A stretch of 64,000 nucleotides of DNA, from the NCBI GenBank assembly GCA_963760735.1, contig CAVXEB010000007.1, forward strand, positions 149,600 to 213,599, written 5' to 3'. Position 1 is the first letter of the stretch, and the number at the start of each line of letters is the position of its first letter. The notes under the pieces were generated by a model. That model did not search any database. It saw only the letters and a list, made by a program, of their open reading frames with translations, and was not told where the DNA came from. A program made the translations under genes and the position numbers. This DNA comes from an uncultured Chloroflexia bacterium. Its GTDB lineage: Bacteria > Chloroflexota > Limnocylindria > Limnocylindrales > CSP1-4. Below, in pieces: positions 1 through 64,000 of the stretch.

Positions 1-974
1 CCGCAGCGGCGGATTGACGCGCAACGACGAGGCATAGGGCGAGGCCGCCAGCGCCGAACCTCCGTCGGCCCACGGGTCACCCGTGCCGTCCCACGACCAG
101 CGGCGCGCGCCCGCGAGCCACTCGTCGGAGAGCGCCAGGTGATGGGGCGTCACGTCGCTGCTGACCGGCAGCCCGGCCGCCTTCGCGCGGCGGATGAGAT
201 CCAGCGCGCCGGCCGTCGAGCAGTGCGTCACGTGGAGCCTGGCGGTCGGCACGTCGCGAACGACGTCACGGAGGAGGGCGAGATCGCGGGCGACGGCCGC
301 CTCCTCTGCCGCCGCGGGCCAGCCGCGCAGCCCGAGGACCGTCGCGACGTATCCGTCGTTCGCCTCTGCCCCGACCGTCAGCGCCGGATCCTCGGCGTGC
401 TCGACGATCGGCAGCCCGAGAGCGCCCGCGTACGCCAGGGCGTTCCGCATCAGGGCCGGCGACGCGACCGGAGCCCCATCGTCGCTGAACCCGGCGACGC
501 CCGCATCGGCCAGCTCCCCGAGGGCCGCGAGCGTCTCCCCGGATCGCCCCGCGGAGATCGCGCCCCAGGCCACTGCCCGGACCGGAGAGCCGGAGGCCGC
601 TGCCGCCGCGGCGAGGCGTTCGAACCCGGCCGGATCGTCGAGGACCGGCGTGGTGTTCGGCATCGCACAGACGGTGGTGAACCCGCCGTGGGCGGCCGCC
701 GCGAGTCCCGTGGCGATCGTCTCGGCGTCCTCGTTGCCCGGCTCTCGCAGGTGGACGTGGAGGTCGACGAAGCCCGGCGCGACCACGACCCCGCGATCGT
801 CGACCCCGTTGGCCTCGTCCGCGTCGAGCCAGGTGACGGCGGCCAGGATCCCGTCCGACACGACGATCTCTCCCGGTCCCTCCCGTCCCGACGCGGGGTC
901 GACGAGCCACGCTCGCGAGATCTCCAGGTCGGCCACGAGGCGCCCGACCTCGCCGTCCGCGGGCGCAACCGCAC

Positions 975-978
<4 letters not shown>
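1..978 (-). CDS. pyrC: dihydroorotase, N-terminal part (gene continues beyond window start)
   Basis: Manual minus-strand translation downstream of the pyrB stop gives ...LEISRAWLVDPASGREGPGEIVVSDGILAAVTWLD...APGFVDLHVHLREPG.... This contains the DxHVHLREPG metal-binding signature of dihydroorotases. GTG at 978-976 overlaps the pyrB stop (GTGA). Absent from the ORF track because the ORF runs off the window edge. pyrR-pyrB-pyrC synteny is typical of actinobacteria. Confidence 0.8.
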
Positions 979-2608
<1,630 letters not shown>

Positions 2609-2611
2609 TCA

Positions 2612-2648
2612 GTGCGGCCTCACGGGGCCGTCGAAAGGGTTGGTGCGA
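2612..2648 (-). promoter_or_regulatory. candidate PyrR-binding RNA loop (attenuator/translational operator) in pyrR leader
   Basis: Minus-strand transcript reads ...CCCUUUCGACGGCCCCGUGAGGCCGCAC.... The GCCCCGUGAGGCC core matches the PyrR binding-loop consensus ARUCCNGNGAGGYU at 11 of 13 positions. It sits immediately upstream of the pyrR start. Confidence 0.45.
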
Positions 2649-2799
2649 AGCATACTCAAAGGCTGTCGCGCCCGGACGACGCTGGACTTCGTTGGCGATT
2701 GCGGTCCTCGCTCACGCACCTGAAGTGCGCTCGCTCCGGTCCTCCTCGCCGCCTCGCCCACGCGCGACGAACGCAGTCGGGCCGGCATTCAGGGCGGGG

Positions 2800-3381
2800 T
2801 CAGTAGACCGAGACCGTCACCCAGGCCGTGCCCGAGTACGACGGGCAGCCGCAGATGTCGAAGAAGTCGGGTGTGTACATGTCGATCACGCGGTTCTTCG
2901 CTGAGACGGACGGGCCGTAGTCCGTGACCGTGCGCTCGATACAGCCGCCACGGCCGCAGATGATGATCGTGGTGCCCCGCGGAAGGCGCATCGCGGTCGT
3001 GCCGTGGCCGTAGAAGGTGGCATAGCCGCTGACCTTGTAACGCGGCGGCTTCTGGGCCGATCCGCTGTGGGCCCCGGGCAGCGTGACCATGGGCCGCTTG
3101 ACGCGCGGCGCCGGCTTGCCGGAGCCGGGCTCGGTGAAGACCGTCGATCCGTCGATCCGGCCGGCCGAGGCGTACAGCGAATCGAACGACTCGACGGACT
3201 GTTCCGCCGTTGCGAACGCGGGCACTTGAACCGACTGGAAGGCTGCCGGGTCGGCGACGGAGGCGGGCGTTGGCCCGGCCGATCCGGCGATCCCCGGCAA
3301 CGCGACCAGGGCGAGTGCGGCGGTGAGCGCCGCTCCCGCCACCATCCTGGTGGGTCGCACGATCGGCGCACGATACCGCAA
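2800..3381 (-). CDS. secreted RlpA-like double-psi beta-barrel (DPBB) domain protein
   Basis: N-terminal signal peptide (AGAALTAALALVALPGIAGSAG). C-terminal ...YKVSGYATFYGHG...CIERTVTDYGPSV...VIDMYTPDFFDICG... resembles RlpA/expansin-like DPBB domains. Confidence 0.7.
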   Translation of the reverse strand: MRYRAPIVRPTRMVAGAALTAALALVALPGIAGSAGPTPASVADPAAFQSVQVPAFATAEQSVESFDSLYASAGRIDGSTVFTEPGSGKPAPRVKRPMVTLPGAHSGSAQKPPRYKVSGYATFYGHGTTAMRLPRGTTIIICGRGGCIERTVTDYGPSVSAKNRVIDMYTPDFFDICGCPSYSGTAWVTVSVY

Positions 3382-3429
3382 ATGCCGTATCCGTGGACGG
3401 GTCGTATCGCGTCCACGAGGACGGCGTGA

Positions 3430-5316
3430 TCAGCGGATGACGAGGACCTTGTCGGGGAGCGTCTCGATCTTGCCCACGCCCTGCTCCGTCCAGGCGAGGA
3501 CGAGGATCCGGCCCGTTCCCGAGCCATCCTCGGCGGGCTCGGCCCAGACCAGCTTTCCGTCCGAGATCGAGAAGCCCGTCGTTGCGCGCCTCGCGTCGAG
3601 GAGCGGCTTCTTGAGGTCGACCCGCCCATTGAACGGATCGACATCGTAGAGGCTGAGCGCGCCGACGTTCGGATCCTTCGGGTCGGCGATCCAGACGGCG
3701 AGCTTCGTGCCGCTCGCGTCCCAGCGGGCATCCCAGTCGCTCAGCCGGCCGTGGGCGATGGTCGTCTCGTGGCGTTCCGACCCCTGATCGCCGGTGAGCG
3801 GCGTGGCCGCCGGCGCATCGCTGCCCTCTGCGTCGGCCGCGACCCAATCGCCGATGACGAGCCGGCCATCGTCGGGAAGGTCGACCGGAGCGTCCCCGGA
3901 TCGCCGAAGCGAGCCGGTCCAGTACACGGCGCGGCGACCGGACGGGTCGACGGACGGGCGCCAGGCACTGCCCGTCTGGGGCAGGGCGACCTGCGTGCCG
4001 GTGGCGGGATCGAGGAGGAAGGACTGCCCGGTCCGACCGGTGGCAGGTGACGCGGCCGGGACCTCGGTCGCGTCGACGACCGAGCTGCCGACCATCGTGT
4101 CGTTCGCGAGCCACGACCCGAAGGTGGACCGGTGATCCGTCGTGATCGCGCGGGCCTCCGGCTCGCCGACCTTCCAGACATAGATGTCGGGGCCGCCCGA
4201 TCCATCGGACGGTCGGGCGGTGAAGGCGAACCAGTCGCCGTTCCGCGAATACGCCGCGGACTGGCCGACGAGGACGACGTCCTGGGCGATCTCGATCGCG
4301 CCACCCGGCGTCGGGGACGGCGTGATCGCGACCGACTGGGTCGGCGTCGCCGAGGGGGTGGGCTCGGCCGATGGCGGGGTGCTCGACCCGGCCGGCGTGG
4401 GCGTGGGGGTCGGCGACGGCTTCGAGCTCGCCGCTTCGCCGGACGGCGTCGGGGTCTTCGACGGGGGTGCCGCACTTGCCGTCGTCGCGGGGGTCTCGGA
4501 CGGCGCGACCGTCGCGGACGCCGGCGGCGTTGCCGCGGCGGACTCGCGCGGCGTTGCGGACGGAGTCGGCTTGGGTGCGATGGCGACGACCGAGATCGAC
4601 GCGGGCTGGCTCACGTCGGCTCCGTTGACGACGATCAGCCGCTTGCCGCCCTGATCCCCGAAGACGGTCTGTGGGGTCGTGGTGAGGTCGAGGTGCTGAT
4701 CCTGGACGGGCGCGTTCGCGTCGCATGGCTCGTTGTCGTTGGGGCAGACGGACCGGACGTCGGCCTCGTTCAGCCGGTAGTTGCCGTTCGCGTCGCGACT
4801 GATCCACTGCACGTGCTGGCCCACCGGGATCGGCGTGGCGAAGGCGATATCCGACGCGGCAGGCCCGCTCGCCCCGGCCGCGGTCCCGCCATCCGGTTGC
4901 GCTGTCGGGCCGCCGTCGACGAGAAGCCGGGAGGAGGTCAGCGTCCCGACGACGACGGCCACGACGAGCGCCGCGGCAAACAGGGGAGCCCAGGCGAGCC
5001 GCCGGCGGCGACTGCCACCGGTGACGCCGCGCTGGTCGCGGAAGCGGGATTCATGTTCAATCGCGGCCGCCGTCCGGGCCCACAGGTCACGGGGCGGGGT
5101 CGGCGGCTGGTCGCGCATCGCGCGAAGCTCGGTGTGCTGGGCCTCGTAGGCGACGGCCGTCGCGCGACACTCGGCGCACGCGTTGAGATGTCCGTCGAGC
5201 CAGGCCGCCTCGCCCGGATCGATCACGCCGTCGAGCCGGTCCGACAGGGCGGCCTGGGCGCGGGCGTGCTTCGTCGACCAGTCGTCCGGCCGTCGCGCCC
5301 GTCGCCGGAAGCTCAT
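3430..5316 (-). CDS. transmembrane anti-sigma factor (ZAS-type zinc-binding N-domain, extracytoplasmic beta-propeller-like C-domain)
   Basis: True start MSFRRRARRPDDW... (ATG 5316-5314) overlaps the sigma-factor stop (ATGA). HLNACAECR = HxxxCxxC zinc-binding anti-sigma motif. Single TM segment (LAWAPLFAAALVVAVVVGTL), Pro/Thr-rich linker, C-terminal TolB/PD40-like repeats. The ORF-track 850-aa ORF is a 5' over-extension in another frame than the sigma gene. Confidence 0.8.
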   Translation of the reverse strand: MSFRRRARRPDDWSTKHARAQAALSDRLDGVIDPGEAAWLDGHLNACAECRATAVAYEAQHTELRAMRDQPPTPPRDLWARTAAAIEHESRFRDQRGVTGGSRRRRLAWAPLFAAALVVAVVVGTLTSSRLLVDGGPTAQPDGGTAAGASGPAASDIAFATPIPVGQHVQWISRDANGNYRLNEADVRSVCPNDNEPCDANAPVQDQHLDLTTTPQTVFGDQGGKRLIVVNGADVSQPASISVVAIAPKPTPSATPRESAAATPPASATVAPSETPATTASAAPPSKTPTPSGEAASSKPSPTPTPTPAGSSTPPSAEPTPSATPTQSVAITPSPTPGGAIEIAQDVVLVGQSAAYSRNGDWFAFTARPSDGSGGPDIYVWKVGEPEARAITTDHRSTFGSWLANDTMVGSSVVDATEVPAASPATGRTGQSFLLDPATGTQVALPQTGSAWRPSVDPSGRRAVYWTGSLRRSGDAPVDLPDDGRLVIGDWVAADAEGSDAPAATPLTGDQGSERHETTIAHGRLSDWDARWDASGTKLAVWIADPKDPNVGALSLYDVDPFNGRVDLKKPLLDARRATTGFSISDGKLVWAEPAEDGSGTGRILVLAWTEQGVGKIETLPDKVLVIR

Positions 5317-5966
5317 CGGGCACCCCGCGATGGATGGTTGGTGGCCGCTCGGGCCGCCTCCGCCTCGGATTCGGCAGCGGCCTCGGCGTCGCGCTCGGCC
5401 GCGAGCGCCTGCCGGAGGCTCTCGCGGGCCCGGGTCAGGAGCGCCCGAGCCGCGACGTGGCTCACGCCCAGGGCCGCGGCAAGCTCGAGGCCGGTGAGGT
5501 CGTGGAGCTCGGCCAGGAGGAGTGCGGCACGCTGGCGCTCGGGGATCCGCTCGAGGGCCCGCTGCATGTCCGAGGAGAGGTGGGCGTCCATCACCAGCCG
5601 CTCGGTCGAGGGGGCGGCGCCGCGGCTCTCGCCGGTCCATGGCAGGAATCGCACGATCTTCTGGCGCCGGATGTGATCGAGGGCGACCCGGTGCGCGATC
5701 TGGTAGAGCCAGGCCCTGGCGTTCTCCGGCTTCTCGAGCGTGTCGTAGTTGCGATACGCCTTCACGAACGCGTCCTGGGTGAGGTCGGCGGCGAGCTCCG
5801 GATCCCGCAGCATCCGGATCAGGTAGGCGTAGATCTCGCCGTGGTGGGCTGCGAACAGCTCCTCGACGAAGCCCGCGGCGGCATCGTGCTCCCAGGCGCC
5901 GCTCATGGCTGCGCCCCGACCGAAACCGCGGGTCGTGCCGATCCGGCTGTCGAGCGCGCCGACCAT
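5313..5966 (-). CDS. ECF (sigma-70 family) RNA polymerase sigma factor
   Basis: Regions 2 and 4 recognisable (DLTQDAFVKAYRNYD..., ...LTGLELAAALGVSHVAARALLTRARESLRQAL HTH). GGAGG 6 nt upstream of ATG 5966. Alternative start at 5906. Coupled to the anti-sigma gene. Confidence 0.85.
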   Translation of the reverse strand: MVGALDSRIGTTRGFGRGAAMSGAWEHDAAAGFVEELFAAHHGEIYAYLIRMLRDPELAADLTQDAFVKAYRNYDTLEKPENARAWLYQIAHRVALDHIRRQKIVRFLPWTGESRGAAPSTERLVMDAHLSSDMQRALERIPERQRAALLLAELHDLTGLELAAALGVSHVAARALLTRARESLRQALAAERDAEAAAESEAEAARAATNHPSRGAR

Positions 5967-6087
5967 GCAGCCTCCGATTCACGCGAGGATGGGATCGGAG
6001 CGCGGGAAAGTGGGCACGCGCTCCTGGTCCCTGTGACGCGAGGCTCTCGACCGGTGTGACGCCGCCCCCCTTCCGGCGTTGCTCCCA

Positions 6088-7095
6088 TCAGCCGGTCGCC
6101 TCGACGGCGCCCGCCCCCGCCCGTCGCGTGCGCGCGAGCAGCTCCTCCACGGCATCCTCGGGCGACACCGGGTTCACCGGCAACCCGGTCCCGAGCTCCA
6201 GCCCCGCGATCTCGCGAAGGCGGGGATGGATCTCCCAGTGCCAGTGATACGTGGCGTCGACCTGCTCGCGCAGCGGGGAGGTGTGGAGAACGAGGTTGTA
6301 CGGCGGACCGTCCAGCGTGATGGCAAGGGCGCCGAGCACCTGACGAAGGGCCTCGCCGGCCGCTGCGACGTCCGCATCGCCGGCCCGGCCGAAGTCCGCC
6401 TCGTGGCGGCGCGGGACGACCCAGACCTCGAACGGCGACCGCGAGGCGAACGGCGCGAACGCGACGGTGTCGGTGTCCTGCCAGATCAGCCGGTCGGGTC
6501 GGATCGCCTCGGTGCGGACGAGGCGACACCACGGGCACTCGCCTTCCCGGATCACGAACCGGGCCGCGCCTCCGAGCTCCTCGGCGATCCGGTGCGGGAT
6601 CTGGGGCAGGTCGTACAGGTCGAGGCAGAGATGGTTCGTCCGCGCCCCGGCCTGGGCACCCCAGTTCTGGACGACCTGGAGGTGGTCGGTCTGGCCGAGC
6701 CGGCGCGCGTCCGACAGCGCGCCACGGGCCGCCGATAGCAGCGACACGATCGTCTCCGAGCCGACGGCGTGGAGCGCCCGATGCTCGCCCGGTGGGGCGA
6801 CGATCGTTCGCCAGCTGCCGCTGGCCCGCGCGTCGCCGAGCGACACCTGGGCGACGCTCGCCTCGAGCTCGCGGGCCTGCTCGCCCGTCCCGATCACGTG
6901 GAAGGCGTAGTCCTTGAGCGTCCGGAGGCGGATGCCGTCACCCGCGGGCAGGCGGCAGTTCTGGCAGTCCCCGCCGTCGTCGATCGGCTCTGCCGCACGA
7001 GCGAACCGGTCGCGATCGAAGGCGCGGTCCACGACCGTCGCGACCCACCAGCCCGTGATCGCGTCCTTGCGGAGCTCGAAGAGGCCCGCGGCCAC
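6088..7095 (-). CDS. GalT-like HIT-superfamily nucleotidyltransferase (galactose-1-phosphate uridylyltransferase family)
   Basis: FELRKDAITGWWV... N-terminus, CPWC zinc-knuckle-like motif and HWHWEIHPR histidine motif are reminiscent of GalT/ADP-glucose phosphorylase. GTG start at 7095 directly abuts the lipB stop (7097), which avoids the 65-nt overlap the ATG at 7161 would imply. Confidence 0.55.
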   Translation of the reverse strand: MAAGLFELRKDAITGWWVATVVDRAFDRDRFARAAEPIDDGGDCQNCRLPAGDGIRLRTLKDYAFHVIGTGEQARELEASVAQVSLGDARASGSWRTIVAPPGEHRALHAVGSETIVSLLSAARGALSDARRLGQTDHLQVVQNWGAQAGARTNHLCLDLYDLPQIPHRIAEELGGAARFVIREGECPWCRLVRTEAIRPDRLIWQDTDTVAFAPFASRSPFEVWVVPRRHEADFGRAGDADVAAAGEALRQVLGALAITLDGPPYNLVLHTSPLREQVDATYHWHWEIHPRLREIAGLELGTGLPVNPVSPEDAVEELLARTRRAGAGAVEATG

Positions 7096-7096
7096 G

Positions 7097-7921
7097 TCAG
7101 CGCGTCCCGGCGAGGGACGGCATCGCGGCAGGCCGCTCGATCGGGACGCTCGCGGCCGCAAGGTCCGTGTCGTCGACGCGGACGTCGACGTCGATCGCCG
7201 CCGCGAACGCCCGGGCGAAGACCCGGCCGGCGTGCTCGACGGCCGCCGTCGAGGGCTGCTCCGTGGGCCGGCCTGCCTCGATCGCGATCGACGTCGACAC
7301 GACGCCGGGCATCCCGCAGGCCTCGATCAGATCGAAGTCGGCCAGGTCCGGATCGACGTTGAGGGCGATGCCGTGATAGCTGACGCCGCGCTCGACCCGG
7401 ATCCCGAGGGCACCGATCTTCCGGGGCCGTGGGCCGTCCGCCTCGATCCAGCAGCCTGGATGACCGTCGCGTCGCGTCGCGGCCACGCCGAACGACCCAC
7501 AGGTCTCGACCATTGCGGCCTCCAGCGCTCGGACGAACGGCCGGAGCATCAACCCCCGCCGGGACAGGGCGATGATCGGATACGCGACGAGCTGGCCCGG
7601 GCCGTGGTAGGTGACCTCGCCGCCACGCTCGACCCGGATGACGTCGATCCGGCGCGCCTCGAGCTCGGCGGCCGAGGCGAGGACGTGCGTCTCGTCCGCC
7701 TGACGGCCCAGGGTCAGGACGCGCTCGTGCTCGACCAGGAGCAGGCGATCGCCGATCTCGCCGCGGGCGCGGGCAGCCGCCAGCTCCTTCTGGAGCATCC
7801 AGGCCAGGCGATAGGCGCTCCGCCCGAGCCAGACCACGGTCAGCGGACCGGTCTCCGGCGTGTCGATCGGGGCGGCCGAGCCTACCGCCGGCGGAGCGTC
7901 GACCAGGAGGGGTTCATCCAC
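7097..7921 (-). CDS. lipB: lipoyl(octanoyl) transferase
   Basis: LLLVEHERVLTLGR...RGGEVTYHGPGQLVAYPII...KIGALGIRVERGVSYHGIALNV matches LipB catalytic motifs. Start uncertain: GTG at 7921 chosen. The ORF-track 606-aa version has an implausible Arg-rich 5' extension. Confidence 0.8.
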   Translation of the reverse strand: MDEPLLVDAPPAVGSAAPIDTPETGPLTVVWLGRSAYRLAWMLQKELAAARARGEIGDRLLLVEHERVLTLGRQADETHVLASAAELEARRIDVIRVERGGEVTYHGPGQLVAYPIIALSRRGLMLRPFVRALEAAMVETCGSFGVAATRRDGHPGCWIEADGPRPRKIGALGIRVERGVSYHGIALNVDPDLADFDLIEACGMPGVVSTSIAIEAGRPTEQPSTAAVEHAGRVFARAFAAAIDVDVRVDDTDLAAASVPIERPAAMPSLAGTR

Positions 7922-7998
7922 CCGGGCACGATAGCAAACGACCCGCTCCTGGCCCTCTCGAGGGAGCCGCCGACGTCTCCTCGCCGATCGCGGTCGGG

Positions 7999-8805
7999 TC
8001 AGGCCGGTGCCCGGATCCGGTTGGACCGGTCGTTGACGCCGGACACGTCGATCCGGAGGGTGATCGCGGTCGGCGTACCGTCGACGTCCCACGTTCCGTC
8101 CACATCGAGAGCGACGAGGTAGCCGCCCGCGGCGGCCAGCCAGATGTCCGCCGCGCCCGTCGTGAGCCCTGCCGCAGCCGCGTCGGCACTCGCCGAATCG
8201 ACGCGATAGTGACGGCTGGCGATCCCGTTCCTCCGCCCGGAGCCGGCCGGAACGATCGCGCTCGACAGCCCCTCGAACCCACCGGCGAGGTCGATCGGCG
8301 ACAGGGTCGTGAAGGCCGCGTCGAAGTCGGCCGCGCCGCCCGGGCTCTTCATCCATCGACCGGCCCCGGCCTTGAGCCAGGCCTCGTCGCCGATCACGAC
8401 GGCCTGCAGCCTTCCGCCCTCGAGCCCGTCGACGCCGATCATCGTGAACTCCGCGGCCGGGGCATCGCCCTGGACGAGCGTGGAGGTCATCGTCACGCGG
8501 CCGTCGGTCGACGAGGCCGGCACGAGCCCGGTGCTGACGACCGAGACCCGATAGGAGCCCAGGTCGGCGAGGGCGTTCGCCGCATCGAGGATGTCGGGAC
8601 CCTCGCCGGACGTGGGCGGCCGCGGGGTCGGCACCTCGTCGGGCTCCTCGAGGAGCGACGGCAGTGGCTCCGGGGTCCGGCTCAGCCGGCTCGGCTGTGG
8701 GGTGACGGTGGCCACCATCAGGTCGCAGCCGGACAGCGTGGCAACGGTGAAGGCGACGAGGAAGAGCCCGATCGGGCGGACGGCGATCGAGGGCGAGCGA
8801 CCCAA
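7999..8805 (-). CDS. lipoprotein (LppX/LprG-like?), start uncertain
   Basis: Candidate TTG start gives MGRSPSIAVRPIGLFLVAFTVATLSGC, a signal peptide with lipobox LSGC. No in-frame ATG lies before the hydrophobic region. The annotated M at 9246 would overlap the divergent neighbour. Confidence 0.5.
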   Translation of the reverse strand: MGRSPSIAVRPIGLFLVAFTVATLSGCDLMVATVTPQPSRLSRTPEPLPSLLEEPDEVPTPRPPTSGEGPDILDAANALADLGSYRVSVVSTGLVPASSTDGRVTMTSTLVQGDAPAAEFTMIGVDGLEGGRLQAVVIGDEAWLKAGAGRWMKSPGGAADFDAAFTTLSPIDLAGGFEGLSSAIVPAGSGRRNGIASRHYRVDSASADAAAAGLTTGAADIWLAAAGGYLVALDVDGTWDVDGTPTAITLRIDVSGVNDRSNRIRAPA

Positions 8806-9028
8806 GCGGGGAACCTCGGGCGGCGCGAGAACCCCGCGAGGATAGCAGCGGCCGCGGCCGCGAACGGCCCGCGCGGGCCACGCGCGGGCCAGCCAATGTC
8901 GTCGCGCCCGGACGCACCCCGAACCGGGTGCCCGCAGGGTGGACGTTCGGCGTCGTGTGCGGTCAACTCGCCTCGACGTCGCGCGTCTTCGCGCGTCCGT
9001 CACGTCCCGACCACCGCGAGGGGGCACG

Positions 9029-10486
9029 ATGTCGTTCGTCCGATCCGCCGCCGTTGTCGTCCTCGCGCTCGTCATCGCCGCCTGCTCGTCGATCACGAGC
9101 ACGGGCGCGGGCGGGCAGCTGGAGGGGACGCAGTGGGTGCTGCGGGCGTACGCCGACGCCGGGTCGCTGAAGATCGTCCCGGAGACCGTCTTCGCGGACG
9201 CGAAGTTCCAGGGCCACCAGGTCACCGGCCAGTCCGGCTGCAACACCTATCGCGCGCTCTATCAGTCGAGCGGTCGGACCCTCCTGGTCTCCCAGGCCTC
9301 GGCGACGCTCATGGCGTGTGACGAGGCGTCGATGACGTTCGAGCAGACCTATCTGGCGCTGCTCCAGAGCAGCCGGTTCTACGGGGTCGAGCGCGACACC
9401 CTGACGATCTACGACGGGATCGGGTCGGCGAGCCTCGTCTTCGACGCGGCTCCGAAGAATCCGCTGCTCGGACGCTGGGACGTCGACTCGTACCTGGTCC
9501 CGCCGTCCACGATCACGGCGGTGCTTCCCGACACGACGGTCGACGTCGTCTTCGGAATCGCCAGCGTCGGCGGGTCGGCCGGCTGCAACGACTTCACCGG
9601 CACCTACGGGACGAACGGGAACGTCGTGCGGATCAGCCAGCTCGCGACCACCCGGAAGGCGTGCCCCGAGGACGTGATGAACCAGGAGACGGCGTTCCTC
9701 GCCGCCCTCCAGGGCGCGGCGCTCATCGACTACCGGGGTAACCAGGTCAACCTCCAGGACCTCCGGCGCGACCTCACCGTGGCGCTGATCCGGCCGGCCG
9801 CGGAGGCCGCGGCGTCGGCGAGCCCGTCCGCGAGCCAGGCGCCCGCGGCCAGCGCGACGGCGCGCCCGAGTGCCTCCCCGACTCCGTCCCCGACGCCGAC
9901 GAAGGCGCCGACGCCGAAGCCCAGCGCGACCCCGACGAAGGCGCCGACGCCGTCGGTCCCGGTCGAGCCGTCGGCCCGGCCGTCGGCCTCGATCCCGGTC
10001 ATCCCGCCGACGACGACCTGCAACCTGGCCGCCGGCACCGCCACTGTCGCCACGATCGTCTACCCGGGCGACTGGTTTACCGTGACGACGCCGGCCAATC
10101 TCGCGTGCCAGTACTTCTCCCCGGATCCGATCACGGTCCCGTCGGACCCGTCGACGCTCCAGACCCCGGTCATGGCGTCCGTCTCGTCGACGCCGTACGC
10201 CGACGCGATCGCCGCGGCGACGGACCCGACGAACTGGACCGTGACGCAGACCGGCAGCGCGAACTCGCCCAGCGGGACGACCTTCACGTGCATCGACGCG
10301 ACCGCCGTGACGGACGCGTCGGGGATCGCGGTGGGACAATCGCGTGGCTCGTGCCTGATCGACGTCGGGGCCGCGGGCACCGTGATCATCCAGACGATCG
10401 GCTCGGCCACCGACCCGACGTATGAGGCCTACAGCGCGGTGGTCCTGCTGATGACGCTGCAGTCGACGTTCACGCCGACCGCCTGA
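9029..10486 (+). CDS. lipoprotein with two HslJ-like META (DUF306) domains and Pro/Thr-rich linker
   Basis: Start MSFVRSAAVVVLALVIAACSS (lipobox IAAC). Two copies of the motif LEGTQWVL...GQSGCNTY...L.ACDE...E..YL.AL...Y....D.L....G. The same domain family occurs in the 45778-46884 gene. Confidence 0.75.
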   Translation: MSFVRSAAVVVLALVIAACSSITSTGAGGQLEGTQWVLRAYADAGSLKIVPETVFADAKFQGHQVTGQSGCNTYRALYQSSGRTLLVSQASATLMACDEASMTFEQTYLALLQSSRFYGVERDTLTIYDGIGSASLVFDAAPKNPLLGRWDVDSYLVPPSTITAVLPDTTVDVVFGIASVGGSAGCNDFTGTYGTNGNVVRISQLATTRKACPEDVMNQETAFLAALQGAALIDYRGNQVNLQDLRRDLTVALIRPAAEAAASASPSASQAPAASATARPSASPTPSPTPTKAPTPKPSATPTKAPTPSVPVEPSARPSASIPVIPPTTTCNLAAGTATVATIVYPGDWFTVTTPANLACQYFSPDPITVPSDPSTLQTPVMASVSSTPYADAIAAATDPTNWTVTQTGSANSPSGTTFTCIDATAVTDASGIAVGQSRGSCLIDVGAAGTVIIQTIGSATDPTYEAYSAVVLLMTLQSTFTPTA

Positions 10487-10604
10487 GGCCGGGGATGGCC
10501 GCCCGCGCCGCGAGGTGGCAAGGCGAACCGCCTAGTACGAATGCCGAAGCCGTCGCACTGGGGTCCCATGGTCGGGTCACCCATCGAGACGGCATCGTGT
10601 CGTC

Positions 10605-13600
10605 GTGACTCCACCGCACCACCGCCCGACCGCACACGCCCGGACATCGCGCGTTCACCTCATGGCGTTCCTCCAGATGTTCCTGGTCGTCGCCACGCTC
10701 GTCGCCCCGGTTTCGGGGATGGCGGCCGATTCGAGTTCCTCCGGCGGTACGCCGTCCTCGGCCGAGCCGACGAGCCAGCCCGAGCCGGATCCGTCGAGCT
10801 CGCCGACGCCTACGCCGACGCCCACCCCGGAGCCGGTCGCCGAGCCATCACCGGAGCCGAATCCGTCCGCCGAATCCCCCTCGCCCGCGGCCGAGTCACC
10901 CGCACCGACACCCGAGACGCCGGCGCCCACCGCCGAGCCGACGGTCGCGCCGACCGACGCGCCGACCGTGGCACCGGCCGCCACCCGCGACTTCGTCGTC
11001 ACGTTCGCCCCCGGGACGAACGCAACCGCGCGCGCGAGCATCCTCGCGGACGCCGGCGCCGAGGTCGTCGACACGATCGCGCCACTGAGGATGGCCGTCA
11101 TCCGCGTCGTGACCGGCTCGTCCGTCGTCGCGACCCTGCAGGATCGGACCGAAGTCGTCCGCGTGGAGCCCGACCGCGTCCGGGAGGCCGAGGCGGCACC
11201 GGACGATCCCGGCTATGCCGACCAGTGGTCACTCGGCCGGATCGGCTGGGACCGGGTCCACGACACGCTCGATCCCACGGGTTCCGTCGTCGTCGCCGTC
11301 CTCGACACCGGCGTCGACGCGGAGCATTCGGATCTCGCCGGACGGCTCGTCTCGGGCGTCTCGCTCGTTCCCGGCGGGGATCCGATGGCGGACCCGAACG
11401 GCCACGGCACGGCGATGGCCGGCATCATCGCCGCCGTCACCGACAACGGCGAGGGCATCGCGGGGATCGGCTGGTCCGGCGTGAAGGTCATGCCCGTCAC
11501 CGTCCTCGGTGTCGACGGGCTCGGCCAGGACAGCGACATCATCGAGGGCATCGTCTGGGCGGTGGACCACGGCGCGAGCGTCGTCAACCTCTCGTTCAGC
11601 AACCCTGGCTACAGTGCCGCCCTCCAGGCCGCCGTCGACTACGCCTGGGATCACGATGTCGTCGTCGTCGCGGCGACCGGCAACGACGGCTCGAGCGCGC
11701 CGACCTACCCGGCCGGCGATCGCGGCGTCGTCGGGGTCTCGAACACGAACCGGGCCGATGAGCTCGACGGCTCCTCGAACCACGGAGCTGACACGTTCCT
11801 CGGCGCGCCGGGGACCGACATCGCGACGCTCCTCGCGGGCGGCGGCACGACGTCCGTCAACGGAACGTCCGCGTCGTCCGCCGAGGTCGCGGCGTCGGCG
11901 GCGCTGCTCCGGGCGATCGACCCGGCGGCCTCGAACGCGGTGATCGTCGGGCGGCTGGCGCGGAGCGCCGCCGACGTCGGCACGCGGTCCGAGACGGGCA
12001 ACGGCCGGCTCGACCTCGCGCGTGCCGCGGCCGACCATGGTTCCGCCGGTGTGAAGCCGCTCGGCGCGGCGCCGACCGGCAGCGGTGGGCCGTTCGTCGG
12101 GCCGTACGTCGCGGCGGCGGCAACGGTCCAGGCGACAACGACCCTGAACGGCTCCGTCGGGAGCATCAGCGTCGCTCCGGGCGCCTCCATCACGCTCGTG
12201 ATGTTCGTGAACACGAACGGCGCGTCGCCGGCCAACAACTGGTTCTCGTCCCGCTGGGCGCTCGCGACCTCCGCGCCGCTGCCCGGCGCGATGACCTGCG
12301 TCGATCACGCCAACCACGTCGGTGGCGGCGCCTACTCGGAGACGATGACGATCACCGCGCCTGCGGCAGCGGGGACGTACAACCTCTACCTCTACGCCTA
12401 CAACGGCGACGCCTGCGGAGCGGGCCAGAGCGCCCTGTTCACGCGCGCGAACGCGCTCGACAACGTCGCTCCGACCGTCACGATCAACCAGGCGGTCGGC
12501 CAGCTCGACCCGACGAACGGGGCCACGATCACGTTCACGGTCGTCTTCAGCGAGCCGGTCGTCGGCTTCGCCACCGGCGACGTGTCGTTCGCCGGCAGCA
12601 CGGTCCCGGGGACCCTCGTCGGGACCGTCTCGGGTGCCGGCCCGACGTACACCGTCGCGGTCACCGGGATGACCGGCTCGGGAACCGTCGTCGCGTCCCT
12701 CGCCGCCGGCGTCGCGGCCGATCCCGCGGGCAACGCCAACGCCGCCTCGACCTCGACCGACAACACCGTCACCCGCGACGTCGTCGTCCCGACGGTCACG
12801 ATCAACCAGGCGGTCGGCCAGGTCGACCCGACGAACACCAGCCCGATCCTCTTCACCGTCGTCTTCAGCGAGCCGGTCACCGGCTTCATCACCGGCGACG
12901 TGACGTTCGCCGGCACGGCCGGCGGGGCGAAGGTCGGGACCGTCTCGGGCTCGGGTGCGAACTACACCGTCAGCGTCACCGGGATGACGACGTCCGGCAC
13001 GGTCATCGCCTCGATCGCGGCCAGCCGGGCGATCGATCTCGCGGGCAACAACAACACCGCCTCGAGCTCGACCGACAACAGCGTCACGTGGGACGTCACG
13101 GCTCCGACCGTGACGATCAACCAGGCGGTCGGCCAGGTCGACCCGACGAACACCAGCCCGATCACCTACACGGTCGTCTTCAGCGAGCCGGTCACCGGCT
13201 TCGCGACGGGCGACGTGACGTTCACCGGCACCGCCGGCGGGACGAAGGTCGGCGCGGTCAGCGGCGGTCCGACAACCTACACCGTCAGCGTCACCGGGAT
13301 GACGACGCCCGGCACGGTCATCACCTCGATCGCGGCCGGTGTCGCGACCGACCTGTCCGGCAACGCCAACGCGGTCTCGACCTCGGCCGACAACAGCGTC
13401 ACCTGGGACAACGTCGCGCCGACCGTCACGATCAACCAGGCGGTCGGCCAGCTCGACCCGACGAACGGGGCCACGATCACGTTCACGGTCGTCTTCAGCG
13501 AGCCGGTCGTCGGCTTCGCCACCGGCGACGTGTCGTTCGCCGGCAGCACGGTCCCGGGGACCCTCGTCGGGACCGTCTCGGGTGCCGGCCCGACGTACAC

Positions 13601-16600
13601 CGTCGCGGTCACCGGGATGACCGGCTCGGGAACCGTCGTCGCGTCCCTCGCCGCCGGCGTCGCGGCCGATCCCGCGGGCAACGCCAACGCCGCCTCGACC
13701 TCGACCGACAACACCGTCACCCGCGACGTCGTCGTCCCGACGGTCACGATCAACCAGGCGGTCGGCCAGGTCGACCCGACGAACACCAGCCCGATCCTCT
13801 TCACCGTCGTCTTCAGCGAGCCGGTCACCGGCTTCATCACCGGCGACGTGACGTTCGCCGGCACGGCCGGCGGGGCGAAGGTCGGGACCGTCTCGGGCTC
13901 GGGTGCGAACTACACCGTCAGCGTCACCGGGATGACGACGTCCGGCACGGTCATCGCCTCGATCGCGGCCAGCCGGGCGATCGATCTCGCGGGCAACAAC
14001 AACGCCGCCTCGAGCTCGACCGACAACAGCGTCACGTGGGACGTCACGGCTCCGACCGTGACGATCAACCAGGCGGTCGGCCAGGTCGACCCGACGAACA
14101 CCAGCCCGATCACCTACACGGTCGTCTTCAGCGAGCCGGTCACCGGCTTCGCGACGGGCGACGTGACGTTCACCGGCACCGCCGGCGGGACGAAGGTCGG
14201 CGCGGTCAGCGGCGGTCCGACAACCTACACCGTCAGCGTCACCGGGATGACGACGCCCGGCACGGTCATCACCTCGATCGCGGCCGGTGTCGCGACCGAC
14301 CTGTCCGGCAACGCCAACGCGGTCTCGACCTCGGCCGACAACAGCGTCACCTGGGACAACGTCGCTCCGACCGTCACGATCAACCAGGCGGTCGGCCAGC
14401 TCGACCCGACGAACGGGGCCACGATCACGTTCACGGTCGTCTTCAGCGAGCCGGTCGTGGGCTTCGCCACCGGCGACGTGTCGTTCGCCGGCAGCACGGT
14501 CCCGGGGACCCTCGTCGGGACCGTCTCGGGTGCCGGCCCGACGTACACCGTCGCGGTCACCGGGATGACCGGCTCGGGAACCGTCGTCGCGTCCCTCGCC
14601 GCCGGCGTCGCGGCCGATCCCGCGGGCAACGCCAACGCCGCCTCGACCTCGACCGACAACACCGTCACCCGCGATGTGACGCCGCCCACCGCGACCATCG
14701 ACCTGCAGGCCGGTTCGGACACGGGCGCCTCGAGCACGGACGACATCACGAACGCAACCACCCTCGTCTTCGACGTCACGTTCAGCGAGTCGGTGACCGG
14801 CCTCCTCGCCAATGACTTCTCCAACGTCGGGACCGCCACCACCTGCGCCTTCGGGGCTCCGACCGGCGCCGGTACGACCTACACCGTCACCGTGACCGGA
14901 TGCTCGCAGGGCACCGTGATCGTGCGGATCCGGGTCAACGCGGTCACGGATGTCGTGGGCAACAACAACGCGGTGATCAACGGCCCGACCGTCACCATCG
15001 ACCGGACCGGACCCACGGTCACGATCAACCAGGCGGTCGGCCAGGTCGACCCGACGAACGCCAGCCCGATCCTCTACACGGTCGTCTTCAGCGAGCCGGT
15101 CACCGGCTTCGCCACGGGCGACGTGTCGTTCACCGGCAGCACCTCGGGCGGGGCGAAGGTCGGGACCGTCTCGGGCGGTCCGACGACGTACACCGTCAGC
15201 GTCACCGGGATGACGACGCCGGGGACGGTGATCGCGACGATCGGGGCCGGCGTCGCGACCGATCTCAGCGGCAACGCCAACGTCGTCTCGACCTCGACCG
15301 ACAACACGGTCGCCTGGGACGCCACGCCTCCGACCGTCACGATCAACCAGGCGGTGGGCCAGGTCGACCCGACGAACGCCAGCCCGATCACGTTTACCGT
15401 GGTCTTCAGCGAGACGGTCACCGGCTTCGCCACCGGCGACGTCAGCTTCACCGGCAGCACGGTCGGCGGGACCCTCGTGGGGACCGTCTCCGGAGGTCCG
15501 ACCACGTACACCGTCGCGGTCACCGGGATGACCGGCTCAGGGACCGTCGTCGCCTCGCTCGGCGCCGGCGTGGCGACGGACGCGACCGGCAACGGCAACG
15601 TCACCTCGACCTCGACCGACAACACGGTCACATTCGACAACGTCGCCCCGACCGTCACGATCAACCAGGCCGTCGGCCAGGCTGATCCCACGAACACCAG
15701 CCCGATCCTCTACACCGTCGTGTTCAGCGAACCGGTCATCGGCTTCGCGACCGGCGACGTGACCTTTGCCGGCAGCACGTCCGGCGGGACGAAGGTCGAC
15801 ACGGTCAGCGGATCGGGCGCGAACTACACCGTGACCGTCACCGGGATGACGACCTCCGGCAGCCTGATTGCCGCGATCGCCGCCAGCCAGGCGACCGATC
15901 TCGCAGGCAACAACAACGCCGCGTCGACATCGTCCGACAACACCGTCACGTGGGACGTCACCGCCCCGACCGTCACGATCAACCAGGCGGTCGGTCAGGT
16001 CGACCCGACGAACGCGAGCCCGATCACGTTCACAGTCGTGTTCAGCGAGCCGGTCACCGGCTTCGCGACCGGCGACGTCACGTTCACGGGGACGGCCGGC
16101 GGGACGAAGGTCGGCACGGTCAGCGGGTCCGGCGCGAACTACACCGTGACCGTCACAGGGATGACGATCTCCGGCACCGTGATCGCCACGATCGCGGTAG
16201 GCGTCGCGGCCGACCTCGCGGGCAACGGCAACACGGCCTCGACGTCGACCGACAACACCGTGACCTGGAACCGCGCCACCCATCTCGGGTTCGGCCAGGG
16301 GCCGACGGACGCGATCTATCGCTCGACGATCAGCCCGGCCGTGACCGTCCTCGTCCTCGACGACAACGGCTTCGTCGTGACCGAGAGCTCTGCATCTGTC
16401 TCGCTGACCCTGGCCCCGGCGGGTCCGACCCTCGGCGGGACGGTCACCGTCGCGGCCGTCAATGGCATCGCGACGTTCAACGACCTGACCGTCGACCAGG
16501 TCGGGACCTACAGCCTGAATGCGGCCAGCGCCGGCTTGATCGGGACGTCGAGCGCGACGTTTTCGATCCTGCCCGCCCCGCTGACGATCACGGCGACCGA

Positions 16601-19010
16601 CCAGTTCAAGATCTACGGGCAGACGCTGGCGTTCGCGGGAACGGAATTCACGGTGAGCGGGCTGCTCGGACCCGACTCGGTCGGGGGCGTCACCCTCACC
16701 AGCCCCGGGTCGCCCGCCACGGCGTCGGTGGTCGGCAGCCCGTACCCGATCACGCCGTCGAATGCCGTCGGCGCCGGCCTCGCGAACTACACGATCACCT
16801 ACCTGAACGGTCAGCTCACGGTGCTGCCGGCGGTCCTCGTCGTCATCGCGAACGATCGGACCAAGACGTACGGCCAGAGCGTGGTCTTCGCAGGCACCGA
16901 GTTCTCCGTCTTCGGTCTGGTCAACACCGACACGGTCACGAGCGTCACGTTGTCCAGCCCGGGCACGGTCGCCACGGCGACCGTCGCCGGGAGTCCCTAC
17001 CCGATCACGCCGTCGTCGGCGATCGGCAGCGGCCTCGCGAACTACGTGATCTTCTACGGCCCCGGCCAGCTCACCGTGACGCCGGCGCCGCTGGCGATCA
17101 CCGCGAACGACCGGACCAAGACCTACGGCCAGACGGTCGTCTTCGCCGGGACGGAGTTCTCCACGAGCGGCCTGCTCAACGCCGATACGGTCACGAGCGT
17201 CAGCCTGGCCAGCTCGGGCGCGGTCGCCACGGCGACCGTCGCCGGGAGTCCCTACCCGATCACCCCGTCGGCGGCGGTCGGCAGCGGGCTGTCCAATTAC
17301 GCGATCACCTACCTCGACGGCGAGATGGGTGTGACCGCCGCGCCTCTCGCGATCACCGCCGATGACCGGACGAAGACCTACGGCCAGACGGTCACGTTCG
17401 CCGGGACGGAGTTCTCCACGAGCGGCCTGCTCAACGCCGATACGGTCACGAGCGTCAGCCTGGCCAGCCCCGGAGCGGTCGACACCGCGACGGTCGTAGG
17501 CAGCCCGTACCCGATCACGCCGTCGGCGGCGGTCGGGACAGGCCTCGGCAACTACACGATCACCTACGTCGACGGCGAGCTGACCGTCACGCCGGCCACC
17601 GCCGTCATCGTCGTGACGGGCTTCTCCGTCACCTATGACGCGCTGCCACACACGGCGACCGGCTCTGTGACAGGCGTGTTCGGCGAGAATCTCTCTGCGG
17701 GTCTCGACCTGTCGGCGACAACCCGGACGAACGTCGGCCTCTACAGCGATCCATGGACGTTCACGGATCCCGCGGGCAACTACCTGGCCGACAGCGGGAC
17801 CGTGGACAGCGACATCAGCCAGGCCGCGTTGACGATCACCGCCGACGACGCGACGAAGACCTACGGCCAGGCGGTCACCTTCGCCGGGACGGAGTTCTCC
17901 ACGAGCGGGCTGCTCGGGACCGACACGGTCACGAGTGTCACCCTCGCGAGCCCCGGTGCGAGCCCGACGGCCACCGTCGCCGGGAGCCCGTACCCGATCA
18001 CCCCATCGGCGGCGGTCGGCAGCGGCCTTGCGAACTACGCGATCAGCTACGTCGACGGTGCGCTCACGGTCATGCAGGCCGCGCTCACCGTCACCGCCGC
18101 TGACCAGACGAAGCCGTTCGGGGTCACGTTCGTCTTCGCCGGCACCGAGTTCTCGACCGTCGGCCTCGTGAACGGCGACACGGTCGACTCCGCGACCCTG
18201 ACGAGCGCCGGCTCACCGGCCCTCGCCGCACCGACCACGTATCCGATCCTCCTCTCGAACGCGGTCGGGACGGGCCTGGCCAACTACGCGATCAGCTACG
18301 TGGCGGGCACCCTGACGGTCGGCAACACGGCGCCGGTCATCGGCGATGCCAGCGTCACGACGGACGCGATGACCGCGGTCAGCGGCGCGGTCACCGTGAC
18401 CGATCCGGACACTGGCCAGACGGTGACATTGACAATCGCGACCGGACCGGCCAACGGCACGGCCACCGTGGCCGGTGACGGCTCGTTCGTCTACACGCCG
18501 ACCGGCACGTTCACCGGCCGCGACTCGTTCTCGATCCAGGGCTGCGACGACGCCCTGATCCCGGCCTGCGACACTGGCACCGTCGACGTGGAGATCATCC
18601 CGGTCGCCGTCGCCGACACCGGCGTCACGACCGAGGGCAAGACCATCGAGGTCGATGTCGAGGCCAACGACATCGGGGACGCCGGACCTCTCCAGATCGT
18701 CGGGCAGCCGGCGCACGGGACGGCAACGATCGGCTCGATCATCTACACGCCCGATGCCGGCTTCAGCGGCGTCGACCAGGTCGTCTACCGGATTTGCAGC
18801 CCGAACGACCAGACCGTCTGCGACGACGGGACCCTGACGATCACCGTCAACGCCGCCCTACCGGACACCGACGCCGGCGTGATCCTGTCGACCCCGCTCG
18901 GACCGGTCCGGTCCGGGAGCGCGTGGCTCGCCGGGATCCTGGCCCTGCTGTTCGCGGTGGGTGCGGGGGCCGCGGTCGCCATCGGTCGCCGCCGCCGGGA
19001 CGTCGACTGA
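10605..19010 (+). CDS. giant (2801 aa) secreted cell-surface subtilisin-like serine protease with Ig-like, MBG-like and cadherin-like repeat domains and C-terminal membrane anchor
   Basis: Single uninterrupted ORF. Signal peptide; PT-rich linker; I9-like propeptide; S8 catalytic domain (DTGVD, NGHGTAMAG, GTSASSAEVAA). About 12 Ig-like domains of ~105 aa (VTINQAVGQxDPTN...FSEPVTGF...GTVSG.G..YTV.VTGMT..GTV...). 6 MBG-like repeats (TA.D.TKTYGQ..VFAGTEFS..GL...DTV.SV.L.S.G...A.V.GSPYPITPS.AVG.GL.NY.I.Y..G.LTV) plus one variant MBG-like domain. 2 cadherin-like domains. C-terminal LPDTDAG + hydrophobic segment + RRRRD. Confidence 0.85.
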   Translation: MTPPHHRPTAHARTSRVHLMAFLQMFLVVATLVAPVSGMAADSSSSGGTPSSAEPTSQPEPDPSSSPTPTPTPTPEPVAEPSPEPNPSAESPSPAAESPAPTPETPAPTAEPTVAPTDAPTVAPAATRDFVVTFAPGTNATARASILADAGAEVVDTIAPLRMAVIRVVTGSSVVATLQDRTEVVRVEPDRVREAEAAPDDPGYADQWSLGRIGWDRVHDTLDPTGSVVVAVLDTGVDAEHSDLAGRLVSGVSLVPGGDPMADPNGHGTAMAGIIAAVTDNGEGIAGIGWSGVKVMPVTVLGVDGLGQDSDIIEGIVWAVDHGASVVNLSFSNPGYSAALQAAVDYAWDHDVVVVAATGNDGSSAPTYPAGDRGVVGVSNTNRADELDGSSNHGADTFLGAPGTDIATLLAGGGTTSVNGTSASSAEVAASAALLRAIDPAASNAVIVGRLARSAADVGTRSETGNGRLDLARAAADHGSAGVKPLGAAPTGSGGPFVGPYVAAAATVQATTTLNGSVGSISVAPGASITLVMFVNTNGASPANNWFSSRWALATSAPLPGAMTCVDHANHVGGGAYSETMTITAPAAAGTYNLYLYAYNGDACGAGQSALFTRANALDNVAPTVTINQAVGQLDPTNGATITFTVVFSEPVVGFATGDVSFAGSTVPGTLVGTVSGAGPTYTVAVTGMTGSGTVVASLAAGVAADPAGNANAASTSTDNTVTRDVVVPTVTINQAVGQVDPTNTSPILFTVVFSEPVTGFITGDVTFAGTAGGAKVGTVSGSGANYTVSVTGMTTSGTVIASIAASRAIDLAGNNNTASSSTDNSVTWDVTAPTVTINQAVGQVDPTNTSPITYTVVFSEPVTGFATGDVTFTGTAGGTKVGAVSGGPTTYTVSVTGMTTPGTVITSIAAGVATDLSGNANAVSTSADNSVTWDNVAPTVTINQAVGQLDPTNGATITFTVVFSEPVVGFATGDVSFAGSTVPGTLVGTVSGAGPTYTVAVTGMTGSGTVVASLAAGVAADPAGNANAASTSTDNTVTRDVVVPTVTINQAVGQVDPTNTSPILFTVVFSEPVTGFITGDVTFAGTAGGAKVGTVSGSGANYTVSVTGMTTSGTVIASIAASRAIDLAGNNNAASSSTDNSVTWDVTAPTVTINQAVGQVDPTNTSPITYTVVFSEPVTGFATGDVTFTGTAGGTKVGAVSGGPTTYTVSVTGMTTPGTVITSIAAGVATDLSGNANAVSTSADNSVTWDNVAPTVTINQAVGQLDPTNGATITFTVVFSEPVVGFATGDVSFAGSTVPGTLVGTVSGAGPTYTVAVTGMTGSGTVVASLAAGVAADPAGNANAASTSTDNTVTRDVTPPTATIDLQAGSDTGASSTDDITNATTLVFDVTFSESVTGLLANDFSNVGTATTCAFGAPTGAGTTYTVTVTGCSQGTVIVRIRVNAVTDVVGNNNAVINGPTVTIDRTGPTVTINQAVGQVDPTNASPILYTVVFSEPVTGFATGDVSFTGSTSGGAKVGTVSGGPTTYTVSVTGMTTPGTVIATIGAGVATDLSGNANVVSTSTDNTVAWDATPPTVTINQAVGQVDPTNASPITFTVVFSETVTGFATGDVSFTGSTVGGTLVGTVSGGPTTYTVAVTGMTGSGTVVASLGAGVATDATGNGNVTSTSTDNTVTFDNVAPTVTINQAVGQADPTNTSPILYTVVFSEPVIGFATGDVTFAGSTSGGTKVDTVSGSGANYTVTVTGMTTSGSLIAAIAASQATDLAGNNNAASTSSDNTVTWDVTAPTVTINQAVGQVDPTNASPITFTVVFSEPVTGFATGDVTFTGTAGGTKVGTVSGSGANYTVTVTGMTISGTVIATIAVGVAADLAGNGNTASTSTDNTVTWNRATHLGFGQGPTDAIYRSTISPAVTVLVLDDNGFVVTESSASVSLTLAPAGPTLGGTVTVAAVNGIATFNDLTVDQVGTYSLNAASAGLIGTSSATFSILPAPLTITATDQFKIYGQTLAFAGTEFTVSGLLGPDSVGGVTLTSPGSPATASVVGSPYPITPSNAVGAGLANYTITYLNGQLTVLPAVLVVIANDRTKTYGQSVVFAGTEFSVFGLVNTDTVTSVTLSSPGTVATATVAGSPYPITPSSAIGSGLANYVIFYGPGQLTVTPAPLAITANDRTKTYGQTVVFAGTEFSTSGLLNADTVTSVSLASSGAVATATVAGSPYPITPSAAVGSGLSNYAITYLDGEMGVTAAPLAITADDRTKTYGQTVTFAGTEFSTSGLLNADTVTSVSLASPGAVDTATVVGSPYPITPSAAVGTGLGNYTITYVDGELTVTPATAVIVVTGFSVTYDALPHTATGSVTGVFGENLSAGLDLSATTRTNVGLYSDPWTFTDPAGNYLADSGTVDSDISQAALTITADDATKTYGQAVTFAGTEFSTSGLLGTDTVTSVTLASPGASPTATVAGSPYPITPSAAVGSGLANYAISYVDGALTVMQAALTVTAADQTKPFGVTFVFAGTEFSTVGLVNGDTVDSATLTSAGSPALAAPTTYPILLSNAVGTGLANYAISYVAGTLTVGNTAPVIGDASVTTDAMTAVSGAVTVTDPDTGQTVTLTIATGPANGTATVAGDGSFVYTPTGTFTGRDSFSIQGCDDALIPACDTGTVDVEIIPVAVADTGVTTEGKTIEVDVEANDIGDAGPLQIVGQPAHGTATIGSIIYTPDAGFSGVDQVVYRICSPNDQTVCDDGTLTITVNAALPDTDAGVILSTPLGPVRSGSAWLAGILALLFAVGAGAAVAIGRRRRDVD
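11217..12015 (+). other. S8 (subtilase) catalytic domain within giant ORF; Asp ~11307, His ~11403, Ser ~11868
   Basis: Motifs VAVLDTGVD / DPNGHGTAMAGIIAA / VNGTSASSAEVAASAALL in canonical D-H-S order and spacing. Confidence 0.8.
12460..14674 (+). repeat. near-identical 948-bp tandem repeat (2.3 copies) inside giant protease gene; each unit encodes three Ig-like domains (316 aa)
   Basis: ggcggtcggccagctcgacccgacgaacgggg recurs at 12491 and 13439 (period 948). Antisense ORFs 12398-12916, 13277-13864 and 14225-14842 translate identically. Only about 1-2 nt differences between units (e.g. NNNTASSS vs NNNAASSS). Third unit diverges after ~14674. Confidence 0.9.
16560..18330 (+). other. array of 6 MBG-like repeats plus one variant domain within giant ORF
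   Basis: Repeated ~85-aa units containing ...TKTYGQ.V.FAGTEFST.GLL..DTVTSV.L.SPG...ATV.GSPYPITPS.AVG.GLANY.I.Y..G.LTV. Partially identical at nucleotide level (e.g. ~17140 vs ~17400). Confidence 0.65.
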
Positions 19011-19043
19011 CGTCGCGATCGGATTGAGCCGACGCCGCCTGCC

Positions 19044-20096
19044 TCAGGCGGGCGGCACAGGCGCCGTCGACTGGCGAACGACGAGCAGGGGCGCGACGAC
19101 GACGTCGGCAACATCGCCGCTCTGGCTCGTACCCTCGATCATGTCGAGCAGCATGTTCGCCGCGGTCCGCCCCATCGCCACGCCCGACTGGCTGATCGTC
19201 GTGAGGGGTGGCACGGTGAAGGAGGCGATGTCGATGTCGTCGAACCCGACGATCGAGAGTCGGTCCGGCACGACGACTCGCGCCTGGAACGCCGCCTGGA
19301 GCAAGCCGATCGCGATCGTGTCCGAGGCCGCGAACACCGCCGTCGGCCGACCGGGCCGATCGAGGTGGGCGAAGAGCTCCCGGCCGAGGCGATAGCCCGG
19401 CTCGGGGTCCGGCTGGGTCGTGAAGTAGGTCCGGATCCGGTCGCCGGCGCCGCGCTCGCGCATGAACTGTTCGTAGACCGCGGCACGGAGCGGACCGTCC
19501 GCCATCCGTTCGTCGGCGACGCAGATGATCGCCCGGTGGCCGAGCTGCCAGAGATGCTCGAGGGCAAGCATCGTTCCCCTGGCGTTGTCGACGTAGACGC
19601 CCGGCACGCGCCGCGGTCCGACGCGGTCGCTGACCCCGACGACGTGCTCGTGATGCTCCACGAGGTCGTCAAGGGTCGCGTCGCCGCCCGCGATGTCGCC
19701 CATGAGCAGGATCCCGTCGGCGTGCGACTGCTCGAACATCGAGCCGTAGATCGCAGCGACGTCCGGACTCCAGTCGACGTGGCCGAGGAACAGCCGGTAT
19801 CCCCGCGTCCGGGCGACCTCGTTGACGCCGCGCAGGACCTGGGTGTGGAACGGATCGCTGATGTCGCGGACGATCACGCCGAGCAGCGAGCTGCGACTGC
19901 CGCGCAGGGCTCGGGCGAGGAGGTTCGGCTTGTAGCCGAGCTCGTCGGCGACGGCGAGGATCCGCTCCCGGGTCTCCGGCCGGACGGGAACACCGGATTC
20001 GCGGCCGTTGAGGATCCGCGACACGGTCGTGATCGAGACCCCGGACCGCTCGGCGACGTGGCGGAGCGTGATCGTCCCGCCGGCCGGCTTCACCAC
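19044..20096 (-). CDS. LacI family transcriptional regulator
   Basis: N-terminal HTH (ITLRHVAERSGVSITTVSRILNG) plus periplasmic-binding-protein-like sugar-binding core. Divergent from the 20266-27583 operon, so it is the likely regulator of that operon. Confidence 0.9.
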   Translation of the reverse strand: MVKPAGGTITLRHVAERSGVSITTVSRILNGRESGVPVRPETRERILAVADELGYKPNLLARALRGSRSSLLGVIVRDISDPFHTQVLRGVNEVARTRGYRLFLGHVDWSPDVAAIYGSMFEQSHADGILLMGDIAGGDATLDDLVEHHEHVVGVSDRVGPRRVPGVYVDNARGTMLALEHLWQLGHRAIICVADERMADGPLRAAVYEQFMRERGAGDRIRTYFTTQPDPEPGYRLGRELFAHLDRPGRPTAVFAASDTIAIGLLQAAFQARVVVPDRLSIVGFDDIDIASFTVPPLTTISQSGVAMGRTAANMLLDMIEGTSQSGDVADVVVAPLLVVRQSTAPVPPA

Positions 20097-20265
20097 GATG
20101 CGCCCTCCCGCCCCTTGACACGCGCACTATCGTTCCCGTTGAGCGCAAACGTCAAGGCTTATCGTTAAACCGACGATTTCGGCCCTCAGCGGACGTTCCC
20201 GGAGGCACCGTGGCGGACAGCCCGCGACTCCGTCCCAGCGGTTCGACGACGCGCGAGGCGCGGGC

Positions 20266-21366
20266 GTGAACGCGGTCGAAGCGCCGATCCGGCTCGCCGA
20301 CGTCGGGTTCCCGACGGTCTACGGGCGCGGGCTGCTCGCAGAGCTGCCGAACTTCGTCCATCGCCCGTACCTCGTCGTGACGATGGCGGACCTGTGGCCG
20401 CGGTTCGAGCACCTCTTCGACGGCAATCTGGCCGGCGTTCACGAGGTGACGACGATCGAGGTGCCGGCGCTCGACGAGCAGATCGCCGGGCTGCCGGACT
20501 TCGGGGCGATCATCGGCCTCGGTGGTGGACGTGCCCTGGACGTCGCCAAGTTCTTCGCCTGGCGGCGGGGCCGACCGCTCTTCCAGGTCCCGACGTCGAT
20601 GACGACGAACGCTCCGTTCGCCCACCGGGCAGCGTTGCGCCACGAAGGGCGCGAGGTGGGTCTGGCCTGGGCGATCCCCGAGGCGGTCTACGTCGACATC
20701 GACGTGATCCGGAGCGCGCCGCCCGAGCTCAATCGAACCGGCGTCGGCGACGTGCTCTGTCATCACACGGCGCACGTCGACTGGAAGCTGGCCCGCGACG
20801 CGGGGCAGGAGGATCGTCGCTGGCCGTACGACGAGCGACTCGTCGCCGAGGCGCTCGAGCAGCTCGAGCTCGTCGTCGCCGGCCTCGACGAGATCCACGA
20901 CATCACCGATGCCGGCATCCGTGTGCTGATGTCGGCGCACCGCTGGGGCGGTGCCGCGTTCCACAACGCAGGCTGGAACGCCCGCCATCTCGACGGCGTC
21001 GACCACGCATTCCTGTACTGCCTGGAATTCCAGACCGGCCGCAGCTTCGTCCACGGACAGGCCGTGGGGCTCGGCACCTACCTGGGGGCCGTCCTCCAGA
21101 ACAACCAGCCCGAGATCGTCCTCGGCTGGCTCCATCGCGCCGGGGTGGACATCCGGCCTGAGGCGATGGGCATCGATTGGGAGGCCGCCGGCACGGCGAT
21201 GCAGCGGCTCGCCTGGTTCGTCCGCCACGCGGACCAGCCCTACACGATCGCCGATGCCCGGCCGGTGACCGCCGACGTCGTCGACGGCATCCGTGACCGG
21301 ATCACCGCCACGTTCGGGGCGTGGCCCGCGGAGGGGCCGGCCGCCCCGAGAGGAGGGTTCGTCTGA
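20266..21366 (+). CDS. DHQS-like superfamily dehydrogenase (glycerol dehydrogenase / glycerol-1-phosphate dehydrogenase AraM-like, Fe-ADH fold), paralog 1
   Basis: GLGGGRALDVAKF (GGGxxxDxAK) and PTSMTTNAPF (PTxxSxDAP-like) motifs of the DHQS/glycerol-DH superfamily. 366 aa. Stop overlaps the next gene's start (TGATG). Confidence 0.7.
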   Translation: MNAVEAPIRLADVGFPTVYGRGLLAELPNFVHRPYLVVTMADLWPRFEHLFDGNLAGVHEVTTIEVPALDEQIAGLPDFGAIIGLGGGRALDVAKFFAWRRGRPLFQVPTSMTTNAPFAHRAALRHEGREVGLAWAIPEAVYVDIDVIRSAPPELNRTGVGDVLCHHTAHVDWKLARDAGQEDRRWPYDERLVAEALEQLELVVAGLDEIHDITDAGIRVLMSAHRWGGAAFHNAGWNARHLDGVDHAFLYCLEFQTGRSFVHGQAVGLGTYLGAVLQNNQPEIVLGWLHRAGVDIRPEAMGIDWEAAGTAMQRLAWFVRHADQPYTIADARPVTADVVDGIRDRITATFGAWPAEGPAAPRGGFV

Positions 21367-22649
21367 TGGACGATCGACTGCGCAGGAGCAGGTTGGGGAC
21401 GATCGGCGCGCTCGCCGGGTTCGTCCTGATCGTCGCGAGCGCATGCACGAGCGGTGCATCTCCCTCGACCGGGGGCGGTGCCAGCGCGCCCGTCGCGAGC
21501 ACCGGCGGCGGGGCCTCGAGCAGTGCCCCCGCCGGCAGCGCGACGGCCGGCACGAAGCATGTCGCCATCGTCAACAAGGACATGACCGACGACGAGATCA
21601 AGGCCGCGATCGCGGCCGAGGGCTCGCTCAACGTCGGCAACTGGACGTACTCGGCGACGAGCGAGATCGTCAACCAGTTCCAGAAATACGTGAAGGACAC
21701 ATACGGCGCAGACATCAAGCTCAACTACGTCGGGTCGCAACAGCCGAGCGAGTACCTGACCAAGCTCGCCGCTGACCAGAAGGCCGGCAACAAGGCCAGC
21801 TTCGACGTGATCGCGGTCGAGGAGAACTACTGGTACGACGCGTCCCAGCAGGGCCTCGTCGACGATGTGCTCACGTCGGATCTGATCCCGAACCAGAAGA
21901 TGGTCCTCGACGTCTTCAAACACGCCCCGCAGTCGATCGCGTTCCAGTCGACGGCCTACCCGGGCGTCGTCTACGACAAGAAGGACGCGGGCTACCTGAC
22001 GAAGCTCATGGACCTCGCCGACCCACGACTCAAGGGCAAGCTGACCCTGCCCAAGCCGACGGACATCACCGCCGGCGGGTTCCTCCTCGGCCTCGCCGCC
22101 GAAATGGGCAAGGACTACAAGGACCCCGAGCAGATGAAGCAGGTCGTGGACTGGGCGGTCCAGAACCTCGGCCCCAATGTCCTCAAGTACACGACCGACC
22201 AGGCGACGCCGCAGAAGCTGTTCGAGTCAGGTGCGATCGACGCGGTCGGATTCTGGAACAGCCTCGCTCGCCTGGAGTACCTGGGCGGGCATACGGAGGC
22301 GGCGCTGCTCGTGCCGCCGACGATCTACCCGGCCAATGGCTACCTGTGGGTCCCGAAGAATGCGCAGCACCCGGTGCTTGCCCAGGTCTTCATGAACTGG
22401 CGGCTCGCCAAGGACGTCCAGTTCCCGAACGCGTGGCCCATCGACCACGGCCAGTGGAGCGAGCTCTCCGAGGGCTTCCTGGGCCCCGACTACGTCGACC
22501 AGGTGCCCGACTGGTTCAAGACCGACTACTACACCTACTTCCCGAAGCTCGACCAGATCCAGTCGGGGTTCAAGGCGATCGACTGGGAGGCCTACAACGC
22601 CAGCTCGAAGATCTTCCTCGACTACTACGCCAAGCAGCTGGGCGCGTAG
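21366..22649 (+). CDS. ABC transporter substrate-binding lipoprotein (PotD/FbpA-type family)
   Basis: Start MDDRLRRSRLGTIGALAGFVLIVASAC with lipobox. Periplasmic SBP fold. Followed by PotB/PotC-like permeases and a PotA/FbpC-like ATPase. Confidence 0.85.
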   Translation: MDDRLRRSRLGTIGALAGFVLIVASACTSGASPSTGGGASAPVASTGGGASSSAPAGSATAGTKHVAIVNKDMTDDEIKAAIAAEGSLNVGNWTYSATSEIVNQFQKYVKDTYGADIKLNYVGSQQPSEYLTKLAADQKAGNKASFDVIAVEENYWYDASQQGLVDDVLTSDLIPNQKMVLDVFKHAPQSIAFQSTAYPGVVYDKKDAGYLTKLMDLADPRLKGKLTLPKPTDITAGGFLLGLAAEMGKDYKDPEQMKQVVDWAVQNLGPNVLKYTTDQATPQKLFESGAIDAVGFWNSLARLEYLGGHTEAALLVPPTIYPANGYLWVPKNAQHPVLAQVFMNWRLAKDVQFPNAWPIDHGQWSELSEGFLGPDYVDQVPDWFKTDYYTYFPKLDQIQSGFKAIDWEAYNASSKIFLDYYAKQLGA

Positions 22650-22728
22650 GCCCCGCTGACGCGCAAGATGTGGCTCGCCCGTCGGCGACGGCGGGCGAGC
22701 CGATCCATCCCTGGCACCGAGGCCGATC

Positions 22729-23625
22729 GTGGTCAGTGAACGCCTGTCGATGCCGATGTCCGGCGTCGCCCCGGAGCTCCGGCGGCGCGTGCGCAACACC
22801 CGCCTGATCGGCCTCGCCCTGCTCATCCCCGCAGGGGTCCTGGCGGTGCTGTTCCTGTACTACCCCCTGGTGTTCATCCTCCAGATGAGCTTCACCGAGG
22901 GCAGCACGTATCTGTCGCAGGCGGGTCCGGTCCAGACGGTCGACAACTACCGCCTCATCGTCGAGCGCTACCTGCCGAACCTGTTCGTGACGATCCAGCT
23001 GGCCCTGCTGGCGACGGGGGTCGACCTCGTGCTCGGCTTCCCGTTCGCCTACATCCTCGTTCGCCGGATCCGGTACCGCGACGTCGTCCGGGCGCTGATG
23101 GTCTTCCCGATGTTCGGGGCGCTGTACGTCACCTTCGGGGTCAGCACGGTCCTCCTGCCCGGCGGCCCGCTCGACCCACTGTTCAGCGCGCTCGGAGTCT
23201 CCGGCGCGTCGCTGCTCTTCAGCCTGCCGTCGGTCGTGTTCGCGATGGCGATCTTCACGTTCCCGTTCATGGTCATGAGCATCGGGACGGCGCTGTCGAA
23301 CGTCGACCCGACGCTCGAGGAGGCCGCGGCCTGCCTCGGCGCGGGCCCGTTCACGACGTTCCGCCGCGTCGTGCTGCCGCTCGCCCGCTCCGGCGTCGTG
23401 GCGGGCTCGCTCCTGGTCTTCGGCTGGAGCATCGGCGCGTTCGCGGAGCCGGCGCTGCTCGGCGGTCTCCACGAGCAGCGCTCACTGGCGGTAACGATCT
23501 ACGACCGGGGTGTGGTCCAGAACGACTACGGGCTCGCCTCGGCGATGGGCATGATGCTGCTGGCGATCGCCTTTGTCGTGACGTACTTCTCGCTGCGCTA
23601 CTCGCGCGGAGCGCTGGCCGAATGA
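22729..23625 (+). CDS. ABC transporter permease (PotB-like)
   Basis: 6 predicted TM segments. EAA loop LEEAAACLGAGPFTTFRRVVLPL. Confidence 0.85.
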   Translation: MVSERLSMPMSGVAPELRRRVRNTRLIGLALLIPAGVLAVLFLYYPLVFILQMSFTEGSTYLSQAGPVQTVDNYRLIVERYLPNLFVTIQLALLATGVDLVLGFPFAYILVRRIRYRDVVRALMVFPMFGALYVTFGVSTVLLPGGPLDPLFSALGVSGASLLFSLPSVVFAMAIFTFPFMVMSIGTALSNVDPTLEEAAACLGAGPFTTFRRVVLPLARSGVVAGSLLVFGWSIGAFAEPALLGGLHEQRSLAVTIYDRGVVQNDYGLASAMGMMLLAIAFVVTYFSLRYSRGALAE

Positions 23626-24476
23626 CGGCGAGCGCCCACGGCGGGCCGAGTCCGGCGAGCGCCGCTACGCCGGCCGTCCGTCCCCCGCGCGTCACGACGC
23701 GCCGCGTCACCGCAGTCGTCAGCCACGCGTACATCTGGTTCTGCCTGTTCCTGTTCGTCCTGCCGTTCGGGGCGCTGCTGTTCCAATCGTTCGCCGCCTA
23801 TGGCGGGAGCTCCGGTCTCGAGAACTACCGGGGCGCGATCGGCGACTTCAAGGAGAACCTCTTCTGGAGCGTCAAGATCACCGGCCTGGCCCTCGCGATC
23901 GACCTCGCGGTCAGCCTCCCGGCGGCGTACGCGCTCGTTCGCTACCCGGTCCCGGGGCGGCGGATCATCTTCTCGATCCTGCAGCTGTCGCTGTACGTGC
24001 CGGGCGCCGTCATCGGCCTGGCGCTGCTGCTGACGTACACGTTCACGTATCACGCCGTGTCGATGTGGGGGCTCGTGCTGGCGATGGCGGTCGGGACGTT
24101 CCCGTTGATGCTGACCCCGATCGTCGTGGCGTTGAAGGACCTGCCACCCGAGTTCGAGGAGGCCGCCCGCTGCCTCGGGGCGACCGGCTGGCAGACCTAC
24201 CGAAAGGTCGTGTTCCCGCTCATCGGACCGGGCGTGTCGGCCGGCCTGCTGCTGTGCTTCATCATCGTCTTCAACGAGTACCTGGTCACGCTGTTCGTCC
24301 ATCCGGTCGACATCGAGACCGCGCCGCTCCGGATCTTCAACCTCCAGAAGACCGGCGGGCTGTCGCCGGCGACGGCGGCCCTCGCCGTCACGATGCAGCT
24401 CGTGTCGTTCGCGGCCGTGCTCGTGTTCTTCCGGGTCTTCGGGACCCGCCACTTCAAAGGGACCTACATCCTCTGA
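23622..24476 (+). CDS. ABC transporter permease (PotC-like)
   Basis: TM-rich. EAA loop FEEAARCLGATGWQTYRKVVFPLI. 4-nt overlap with the upstream permease. Confidence 0.85.
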   Translation: MTASAHGGPSPASAATPAVRPPRVTTRRVTAVVSHAYIWFCLFLFVLPFGALLFQSFAAYGGSSGLENYRGAIGDFKENLFWSVKITGLALAIDLAVSLPAAYALVRYPVPGRRIIFSILQLSLYVPGAVIGLALLLTYTFTYHAVSMWGLVLAMAVGTFPLMLTPIVVALKDLPPEFEEAARCLGATGWQTYRKVVFPLIGPGVSAGLLLCFIIVFNEYLVTLFVHPVDIETAPLRIFNLQKTGGLSPATAALAVTMQLVSFAAVLVFFRVFGTRHFKGTYIL

Positions 24477-25567
24477 TGGCGACCGTCCGCCTGGCCTCGA
24501 TCACGAAGCGCTACGGCCAGACCGTTGCCGTCGACGGCCTCGACCTGGAGATCGCCAACGGCGAGCTGGTCACGCTGCTCGGCCCGTCGGGCTGCGGCAA
24601 GACCACCACGCTGCGGATGGTCGCGGGGCTCATCGAGCCGACCGACGGCCGGGTCTTCTTCGATGCCGACGACGTCACGTTCCTGCCACCACGGAAGCGG
24701 AACATCGGCTTCGTCTTCCAGTCGCCGGCACTCTTTCCGCACCTGTCTGTCGCCGACAACGTCGCGTTCGGGCTCTCGGTCAAGGGCGCCAGGAAGGACG
24801 CGATCCGGGACCGCGTCGACGAGATGCTGGCCATGGTCGGGCTATCGGGCTATGGAGCGAGGCTGCCGGCGCAGCTTTCCGGAGGCCAGCAGCAGCGGGT
24901 CGCGCTCGCCAGGGTCCTCGCAACGGATCCCCGCGTCCTGCTGTTCGACGAGCCCCTGTCCGCGCTCGACCGGAATCTCCGCGACACGCTGAAGTACTCG
25001 ATCCTCGACCTCCAGCGGCGGACCGGCAAGACCGCGATCTACGTCACCCACGACCAGTCCGAGGCCTTCGCGATCTCGGATCGCATCGTCGTGATGAACG
25101 CCGGCCGGGTGGAGCAGATCGGGACCCAGACCGAGATCTACCTCCAGCCGCAGACCCGCTTCGTCGCCGAGTTCATCGGCGCCAACAACGGCCTCGAGGG
25201 GACGGTCGCGAGCGTCGACGGGTCCGGCGAGGACGGTCGGGCGACGGTTCGCGTTGGCGACCTGACGCTGCGCGCGCACGCGCACGACGGGCTGTCGGTC
25301 GGCGACCCGGTCATCGCCTATCTCCGTCCCGAAGACGTCCGGGTGCTCGAGGACGCTCACGACGGCGGCTGGCCGAACGTCGTGGAGGGCGTCGTCGACC
25401 GGGTGATCTTCGAGGGGCCGACGGCCCAGCTCCGTGTCGATCTCGGGGGTCGCGAGATCCGCGCCGACATCAGCGGCAACCGCCGGCTGACCGTCGGCCA
25501 GGACGCGGGCCGGATCGTCCTTGGGTTCGACGAGCTGACGCTCATCCCGGCAGAGCCACCGGCGTGA
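24477..25567 (+). CDS. ABC transporter ATP-binding protein with C-terminal TOBE/regulatory domain (PotA/FbpC-like)
   Basis: True start MATVRLASITKRYG (ATG 24477, just after the permease stop). Walker A GPSGCGKTT, signature LSGGQQQRVALAR, Walker B LLFDEPLSALD. The ORF-track 500-aa version is a 5' over-extension. Confidence 0.9.
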
Positions 25568-25571
25568 TGCG

Positions 25572-26672
25572 GTGACCGATGCCGTCGCCCTCGCGAGGCA
25601 GGGCTTCCGAACGGTCTTCGGGCACGAGCTCGTCGGCGAGCTGCCGGCGTTCGTCCACCGGCCGTACCTCGTCGTGACGATGGCCGACCTGTGGCCTCGG
25701 TTCGAGGCCCAGCTGGCAGGTCCGTCCATGGCCGGCGTTCACCTGGTCGACACGCTCGAGCTGAGCGAGCTGGTCGCCCTGGAGGAGCGCCTGCCGAGGA
25801 CCGCGGCGATCATCGGTCTCGGCGGTGGACAGGCCCTCGACGTGGCGAAGTTCCTGGCCTGGACGCGCCGGCTGCCGCTGTTCCAGCTGCCGACCGCGAC
25901 CACCGTCAACGCGCCGTTCGGCCACCGCGCCGGCCTCCGCGACCAGGGGCGCGTCCGCTACCTCGGCTGGGCGGTCCCCGAGGCGGTCTACATCGACTTC
26001 GAGGTCATCGGATCGGCGCCACCGAACCTGAACCGGTCCGGCGTCGGCGACGTGCTCTGCTACCACACCGCTCGCCACGACTGGCAGCTCGCCGACCGGC
26101 TCGAGCGGAGCGAGCCGCGCTGGCCGTTCGACGCCGGCCTGATCGCCGACGCGGCGATCGTGATGGGCTGGGTCGTCGACGCGCTCGACGAGATCCGGGC
26201 CGGCTCGGAGGCGGGGGTTCGGGCCCTCGTCAACGCCCATCGCTGGGGCGGGACGACCTTCCACGACTCCGGCTGGAACCCGCGCCACATCGAGGGCGTG
26301 GAGCACTTCGTGTTCTACAACCTCGAGCGGATCACGGGCCGTCACTTCATCCACGGCCAGCCGGTCGGGCTGGGAATCATCGCCGGGTCCGTGCTGCAGG
26401 ACAACGAGCCCGACGCGATGGCCGCCGCGATCGCCCGTGCCGGCGTCGACATCCGGCCGGAGGCGATGGGCGTCACCTGGGACGACGTCGGCGAGGCGCT
26501 CCGGACACTCGGCTCGTATGTCCGGGAGGTCGGACTCTGGTTCACGGTCGCCGACACCGTCACGGTCACCGATGACCACGTCGCACGGATTCGCGACCTC
26601 GTCGAACGGACCTTCGGCGCGTGGGAGCCCATCACTCCGGGGCCCGCGGCCGATGTCGGAGGAGCGCGATGA
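25572..26672 (+). CDS. DHQS-like superfamily dehydrogenase, paralog 2
   Basis: Co-linear with the 20266-21366 protein over the full 366 aa (GLGGGQALDVAKF, PTATTVNAPF, HRWGG.FH..GWN.RH.-GV-H.). Stop overlaps the next start (ATGA). Confidence 0.7.
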   Translation: MTDAVALARQGFRTVFGHELVGELPAFVHRPYLVVTMADLWPRFEAQLAGPSMAGVHLVDTLELSELVALEERLPRTAAIIGLGGGQALDVAKFLAWTRRLPLFQLPTATTVNAPFGHRAGLRDQGRVRYLGWAVPEAVYIDFEVIGSAPPNLNRSGVGDVLCYHTARHDWQLADRLERSEPRWPFDAGLIADAAIVMGWVVDALDEIRAGSEAGVRALVNAHRWGGTTFHDSGWNPRHIEGVEHFVFYNLERITGRHFIHGQPVGLGIIAGSVLQDNEPDAMAAAIARAGVDIRPEAMGVTWDDVGEALRTLGSYVREVGLWFTVADTVTVTDDHVARIRDLVERTFGAWEPITPGPAADVGGAR

Positions 26673-27583
26673 AGCTGGGGCTGACGCTGCCGCAGGGATG
26701 CGATCGCGAGTACCTGGGCCTCGATGCGGCCACGGCCTGGCGACGGACCGACGAGGTCGCGCGCTGGGCGGAGGATGTCGGCTTCGAGTCCCTGTGGGTC
26801 TACGACCACATGCAGGTCGACCCGCCGCCCGAGGAAGCACCGATCTTCGAACCCATCGCTGAGCTGGCCGCACTGGCGGTCGCGACGAGCCGCGCCCACC
26901 TCGGCCACCTCGTGCTTGCGGCGTCCTATCGCAACCCGGGCCTGACCGCGAAGGCCATCTCGACGATCGACGTGGTCAGCGGCGGTCGGGCGATCCTCGG
27001 GATCGGTGCCGGGTGGAAGGAGGATGAGTGGCTGGCCTACGGCTACGGCTTCCCCGCGGCACCCGAGCGGCTGGCCGTCCTCGCCGACCACCTCGAGATC
27101 ATCACCCGGATGCTCGCGCCCGGGCGCGCCACGTACGAAGGCAAGCACGCCCATGTCCGCGATGCGATCCACGAGCCGAAGGGCCTGCAGCAGCCGCGGA
27201 TCCCGATCCTCGTCGGCGGGAACGGCCCGAAGGTCACCTGGCACCTCGCCGCGCGCTTCGCGGACGAGCTGAACCTGGATGCCCTCACCCCGGCGCAGGT
27301 CGAGGCGGCCCTGCCCGTGATCCGCCAGCGCTGCGCCGAGGTGGGTCGCGACCCTGAGTCGCTCGCCGTCTCGGTCCACGTCTGGGGCGAGGCGGCCGCG
27401 GCTCCGGCCGGCGCCGCCCGGCGGCAGCGGCTCCGCGACTACGCGGATCTCGGCCTCTCCCGCGTCATCGTCCAGGGGTTCGCCTGCGCCAAGGATCCGC
27501 ACGCGATCGACGACGTCATCGAGGACGCCACGGCGGTCGGCCTGCTCGAGGCGGATCGGAGCCCGGTCCAGGCCCGGCCCTAG
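26669..27583 (+). CDS. LLM-class (luciferase-like) flavin/F420-dependent oxidoreductase
   Basis: MKLGLTLPQ... start. TIM-barrel LLM motifs (ESLWVYDHM, ILGIGAGW, ILVGGNGPK) typical of actinobacterial F420-dependent LLM family. Confidence 0.75.
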   Translation: MKLGLTLPQGCDREYLGLDAATAWRRTDEVARWAEDVGFESLWVYDHMQVDPPPEEAPIFEPIAELAALAVATSRAHLGHLVLAASYRNPGLTAKAISTIDVVSGGRAILGIGAGWKEDEWLAYGYGFPAAPERLAVLADHLEIITRMLAPGRATYEGKHAHVRDAIHEPKGLQQPRIPILVGGNGPKVTWHLAARFADELNLDALTPAQVEAALPVIRQRCAEVGRDPESLAVSVHVWGEAAAAPAGAARRQRLRDYADLGLSRVIVQGFACAKDPHAIDDVIEDATAVGLLEADRSPVQARP

Positions 27584-28224
27584 GGGCCGGCCCGCAGCAG
27601 GTCGAGCTCGCGCAGGTCGGACCGGAGGCGAGCCGGATCCACGTACCGGATGGCCCGGATCCCGAGCCGGGCCGCGGCCTCGACGTTCTCGAGCTGGTCG
27701 TCGACGAAGAGCGTCTCGCCAGGGACGAGCCCGTATCGATCCAGCAGGACCTCGAAGATCCGCGGATCCGGCTTGGCGAGACGCTCGTTGCCGGAGATCA
27801 CGATCCCGTCGAACCAGTCGAGGAACGGATAGCGCGGCCGAGCGAGGGGGAACGTCTCGCCCGACCAGTTGCTCAGGGCGAACAGACGGATGCCCCGCCG
27901 GCGCAGATCGGCGAGGACCGCGACGGTCGGCTCGATGGCGTCACCGAGGGTCTCGGGCCACCGCTTCCACCAGGCCTCGATCAGCTCCCGCTGATCCGGG
28001 TGACGGGTCGCCAGCTCTGCGACCGCGTCCGCCCACGGTCTGCCGGCATCCTGGGCCCGGTTCCACTCCGGCGTCGCGACGGTCGCGAGGAAGTCCTCCA
28101 TCGCGGCCTCGTCGTCGAACAGGCTCCGGTACAGGTAGCGCGGATTCCAGTCGATCAGGACGCCGCCCAGATCGAAGATCGCGGCACGAATCGGCTGCTC
28201 CACGGCGGCCGGCTCGACGCTCAC
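27580..28224 (-). CDS. HAD-superfamily hydrolase (phosphatase)
   Basis: GTG start at 28224 (GTGA overlap with upstream PEBP gene). Motif I AAIFDLGGVLIDW (DxG), motif III K (RLAKPDP), motif IV FVDDQLENV. Confidence 0.75.
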   Translation of the reverse strand: MSVEPAAVEQPIRAAIFDLGGVLIDWNPRYLYRSLFDDEAAMEDFLATVATPEWNRAQDAGRPWADAVAELATRHPDQRELIEAWWKRWPETLGDAIEPTVAVLADLRRRGIRLFALSNWSGETFPLARPRYPFLDWFDGIVISGNERLAKPDPRIFEVLLDRYGLVPGETLFVDDQLENVEAAARLGIRAIRYVDPARLRSDLRELDLLRAGP

Positions 28225-28898
28225 GCCCGGAAGGTGCCGGTGAGGGTCGCCCGGTCGACGACGCGAGCCTTTGCGAGCGCCGCCCGCACGGCGGCGCCGT
28301 CCGGGTGGCCGGTGAGCGCGAGCGGCGCCTCGAGCGCGTAGAGGGTGAACCGGTAGTGGTGCGTGCCCGACGGCGGGCATGGACCGCCGTAGCCGACACG
28401 GCCGAAGTCGTTCATCCCCTGCTGCGGTGGGTTCGTCTTCGGTGACAGGCCGGCCGGCAGGCTCGAGGTCGTCGGGTCGACGTCGAGGACCGACCAGTGG
28501 ACCCAGTTGCGCCCGTCCGGGTCGTCGACGAACAGCACGAGTGCCTTCGCACCCGGCGGGACGCCCGACCAGGCGAGGGGCGGCGAGCGGTCCGCGCCCT
28601 TGCAGGTGAATTCTGCCGGGATCGCCCGGTCCGACTCGAATGCGGTCGAGGTGAGAGTGAGCGGACTCGTGCTCGGGGCCACGGATGTCTCCTCTGATGG
28701 TCCCGCGGCGGGCTCCACGGAACGGGATGCGCCGGGCGACGGGCTGACCGGGGCCACCTGGCTCCGGGCGGTCGGGGTCGAGGACTGCGGTTCGGCGACG
28801 GCGGACGACCCGGCGCTCGACGCACAACCAGCGAGGACCGCCAGCAGGGCCATCGCCAGACCCGCCAACCGGCGTCGTGAAGCGCCGGATCGTCCCAC
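28221..28898 (-). CDS. YbhB/YbcL (PEBP/RKIP) family lipoprotein
   Basis: GTG start at 28898 gives VGRSGASRRRLAGLAMALLAVLAGC (lipobox LAGC). HHYRFTLYALE and GYGGPCPP are hallmark PEBP motifs. Confidence 0.75.
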   Translation of the reverse strand: MGRSGASRRRLAGLAMALLAVLAGCASSAGSSAVAEPQSSTPTARSQVAPVSPSPGASRSVEPAAGPSEETSVAPSTSPLTLTSTAFESDRAIPAEFTCKGADRSPPLAWSGVPPGAKALVLFVDDPDGRNWVHWSVLDVDPTTSSLPAGLSPKTNPPQQGMNDFGRVGYGGPCPPSGTHHYRFTLYALEAPLALTGHPDGAAVRAALAKARVVDRATLTGTFRA

Positions 28899-29090
28899 CG
28901 TGGCGCTCAGCGCACGGGATTGGGCCAGGAGGAGAGGATCGACTCGGTCCGCCACGTTGGATCCACCGTTCGTCAGCCGCTCGTCGAGCCTAGACGACGT
29001 GGGGTGAGCGCACAACGTCCCACGGATTCGTGCCGCCGGGGCCGGCACACCGCCGAGCGGCTCGTCTCACCGAACCCGGTCCGATCCCTC

Positions 29091-29903
29091 TCAGAGCACC
29101 CGTGACACGGTGAACAGGACGGCCGCGGCGACCGTGGCCGTGAAGCCGACCGGTCGCTGGAAGAAGCCGGACTCGGTCGCGTCGTCGGGCATCGTGTCCG
29201 TCTTCCAGGCCTCCTCGATGTGGATCTCCCGTGGCGAGATGCGATACCAGACGCGCGCCCCGGAGGAGATCGCTTCGCGGGCCGGTGCGCCGGCCACGAG
29301 GTAGACGAAGTACTGGATCGGAACGACGACCACGAGCCAGATGACATAGGCGATGACGAACGCAAAGGCGATGACGGCCGTGAACAGGAAGTCGACCCAG
29401 AGGCCCGTCGGGTCTTCGCCCTCGACGTCGGAACCAGGAGTCGCGGGATCGACCCCCGCCGCCTGAGGCGCCCCGGCGACGATCCGTGACGTGAGCTCAT
29501 CGCTCAAGGCGGGATCGGCTAGGAGCTCCTGCTGCTGCCGTTGAAGCTCCGCCTGCGCGCGTCGCATTCTGCCGCGTTCACGCCACGTGTTCCGCGTCTC
29601 CGGGTTCAGCATCGTCGACCAGGCGAGCGGAGGCAGCGCGCCGAGTCTCACCCACGCGGCCAGGTACTCGACGGGATGCGCCGAGATCAGCGTGGTCATC
29701 TTGTTCAGGTCACCCCAGGCCAGCGTCACGAACCCGAAGACGATGCTGATCAACGCCCCGTTTGCCAGATACCAGCGGAAGTAGTCGGTCGCAAGCCAGG
29801 TCCTGAACACCAGCTCGTTGAGCAGCGAGACGCCGACGATGAAGCCCAGGCCGACGACGCCCGAGATGAACCGTTGCCTGCGCCCAGCTCCGACCAACCC
29901 CAT
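29091..29903 (-). CDS. hypothetical integral membrane protein
   Basis: Start MGLVGAGRRQRF... (ATG 29903). 3-4 hydrophobic helices. No recognisable family. The ORF-track 5' part is Arg-rich and implausible. Confidence 0.5.
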   Translation of the reverse strand: MGLVGAGRRQRFISGVVGLGFIVGVSLLNELVFRTWLATDYFRWYLANGALISIVFGFVTLAWGDLNKMTTLISAHPVEYLAAWVRLGALPPLAWSTMLNPETRNTWRERGRMRRAQAELQRQQQELLADPALSDELTSRIVAGAPQAAGVDPATPGSDVEGEDPTGLWVDFLFTAVIAFAFVIAYVIWLVVVVPIQYFVYLVAGAPAREAISSGARVWYRISPREIHIEEAWKTDTMPDDATESGFFQRPVGFTATVAAAVLFTVSRVL

Positions 29904-30206
29904 CGTCGTCGTCCCCCGATCCCGCTGTTCCACTGCCGAGGAGCGCCGCCCGCCCGCCGCATGCCGCGTCGTGGTGAGGGCGCGAACATAGTCCCTTGCC
30001 GTCTCTTGATCATCGCCTCGGGGCGCGAGTGGCGGTCTTCCGACTGACAGGCCCGGGTTGACCGCACGCCCAGCGGAATCGTGACCCCGCCCGGTCGCCG
30101 CACGGGTATCGTTCCGCGCATCAAGGCGCCCCCACCGCCCGCCCAGCGTTCGCGCTTCGACCATCCGTCACGGCGATCCAGCGTTCCCGCATGGAGGTGA
30201 GGTTCG

Positions 30207-31091
30207 ATGTCCACGGATGCCCTCGATTCCGAGCAGCGCTCGCGTCGAGCGTTGCTTGCCGCCGCGGCCGGAAGCGCCGCGGCCCTCGTCGCCGGCTCGC
30301 TCGTCCGGCCCTCGTCGGCAGATGCTGCGTCGGCAGCGCTGATGACGGAGGTCGACAACGCGACCGATGCCACGACGTCGATCACGTCAACGGTGAACGG
30401 CGAGACGTCGGTCGGCTTCGCAACGACGGTCGGCGACCAGGCGACGGCGCTCCAGGGAAACAGCCCAGGCGGGATCGGCGTGCAGGGCACGAACGACGCG
30501 TCGGGTGCCGGCGTCGTCGGCGACTCCGGGGGATCGGTCGGCGTCTTCGGCCGGACCGGCGACCCGAACGGCTTTCCGGGCATCGCCGGCACCACGGCCG
30601 GGGTCGTCGGCTATAGCGGCGTCGAATTCCAGCCCGGCGTCTTCGGAAGCGGTGACATCGGCGTCGAAGCCGCCGGATCCATCGGGACGTTCGCAGTGGG
30701 TGCGCCTGCGCTGGTCGGGATCGGAGACGGGCTCGGGCCTCCCGGTCAGTTCGGCTCCGGGATCTACGGGTATTCCGGTTCGGTCAGCCCGCCGGAGCCG
30801 CCCGACAACGTCGGCGTCTACGCCCGCGGGGACGGCACGGCGGTCGCGCTCAAGGTCCAGGGCAAGACCGCGTTCAGTCGCAGCGGACGGTCGTACGTCA
30901 GCTCCGGAGGGCGCTCCCGGTCGATCTCGGTCGCCGGCCTCACGTCCGCCAACCTCGTCCTGGTGACGCTCCAGACCTACCGGTCCGGCGTCTATCTGGC
31001 CGCGGCCGTTCCGACGACCGGGAAGTTCACCGTCTATCTGAACAAGACCGTGACGGGAACGACCTACTTCGCCTGGTTCATCATCAACTAG
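30207..31091 (+). CDS. Tat-signal secreted glycine-rich repeat protein, unknown function
   Basis: RRALLAAAAGSAAALVAGS twin-arginine-like signal. Central region of ~9-10-aa glycine-rich repeats (GVQGTNDASGAGVVGDSGGSVGVFG...). C-terminal beta-rich domain. Confidence 0.6.
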   Translation: MSTDALDSEQRSRRALLAAAAGSAAALVAGSLVRPSSADAASAALMTEVDNATDATTSITSTVNGETSVGFATTVGDQATALQGNSPGGIGVQGTNDASGAGVVGDSGGSVGVFGRTGDPNGFPGIAGTTAGVVGYSGVEFQPGVFGSGDIGVEAAGSIGTFAVGAPALVGIGDGLGPPGQFGSGIYGYSGSVSPPEPPDNVGVYARGDGTAVALKVQGKTAFSRSGRSYVSSGGRSRSISVAGLTSANLVLVTLQTYRSGVYLAAAVPTTGKFTVYLNKTVTGTTYFAWFIIN

Positions 31092-31462
31092 GCCGGATCC
31101 GATGAAGCGAGACGTCACGATCAAGGCGCTCCTCCAGCGAGAGCGTCGCCTCCGACCCGGGGGCGGCGCGGCGGCCCCGGCCGGCGTGTTCACGAGGGCC
31201 GTTCGCCGCCGGGTCACGGCTCCGGGTCGAACCCGGATCGGCAGCGTCGGCGACCGACGGGCGACCTGGCGCGCGACGATCGACCGGCTGTTGACGAGTC
31301 CTCGAGAGCGTCCGTAGGCCGTCTGTTCCTGGCGACTGGAGCGCCCGCGCCAGCCCGCGACGAGTGTCGAGCCCGACCCCACGACCACGAGTCGGGCTCG
31401 ATGTCCGTCCCCGCGTCGTGTTGGCGCACCGGGGTCGAATCGTTACACTGGCGGTCTCCCGA

Positions 31463-31538
31463 GCGGGAGTAACTCAGTTGGCAGAGTGTCAGCTTCCCAA
31501 GCTGAATGTCGCGGGTTCGAACCCCGTCTCCCGCTCCA
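31463..31538 (+). tRNA. tRNA-Gly (anticodon CCC)
   Basis: Cloverleaf folds by hand. Acceptor GCGGGAG/CTCCCGC; D-arm ACTC/GAGT; anticodon stem TCAGC/GCTGA with loop TTCCCAA; T-arm GCGGG-TTCGAAC-CCCGT; discriminator T; encoded CCA. Confidence 0.9.
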
Positions 31539-31709
31539 TTTCCTCAACTCGGCTTCCCGGCCCCTCTTCCTCCGCGACTTCGTCCGATCGACGCAGGAAC
31601 TCCGGGATGGACTCACCCCTGCCGGCGATCCCACCACCGTAACGGCGCGTTTCGTGCGGGCCCGGGACCGCCGAGGTGGCCGCTCCTCGACCCGTCAGCC
31701 GCCGTGGCA

Positions 31710-32894
31710 TCAGAGCGGATCTGGCGGTCGCTCGCCGGCGTCGAGCCGTTGCAGCTGTGCCGGCGTGAATGGCGGGTCGAACAGGAACGGTGATTCCTGG
31801 AAGCAACGGAACATCTCGGCGATGAACTGCACGCGATCATCGAGATCGGCCCAGTCGACGGCCCCGGATTCCCGCGGGTCATCACGCGTCGGATCGATCC
31901 GATCGAGAAGATCGCGGAGCTCGGGCAGGACGATTTCCCGGAGTGACGGCGGGAAATCGGCGACGAGGTCCTCGCCGAGCCGGAGGTGGACGGCGGTCCC
32001 GAGGTCGATGGACATGAGGTGTCCTGTCAGGACGCGTCGCACGAGCGCTTGCTCTTCGAGAACGAGCGCGTCGATGGCGAGATCGAGCAGCGTTCGTCGC
32101 CCGAGCAGCCGGGCGATCAACACACGCAGCCGAACGATCCAGCCGGCATCCGGAAAGAGTGCTGCGACGACGCGATCCCGCACGTCGCGGGGATCCACGA
32201 CGCCCGCGTTAAGCGCAGCCGCGATCTCGGGCTGGAGACGGGTCTGCTCGTGGAAGCCGATCTCGAGGTTGGCGAGCAGGACGAGCTGGGCGCGCGTCAT
32301 CGGGTCGACCTCGAAGCGCGCCTGCTGGTAGTGGACGAAGGCCTGGCGCAGGTAGCGCTGCCCTTCGGGCGGTTCGCCCGGCAAGAGACCCTCCACGAAC
32401 CGGGCGAGGGTGTCCGAGTCGACGGCCGCATCCCCGCCGCACTCGACGTCGAAGCGCGCGAACTCGCGGCCGATCTCCTCGAACACCCGAAGGTTGCCAC
32501 GGGCAACCGCCGCGCTCGCCCGATCCAGTGCGGCCGCAGGATCGATGACCTCCCGAACAGACCGGAGCGAGTCGCTGACAGAGATGCCCGCGCCGAATCG
32601 GCCTGCCTCCGTCATGACCTCGGTCGCGGCGCCCGTCGCGGCCGGTGAGGCTCGAAACGCCGCCTCGAGCGCGCGTTGGATGTCCTCCTTGCGGATCGTG
32701 CGTCCGGCCTGCTTCGACGCCCACGTCGCGTACGTGCACCAGTTGGCGACGGGCCCAAGGCGCGCCGCCGCCGCGTCCGAGAGATCGTGATAGGCCCGGG
32801 TGATCTGGAGGTTGCGGATCACGGGATCGGCGATGCCCGCGATGCGATCGATGTCCTCGGGGGTCCTGAGGCGGGAGAGCGATGGCGTCGACAC
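31710..32894 (-). CDS. hypothetical protein (394 aa), no family recognised
   Basis: Codon-usage-consistent ORF with conserved-looking motif ITRAYHDLS...ANWCTYATWASKQAG. Lies in the first cargo block after tRNA-Gly. Confidence 0.5.
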   Translation of the reverse strand: MSTPSLSRLRTPEDIDRIAGIADPVIRNLQITRAYHDLSDAAAARLGPVANWCTYATWASKQAGRTIRKEDIQRALEAAFRASPAATGAATEVMTEAGRFGAGISVSDSLRSVREVIDPAAALDRASAAVARGNLRVFEEIGREFARFDVECGGDAAVDSDTLARFVEGLLPGEPPEGQRYLRQAFVHYQQARFEVDPMTRAQLVLLANLEIGFHEQTRLQPEIAAALNAGVVDPRDVRDRVVAALFPDAGWIVRLRVLIARLLGRRTLLDLAIDALVLEEQALVRRVLTGHLMSIDLGTAVHLRLGEDLVADFPPSLREIVLPELRDLLDRIDPTRDDPRESGAVDWADLDDRVQFIAEMFRCFQESPFLFDPPFTPAQLQRLDAGERPPDPL

Positions 32895-32964
32895 GGCAGG
32901 CCCCGGAGTCTACCGGCCTTGACCATGCACCAAGGCGAGCCCATCTTGGGGCCATCCATTCCCT

Positions 32965-33678
32965 GTGGTCACGATCGAAGAGGGCTCGGGCTCGATGGAG
33001 CGTGACGATCCCGCCTACGCAGGCCAACGGGAATACTCACCGCAGTTCCTGAAGGTCTACGACCCCATCATCCTCGGCTTCTTCACCCGAGTCGTGTGGC
33101 GCTGCCCGACCATCCGACTGGTGGAGCCGTACCGGCGGTACATCGGCCACCGGCACCTGGACGTGGGTCCGGGGACGGGTTACTTCCTGGAACGGGCCGG
33201 CCTTCCTGACCACAGCCCGGTCACGCTCCTCGACCCGAATGCGCACGTCCTCGATCATGCATCTCGGCGCCTGCACCACCTCGACATCACGACCGTCGAA
33301 GCCGACGTCTGCAAGCCGCTTCCCGTCGATGGACCCTTCGACTCCGCCGCGCTGGCCGGCGTGCTCCACTGCCTTCCCGGACCGCTCTCGCGCAAGGCCG
33401 GGGCGGTGGCCAACGTCGCCGCGGTCCTCGCACCGACTGGCGTGCTGTTCGGCAGCTCGATCCTCGGCACCTCGGGGTCGCAGACGTGGCTGTCCCGGAG
33501 GGCGCTCGACGTCCTCAACCGACGCGGCACCTTCGACAACCTCGGGGACACGCAAGAGGGGCTCTCCGAGATCCTCCGGGCATCGTTCGATCAGGTCGAA
33601 CTCGAGACGATCGGCTCGATGGCGATCTTCGCGGCGACGAATCCGCGCACGAACTCGTCAACTATCGCGACACCATGA
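32965..33678 (+). CDS. class I SAM-dependent methyltransferase
   Basis: Motif I LDVGPGTGYF. Rossmann-fold methyltransferase length. Alternative start at 32995 (MERDDPAYAG). Confidence 0.7.
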   Translation: MVTIEEGSGSMERDDPAYAGQREYSPQFLKVYDPIILGFFTRVVWRCPTIRLVEPYRRYIGHRHLDVGPGTGYFLERAGLPDHSPVTLLDPNAHVLDHASRRLHHLDITTVEADVCKPLPVDGPFDSAALAGVLHCLPGPLSRKAGAVANVAAVLAPTGVLFGSSILGTSGSQTWLSRRALDVLNRRGTFDNLGDTQEGLSEILRASFDQVELETIGSMAIFAATNPRTNSSTIATP

Positions 33679-33692
33679 CTCTGCCTGATTCG

Positions 33693-33758
33693 CATGGTGA
33701 TCCACGCGTTGTCACATGGTGATCCACGCGTTGTCACATGGTGATCCACGCGTTGCAC
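33693..33758. repeat. 22-bp direct repeat catggtgatccacgcgttgtca, 2.9 tandem copies
   Basis: Read directly: catggtgatccacgcgttgtca | catggtgatccacgcgttgtca | catggtgatccacgcgttg(cacgc). Intergenic, immediately 5' of the tRNA-3'-half remnant at 33778. Confidence 0.85.
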
Positions 33759-33777
33759 GCACAGGCACCAGGGCTGG

Positions 33778-33813
33778 CTGAAAGTCGCGGGTTCGAACCC
33801 CGTCTCCAGCTCC
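33778..33813 (+). other. tRNA-Gly 3'-half remnant (att-like relic)
   Basis: ctgaaAgtcgcgggttcgaaccccgtctccAgctcc matches the T-arm and acceptor 3' strand of tRNA-Gly(CCC) at 31463 with 2 substitutions. No 5' half upstream. Confidence 0.6.
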
Positions 33814-33951
33814 TACATCCCTTTCTCGATCTCAAGGCGTCGAAGTGCGCGCTCACGACGACGTTCTGCTCGGAATCGTGGCCCTGGCGGTCCCGCTGCC
33901 GGAGGGCCGCCGACCGATCGCACGAGTCGATCGGGGCGAGTCCGGCGTGTG

Positions 33952-34632
33952 CTAGCCGTCGTCGTCTTCGAAATCCGGCCAGGCCGCGATGTCGACGCCG
34001 TGGTTCTCCGGCGAAGCGAGCGTCCACCAGTGGGGCGCGTGTGTCTCATCGGCCAGGCGTCCGCCCGCTGCGAGAGCCGCCGCGACTCTAGCATCCGCCT
34101 GATCTGCGGGCACGCTGACGTCGATGTGCGTACGGCCGCGGCCAGGCTTGGGAGGGTGCAGACGTTGGAACGAGACGTGTGGATTGCGTCTGTGTCGATC
34201 GACTACGTCCTCATCCGCGCCGAGGCTCTTGTACCCGAGTACGGCGGCCCAGAAAGGACCAACATCGCTGCCGGCATCCTGCGCCACGGCGATGCCTACT
34301 ACCTGGACCTGGGAGGGGTCTGGCTCGACCTGCAGCCTCCTGGCCTCGACCGAGATCCGGCGGGCCAGCTCAACATCGCGCTGGCTCAAGGCCCCGTACT
34401 CTCCGGAGGCTGTGCGGACAGTCACTCCCTCGGGCCGCAGGTCTACGTCGGGGAAGTGGCCAACAGCCTCGGCAACCTCGGCGATTGCCGCCACGAACCT
34501 GGCGCCATGCTCGAACGACCTGACGCGGAAGTAGGCGTGTGCGCCCGAGAACAGGACCCGCCAGTCCTCGACTCCGTCAGCGTCGTGCAGGGCTCGAGCC
34601 GTCGTTCTCTTCTCGTTCATCCGGGGAACCAT
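33952..34632 (-). CDS. fusion protein: pterin-4a-carbinolamine dehydratase (PCD/DCoH) domain + VOC/glyoxalase-like domain
   Basis: N-half EDWRVLFSG...FRVRSFEHGARFVAAIAEVAEAVGHFPDVDLRPEGVTVRTASGEYGALSQRDVELARRI fits the PCD signature. C-half ...WAAVLGYK...HIDVSVPADQADARVAAALAAGGRL is glyoxalase/VOC-like. Confidence 0.7.
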   Translation of the reverse strand: MVPRMNEKRTTARALHDADGVEDWRVLFSGAHAYFRVRSFEHGARFVAAIAEVAEAVGHFPDVDLRPEGVTVRTASGEYGALSQRDVELARRISVEARRLQVEPDPSQVQVVGIAVAQDAGSDVGPFWAAVLGYKSLGADEDVVDRHRRNPHVSFQRLHPPKPGRGRTHIDVSVPADQADARVAAALAAGGRLADETHAPHWWTLASPENHGVDIAAWPDFEDDDG

Positions 34633-34808
34633 AGCTCACATCGTGAGTGATTTCTGGCTACACCACCTCGCGGACCGCAGACGTTCACGACCCGCGGTAC
34701 GTAACTGGCGTTTGCCGACGGCCGACCTGTCGGCAAGGCCCGGCATGGCTCCGTCTGGCCCCCCGTTTGACCCCTTGACCCGGAACCCTCTGCAGCGAGG
34801 ACACGCTG

Positions 34809-35795
34809 CTTCCCAAGCTGAATGTCGCGGGTTCGAACCCCAGTCCTCCCGCTCCTCTTCCCTCGCCTGACGTTCGCCTGAGCGCGACCGCAGTCAGGGG
34901 AGCGGCTCGTAGACGAGCGTCCCCCCGTCCTCGAGGGTGATGGTCAGGGCGTTCGACGCAATCGCGTAGCTCGCGCTGTTCGTCAGGGCCAGCACGTACA
35001 GGTCGCCGTGGGACCCGTCACCGCAGGGCACGATCGCCGACGGCCCGGGCACGATCGACAGGCCGCCCGCCGCCGTCGCCGTCCACTGGCCGACGAGGGT
35101 GTTGCAGTCGGCGATCGCGCTGAACTGCCCGCCCGCCTTGAACGAGACGGTGTACTTCGAGCGCTCGGCGGCCGGGATGACGCCCTGATGCACGGGGTCG
35201 CGCGTGGTGATGCTGACGAGCTGCCAGTTCGTCCCGACCAGGTCGGCGCCCGGGCTCGGGGCGGGTGTCGGGGACGGCGTCGGCTTGGGCGTCGGGGTCG
35301 GTGTCGGGGTCGGGGTCGGGGTCGGTGTGGGCGTCGGTGACTTCGTGGGTGCCTCGGTCGGCTCCGTCGTCGGCGAGGCGGACGCGCTCGGCGGGGCCGA
35401 AGCGGTCACCGTGGGCGTCGGGCTCGCGGTCGGCGTGGCCGTCGGGGTCGGGCTCGGTGACGCGCTCGGTGACGGGCTCGCGCTGGCTGACGCGGAAGGC
35501 GACGAGCTGGCGCTGGGTGACGCCGAGGGACTCGGGACCACCGCCGTGCCGGAGCTCGCCACGAACGTGCCGGTCCCACCGTCGGCTGTCGTGAGCGTCA
35601 GCTGACCGCCGGCGATGACCCAGGTCGTCACATTCGCGAGCTCGTGGGCGAAGATGTCCCCGTACGACCCGTCCGGGCAGGCCACGAGCGTGCTTGGCCC
35701 GGGCGTGATCGTGATGCCGTCCTTGCCGCGCAGGCTGTAGGTCCCGGCCAGGGCATTGCAGTCCGCCCTGGCGCTGAACGTGCCGTCGGTGGCGA
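34809..35795. repeat. 985-bp direct repeat, copy A (100% identical to 45693-46679); begins with tRNA-Gly 3'-half remnant 34809-34855
   Basis: Identity starts exactly at cttcccaag (anticodon loop of tRNA-Gly CCC) and ends at ...tgccgtcggtggcga. ORFs in all frames translate identically in both copies. Offset 10884 bp. Confidence 0.9.
34894..35795 (-). pseudogene. 5'-truncated duplicate of the META-domain gene at 45778-46884
   Basis: C-terminal ~300 codons are identical to 45778-46677. The upstream part is replaced by unrelated sequence. It lacks the signal/TM segment and first META half, so it is probably non-functional. Confidence 0.7.
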
Positions 35796-35995
35796 GGCCC
35801 CGACCCCGCGATCCGCGGGTGGCGCAACCGCGCAACGTGTTCGCGACCCTTGACACGGTTGCACACGAGTGCATACACTCGTGTGCCGCAACGCGTGTTC
35901 GTTCCTGTAGCGGACCACGCGACGTCGTCGGCCCCGAGGCGTGGCGGTCAGTCGTTGCCGATGGACCGGTTGTCCATCGGCGCGAGGAGCGTCGG

Positions 35996-37501
35996 ATGAA
36001 GGTCCTGGCCGACCGCGAGGTCTGGCTCGTCACCGGCAGCCAAGCGCTCTACGGTGACGACGCCCTGCGCACCGTGGCCGAACACGCCATGGAGATCGGC
36101 AGTGCGCTCGACGCCGCCGATGTGATCCCGGTCCGGATCGTGACCAAACCCGTCGTCACGACCACGGAACAGATCCGGGGGGTCCTGCTCGAGGCGACCG
36201 CAGCGGCCCGTTGCATCGGTGTCATCGCCTGGATGCACACCTTCTCGCCCGCCCGGATGTGGATCCCGGGCCTGATCGCCCTGCAGAAGCCCCTCCTGCA
36301 CCTGCACACGCAGCACAACCGCGATCTCCCCTGGGCCGAGATCGACATGGATTTCATGAACCTCAACCAGTCGGCGCACGGCGATCGCGAGTTCGGCTAC
36401 ATCGAGACCCGCCTGCGATGCAGCCGGACCACCGTGGTCGGCCATTGGCGCGACCCCGAGGTCATCGATCGGATCGCCGCCTGGACCCGCGCCGCAAGCG
36501 GCGTCCACGAGCTCCAGCGTCTCCGACTCGCCCGCTTCGGCGACAACATGCGCCAGGTCGCGGTCACCGAAGGTGACAAGGTCGAGGCCCAGATCCGGCT
36601 CGGCGTCCGGGTCGACGGCTACGGCATCGGCGAGCTCGTCGCCGCGGTCAGGGCGGCTTCCGACGGGGACGTGGACCAGCTGGTCGACGAGTACGACGCG
36701 ACCTATCACCTGGCGCCAGCACTGCGCAGCGGCGGCGAACGTCGTTCGGCGCTCCGCGAGGCCGCCCGGATCGAGATCGGTCTTCGGGCGTTCCTCGAGA
36801 CCGGAGGCTTCGAAGCCTTCACGGACACCTTCGAGGATCTCGGCGACCTCGTTCAGCTCCCCGGACTCGCCGTCCAGCGCCTCATGGCCGACGGCTACGG
36901 CTTCGGTGCCGAGGGCGACTGGAAGACTGCCCTCCTCGTCCGGGCGATGAAGGTCATGGCGACCGGCCTGGCCGGCGGGACGTCGTTCATGGAGGACTAC
37001 ACCTACCACCTGGCGCCCGACGGACCGATGGTCCTGGGCGCCCATATGCTCGAGGTCTGCCCGAGCATCGCGGATGGGACCCCCTCGTGCGAGATCCATC
37101 CCCTGTCGATCGGCAATCGGTCGGACCCCGTCCGGCTCGTGTTCATGGCCCGGCCCGGGCCGGCCGTCGTCGTCGGCCTCCTCGATCTTGGTGATCGCTT
37201 CCGACTCGTCCTCAACGAGGTCGAGGTGGTCAGGCCTCCCGAGGACCTGCCGCGCCTGCCGGTCGCCCGCGCCCTCTGGAAGCCGCTTCCGGGGCTGAAA
37301 GGGGCGGCCGAGGCATGGCTGCTCGCGGGCGGCCCGCACCACACGAGCCTGAGCACCGCATTGAGCCGCACCCACCTCGAGGATTTCGCCGAGATGGTCG
37401 GCATCGAGCTCATCACCATCGGCCTGGGGACCGCGGCCACCGACATCAAGAAGGAGCTGCGCTGGAACCAGGCGTACTACCAGCTCGCCCGGGGGCCGTA
37501 G
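35996..37501 (+). CDS. araA: L-arabinose isomerase
   Basis: Start [20 protein letters not shown] (ATG 35996, GAGGAG 9 nt upstream). AraA-specific motifs [22 protein letters not shown], full ~500-aa length. Confidence 0.95.
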
Positions 37502-37687
37502 GTCACGGGTGAGCTGCGGTCGGCAGTGGACGTCGTCGTCCGAGTCGACGAGACCCTGCCGCCGAACGACGATCAGGACGCGCCGGCCTGCGACACGGGC
37601 GGCGCGCAGAAGGGAGGTTCTGCGACTGGAGGAGACCTCAGACCCGGCATGTCGGGCAGTGTGATCAGGTGCTTGGAGGTTTTCGGG

Positions 37688-38731
37688 ATGATGAGACATG
37701 GCGCGCGACGTGGTGGGCTGGCGATCCTCGTGACCGCCATGCTCGTCGTGAGCGCATGCAACGCTTCGTCAACGCCGTCACCCGCCGCGAGCGGCGGCAC
37801 GGGGACGCCCGCCAGCGCGCAGTTCTGCTCTGGGGTGACCCTGGTGTTCTTCCCTGGTGGCACGGCGGGCGGCGGTTTCGAGACGGTCGTCTACAACGGT
37901 GCGAAGGCCGCCGAGGCGGCATTCGGGCCCAAGATCACGTACCAGTGGTCCGATTGGGACCCGAACAAGATGATCACCCAGTTCTCCCAGGCGATGGCGA
38001 CCAAGCCCGACGGCATCGCCGTCATGGGTCACCCCGGTGATGCAGCCTTCGACCCGCTCATCAAGCAGGCCGAGGACCAGGGCATCTTCGTGACTGTCAT
38101 GAACACCGAGCTCTCCAACGCCCAGACGGCCTACGCGACCAAGGGCCTCGGCTACGTCGGTGCGGTCCTCCACGACGCGGGCTCGGCGCTCGCCAACGAG
38201 GCCATCGCGCGTGGCGGGCTCAAGTCCGGGGACCGTGCCTTCGTCTGGGGCCTCAAGGCCCAGGCCGGGCGCGGCGAGCGGACGCAGGGGATCATCGACG
38301 CGCTCGACAAGGCGGGCCTGAAAGTCGACTACCAGGAGATCGACGACGCGACCAACAAGGATCCGGCCAGCGGGACGCCGGTGTTCACGGGCTACGCCTC
38401 TTCGCATGCTGACGTCAAGGCCATGTTCATCGACCACGGCAACCTGACGTCGACCATCCCCACCTACATGAAGGCCGCCAACCTCGCCGCCGGCAGCGTG
38501 TACATGGCCGGCTTCGACGCCTCTGCCGCGACGGTGAAGGGGATCCAGGACGGCTACATCAGCCTGGTCATCGACCAGCAGCAGTATCTCCAGGGCTTCA
38601 TGGCCGTCCAGCAGCTGTGCCTGACCAAGAAGTACGGCTTCAGCGGCCTCTTCATCAACACCGGTGGCGGCTTCGTCGACAAGTCCAACATCGACGCGAT
38701 CGCCCCGCTGGTGCAACAGCAGATCCGGTAG
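37688..38731 (+). CDS. sugar ABC transporter substrate-binding lipoprotein (periplasmic-binding-protein type I, ribose/arabinose class)
   Basis: Start MMRHGARRGGLAILVTAMLVVSAC (lipobox). RbsB/AraF-like fold. The 5' part of the ORF-track ORF is non-coding. Confidence 0.85.
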   Translation: MMRHGARRGGLAILVTAMLVVSACNASSTPSPAASGGTGTPASAQFCSGVTLVFFPGGTAGGGFETVVYNGAKAAEAAFGPKITYQWSDWDPNKMITQFSQAMATKPDGIAVMGHPGDAAFDPLIKQAEDQGIFVTVMNTELSNAQTAYATKGLGYVGAVLHDAGSALANEAIARGGLKSGDRAFVWGLKAQAGRGERTQGIIDALDKAGLKVDYQEIDDATNKDPASGTPVFTGYASSHADVKAMFIDHGNLTSTIPTYMKAANLAAGSVYMAGFDASAATVKGIQDGYISLVIDQQQYLQGFMAVQQLCLTKKYGFSGLFINTGGGFVDKSNIDAIAPLVQQQIR

Positions 38732-39616
38732 ATGAAGGTCTCTCCGGCGGATGACCGCCAGATTGGCGGGCGCGACAGCGCCCGCCAATCGGCTCCCGCC
38801 TCTCCGCCTCGCCTCGAGCTGCGCGGGGTCTCCAAGTCGTTCGGCGGCGTTCACGTCCTCGAGCGCATCGACTTCCGACTCGGCTCGAGCGAAGTGGTGG
38901 GCCTGCTCGGCGACAATGGCGCCGGCAAGTCCACCCTCATCAAGATCATCACCGGCGTCCATCAGCCCGACCATGGCGAGATCTTCTTCGGCGGCGAGCC
39001 GGTCCAGGGCCTCACCGTCGAGAAGGCGCGCGGTCTGGGCGTCGAGACCGTCTACCAGGAGCGGGCGCTGGCAGATCAGCAGCCGCTCTGGCGCAACATC
39101 TTCATGGGGCGGCCGCTGACCTATTCGCTCGGCTTCCTGCGGGTCGGCCAGATGCGCCGCATCACCGAGGAGCTCATGGGCGAGTCCATGGGCTTCACCT
39201 CGGCGGCCCTGACACCGAACACGACCGTCCTGGGCCTGTCGGGCGGCGAGCGGCAGGGCCTGGCGATCGTCAGGGCCCTCCACTTCGAAGCCGACATCAT
39301 CGTGCTCGACGAGCCGACGATGGGCCTGTCGCTGAAGGAAACCGAGAAGCTCCTCGGCTTCGTCGAGGGTATCCGGGCGGCGGGCAAGTCGGCGATCTTC
39401 ATCGACCACAACATCTTCCACGTGTACTCGGTTGCCGATCGAATCGTGGTGCTGGATCGGGGACGGGTCGCGGGCGAGTTTCCGACGTCGCGCTACTCCC
39501 TCGAGGAGCTCATGGACATCATGCGCGAGGTTGCGTCGAGCGGGACGTACACCGAGGCCGAGCGCTACCGGCCGCCGAGCCAGCCGGCCTCCGAACCTGC
39601 GGGGGGGCTCGCATGA
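38732..39616 (+). CDS. sugar ABC transporter ATP-binding protein (single NBD)
   Basis: Walker A GDNGAGKSTL, signature LSGGERQGLAIVRAL, Walker B IIVLDEPT, H-loop. Confidence 0.85.
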   Translation: MKVSPADDRQIGGRDSARQSAPASPPRLELRGVSKSFGGVHVLERIDFRLGSSEVVGLLGDNGAGKSTLIKIITGVHQPDHGEIFFGGEPVQGLTVEKARGLGVETVYQERALADQQPLWRNIFMGRPLTYSLGFLRVGQMRRITEELMGESMGFTSAALTPNTTVLGLSGGERQGLAIVRALHFEADIIVLDEPTMGLSLKETEKLLGFVEGIRAAGKSAIFIDHNIFHVYSVADRIVVLDRGRVAGEFPTSRYSLEELMDIMREVASSGTYTEAERYRPPSQPASEPAGGLA

Positions 39617-40611
39617 GCGCGCGGCCCGCGGCGGTCGGAACCCAGCGGGGCGGCCGGAGCGCGTTCCTCGCCTCCTGGGCCTCGCAGATCGGCATCACGG
39701 TGGCGTTCCTCGTCCTGTGGATCGCCTTCGTCATCCTCGCGCCGAACACATTCCTGAAGGCGCCGATCTACCAGTCGTTCGCCCAGACGACGCCGTTCTT
39801 CGCGATCATGGCGATGCCCCTCACGATGGTGATCGTTGCCGGCGACATCGACCTGTCGTTCCCGGCGACGATGTCCCTCGGCATGGTCGGGTTCGTCGGC
39901 GTGTGGCAGGCCACGGGAAGCGTCGCGCTCGGGGTCGCCGCAGCCCTTGGCGTCGGCGTCCTGTGCGGCCTCTTCAACGGGTTCTTCGTCGTGTTCATCG
40001 GCATCCCGTCGCTGGTCGTGACGATCGGGACACAGTTCCTCTTCCGCGGCCTCGCGCTGGTTCTGGTCGGCGGCAAGCAGTACCCGCTGGTCACCACCCA
40101 GACATCGCCCGCGTACGAGGTCCTCGTTGGGAGGCTGTTCGGCATCCCGATGGAGTTCTACTGGCTCGTCCTCATCGCCGTCGCCACCTGGATCCTGCTC
40201 AACCGTCACCGGCTGGGCCAGAACGCGTACGTCACCGGCGACAACAGGCAGGCCGCCGCGCTCATGGGCATCCCCATCGGTCGGACGCGGATCGCGCTGT
40301 TCGTCCTCGTCGGGCTCGCTGCAACGTTCGCGGGCGTCCTCAACAGCCTCCAGGTCGTCAACTACTACCCGTCGATGGGTGACGGCTATCTCCTGCCGAC
40401 CCTCGCGGCGATCTTCGTCGGCGGCACGTCGGTGTTCGGTGGTCGCGGCAGCGTCTGGGGGACGGCCCTCGGCGCGTTCATGATCGGCGGGATCCAGGCC
40501 GGTCTCGTCGCCATCGGACTGAGCGACTACTACCCCAGCGTCGTGTACGGCGCCGTCATCCTGATCTCCGTCTCCATCCACGCCCTGCTGCGGCGCCGCT
40601 TCGAGTACTGA
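39613..40611 (+). CDS. sugar ABC transporter permease (RbsC/AraH-like)
   Basis: About 9-10 TM helices. Branched-chain/sugar permease family signature region. 4-nt overlaps with both neighbours. Confidence 0.85.
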   Translation: MSARPAAVGTQRGGRSAFLASWASQIGITVAFLVLWIAFVILAPNTFLKAPIYQSFAQTTPFFAIMAMPLTMVIVAGDIDLSFPATMSLGMVGFVGVWQATGSVALGVAAALGVGVLCGLFNGFFVVFIGIPSLVVTIGTQFLFRGLALVLVGGKQYPLVTTQTSPAYEVLVGRLFGIPMEFYWLVLIAVATWILLNRHRLGQNAYVTGDNRQAAALMGIPIGRTRIALFVLVGLAATFAGVLNSLQVVNYYPSMGDGYLLPTLAAIFVGGTSVFGGRGSVWGTALGAFMIGGIQAGLVAIGLSDYYPSVVYGAVILISVSIHALLRRRFEY

Positions 40612-40712
40612 TGGACGGCACGAGGGCGACCGCGGGCGCGCACGACGACCATGCCGGCGGCACCCGCCGCGGCCGGTCCCGGCCGCCCGGCCGAGGGAGC
40701 CGGCCCGCGACG

Positions 40713-41894
40713 ATGAAGGACATCGCGAACGCGACCGGGGTTTCGCGGAGCACGGTGTCACGCATCCTCAACAACACCCCGCTCACCGTCCCGATCGCCC
40801 AGGAGACCCGGGAGCGCGTCCTGGCCGCGGCTCGCGACCTCGAGTACCGCCCGAACCCCCTCGCGCGGGCGCTGCGGGGGGCGCCCACGATGCTTCTCGG
40901 GGCGATCGTCCGCGACATCACCGACCCCTTCTTCGCCGGCGCGATCGAGGCCGTCTCGCGCGCCGCCCGGGCCCGCGGCTACAACATCGTGCTCGGCCTC
41001 GCTCACGCCCGGGCGACGGAGGCGCACGAGCTGGCGACCGTGCTCGAGGCCCGCCATTGCGACGGGATCCTCCTCCTCGGCGACATGGGCGATCAGCCCC
41101 GCCTCCTGGCCGACCTCCGTGGCTCGCACGTCCCGGTGGTCGCGATGTGGCAGGGCACCAGGCTCGACCTCATTCCAGGCGTCCAGGTCGACAACCACCT
41201 GGGCATCAGGATCGCCATCGAGCACCTCGCCGGTCTGGGTCATCGGCGGATCGCCTTCATCGGCGGCCGCCCGCTCGGCGACATCCGCGAGCGGCAGGCC
41301 GCCTACGCCGAGGCCGTGTCGGAGATCCTGGGCGAGATCCCGGCCGACTACCTCCAGCACGTCGCCAACACTCCCGAGGGTGGGGCGGCGGCGCTGGATG
41401 CGCTCCTGCGCGTCTCGCCCAGGCCGACCGCGATCGTCGCCTCGACGGACGTCCTGGCGATCGGCGTCCTGCGCGGCGCGCTCCTTCGTGGCGTGAAGAT
41501 CCCCGGCGAGCTCTCGGTCGTCGGGTTCGACGACATCCCGATGGCGAAGTCCACCGTGCCCGGCCTGACCACGATCCGGATGCCGATCGCGGCCATGGCC
41601 ACGGAGGCGATCGCCATGGCCGTGGGCTTGTCCGACGCCGACGGGGATGGGGATCGGGACGGGCGAGCACCGGGGGCCGGCCCCGCCGGTACATCATCGG
41701 CAGCGCCGCGGACCGCGGCGGCTGCTCGAGGCGACGACGCAACCACGCAGCCGCAGGGTCGGTCGACGATCCGGGTCTTTCCGCCATCGCTTGTCGTCCG
41801 CGGCTCGTCGGCAGCGCCTCCTCCGGGTGAGCGTGAGCCGTCCGAAGGCCCACGATCGGAGCCCGAGCAGGCGTCGCGTGAGGGAGCGCCGTGA
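40713..41894 (+). CDS. LacI family transcriptional regulator (likely arabinose-island repressor)
   Basis: HTH MKDIANATGVSRSTVSRILNN plus sugar-binding core. Unusual ~90-aa low-complexity C-terminal tail. Alternative upstream start at 40611. Stop overlaps the araD GTG (GTGA). Confidence 0.85.
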   Translation: MKDIANATGVSRSTVSRILNNTPLTVPIAQETRERVLAAARDLEYRPNPLARALRGAPTMLLGAIVRDITDPFFAGAIEAVSRAARARGYNIVLGLAHARATEAHELATVLEARHCDGILLLGDMGDQPRLLADLRGSHVPVVAMWQGTRLDLIPGVQVDNHLGIRIAIEHLAGLGHRRIAFIGGRPLGDIRERQAAYAEAVSEILGEIPADYLQHVANTPEGGAAALDALLRVSPRPTAIVASTDVLAIGVLRGALLRGVKIPGELSVVGFDDIPMAKSTVPGLTTIRMPIAAMATEAIAMAVGLSDADGDGDRDGRAPGAGPAGTSSAAPRTAAAARGDDATTQPQGRSTIRVFPPSLVVRGSSAAPPPGEREPSEGPRSEPEQASREGAP

Positions 41895-42604
41895 GCCTCG
41901 ACGACCTCCGGGAGCAGGTCTGCTCCGCCAACACTGCCCTGGTCCGCGCCGGCCTGGTGACCCTGTCCTTCGGCAATGCCAGTGGCGTCGATCGAGGGGC
42001 CGGCGTGATGGTCATCAAGCCCAGCGGCGTGCCGTGTGACGCCCTGCAGCCGGCCGACCTGGTCGCCGTCGATCTGGCCTCGGGCGCCGCGATCGCCGGC
42101 ACCTTTCGCCCGTCCTCCGATACCCCGACCCATCTCGCCCTCTACCGGCGCTACCCGGAGATCGGGGGGGTCGTCCATACCCACTCACCGTGGGCCTCGG
42201 CATGGGCCCAGGCCGGCCGGGCGATCGCCTGCTTCGGGACGACGCACGCCGACCACTTCCACGGACCCGTACCCGTGACACGGGCGCTCACCCCGGTCGA
42301 GCTCGGGGAGACCTACGAGGCGGATACCGGCGCCGTCATCATCGAGACCCTGGACGCGCTCGAGCTCGCACCCCTCGAGATGCCGGCGGTCCTGGTCCGC
42401 TCGCACGGGCCGTTCACCTGGGGGATCGACGCCACCGAGGCGGTCGCAAATGCCATCGCGCTCGAGGCGGTAGCGGCGATGGCCCAGCGAACACTGGCGA
42501 TCGACGATGTCGCGGACGCGATCGACGAGGCGCTCCTCGAGCGCCACTTCCGACGAAAGCATGGGCCCACCGCCTACTACGGCCAGGTGGGCCGCCATGG
42601 CTGA
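41891..42604 (+). CDS. araD: L-ribulose-5-phosphate 4-epimerase
   Basis: Class II aldolase/adducin fold with AraD motifs ([25 protein letters not shown], metal-binding His cluster). Sits between lacI and the ribulokinase gene. Confidence 0.9.
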
Positions 42605-42701
42605 CCCAAGGGGCGGGGCAACGCCACCGGGATGCGGCACCGTGCGGCAGGCCTCCGGGATCGTCGGGGGCGGCGGTGGCCGGCTCGGGCGGAGGAGGAT
42701 C

Positions 42702-44306
42702 GTGAAGCAGCAGGACGATCACGCGGCCGAGCTGATCAGGGCCGGTGACGCGATCCTCGGGATCGAGCTCGGCTCGACGCGGATCAAGGCATCGCTGATC
42801 GCGCCCGACACGACGCCTCTCGCCTCCGGCTCACACTCCTGGGCAAGCCGGCTCGACGAAGGTGTCTGGACCTACGACATGGCGGACGTCTGGAGCGGCC
42901 TGGCGGCGAGCTACGCGTCGCTCGTCGAGGACGTCCGCGACCGCTATTCCCTTCAGCTGACGACCGTGGCAGCCATGGGCGTGAGCGGGATGATGCACGG
43001 GTACCTGCCGCTGGACGTCGATGGAAGGCTCTCGGTGCCATTCCGGACCTGGCGGAACAACATCACCGGCGAGGCGTGCGCCGCCTTGACCCCGCTCCTC
43101 GGCTTCGCCGTGCCGCAGCGCTGGAGCATCGCCCACCTGTACCAGTCGATCCTGGAGGGGCAGCCACATGTCAGCCGGATCGACCGGCTCACCACGCTGG
43201 CGGGGTACGTGCACCTGACGCTCACCGGCAACCACGCGGTGGGTGTCGGCGAGGCCTCGGGCATGTTCCCCATCGACCCGCGGAGCGGTGACTGGGACAC
43301 CGCGCGGATGGCGACGTTCGACGCGCTCATCGCGCCGCAGGGGTTGGGTTGGGCCCTCCGCGACATCCTTCCCACCGTCCTCGCCGCCGGCCGCCCAGCC
43401 GGACAGCTGTCGGCAACCGGTGCGCGGCTGCTCGACCAGTCCGGGGGGCTCCCCGCCGGGATCCCCCTCTGTCCTCCCGAGGGCGACGCCGGGACGGGCA
43501 TGGTCGCGACCAACGCGGTGCGGCCGCGCTCGGGGAACGTGTCGGCGGGCACGTCGGTGTTCGCCATGATCGTTCTGGAGAAGAGCCTGGGCGGCATCCA
43601 CGATGGGATCGACATCGTGGTCACGCCCGACGGCAAGCCCGTGGCCATGGCCCACTCGAACAACGGGTCCGGCGACCTCGACGCATGGATCGCGCTCTTC
43701 GGCCAGGTGGCACGGGCACTCGGGATGGACGCCCGTCCGGAGGACCTCTACGACCGCCTCCTCCCGCTGGCGGTGGACGGTGACCCGGACGCAGGCGGCC
43801 TCCTCGCCATCAACTACGTGTCGGGTGAGCACGTGACGGGCTTCACGGAAGGCCGGCCCCTGTTCGCGCGGAACCAGGACAGCAGGTTCACCCTCGAGAA
43901 CTTCGTGCGGGCCATGTTCTTCGCTTCGCTCTGCGCCCTGCGGACGGGCGTGGACATCCTGACCCGGCAGGAGGGCGTCGTCATCGAGGAGATCCGGGGC
44001 CACGGTGGGTTCTTCCAGGGCGGCGACACCGGGCAACGGATGATGGCGGCCGCACTCGACGTTCCGGTCTCCATTCCTGCGACGGCCGCCGAAGGTGGCG
44101 CCTGGGGCATGGCCGTGCTCGCCGCCTACATGCTCCGTCGCGACGCCGGGCAGTCGCTACCCGACTTCCTCGACGAACGGATCGCCGGCACCATCGGCCC
44201 GCCGGTCAGACCCGAGCCGCGTGACGTGCAGGGCTTCGCGGAATTCTTCGCTCGCCACACGCGGGGGCTTGCCATCGAGCGAGCGGCCGTGGACACGCTG
44301 CGTTGA
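42702..44306 (+). CDS. araB: ribulokinase (FGGY carbohydrate kinase)
   Basis: FGGY N-terminal motif [15 protein letters not shown]. Full FGGY length (534 aa) from GTG 42702, preceded by GGAGGAGGA. The ORF-track ATG-less 5' extension overlaps araD and is unlikely. Confidence 0.85.
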
Positions 44307-44451
44307 GCTGCGTTCCTGCCGGTTCATCGCCACCGATGGATGGTCATCGGGATCATCCGACGGCCGTCGCCGCACGTCCCTGGTGCCCAGCTGCCCGGTC
44401 CCGAGCCGTTGCCGCAGTCGCTGTCCGACAGTAGAATCCGGTTCCTCCCGA

Positions 44452-44527
44452 GCGGGAGTAACTCAGTTGGCAGAGTGTCAGCTTTCCAAGCAGAATGTCG
44501 CGGGTTCGAATCCCGTCTCCCGCTCCA
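44452..44527 (+). tRNA. tRNA-Gly (anticodon TCC); one A.A mismatch in anticodon stem
   Basis: Same scaffold as tRNA-Gly(CCC) (identical acceptor, D-arm and T-arm apart from AAT in the T-loop) but with anticodon loop TTTCCAA. Anticodon stem TCAGC/GCAGA has an A-A mismatch at 29-41. Confidence 0.8.
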
Positions 44528-44634
44528 CTTCCCATCGGAACTCCGGAAGACACCCTACTTGGTGTCGTCTCTTGTCTTCTGGGCTCTTCGGACTCGTGCT
44601 CGCCGGCCGCCGCCGACCTGCGGCATCGGCGCCT

Positions 44635-45513
44635 TCAGTGCAGCCAGGCGAGCATCTCGGCCCAGCGCGTCAGCGGCGCAAGGTGTCCATCGCCAGGGAA
44701 GATCGCGAACGTCGCTCCCGGGATGGTGGCAGCGAGGTAGTCCGCCTCGTCGCGGTCGGCCGGGGCACCATCTCCCACCCAGACCGCAGCGTCGCACCTG
44801 ATCTCGGCGAGAGAGAAACCCCAAGGCTGGATGAACGCCATCGTGTCGGCGACCGCGCCGGCGGAGCCCTGCCGCGCCGCGTCGCGTGCCCACTCGATCA
44901 TGGCCTCGCGCACGTCCGAACGCGCGAAGAGCCGCTGGTCCGGACCCGGAGGCTCATCCGAGTTCTCGAACAAGCCGTCGTAGACGGACGCGGGATTGTC
45001 GGCGAAGCCCTTCCATTGATTGACCACGCCATCGAGTGCCCCCTGCGGATCGACGGGCAGCAGGCGGCTCAGCCTGCGAGTCTCATCGTCGAATGAGCCT
45101 GGGACCTCAGTCATCGGCCCGACGCTGCCCGACACGCCGACCGACGTGACGATGGCGGGAAGACTGAAGGCGCACGCGAGGGCATAGGGACCGCCGCCGG
45201 ACCATCCCATCAGAGGGCAAGGCCGCAGGTCGAGCTGCGCGTGGAGCTCAGCGAAGTCATCCGCCCAGCTCAGGAGCGAACGGCCCGGCTTCGGATCCGA
45301 CCAGCCGTAGCCCGGTCGGTCGACGGTGATAAGGCGGACGCCAGCGGCCGCGGTGGCATCCGTGTCCGGGCACTGGAGCCGGGTGGCGGGCATGCCGTGG
45401 AACATGACCACCGGACGTCCTCGCAGGTCGCCCCACTCGGCGTAGGCGAGCGACCTGCCGTCGCGGAGCGTGACCCGGCCTTCGGACCGAGGAGTCGCGG
45501 AGACACTGGCCAT
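44635..45513 (-). CDS. alpha/beta-hydrolase fold protein
   Basis: HGMPATR oxyanion region, nucleophile elbow GWSGGG (GxSxG), C-terminal His. Confidence 0.8.
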   Translation of the reverse strand: MASVSATPRSEGRVTLRDGRSLAYAEWGDLRGRPVVMFHGMPATRLQCPDTDATAAAGVRLITVDRPGYGWSDPKPGRSLLSWADDFAELHAQLDLRPCPLMGWSGGGPYALACAFSLPAIVTSVGVSGSVGPMTEVPGSFDDETRRLSRLLPVDPQGALDGVVNQWKGFADNPASVYDGLFENSDEPPGPDQRLFARSDVREAMIEWARDAARQGSAGAVADTMAFIQPWGFSLAEIRCDAAVWVGDGAPADRDEADYLAATIPGATFAIFPGDGHLAPLTRWAEMLAWLH

Positions 45514-45692
45514 CCCAACCTCCGCGCGCGGACGACAACCATCCGCAGTATTGCCCGGTCCATCGCGACCATAGCGGCGAGCGCCTCGTTGTCGGCCACC
45601 GGTGTCGAGACTTGGAGGCGGTCACGACACCATGACAATCTGTGATTCGCTCGACCCTCCATGCTCGTGCTGCTGCGCTCACGAGCTCAGGA

Positions 45693-46679
45693 CTTCCCAA
45701 GCTGAATGTCGCGGGTTCGAACCCCAGTCCTCCCGCTCCTCTTCCCTCGCCTGACGTTCGCCTGAGCGCGACCGCAGTCAGGGGAGCGGCTCGTAGACGA
45801 GCGTCCCCCCGTCCTCGAGGGTGATGGTCAGGGCGTTCGACGCAATCGCGTAGCTCGCGCTGTTCGTCAGGGCCAGCACGTACAGGTCGCCGTGGGACCC
45901 GTCACCGCAGGGCACGATCGCCGACGGCCCGGGCACGATCGACAGGCCGCCCGCCGCCGTCGCCGTCCACTGGCCGACGAGGGTGTTGCAGTCGGCGATC
46001 GCGCTGAACTGCCCGCCCGCCTTGAACGAGACGGTGTACTTCGAGCGCTCGGCGGCCGGGATGACGCCCTGATGCACGGGGTCGCGCGTGGTGATGCTGA
46101 CGAGCTGCCAGTTCGTCCCGACCAGGTCGGCGCCCGGGCTCGGGGCGGGTGTCGGGGACGGCGTCGGCTTGGGCGTCGGGGTCGGTGTCGGGGTCGGGGT
46201 CGGGGTCGGTGTGGGCGTCGGTGACTTCGTGGGTGCCTCGGTCGGCTCCGTCGTCGGCGAGGCGGACGCGCTCGGCGGGGCCGAAGCGGTCACCGTGGGC
46301 GTCGGGCTCGCGGTCGGCGTGGCCGTCGGGGTCGGGCTCGGTGACGCGCTCGGTGACGGGCTCGCGCTGGCTGACGCGGAAGGCGACGAGCTGGCGCTGG
46401 GTGACGCCGAGGGACTCGGGACCACCGCCGTGCCGGAGCTCGCCACGAACGTGCCGGTCCCACCGTCGGCTGTCGTGAGCGTCAGCTGACCGCCGGCGAT
46501 GACCCAGGTCGTCACATTCGCGAGCTCGTGGGCGAAGATGTCCCCGTACGACCCGTCCGGGCAGGCCACGAGCGTGCTTGGCCCGGGCGTGATCGTGATG
46601 CCGTCCTTGCCGCGCAGGCTGTAGGTCCCGGCCAGGGCATTGCAGTCCGCCCTGGCGCTGAACGTGCCGTCGGTGGCGA
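45693..46679. repeat. 985-bp direct repeat, copy B (intact copy); begins with tRNA-Gly 3'-half remnant 45693-45739
   Basis: See copy A. Here the repeat is continuous with the intact 5' end of the META-domain gene. Confidence 0.9.
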
Positions 46680-46884
46680 ACTTGATCGTGTAGCGCGTCT
46701 GCTCTTCGGCCGGGAATACCCCCTGGAACGCCGGGGTCTGGCCGGTGATCGCGGCCAGCTGCCAGGTCGAGCCGGTCAGGGTGCCGGTGTCCGGGCCGCG
46801 GCCCAGGATGGCGAAGAGGGCGAGCCCGCCGATGACGACGGCGGCGACGACGCCGATGACGACGACCACGGGGCGTTGCTGCAT
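45778..46884 (-). CDS. membrane-anchored protein with two HslJ-like META (DUF306) domains and Pro/Thr-rich linker
   Basis: Start MQQRPVVVVIGVVAAVVIGGLALFAILG (N-terminal TM anchor; ATG 46884 with GGAGAGGGA upstream). Two META-like halves (TWQLAAI..., ...NWQLVSI...DCNTLVGQW...). Paralogous to the 9029-10486 protein. Confidence 0.75.
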   Translation of the reverse strand: MQQRPVVVVIGVVAAVVIGGLALFAILGRGPDTGTLTGSTWQLAAITGQTPAFQGVFPAEEQTRYTIKFATDGTFSARADCNALAGTYSLRGKDGITITPGPSTLVACPDGSYGDIFAHELANVTTWVIAGGQLTLTTADGGTGTFVASSGTAVVPSPSASPSASSSPSASASASPSPSASPSPTPTATPTASPTPTVTASAPPSASASPTTEPTEAPTKSPTPTPTPTPTPTPTPTPKPTPSPTPAPSPGADLVGTNWQLVSITTRDPVHQGVIPAAERSKYTVSFKAGGQFSAIADCNTLVGQWTATAAGGLSIVPGPSAIVPCGDGSHGDLYVLALTNSASYAIASNALTITLEDGGTLVYEPLP

Positions 46885-47068
46885 CAGTCCCTCTCCATCG
46901 GGTGGACCATCGAAGGAGGCATCGACTCGGCGACAGCTGATCGTCGCCATGCCGGTTCGTCCGAGTCCGGCGTGCACACTGCGGCCCGCGCCGCGGTCTC
47001 GTCAAGGCGGACGGCACGCCTCTAACTGAGGCCCACTCCCCTCACCCGACCCGGGCGGCCGTGGCGCG

Positions 47069-47518
47069 TCACTGTGTCGACGCATCCTCGATGCCGAACG
47101 GCACGCCCTCGCGCCATTCCGACGGCGCCAACGACGCCAGCGGATCGAATGGCGTGGACCACTCGGTCCGGACGGGCGACGGCCCGAAGCCCTCCATGGC
47201 GTAGATGGTCTCGCGGTCGATCTTGTCGCCACGGAACCGGACCATGCTGACGCCGAACATCGGCGGCGACCCGTCGTAGCTGACGAGGACCTCGAGGAAC
47301 CAGAGGTCGCCGTGGCCGGTGATCCGGCGCAGCCGGTAGTCGACCTTCGCGGGGTACTGCTTGCGCCAGGTCAGGAAGCTGTCCTTCCCGATGAACCGCT
47401 CGCCCGACTGCGGGAACTCGAGCACGGCGTCGTCGTGGTAGATCTCGTGCGTCTCGTCGAGGTCGCGACCTTCCTCGAATTGGCGGACCAGGGCCCGGCG
47501 AATGGCGGCGTCGTCCAT
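47069..47518 (-). CDS. NTF2-like / SnoaL-like domain protein
   Basis: 149 aa, alpha+beta cone fold motifs (YHDDAVLEFP, WFLEVLVSYDG). No other family features. Confidence 0.65.
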   Translation of the reverse strand: MDDAAIRRALVRQFEEGRDLDETHEIYHDDAVLEFPQSGERFIGKDSFLTWRKQYPAKVDYRLRRITGHGDLWFLEVLVSYDGSPPMFGVSMVRFRGDKIDRETIYAMEGFGPSPVRTEWSTPFDPLASLAPSEWREGVPFGIEDASTQ

Positions 47519-47682
47519 GGGCGTACCTCCCCCGTGTTCGCGCCCATGCCAGGCGGGGTCGGCCCTCGGCGCCGAAGGAAGGACGGCGTGCGCGCCTTGC
47601 CGCGGCAGTCCTCGACTCGGACGACTACTCCTGCGCGCGCTGCCCGATGAGCGACGGCGACTGATCCGCGGAGAGTCCGGCG

Positions 47683-48444
47683 TCAGCCGGGGTCATCGCT
47701 CCGGCCGGGCTCGTCGACCACGGCAGTCGCGGACTCCGCCTCGACGCTCGCGCGCGACGACCCGCGGACGATCGTCCGGCCGATGTTTCCGACGAGCAAC
47801 GCCACAGCCGATACCAGATACAGCTGTCCCGCCAAGGCTTCCGACACGGCCATCATCCGGCCCACGGGCGTCGACGCCGTGAAGTCCCCGTAGCCGACGG
47901 TCGTCAGGGTCACGTAGCTGAAGTAGAGGTAGTCGATCGCCGCCGGATTGGCCGTCTGGACAAAGAACGGCGCGTCGGTCACGGCACTGATCAAGGGATA
48001 GAGGTAGGCGTAGGTCAGTCCGACCAGGAGGTAGATCGCCAACGCTCCCAGGACAATCCTGAAGGTGATCGTCGGCGTGGCCAGGATCCGCCTCAGGATG
48101 ACGACCGGCGCGGCGAACGCGAGCAGCAAGCCGATCAGGCCGGCCGCGAAGGTCCCCCGGTCGGCACCGCTGACGAGACCCGCGGCTGCGCCGGCGACGG
48201 CGATCAGGACGACCACGAGCGCCGCCCGGTAGGTCCGGCGCCGGGCACCCGACGTATGGAGGACGAAGAGGAGCGTGAATCCGCTCAGGCACACGCCCAC
48301 GAACTGGCCGACCGCGCCGATGCCAAGTGAGATCGTGACGATCGTCGCGAGGACGAGCAGCAGGACCAGGCCGAAGTCGTCTCGCTCCTCGAGGCGCGCG
48401 ACCACACGGTCTCTTCGTTTCGCCGGCGTGGCGGGTCCGAGCAT
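47683..48444 (-). CDS. two-TM potassium channel family protein
   Basis: Selectivity filter TTVGYGD within a pore helix between two TM helices. Additional N-terminal TM helices. Confidence 0.8.
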   Translation of the reverse strand: MLGPATPAKRRDRVVARLEERDDFGLVLLLVLATIVTISLGIGAVGQFVGVCLSGFTLLFVLHTSGARRRTYRAALVVVLIAVAGAAAGLVSGADRGTFAAGLIGLLLAFAAPVVILRRILATPTITFRIVLGALAIYLLVGLTYAYLYPLISAVTDAPFFVQTANPAAIDYLYFSYVTLTTVGYGDFTASTPVGRMMAVSEALAGQLYLVSAVALLVGNIGRTIVRGSSRASVEAESATAVVDEPGRSDDPG

Positions 48445-48464
48445 CGGAACGGATCAGCGGACGG

Positions 48465-48887
48465 TCAGTCGAGCCACTCCCGGTCCTGGTTGTCCGGGTC
48501 ATCGATCGGCGACGAGATGAACAGCACCTTCGGGGCGTCCTCGAACTGCCCGCCGTGGGGCGTGTTCGCGGGGATGACCCAGACGTCGCCCTTCGTCACC
48601 GGCCGCGTCACGCCGCCGACCGTCACCGATCCGGTTCCCTCGAGCACGTAGCCGATCTCGTCGTGGGTCACGTGGACGTGGCGCCGAAAGGGGCCCGGGT
48701 GGCCCTGGAAGACGAACACGCTCGATTGGGTCCCATGGCCGAGATAGGTCCGCTTGAAGACGTCCGCCTCGGTCAGTGCATCCGCCGCGACGGCGGCCGC
48801 GACGTCGACGACGTCGACCTTCGTCCGGGGGATCAACTGCTGGCAGGTCGGGCAAAGGTGCTGGTCGGCGCGGTCGTGCTCCGTCAT
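48465..48887 (-). CDS. cupin-domain protein, acireductone dioxygenase (ARD/MtnD)-like
   Basis: Start MTEHDRADQ (ATG 48887, ATGA overlap with the upstream MtnB-like gene). HVHVTHDEIGYVLEGTG fits ARD HxH...E...EG metal-binding pattern. N-terminal CPTC pair. Confidence 0.6.
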   Translation of the reverse strand: MTEHDRADQHLCPTCQQLIPRTKVDVVDVAAAVAADALTEADVFKRTYLGHGTQSSVFVFQGHPGPFRRHVHVTHDEIGYVLEGTGSVTVGGVTRPVTKGDVWVIPANTPHGGQFEDAPKVLFISSPIDDPDNQDREWLD

Positions 48888-49531
48888 GGCATGGGCTCCT
48901 GTCGTCGGTCGCGTCGGGCGACCACCGCCTCGAAGAGGAAGTGATAGACCTCCGTGTGGCGCTTCGCCTCCCACACGTCCTCGCCCCAGATGTAAGCGCC
49001 GTGGTCGGCGACGACGACCGCGAAGCTCGACGCGAACCGGGGATCGCCGAGGACCCGCGCCAGCTGCTCGGTCAGCTCCGCCTCGCGCGGCGTGTTCCGG
49101 ATGATGGGGAGCAGGTGGGTGTCGCGGTTGGCGACGCCGCGGATGCCCTTGAGCATCTCGAGGTCGCGGATCGCCACGTGGTCGGCGTCATCGGCCACCG
49201 CGAGATCGCCGGCGAGGACCGCCGACAGCGCGTGCGAGTGGACGACGCTCCGGGCGCCACGCTCCCGGGCGGCCATCGAGAAGATCGCGTTGCACTCGCT
49301 CGGGCGGAGCGCGGGGTTGTCGGGCCGGGCGAGGACGCTGCAGTCGGCCGGGTCGACGGTGAAGAACTCGTCCGGCCGGATCCGCTCCTTGTGGACGCCG
49401 GTCGGGGCCAGCAGGAGTCCGCCCCCGTCCGCCGGGCCGCAGATCCCGCCGCCGGTGCCCGACACCCAGCCCTTCGCGTAGAACACACCGAGCAGCTCGA
49501 CCATCAGCTCGCGGGTGGCCTGTTCGTCCAT
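48884..49531 (-). CDS. class II aldolase/adducin-family protein, methylthioribulose-1-phosphate dehydratase (MtnB)-like
   Basis: GWVSGTGGGI and HSHALSAVLA / metal-binding His motifs of the MtnB/FucA family. 215 aa. Confidence 0.65.
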   Translation of the reverse strand: MDEQATRELMVELLGVFYAKGWVSGTGGGICGPADGGGLLLAPTGVHKERIRPDEFFTVDPADCSVLARPDNPALRPSECNAIFSMAARERGARSVVHSHALSAVLAGDLAVADDADHVAIRDLEMLKGIRGVANRDTHLLPIIRNTPREAELTEQLARVLGDPRFASSFAVVVADHGAYIWGEDVWEAKRHTEVYHFLFEAVVARRDRRQEPMP

Positions 49532-49574
49532 GAGGGGATCGTAGGACGACGCGGGCCGTGTCGTCCCGGCAGGG

Positions 49575-50297
49575 TCAGGTCCGGAACGGCTTCGGATCGA
49601 TCGCCTGGTAGACGTAGGTGAAGAAGCACTGCAGCTCGTCGCGCTCCTTGTGCGACCAGAGCGGCTTCATCGTGCCCATCGGGTCGGACGTGTCGAACGT
49701 GATCGTGACGTTCGGGTCGCGGGGCCAGTTCGGGTCGCAGATCCGGAGGACGACCGTCGAGCCGTTCGTGTCGTAGCCCCAGGCCAGGACCTGGTGGTTG
49801 TGCGACAGGTCCTTGGGGTCGGCACTGACGATCCGGACAAGGCCGATCATCGCGAGCTTGCCTGCGTCGATCGTCTTCTGGATCGCCGGCCACTCCTGGC
49901 GGATCATCGTCCAGGTCCGGCTGTGGCGGTCGACCCCGACCCGGCCGAGGAACACGGACAGCTGTGACTCCCTGTCGGACCGGGTCGGGCTCATCAGCTG
50001 GAAGAAGCGCCACGGCAGGCGGCCGTCGTCGAAGCTCGTGATCTGACGGTTGACGATGTAGCGGTAGCGGTCCTCGCCGCCCGTCGGCTGGGGCGAGTCG
50101 CCCGGCGTCAGGCCGAGGGCGTACAGGTCCGCGGTCGTGAACGACATCCCGCCGCACAGCCCGTTCGCGGCGTCGCCGATGTCCAGGGTCGCCACATTGC
50201 CGAGCTTGAACTGCTGGATCGGGGTGTGCGGCCACGCGTTCGGGTAGATGAACCCGTTGACCTTCGGATCGAAGTTCGGGACACGAACACTGGCCAC
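49575..50297 (-). CDS. peptidase C39-like (papain-fold) domain protein, start uncertain
   Basis: GLCGGMSFTTADLYALGL (Cys nucleophile context CGxxS) and HNHQVLAWGYD (His motif) as in C39-like/BtrH-type peptidases. GTG 50297 preceded by GGAGGG. The upstream Arg-rich extension is rejected. Confidence 0.5.
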   Translation of the reverse strand: MASVRVPNFDPKVNGFIYPNAWPHTPIQQFKLGNVATLDIGDAANGLCGGMSFTTADLYALGLTPGDSPQPTGGEDRYRYIVNRQITSFDDGRLPWRFFQLMSPTRSDRESQLSVFLGRVGVDRHSRTWTMIRQEWPAIQKTIDAGKLAMIGLVRIVSADPKDLSHNHQVLAWGYDTNGSTVVLRICDPNWPRDPNVTITFDTSDPMGTMKPLWSHKERDELQCFFTYVYQAIDPKPFRT

Positions 50298-50500
50298 TGG
50301 CGCCCTCCGAGCTTGGTTGCGTCGTGAGCCTAGCCGGGGCTCGTCACCGCGCCGTCGCAGCGGACGCCTGCAGTATGGAGTCGACCCGGATCGTGTGACG
50401 ACGGCCCTCCCGAGGTTCCGGAACCTTATCCGGGCGCCGCCCCGCGGCTGGTCGAAATGGGTGATGCCGGCGGGCCTGCCGCTGGTCATCATGCGCGCGG

Positions 50501-51157
50501 ATGAACGCCAGGCAGTCCGATCTCACGAGCGCCGAGCTCGAGCAGGCACGATGGGTCGCGCGGTTCCTGCTCGAGCTGATCGACGCGTGGGCCGGTCTCT
50601 GGCCGGACATCCGGTTCGAGGACCGGAAGGGCCGGACCGCCGATTCGATCGTCGACATCGCCCAGGCGCGGTTCCTCGATGCGCTCGCGACGGTCGAGGT
50701 CCGCCTGACGTTCGCCGTGCCGACCCGACCCCTCCGCGGCTCCGCACCGAACCACCATCTGAGCGTCTGGCGCCACAACGCCGAGCCCGACAAGGGTTCG
50801 GTCGGTGAGTCGATCGCGATCGGGCCGAACCCCTCGGTCGGCTTCGTGCTGGATTCGTCGATCCGGTTGCTCGGCCGTGCGGGTGGCCCGCGGGGCAGCC
50901 CGGTGCCGATGCTCGCCCGGCTGCGGAACGTCGCGTCGGCCGAGCGCGACCTCGTCGAGCTCCGTGAGCCCCGGCAGCGGTCGGCGACGCGGCTCGAGCG
51001 GGCCGGCCCGGAAGGCGATGCCGCGCGCGACGCCACGGGACCCGGGGGCCGCGTCTCCGACTCGGGCAGGCGGGAGCGGGAGCGGAGGGCGGAGATGCGC
51101 CGGACGCGGTTCCTGCTGATCGGCCGCGATCGGCTGGCGGCGGAGCCTGCGGACTAG
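50501..51157 (+). CDS. hypothetical protein
   Basis: 218-aa ORF with coding-like composition in the N-half. C-terminal third is Arg/Glu-rich low complexity. No family recognised. Confidence 0.4.
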   Translation: MNARQSDLTSAELEQARWVARFLLELIDAWAGLWPDIRFEDRKGRTADSIVDIAQARFLDALATVEVRLTFAVPTRPLRGSAPNHHLSVWRHNAEPDKGSVGESIAIGPNPSVGFVLDSSIRLLGRAGGPRGSPVPMLARLRNVASAERDLVELREPRQRSATRLERAGPEGDAARDATGPGGRVSDSGRRERERRAEMRRTRFLLIGRDRLAAEPAD

Positions 51158-51828
51158 TCGGGCGCGGTCCCGTTCGGGACGAGCGCGACGCAGCAGTAGC
51201 CGTCGATCGGCTCGGCGCGCGCCTCGACCCCAGCCGCGTCGTAGTCGTCGGCGACCGCGGTCAGCATCGCGAGGTTGAGCGAACAGGTCAGCTCACGATG
51301 GTCGGTGGCGAGCCGATCGAACGGGCAGTTCCGCAGACGCACGACGCCATCCGGTCCGACCGCGGGTTCGTAGCCGCGCTCGGCCAGCGCGGCGACGAGC
51401 GCCGTCCGGTCGCGCGGCGCCGGTGCCTCCGCGGCGAGCTCATGGCCGCGCCGGGTCGCCGCCGCGAGCGCCTCCGTCCGGGCGTCGCCGGATCGCTCGA
51501 CCGCCTCGGCCAGGATCTCCGCGACCTCGTCGTAGCGGCGGGGCGGCAGGGACACGGACGTCTCGCGACCGCGCGCCCGGCGGTAGAACTTGGCCGGTCG
51601 GCCAGCCCCGGGACCGCTCCGACCGCTGCGCCGGTGGTACTCGACGTCGAACAGACCGGCCGCAGCGAGCCGGTCGAGGTGGAAGGCCGCCAGCGGCCGG
51701 CCGATCCCGACCCCGGCCGCGGCCGCGTCCCGATCGACTGCGTCGGGCTGGGCCACGACGAAGTCGTACAACGAACGCCGGACGGGGTCTGCCAGCGGTG
51801 CCAGTCGGTGGAGCGCGTCGTCGGTCAT
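51154..51828 (-). CDS. ArsR-like winged-HTH transcriptional regulator with C-terminal Cys-containing domain
   Basis: LADPVRRSLYDFV HTH. C-terminal CPFDRLATDHRELTCSLN. Divergent from the MFS gene, so it is the probable local regulator. Confidence 0.65.
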   Translation of the reverse strand: MTDDALHRLAPLADPVRRSLYDFVVAQPDAVDRDAAAAGVGIGRPLAAFHLDRLAAAGLFDVEYHRRSGRSGPGAGRPAKFYRRARGRETSVSLPPRRYDEVAEILAEAVERSGDARTEALAAATRRGHELAAEAPAPRDRTALVAALAERGYEPAVGPDGVVRLRNCPFDRLATDHRELTCSLNLAMLTAVADDYDAAGVEARAEPIDGYCCVALVPNGTAPD

Positions 51829-51957
51829 CGGGTCCCAACTCTATCGCACGCGTGGACTGGTCAAACAGTTGACCGCCTTGGTGGGTCGAGAGGCTCCGTC
51901 AGGGTCGCGGGCCCTGAGGTCGCGACCGGATTCGGCCCCGTCCCGTACGATCCGGCG

Positions 51958-53277
51958 GTGCCCTCGACGCCGGAACGATCCCTCTTCGCCCTCCGCGAGT
52001 TCAAGGCACTCGTCGGCGCCCGGGCGACGAACGCCCTGGCGGTCAGCGCCCTCGCGACGGTCGTCGCGTTCCAGACCTACCAGCTGACCCGCGATCCACT
52101 CTCGCTGGGCTGGCTCGGCCTCGTCGAGGCGATCCCGGCGCTGTCGCTCGTCTTGTTCGGGGGTCAGCTGGCCGACCGCCGCGAGCGGCGGACGATCGTC
52201 GTCGTGACCAGTGCGATCGTGACCCTCTGCGCGGTCATCCTCGCGGGCATCTCGCTCGCCGGCGCCACGCTCCTCGGCATCCTCGCCGTGATCTTCGCGA
52301 CCGGGATCGCCAGTGGCTTCGAGCGGCCCGCGCTGACCGCGCTCGAGGCGCAGGTCGTTCCACGCGAGGAGGCGGCCCGGGGCGTCTCGACGTTGAGCAG
52401 CGTCAGCCAGGGTGGCGCGATCCTCGGCCCGGCCGCGGGCGGCCTCGCGATCGCGGCGATCGGCATCCCCGCGACGTACGGGGTGATCGCGATCCTCCTC
52501 GCGGTCTCGACCGCCTGCCTGATGACGATCGGCCGGAAGCCGATCCCCGCGCCGGTCCTGGGCGAGCCATTCATCCAGAGCCTCCTCGGCGGGATCCGCT
52601 ACGTCCGCCGGACGCCGGCCCTCATCGGGTCGATGGCGCTCGACCTCTTCGCCGTGTTCTTCGGCGGCGCGATCGCCCTGCTCCCGATCTACGCGACCGA
52701 CATCCTCCATGTCGGGGCGATCGGGCTTGGCGTGCTCCGGACGGCGCCGTCGGTCGGCGCGCTGCTCGTGATGCTCGTGGCCACCCACCGCCCGCCGAGC
52801 CGGCACGCCGGTGCGACCCTGCTCGTCTGCGTCGCCGGGTTCGGGCTGAGCATGATCGTGTTCGGGGCGTCGACGGTCTTCGCCGTCTCGCTCATCGCGC
52901 TGTTCGTGTCGGGCGTCACCGACGGGGTGAGCATGGTGATCCGGAACACGATCCTCCGCGTCCTGTCGCCGGAGCGGATCCGCGGCCGGGTCGCCTCCGT
53001 GAACTGGGTCTTCATCGGGGCGTCGAACGAGCTCGGCGCGTTCGAGAGCGGCTTCGCGGCGAAGGCCTTCGGGACGGTTCCGAGCGTCGTTGGCGGCGGC
53101 ATCCTGACGCTCGCGGTCGTGGGAGCCACGGCCCTGCTCGTTCCGCAGCTCCGGACCCTGGACCTCGACACGGCGGAGCCCGGCGACGACGGGCTGGGAC
53201 CGATCGAGCCGCCGGGCCTGGTCGTCGAGCCGGTCGGCGCGTCACGTTCTCCCACCGGGCAGCTCGCCGAGGAGTGA
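51958..53277 (+). CDS. MFS transporter (EntS/enterobactin-exporter-like)
   Basis: 12 TM helices. MFS signature GGQLADRRERR between TM2 and TM3. GTG start at 51958. The upstream ORF-track extension overlaps the ArsR gene and is rejected. Confidence 0.8.
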   Translation: MPSTPERSLFALREFKALVGARATNALAVSALATVVAFQTYQLTRDPLSLGWLGLVEAIPALSLVLFGGQLADRRERRTIVVVTSAIVTLCAVILAGISLAGATLLGILAVIFATGIASGFERPALTALEAQVVPREEAARGVSTLSSVSQGGAILGPAAGGLAIAAIGIPATYGVIAILLAVSTACLMTIGRKPIPAPVLGEPFIQSLLGGIRYVRRTPALIGSMALDLFAVFFGGAIALLPIYATDILHVGAIGLGVLRTAPSVGALLVMLVATHRPPSRHAGATLLVCVAGFGLSMIVFGASTVFAVSLIALFVSGVTDGVSMVIRNTILRVLSPERIRGRVASVNWVFIGASNELGAFESGFAAKAFGTVPSVVGGGILTLAVVGATALLVPQLRTLDLDTAEPGDDGLGPIEPPGLVVEPVGASRSPTGQLAEE

Positions 53278-53284
53278 CGCGGGG

Positions 53285-54121
53285 CTAGCCGGTCGCGAAC
53301 GAGCGGACGAGGCCGAAGAACCCGTCGGGGTCGTCGAGCCAGAGGAAGTGGCCCATGCCCCGGAGGACCTCGAGCCGGCCGACTCCTGGCGCAAGCCCGT
53401 CGACGATCTCCCGGGACGCCCCGACCGGCGTGACGGGATCGAGGTCGCCTACGCAGACGAGGGTCGGCGAGGCGATCCGGGGCAGCTGGTCGACGATGTC
53501 CAGCCGGATCATCAGCTCCCCGCCGACGGCTCCGACCTCGCGGTTCGCGATCCGCCGGGCCAGGGCGTCGGCGTCCGGGATGTGGGGGCCGAAGGCCGCG
53601 AAGACCCGGTCCCACTCGGGGTCGCTCACCGCGTCGCCACCGTAGTCCCGCCGGGCGAGCTCGGCGACCTCGTCACCGGCGACCGTGCGAAATCCCTCCG
53701 TGAGCCGGTCGAGATCGAGCCGTGCCATCGTGGACGCGAGGATCAGGCCGCCCGCGTGACCCGGGTGACGCGCGCCGTACAGGATCGCGACGAAGCCGCC
53801 CATCGAGTGACCGAAGACGATCGGTCGGTCGATGCCGAGCGCGTCGCAGAATGCCCGGACGTCGTCGGCGCAGGTCTCGAACGTCCACGACGCCGGGTCG
53901 TGCCGAGCCGACCGGCCGTGGTCCCGGAGGTCGAGGTAGACGACCTGCATCGCGTCCGCGAGGGTCGCGAACCACGGCTTGAAGTAGCTGTGGTCGTAGC
54001 TCCCGGGCCCGCCGTGGACGAGGACGATCGTCGGACGCTCGCGCGTGGTCGGGCCATCCGGGACGACGGACGGGCCCTCGACGTCGAACCAGAGGCGGGT
54101 TCCGTTGACGTCGATCCGCAT
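53285..54121 (-). CDS. alpha/beta-hydrolase (proline iminopeptidase-like)
   Basis: HGGPG oxyanion motif, GHSMGG nucleophile elbow, C-terminal GHF. Confidence 0.8.
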   Translation of the reverse strand: MRIDVNGTRLWFDVEGPSVVPDGPTTRERPTIVLVHGGPGSYDHSYFKPWFATLADAMQVVYLDLRDHGRSARHDPASWTFETCADDVRAFCDALGIDRPIVFGHSMGGFVAILYGARHPGHAGGLILASTMARLDLDRLTEGFRTVAGDEVAELARRDYGGDAVSDPEWDRVFAAFGPHIPDADALARRIANREVGAVGGELMIRLDIVDQLPRIASPTLVCVGDLDPVTPVGASREIVDGLAPGVGRLEVLRGMGHFLWLDDPDGFFGLVRSFATG

Positions 54122-54132
54122 CGCGATGGCCG

Positions 54133-54846
54133 TCAGGCGCGGCCGTCGAGGGGGATCCGCGCCCCGTTGATCGTCGCCGCCTCGTCGCTGCAGAGGAACC
54201 GGAACACCGCGACGAACTCATCGGGCGTCGTCCAGCTCGCGTTCTTCGGGCTCGGCTCGCGCTCGCGGGCGTGCTCGGTGTCGATCGCCCGCGCCGCGAC
54301 GACGTTGACCGTGACGCCCGACGCCGCGACCTCCTTGGCGAGCACCTTGAGCAGGGTCTCCTGGGCGGCCTTCGTCGTGGCGTAGATCCCGGCGTGGGCA
54401 GGAGTGGACACCGTCGTGAACGACGTCACGGCGATGACCCGGCCCCAGCCGCGTCCCACCATCCCGGGCACCACCGCCCGGACGACGTTGAGCGTCGTCC
54501 AGAGATGCTGGTCGAGCATGAACCGGAGCTGATCAGGGTCGAGCACCGTGATCGCGGCACCGGGGACGAACCCGCCGACGAGGTGGAGGAGCACGTCCAC
54601 GCGGCCGAACCGATCGACCACACGGGCGACCGCGGCCGCCGCCTGCTCGGGGTCGCGGAGGTCGGCGGTTGCCGCCACCCATCGGTCGTCCGGGATCACG
54701 GCCTCCGCCGCGACTGCGGCAAGCCGGCCGGCGTCGGTGCCGACCAGCCCGAGGCTCGCACCGTCGTCGGCGAGCGCCCGGGCGGCGCCCCGCCCGAGGG
54801 CCCCGGTGGCACCGGCGATCAGCACGACTCGCTCGGTCGGGGACAT
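54133..54846 (-). CDS. SDR-family oxidoreductase
   Basis: N-terminal cofactor-binding GATGALG Rossmann motif, NVV(N)-like region and catalytic YxxxK context. ~237 aa, typical SDR size. Confidence 0.8.
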   Translation of the reverse strand: MSPTERVVLIAGATGALGRGAARALADDGASLGLVGTDAGRLAAVAAEAVIPDDRWVAATADLRDPEQAAAAVARVVDRFGRVDVLLHLVGGFVPGAAITVLDPDQLRFMLDQHLWTTLNVVRAVVPGMVGRGWGRVIAVTSFTTVSTPAHAGIYATTKAAQETLLKVLAKEVAASGVTVNVVAARAIDTEHAREREPSPKNASWTTPDEFVAVFRFLCSDEAATINGARIPLDGRA

Positions 54847-55017
54847 CGCCTTGCTCCTCGCCTCCGGTCGGTCAACGGGTCCGGTCGGCTCGGGCCCGCC
54901 CTGATCCTCTCACGGTCCCGAGCTTTCGCGCGGGCACCGGACCCACCGGCGTGTGGACCACCTCGCCGCGGCGGGGGCCGCGGCGTAGCGTCGGCGACGA
55001 CGACGGGGGCACGGCTG

Positions 55018-57817
55018 ATGATCGTCAACGGCAGCTTCGAGGACGGGCTCAAAGGCTGGCGGACTGTGTCCGGCGGGGCGTTCGGCGGCCAGCCCGTCGA
55101 TGCGTCGACCGTCATGGCCCAGGACGTCGTCCTGGACGGCCCTCCCCTCGTGCCCCTCGGCGGCGACTACTGGCACGTCCCCTACGAGATCGGTCAGGAC
55201 GGTGACCACCTCGTGCGCGCGATCGGCCAGGGGCCGGGCGTTCTCGAGTCCGACCCGTTCCGCATCGACGGGCGCTTCCTCGCGTTCCGGATCGGCGGCA
55301 GCGCCGAGGCCGGAGCCGTGGTCGAGCTCCGCGTCGCCGCCAAGTGGCTCGAGAGGAATCCGGTCTACAAGGCGCTCGACCCGCCCGACGCCGCCGGCTT
55401 CGTCGCCGTCCGGCGGGCGACCCCGAGCGGCGCCGACATCCTGCGCGAGGACGTCTGGTCAATGGAGGGCAAGCGCGGGACGACGCTCGTCGGCGGCCCG
55501 GGGAAGATCCGCCTCTCGGTCGACGAGCGCGGCACGCATCGCCTCCTCGCCGACCACTTTCGGCTGCTTCCGGACCGTCCGCCGCCGTTCCACCGCAAGC
55601 TCTGGGGCTGGGCCGACCTCCACTGCCATCCGATGGCCCAGGCAGGCTTCGGCGGCCTGCTCGCCGGCCACATGCATGGACCGGTCGAGGACCTCGGCTC
55701 CTGCGTGCTGCAACACGGCGTGAACCACGCGAGCGGCCTCCATCCGATCCCGATGCTCTCGGAGACCGGGCCGCGAACGAACGACGGATCGCTCACGGTC
55801 CCCGGCTGGACGATCGGGACGCCGGCCCCAGGTGAGCAGCTCGAGTTCCGGGGCTGGCCGACGTTCGACGACCTCACCCACATCAAGGTCCACCAGGACT
55901 GGATCCGGCGGGCGTGGGAAGGCGGTCAGCGGCTGATGTGCGCCCTTGTCGTCCACAGCGAGCTGCTCGCCACGGTCATGAACTCACCCCAGTCCGACCG
56001 CGACACGGTGGAGCCGCAGATCCGGATGCTCCGCGAGTTCGTCGCCCACAACGGGGCCTGGTGCGGCATCGCCAGGACGCCGGCCCGGGCTCGCGAGCTC
56101 ATCGAGGCGAACAAGCTCGCCTTCGTCCTCGGCATCGAGACCGATTTCGATCAACGGCTGGATCGACGCGACCGAGTTCTCATCCGATCCCAGCCAGGCC
56201 AACCGCGACGCGATCCACGCGGTGCTCCACCCGTACTTCAAATACCTCCGCGATCTCGGCGTCGTCCAGGTGAACCTCCTCCACCTCAGCGACAACGCTT
56301 TCGGCGGCATGGCCCTCTACGACTTCATGTTCATGATCAACTCGTGGTTCCGGACGGGCCGGCTGCCGTCGACGATCGACGGGTTCAGCGGCCGGGCGAC
56401 CGACGATCAGATCTCGCGGAAGGTCACCGTCAAGTCGACCGTCTGGGCGCAGCTCGACTCGCTGGCCCAGCAGATCGGGTTCCCGAGCGCGGCACCGATC
56501 ACCGGGCCCTGGACGCCGAACGGCGACCGGAACGCAGCGGGCCTGACGATTGCCGGTGAGGTGGCCGTGCTCGAGGCCATGCGTTTCGGGATGGTCATCG
56601 ACCTCGACCACATGTCCGAGGTCAGCGCCATCACGGCGCACGACATCGCGACCACCGTCGCCTCGCCGGGCGTCTATCCGCTCGTCTCCGCCCACAACGG
56701 CGCGCGGCGGATGGCGCCGCGGGCGCTGGCTCCCGACAAGCCCATCCCTGCATCGACTCCGCCGCCGCCGAAGTCGGAGTTCCGTCGCTCCCCGCACGCC
56801 CACCCCAATGAGAACGCGAAGTCCGACGAGCAGCTCGGCTGGATCCGCGAGACCGGCGGGATGTTCGGCCACGGCACGGCCGGTGCCGATTCGCGGTCGT
56901 GGGGCGCGGTCGCGAACGATTGCCCGGGCTCGTCGAAGACCTTCGCCCAGGGCTACGAGTACGTCCGGGCGGTCATGAGCACCGACGCGCAGGGCGCGCC
57001 GTTGCCGGTCCCCGTCGCGGTCGGGCTGGGCACAGACTGGAACTCGCTCCTCGAGGGCGCGGGGCCGCGGTTCGGGCCGCAGTCGGCCCACGGTCTCGGC
57101 GGCGAAGTCGAGGCGTCGGCGACCGGCGCGCTGAAGGACGTCGTGCTGGCCGAGCGCCGGGACGACGTCAAGGCCCAGTCGTCCCCCGTCCTGTACGACA
57201 CCGGCCTTGCCGTCTGGAACCGGCACCGGTTTCCGGACGGCGGGCTCTACGAGGGGACCCGGGTCGCAACCGAAGGAAGTCAACTGTGGCAGGCGACGGC
57301 GATCGTCCGCATCGGCATCGATACGGCGACGGCCGAGGCGGGCGAGCCTCTCGCCGAGGCCGTGCGAGAGACGATCCGCGGACTCCGCGGCGAGGCATCG
57401 ATGGCGGCGACGCAGTCGGGTGTCGACTGCTACCGAGCCGGCCAGCTGCGCGACGACACCGCGGCCGTCGGGCAAGCGCTCACGAACGAAGGGCTGCACG
57501 TCGAGGCGCTCGTCCTGACCCTACGGGACATCGACGCCCAGTGGACCGTGGTGACCAATTCGGGCGCCCCTGGTGCCCCGAGCTCGCCGCAGACCGACGT
57601 CCTCACTCGGTCGACGGCAGGGAAACGAGAGTTCGACTACAACCTCGACGGGCTCGCCCACTACGGAATGATCCCGGACATGTTCCAGGACCTGAAGAAC
57701 GTGGGGTTCCCGATGGACGCCCTGCGCTCCCTGTTCGGCTCCGCCGAGCAATACGTGCGGACGTGGGAGCAGAGCGACGCCGTCGGTCGGGGATTGCCCG
57801 ACCCGATGCCGCGATGA
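55018..57817 (+). pseudogene. M19 (membrane dipeptidase)-like amidohydrolase with extra ~190-aa N-terminal domain; reading frame broken by +1 shift near 56150-56165 (pseudogene or sequencing error)
   Basis: Frame 1 (from ATG 55018) carries WADLHCHP (DxHxD-type zinc site) and AFVLGIETD, then degenerates. Frame 2 (ORF 56222-57817 and the ~20 codons upstream of it) carries YFKYLRDLGVVQVNLLHLSDNAFGG, VIDLDHMSEVS and GLGTDWNS. These are the next M19 motifs in the correct order. Confidence 0.6.
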
Positions 57818-57830
57818 CGCAGGTGCGCTG

Positions 57831-64000: not shown

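What the first reader, a model, noticed from the sequence alone, without database searches (positions are those of the whole stretch)
34809..46679. 985-bp perfectly identical direct repeats flank the 9.9-kb arabinose island; one copy truncates a META-domain gene
34809-35795 and 45693-46679 are identical nucleotide for nucleotide. Every frame translates identically in both copies. Copy B is continuous with an intact gene, 45778-46884, which has an N-terminal TM anchor. Copy A stops abruptly at 35795, where identity ends at ...tgccgtcggtggcga. That creates a 5'-truncated pseudogene abutting araA. Both copies start at the same base of the tRNA anticodon loop. This is the signature of a Campbell-type single-crossover insertion of a circular element that carried a homologous copy of [tRNA 3' half + gene 3' part], or of a very recent segmental duplication. 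Perfect identity implies recency or gene conversion. The island should excise or delete by homologous recombination at appreciable frequency. This structure could also confuse short-read assembly.
Basis: seen in the sequence. Interest (0 to 1): 0.75.

Follow-up and report, generated by a model that had tools for sequence, protein, structure and literature searches.

The report
Duplicated tRNA flank brackets arabinose island
A perfect 987-bp repeat brackets an arabinose-utilisation operon because two differently "occupied" versions of one tRNA-Gly integration site have been joined head to tail; this is a real but ordinary kind of genomic-island architecture, with one curious by-product, a hybrid tRNA whose anticodon has changed.

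Summary
34809-35795 and 45693-46679 are a perfect 987-bp direct repeat (R), 10,884 bp apart, with unrelated flanks. R consists of the displaced, decayed 3' half of a tRNA-Gly(CCC) gene, a 38-bp spacer and the last 902 nt of a META/HslJ-like gene. In the closest relative found (L013) the intact tRNA lies directly next to that gene. So the 14.2 kb from 31493 to 45692 is inserted DNA: three small islets without any integrase (I1, I2, I3) plus a self-contained L-arabinose operon. Each R copy abuts a different islet (I2 or I3) at the same anticodon-stem/loop nucleotide, so both left edges look like attR junctions. The only illegitimate joint is 35795|35796, 200 bp upstream of araA. The "tRNA-Gly(TCC)" inside the island is an attL-type hybrid of the resident 5' half and a 3' half carried by I3. 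Contig L022 shows I3 with that 3' half alone and anticodon CCC, so the window copy later acquired C34T. Best reading: a recent Campbell-type or unequal recombination through R joined two versions of the same tRNA locus. The exact route cannot be proven without reads. This is a known kind of structure, of low-to-moderate interest.

The parts
31418..31462 (+). Leader/promoter-like region (S0) of the resident tRNA-Gly(CCC): GTTGGCGCA ... TACACT ... TCCCGAG
   Evidence: With the tRNA it is 92.8% identical to the leader+tRNA in relative L013 (L013 3757-3881 = window 31545-31422); alignment.
31463..31538 (+). Intact tRNA-Gly(CCC). It is the attL end of the array; its 3' part from position 31 (31493) was presumably supplied by islet I1.
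   Evidence: ARAGORN; Rfam tRNA 67.6 bits; sequence identical to the L013 tRNA.
31539..33776 (.). Islet I1: 394-aa ORF with no family match (31710-32894, minus), methyltransferase (32965-33678, plus; phrog_2132) and three tandem 22-bp repeats (33690-33755) next to frag1. No integrase.
   Evidence: GC3 is 0.82-0.84 against 0.87-0.94 for neighbouring host genes.
33777..33813 (+). frag1: displaced tRNA-Gly 3' fragment (GCTGAAAGTCGCGGGTTCGAACCCCGTCTCCAGCTCC), 95% identical to the resident 3' half
33814..34808 (.). Islet I2: one gene (33952-34632, minus), a pterin-4a-carbinolamine dehydratase / glyoxalase-like fusion. Its right end abuts R copy A.
   Evidence: junction sequence. GC3 is 0.77.
34809..35795 (+). 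R copy A (987 bp): frag2 (34809-34855, decayed tRNA 3' half from position 31), spacer (34856-34893), and the 3' 902 nt of the META gene (34894-35795, minus strand), which lacks the first 68 codons including the membrane anchor
35795..35796 (.). The only non-homologous (illegitimate) joint of the structure: ...GTCGGTGGCGA | GGCCCCGACCCC...
   Evidence: Identity to copy B ends here. The adjoining 65 nt show no direct or inverted similarity to the other boundaries and no transposon-like terminal repeats.
35850..35886 (+). araA promoter-like site (TTGACA-18-TACACT) overlapped by a perfect 11-4-11 palindrome (GCACACGAGTG CATA CACTCGTGTGC), a likely operator for the LacI-family regulator
35996..37501 (+). 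araA, L-arabinose isomerase
   Evidence: NCBIfam NF002795, 787 bits against a cutoff of 622; Pfam AraA_N/central/C.
37526..40611 (+). Sugar ABC transporter: binding protein (37526-38731), ATPase (38732-39616), permease (39613-40611)
   Evidence: Pfam Peripla_BP_4, ABC_tran, BPD_transp_2.
40611..41894 (+). LacI-family regulator (the true start is probably near 40700)
   Evidence: Pfam LacI + Peripla_BP_3; nucleotide homology to relatives starts at 40706.
41891..42604 (+). araD-like class II aldolase/epimerase
   Evidence: Pfam Aldolase_II, E=1e-43.
42702..44306 (+). araB-like FGGY pentulose kinase
   Evidence: Pfam FGGY_N/C; 81-83% identical homologues in many soil metagenome contigs.
44409..44437 (+). 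Promoter-like site (TTGCCG-17-TAGAAT) in front of tRNA'. This leader has the same layout as S0 but is only about 56% identical to it beyond the 7 nt next to the tRNA (identity counted by eye from the alignment).
44452..44527 (+). tRNA' = tRNA-Gly(TCC), an attL-type hybrid. 44445-44484 (7-nt leader + positions 1-33) is identical to the resident tRNA-Gly(CCC). The 3' half is the type carried by islet I3. The anticodon-stem pair 29-41 is broken (A.A). The anticodon loop is TTTCCAA, i.e. the CCC-type loop with C34T.
   Evidence: (65 bits).
44528..45692 (.). Islet I3: terminator-like hairpin (44549-44566) and an alpha/beta hydrolase gene (44635-45513, minus). Its right end abuts R copy B.
   Evidence: L022 matches window 45393-44477 at 92% and ends at the anticodon loop.
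45693..46679 (+). R copy B (987 bp): frag2 (45693-45739), spacer (45740-45777), and the 3' 902 nt of the intact META gene
   Evidence: L013 2495-3809 matches window 47007-45693 at 85.5%, ending exactly at the start of R.
45778..46884 (-). Intact META/HslJ-like gene: 368 aa, N-terminal membrane anchor, two META domains joined by a Pro/Thr/Ser-rich linker

Best explanation
SHOWN. The segment 31463-46884 is a tandem array of integrase-less island remnants built in a tRNA-Gly(CCC) gene that ancestrally lay tail to tail with the META/HslJ-like gene. R is the tRNA 3' half displaced by integration, since decayed, plus the adjoining 940 bp of host flank. R occurs twice because two differently occupied versions of this one locus sit head to tail. 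V1 is leader S0 - tRNA - I1 - frag1 - I2 - R, cut off inside META at 35795. V2 is ara operon - diverged leader - tRNA' - I3 - R - rest of META. The left edge of each R copy is an attR-type junction at the anticodon stem/loop, with I2 in one case and I3 in the other. The single illegitimate joint is 35795|35796.

INFERRED route. In a sibling chromosome carrying V2, an illegitimate join formed between a point 200 bp upstream of araA and a point inside META. This produced a 10,884-bp circular or sister-strand intermediate (R + ara operon + tRNA' + I3). That intermediate recombined through the 987 bp of R with a chromosome carrying V1. This is a Campbell-type addition, formally like the partial diploid left by a specialised-transducing phage.

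The duplication is recent, because the copies are identical right up to both edges. RecA recombination between the copies can delete the ara-tRNA'-I3 unit, restoring V1 with an intact META gene, or amplify it. After the locus was doubled, the hybrid tRNA' acquired C34T, turning a redundant tRNA-Gly(CCC) copy into a tRNA-Gly(UCC)-type gene.
For: R is exact, 987 bp, with abrupt ends. Empty site: in L013 (META 92% aa, 85% nt) an intact tRNA-Gly(CCC) lies 36 bp after the META stop. The L013 homology splits between window 47007-45693 and 31545-31422. Five same-strand copies of the tRNA-Gly T-arm lie within 14 kb, against about 0.05 expected by chance; relatives have one each. The left flanks of the two R copies are unrelated (30% identity). 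tRNA' is chimeric. Forty nucleotides are identical to the resident gene up to position 33. Its 3' half is identical to the L001 type. The covarying pair 29-41 (A-T in the window type, T-A in the L001 type) is A.A in tRNA'. L022 carries I3 (92% nt) preceded by only that 3' half, starting at the anticodon loop and with anticodon CCC. So I3 brings its own 3' half, and tRNA' is host 5' half plus I3 3' half. The exact tRNA' sequence is absent from 241 M JGI records, whereas the resident tRNA is identical in JGI contig L013. The joint 35795|35796 has no homology and no terminal repeats. It leaves a complete promoter and operator in front of araA. Tandem arrays at tRNA genes, and integration into either restored att core, are documented (PMC7192596 and PMC4383910). 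They are also documented in Chloroflexota at ssrA (PMC2764846).
Against: No integrase, excisionase, replication or transfer gene was found in any sizeable ORF of the window. Every site-specific step is therefore inferred from scars only. No contig with V1 alone, V2 alone, or the joint 35795|35796 was found. The leader of tRNA' is only about 56% identical to S0 (my count from the alignment), while R is 100% identical. A simple 'conspecific sibling donor' does not explain this. I2 and I3 abut the same decayed fragment, with two shared 1-nt insertions, so one of the two junctions must have been remade at the att core after the decay. That is an extra, unobserved step. The ara genes are compositionally indistinguishable from the host. 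In relatives the ara genes and the hydrolase gene lie in unrelated contexts, so no donor arrangement has been seen. The window probably comes from a metagenome-assembled contig, and no reads could be checked.
Confidence: 0.5

Rival explanations
1. Single-lineage route. An element carrying the ara operon, tRNA' and I3 at its right end was integrated at the frag2 core. An illegitimate exchange between sister chromosomes (upstream of araA x inside META) duplicated [U+R] in tandem. The left element copy was then excised precisely at the att cores, leaving I2-R-U-R. No donor cell is needed.
For: It explains why both R copies share the same two decay insertions and are 100% identical. It explains why I2 abuts R exactly at the core, and why the remaining copy has lost its integrase end (no integrase). 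Integration into either restored core of an array is documented (PMC7192596).
Against: It requires tRNA', a full gene with a 5' half identical to the host's, to be internal cargo. L022 shows that the I3 module carries only the 3' half. It also needs an active integrase/excisionase that is nowhere in the window, and it takes as many steps as the Campbell route.
Confidence: 0.15
2. Permuted circle. A 13-kb circle (diverged leader - tRNA - I1 - frag1 - I2 - R' - ara operon) from a sibling chromosome integrated into a resident S0-tRNA::I3-R-META locus. Recombination occurred inside the tRNA (integrase-mediated, at the anticodon loop) rather than inside R.
For: It gives the observed order and explains the chimeric tRNA' as a reassortment of halves at the anticodon loop. 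The crossover position matches the start of R and of the L022 fragment.
Against: With 987 bp of perfect homology available, recombination through about 10 nt of core needs an integrase for which there is no trace. It is otherwise indistinguishable by sequence from the preferred route.
Confidence: 0.1
3. Old duplication plus gene conversion. The tRNA-Gly(CCC)-META locus was duplicated long ago, which would account for the diverged leader of tRNA'. I1/I2 and I3 then integrated independently into the two copies, and R has been kept identical by gene conversion.
For: The leader of tRNA' is homologous in layout to S0 but only about 56% identical. The two copies carry different islets.
Against: Identity is perfect up to the very last base at both ends of R. 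Conversion tracts normally leave diverged edges. The two shared 1-nt insertions in a non-functional fragment would have to be copied as well. Copy A has no homology at all beyond 35795.
Confidence: 0.1
4. Assembly artefact or mixed population. Only one R exists per chromosome, and the assembler threaded a second haplotype, or a free 10.9-kb circle, into the contig.
For: The source is a 793,593-bp contig that is not from a named isolate. The relatives are long-read soil MAGs assembled with metaFlye and one round of Medaka. Perfect identity of repeats is what consensus polishing would tend to produce.
Against: The joint R|araA-upstream (35795|35796) has no sequence overlap that could mislead an assembler, so it must exist in reads. 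Then R-U-R exists either in a chromosome or as a circle. A circle holding only sugar-catabolic genes, a tRNA and a hydrolase has no replication function. A 987-bp repeat is easily spanned by long reads. The same contig preserves three perfect 948-bp tandem repeats.
Confidence: 0.1

Closest known systems
Islander-type genomic islands in tRNA genes and their tandem arrays (Hudson et al. 2015, PMC4383910; Mageeney et al. 2020, PMC7192596)
   Same: There is an intact tRNA at one end and same-strand displaced 3' fragments marking successive island ends. The crossover is at the anticodon stem/loop, and a relative has an empty site. Arrays grow by integration into either restored core.
   Different: None of the units has an integrase, which those pipelines require in every unit. 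The units are 1-2.3 kb scars with one or two genes. The array contains a second full-length hybrid tRNA with its own leader, and 940 bp of host flank is duplicated along with the att fragment.
Partial diploids ('heterogenotes') left by specialised-transducing lambda gal/bio phages, i.e. Campbell addition through host homology (textbook knowledge, not tested here)
   Same: A segment consisting of element end, hybrid att and adjacent host flank is present twice in direct orientation around the added DNA. One joint is illegitimate. The structure can be lost by homologous recombination.
   Different: There are no phage or packaging genes, and the cargo is a catabolic operon. The vehicle (circle, sister strand or transformed DNA) is unknown.
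ssrA/tRNA direct-repeat arrays in the high-plasticity regions of Dehalococcoides, also Chloroflexota (McMurdie et al. 2009, PMC2764846)
   Same: The 3' fragment of a small RNA gene is repeated many times downstream of the intact gene, with strain-specific metabolic genes between the repeats, in the same phylum.
   Different: There the repeats are about 20 bp and integrase-containing blocks are present. Here a 987-bp repeat includes a flanking protein-coding gene.
Isoacceptor anticodon shift of a duplicated tRNA gene (known from comparative tRNA studies; recalled from memory, not tested here)
   Same: A redundant copy of a tRNA-Gly(CCC)-type gene carries a single C34T change that gives anticodon UCC.
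   Different: The copy is a hybrid made by island integration and has a mismatched 29-41 pair. Its expression and function are unknown.

Membership tests
tRNA-targeting integrative genetic element (Islander definition) | Intact target tRNA gene at one end | tested here: met
   tRNA-Gly(CCC) at 31463-31538 and the hybrid tRNA' at 44452-44527.
tRNA-targeting integrative genetic element (Islander definition) | Displaced tRNA 3' fragment in direct orientation at the other end | tested here: met
   frag1 at 33777-33813; frag2 at 34809-34855 and 45693-45739.
tRNA-targeting integrative genetic element (Islander definition) | Tyrosine (or serine) integrase gene inside the element | tested here: not met
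   No recombinase family hit in any ORF of I1, I2, I3 or the ara segment, nor in the other large ORFs of the window (Pfam, NCBIfam, PHROGs, PADLOC).
tRNA-targeting integrative genetic element (Islander definition) | Uninterrupted site in a related genome | tested here: met
   L013 has an intact tRNA-Gly(CCC) 36 bp from the META stop, and its homology to the window splits at the start of R. This rests on a single relative at about 85% nt identity.
tRNA-targeting integrative genetic element (Islander definition) | The same module is found with its own att half elsewhere | tested here: met
   L022 has I3 (92% nt) preceded by the tRNA 3' half only, next to unrelated DNA with PIN-domain genes. This was shown for I3 only; it was not tested for I1 or I2.
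Campbell-type addition / specialised-transduction-like partial duplication | Direct repeats of host flank plus att bracketing the added DNA, with one non-homologous joint | tested here: met
   R x2; the joint 35795|35796 has no homology.
Campbell-type addition / specialised-transduction-like partial duplication | A circular or phage-borne intermediate carrying R+U | not testable with these tools
   Needs reads, PCR or related strains. No phage genes are present.
Composite transposon / IS-mediated insertion | Transposase gene, terminal inverted repeats, short target-site duplication | tested here: not met
   There are no inverted repeats of 30 nt or more in 30-52 kb. There is no similarity between the ends of the unique segment, and no transposase hits.
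Simple tandem segmental duplication | The two copies are adjacent, and the sequence after copy A equals the sequence after copy B | tested here: not met
   The copies are separated by 9,897 bp of unique DNA, and the sequences right of the two copies are 14-27% identical.
L-arabinose catabolic operon (araA/araB/araD with transporter and regulator) | Isomerase, ribulokinase-type FGGY kinase, class II aldolase-fold epimerase, uptake system, repressor with operator | tested here: met
   The araA equivalog scores 787 bits. FGGY, Aldolase_II, Peripla_BP_4/ABC_tran/BPD_transp_2 and LacI domains are present, as are a promoter-like site and a palindrome. Substrate specificity of the kinase, epimerase and transporter is inferred from context only.

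The most novel reading that the evidence does not exclude
Island integration followed by doubling of the locus created a spare, hybrid tRNA-Gly(CCC) gene (host 5' half plus island-borne 3' half, with a mismatched 29-41 pair). A single C34T change has recruited it as a tRNA-Gly(UCC). If it is now the cell's working, or only, GGA decoder, it would make the arabinose segment undeletable and so fix an otherwise unstable 987-bp-repeat structure. That would be a tRNA isoacceptor born from an attL scar.
Probability: 0.25. Interest if true: 0.5.

Novelty: new member of a known kind. Interest (0 to 1): 0.3.

Why it matters
It documents, in an uncultured high-GC soil lineage whose relatives are labelled Chloroflexia or Limnocylindria MAGs, how a complete arabinose regulon can become embedded in a tRNA-linked island array. 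It also shows that very long 'att' repeats can arise when host flank is co-duplicated. Practically, the 987-bp repeat predicts spontaneous loss or amplification of the ara-tRNA'-hydrolase unit. It is also a trap for short-read assembly and for island-finding software, which would see a tRNA fragment without an integrase. The hybrid tRNA with a changed anticodon is a small, testable example of tRNA gene birth from an integration scar.

Tried and rejected
1. Exact-protein look-ups of window proteins (META, SnoaL-like, hydrolase, and the 100%-identical AraB record P0104) returned nothing, so the source contig and conspecific contigs could not be retrieved.

2. Two metagenome-wide exact scans gave 0 hits: one for the decayed frag2 (GTTCGAACCCCAGTCCTCCCGCTCC), one for the hybrid tRNA' stem-loop. 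This shows that no conspecific is in that collection. It gave no variant alleles.

3. The genome-contig scan with META returned only relatives at 65-74% aa identity with no shared gene order.

4. Contexts of the closest AraB homologues (81-83%) and hydrolase homologues (86-87%) show no tRNA and no shared neighbours, so no donor arrangement was found.

5. Searches for an integrase were negative: all ORFs of 60 aa or more in the islets, and the large ORFs of the whole window, against Pfam, NCBIfam, PHROGs and PADLOC. The 394-aa ORF next to the tRNA is not a recombinase.

6. The transposon/IS hypothesis was rejected: no terminal inverted repeats and no similarity between the ends of the unique segment.

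7. A foreign composition for the ara segment is not supported. Its tetranucleotide correlation to the rest of the window is 0.968, against a null of 0.985 +/- 0.014, and its GC3 equals the host's.

8. Possible decayed copies of the tRNA leader occur inside I2 (33873-33892) and at the I3 right end (45581-45608). They stood out in local alignment but not in global alignment (p about 0.1-0.27), so they are treated as unproven.

9. Scans of viral contigs for the two tRNA 3' halves found only a phage tRNA array (L019) with an ordinary tRNA-Gly(UCC) sharing the 3' half. No element with a matching attP was found.

Full report
OBSERVATION

Base-by-base extension at an offset of 10,884 bp gives one uninterrupted identical stretch: 34809-35795 equals 45693-46679, 987 bp with no mismatch (also families D2/D10). 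Outside both ends identity drops at once to 14-33%, the random level in this 70% GC sequence. The finding's coordinates are right; its title says 985 bp, which is two short. No other long dispersed repeat exists in the window, apart from tandem repeats inside one giant ORF.

WHAT THE REPEAT (R) IS MADE OF

R starts with CTTCCCAAGCTGAATGTCGCGGGTTCGAACCCC. This is tRNA-Gly(CCC) from position 31, the last base of the 5' strand of the anticodon stem, through the anticodon CCC and the T arm. Relative to the functional gene, the fragment (frag2, 47 nt) has two 1-nt insertions in the T-stem/acceptor part, so it cannot function. Both copies share these insertions. A 38-nt spacer follows. Then come, on the minus strand, the last 902 nt of a 368-codon gene with an N-terminal hydrophobic anchor and two META domains joined by a Pro/Thr/Ser-rich linker. 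Copy B continues into the intact gene (45778-46884). Copy A stops after codon 68 counted from the 5' end, at 35795. That point is 200 bp upstream of the araA start codon at 35996.

ANCESTRAL STATE

The closest relative found for the META gene is a 4.9-kb JGI metagenome contig, L013 (92% aa, about 85% nt). In L013 an intact tRNA-Gly(CCC), identical in sequence to the window's, lies 36 bp after the META stop codon in convergent orientation. The homology of L013 to the window is split. L013 2495-3809 matches 47007-45693 and ends exactly at the first base of R copy B. L013 3757-3881 matches 31545-31422, which is the intact tRNA at 31463-31538 plus about 40 nt of its leader. Relative to this arrangement, everything from tRNA position 31 (31493) to 45692 is inserted into the tRNA gene. 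That is 14,200 bp, not just the 9.9 kb between the repeats. More distant relatives (65-74% aa; L001-L005) share no gene order around META. The empty-site evidence therefore rests on one contig plus the window's own frag2-spacer-META geometry.

ANATOMY OF THE INSERT

Five same-strand copies of the tRNA-Gly T-arm occur within 14 kb, where about 0.05 are expected by chance. From left to right the insert contains:

- The intact tRNA-Gly(CCC), 31463-31538.
- Islet I1 (31539-33776): a 394-aa ORF with no family match, and a methyltransferase that matches phrog_2132 at E=7e-35. Three tandem 22-bp repeats sit directly left of the next fragment.
- frag1 (33777-33813).
- Islet I2 (33814-34808): one gene, a pterin-4a-carbinolamine dehydratase / glyoxalase-like fusion.
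- R copy A.
- The arabinose cluster (35796-44444). It has a promoter-like TTGACA-18-TACACT overlapped by a perfect 11-4-11 palindrome. Then follow araA (NCBIfam equivalog, 787 bits), a binding protein, an ABC ATPase, a permease, a LacI-family regulator, an araD-like aldolase-fold gene and an araB-like FGGY kinase.
- A second full-length tRNA, called tRNA-Gly(TCC) by ARAGORN (44452-44527; 65 bits in Rfam). It has its own promoter-like site and a terminator-like hairpin.
- Islet I3 (44528-45692), with one alpha/beta-hydrolase gene on the minus strand.
- R copy B.

No integrase, excisionase, transposase, replication or transfer gene was detected in any of these units. None was found in the other sizeable ORFs of the window either. 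Islet genes have slightly lower GC3 (0.77-0.84) than their neighbours (0.87-0.94). The ara genes are indistinguishable from the host.

THE INTERNAL tRNA IS A HYBRID OF THE SAME LOCUS

Positions 44445-44484 (7 nt of leader plus tRNA positions 1-33) are identical to the resident tRNA-Gly(CCC). All differences lie 3' of that point. The 3' half is identical to that of the tRNA-Gly(CCC) of relative L001, which has anticodon stem TCTGC/GCAGA. The resident type has TCAGC/GCTGA. tRNA' combines TCAGC with GCAGA, which leaves an A.A mismatch at pair 29-41. That is the signature of a crossover between the two types inside the anticodon stem-loop, which is where R begins.

Independent support comes from L022, a JGI contig found through the hydrolase. 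It matches window 45393-44477 at 92% nt. The match covers the hydrolase, the hairpin and only the 3' half of tRNA'. It begins at the anticodon loop (TTCCCAAGCAGAATG...) with anticodon CCC and a slightly decayed T-loop. Upstream of that point L022 has unrelated DNA carrying PIN-domain genes. So islet I3 travels with its own tRNA-Gly 3' half, as integrative elements do. The window's tRNA' is then the corresponding attL: a host 5' half joined to the I3 3' half. Its TCC anticodon is a later C34T change in a CCC-type loop (TTCCCAA to TTTCCAA). The exact tRNA' sequence is absent from the 241 M JGI records, although that collection does contain the resident tRNA sequence unchanged (L013). In other relatives the hydrolase gene lies in unrelated, tRNA-free contexts, with homology limited to the gene plus or minus about 60 bp.

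CONSEQUENCE FOR THE REPEAT

The region contains two complete versions of one tRNA-Gly(CCC)-META locus.

- V1: leader S0 - tRNA - I1 - frag1 - I2 - R, cut off at 35795.
- V2: (ara operon) - leader' - tRNA' - I3 - R - rest of META.

The two R copies have unrelated left neighbours, the right ends of I2 and I3 (30% identity). Both neighbours join R at the same nucleotide, the integrase crossover position. It is two attR-type junctions. The only joint that needs an illegitimate event is 35795|35796. Its flanks show no homology to any other boundary and no transposon-like inverted repeats.

MECHANISM (INFERRED)

The topology A-R-U-R-C, with an intact gene at copy B, is what a single crossover through R gives. 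One partner is a chromosome carrying V1. The other is a 10,884-bp circular or sister-strand intermediate R+U, itself formed in a V2 chromosome by an illegitimate join between a site upstream of araA and a site inside META. Formally this is the partial diploid left by a specialised-transducing phage. I rate this route at about 0.5.

Alternatives that fit the sequence equally well in topology:

- A tandem duplication of U+R by illegitimate sister exchange, followed by precise excision of the left element copy (0.15).
- Integration of the permuted 13-kb circle through the tRNA core (0.1).
- An old duplication of the locus kept identical in R by gene conversion (0.1). This is disfavoured because identity is perfect up to the last base at both edges, and because the decay insertions are shared.
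- An assembly artefact or free circle (0.1). This is disfavoured because the joint 35795|35796 has no overlap that could mislead an assembler, and because U encodes nothing that could maintain a replicon. Even so, the sequence very probably comes from a metagenome contig of 793,593 bp. Its relatives are long-read soil MAGs assembled with metaFlye and Medaka, and I could not inspect reads.

Two things remain unexplained (notebook):

- The leader of tRNA' keeps the layout of S0 (GTTGsCGCA ... TAnAnT ... TCCCGAG) but is only about 56% identical to it, by my count from the alignment. S0 together with the tRNA is 92.8% identical to L013.
- I2 and I3 abut the same decayed fragment. One of the two junctions must therefore have been remade at the att core after the decay, presumably by an integrase that is no longer present.

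TIMING AND PREDICTED BEHAVIOUR

There are zero differences in 987 bp, including at the edges, against two indels in the 45-nt displaced tRNA part. The doubling of R is therefore much younger than the displacement of the fragment. Homologous recombination between the copies would delete 10,884 bp (ara operon, tRNA', I3 and one R) and leave V1 with an intact META gene. Unequal sister exchange would amplify the same unit. The arabinose regulon is self-contained (promoter, operator, regulator, transporter, three enzymes), so it should function wherever it lands. If tRNA' has become the working GGA decoder, loss would be counter-selected. This cannot be judged from 64 kb.

COMPARISON WITH WHAT IS KNOWN

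Islands bounded by a tRNA gene and its displaced 3' fragment, and tandem arrays formed by integration into either restored core, are the standard picture (PMC4383910; PMC7192596). Arrays of ssrA and tRNA fragments interspersed with strain-specific metabolic genes are described in Dehalococcoides, also Chloroflexota (PMC2764846).

This locus meets the structural criteria: an intact tRNA, same-strand fragments, an empty site in a relative, and a module seen elsewhere with its own att half. It fails the integrase criterion for every unit. It is best called a decayed array rather than a set of active elements.

The extra features are 940 bp of host flank co-duplicated with the att fragment, a second hybrid tRNA with a leader, and a changed anticodon. 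These are variations on known themes (Campbell addition, specialised-transduction-like capture, isoacceptor anticodon shift; the last three are recalled from general knowledge and were not tested here).

VERDICT

It is a new member of a known kind, with interest about 0.3. The most novel reading not excluded is that an attL scar has been recruited as a tRNA-Gly(UCC) gene that now stabilises the island (probability about 0.25).

Noticed in passing
window 44452-44527 (with L022 856-911): The tRNA called Gly(TCC) has an A.A mismatch at anticodon-stem pair 29-41 and a CCC-type loop with C34T. The homologous fragment in L022 still reads CCC. This is a possible isoacceptor shift in a duplicated hybrid tRNA.
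   Followed up: partly
window 33690-33755: Three tandem 22-bp units (ATGGTGATCCACGCGTTGTCAC-like) lie about 20 bp left of the displaced fragment frag1. They occur nowhere else in the window and could be arm-type recombinase-binding sites of the decayed islet I1.
   Followed up: partly
window 10605-19010: A single 2,801-codon ORF is built of tandem repeats: three perfect 948-bp copies (12459-15300) made of units of about 315 bp, followed by a series of 255-bp units. It is probably a giant repetitive surface protein. It also shows that the assembly preserves long perfect repeats.
   Followed up: no
window 34894-36033 (minus strand): The truncated META copy stays open upstream of the joint. A 379-codon ORF runs antisense through the araA promoter/operator into the 5' end of araA, giving a chimeric N-terminus in place of the membrane anchor. 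It is probably not expressed, but annotators would call it a gene.
   Followed up: no
window 44405-44451 versus 31418-31462: The leader of the hybrid tRNA keeps the same promoter-like layout as the resident leader but is only about 56% identical (my count from the alignment). The downstream side (R) is 100% identical. None of the simple models explains this.
   Followed up: partly
L016 9939-10887; L017 3179-4148; L018 43-1012: The hydrolase gene of islet I3 occurs at 86-87% nt identity in three other contigs in entirely different neighbourhoods. Homology is confined to the gene plus or minus about 60 bp, so single-gene-sized modules seem to move around in this lineage.
   Followed up: partly
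L022 1074-3789: Next to the I3-type tRNA fragment, this contig carries two PIN-domain genes and a hydrolase/guanylate-cyclase fusion. It is likely another islet of a tandem array at the same tRNA in a different population.
   Followed up: no
window 40611-44306 versus L015, L020: The gene order here is regulator-araD-araB. The closest AraB relatives (81-83% aa) have regulator-araB-araD, and none has araA or a transporter adjacent. The window's compact seven-gene ara cluster appears to be a lineage-specific assembly.
   Followed up: partly
window 19044-20096 (minus); 20266-21366 and 25572-26672: There is a second LacI-family regulator, about 74% nt identical to the ara regulator over parts of the gene and in inverted orientation. 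There is also a pair of Fe-ADH-like paralogues (77-84% nt over short stretches) around another sugar ABC transporter cluster.
   Followed up: no
window 8939-10486, and about 4250-4575: The same 64 kb holds further META-domain genes or paralogous stretches (Pfam META E=1e-38 at 8939-10486; a 72% match to part of R near 4252-4294). The family is expanded locally.
   Followed up: no
window 33873-33892 and 45581-45608: Short stretches inside I2 and at the right end of I3 resemble parts of the resident tRNA leader. They scored above nearly all shuffles in local alignment but were not significant in global alignment. They may be relics of older copies of the locus, or chance.
   Followed up: yes
L019 (IMG/VR UViG_3300015607_002357) 735-6106: A viral contig with 18 tRNA genes and a tmRNA-like gene in 6 kb turned up because its tRNA-Gly(UCC) shares the 3' half of tRNA'. 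It is unrelated to the finding.
   Followed up: no
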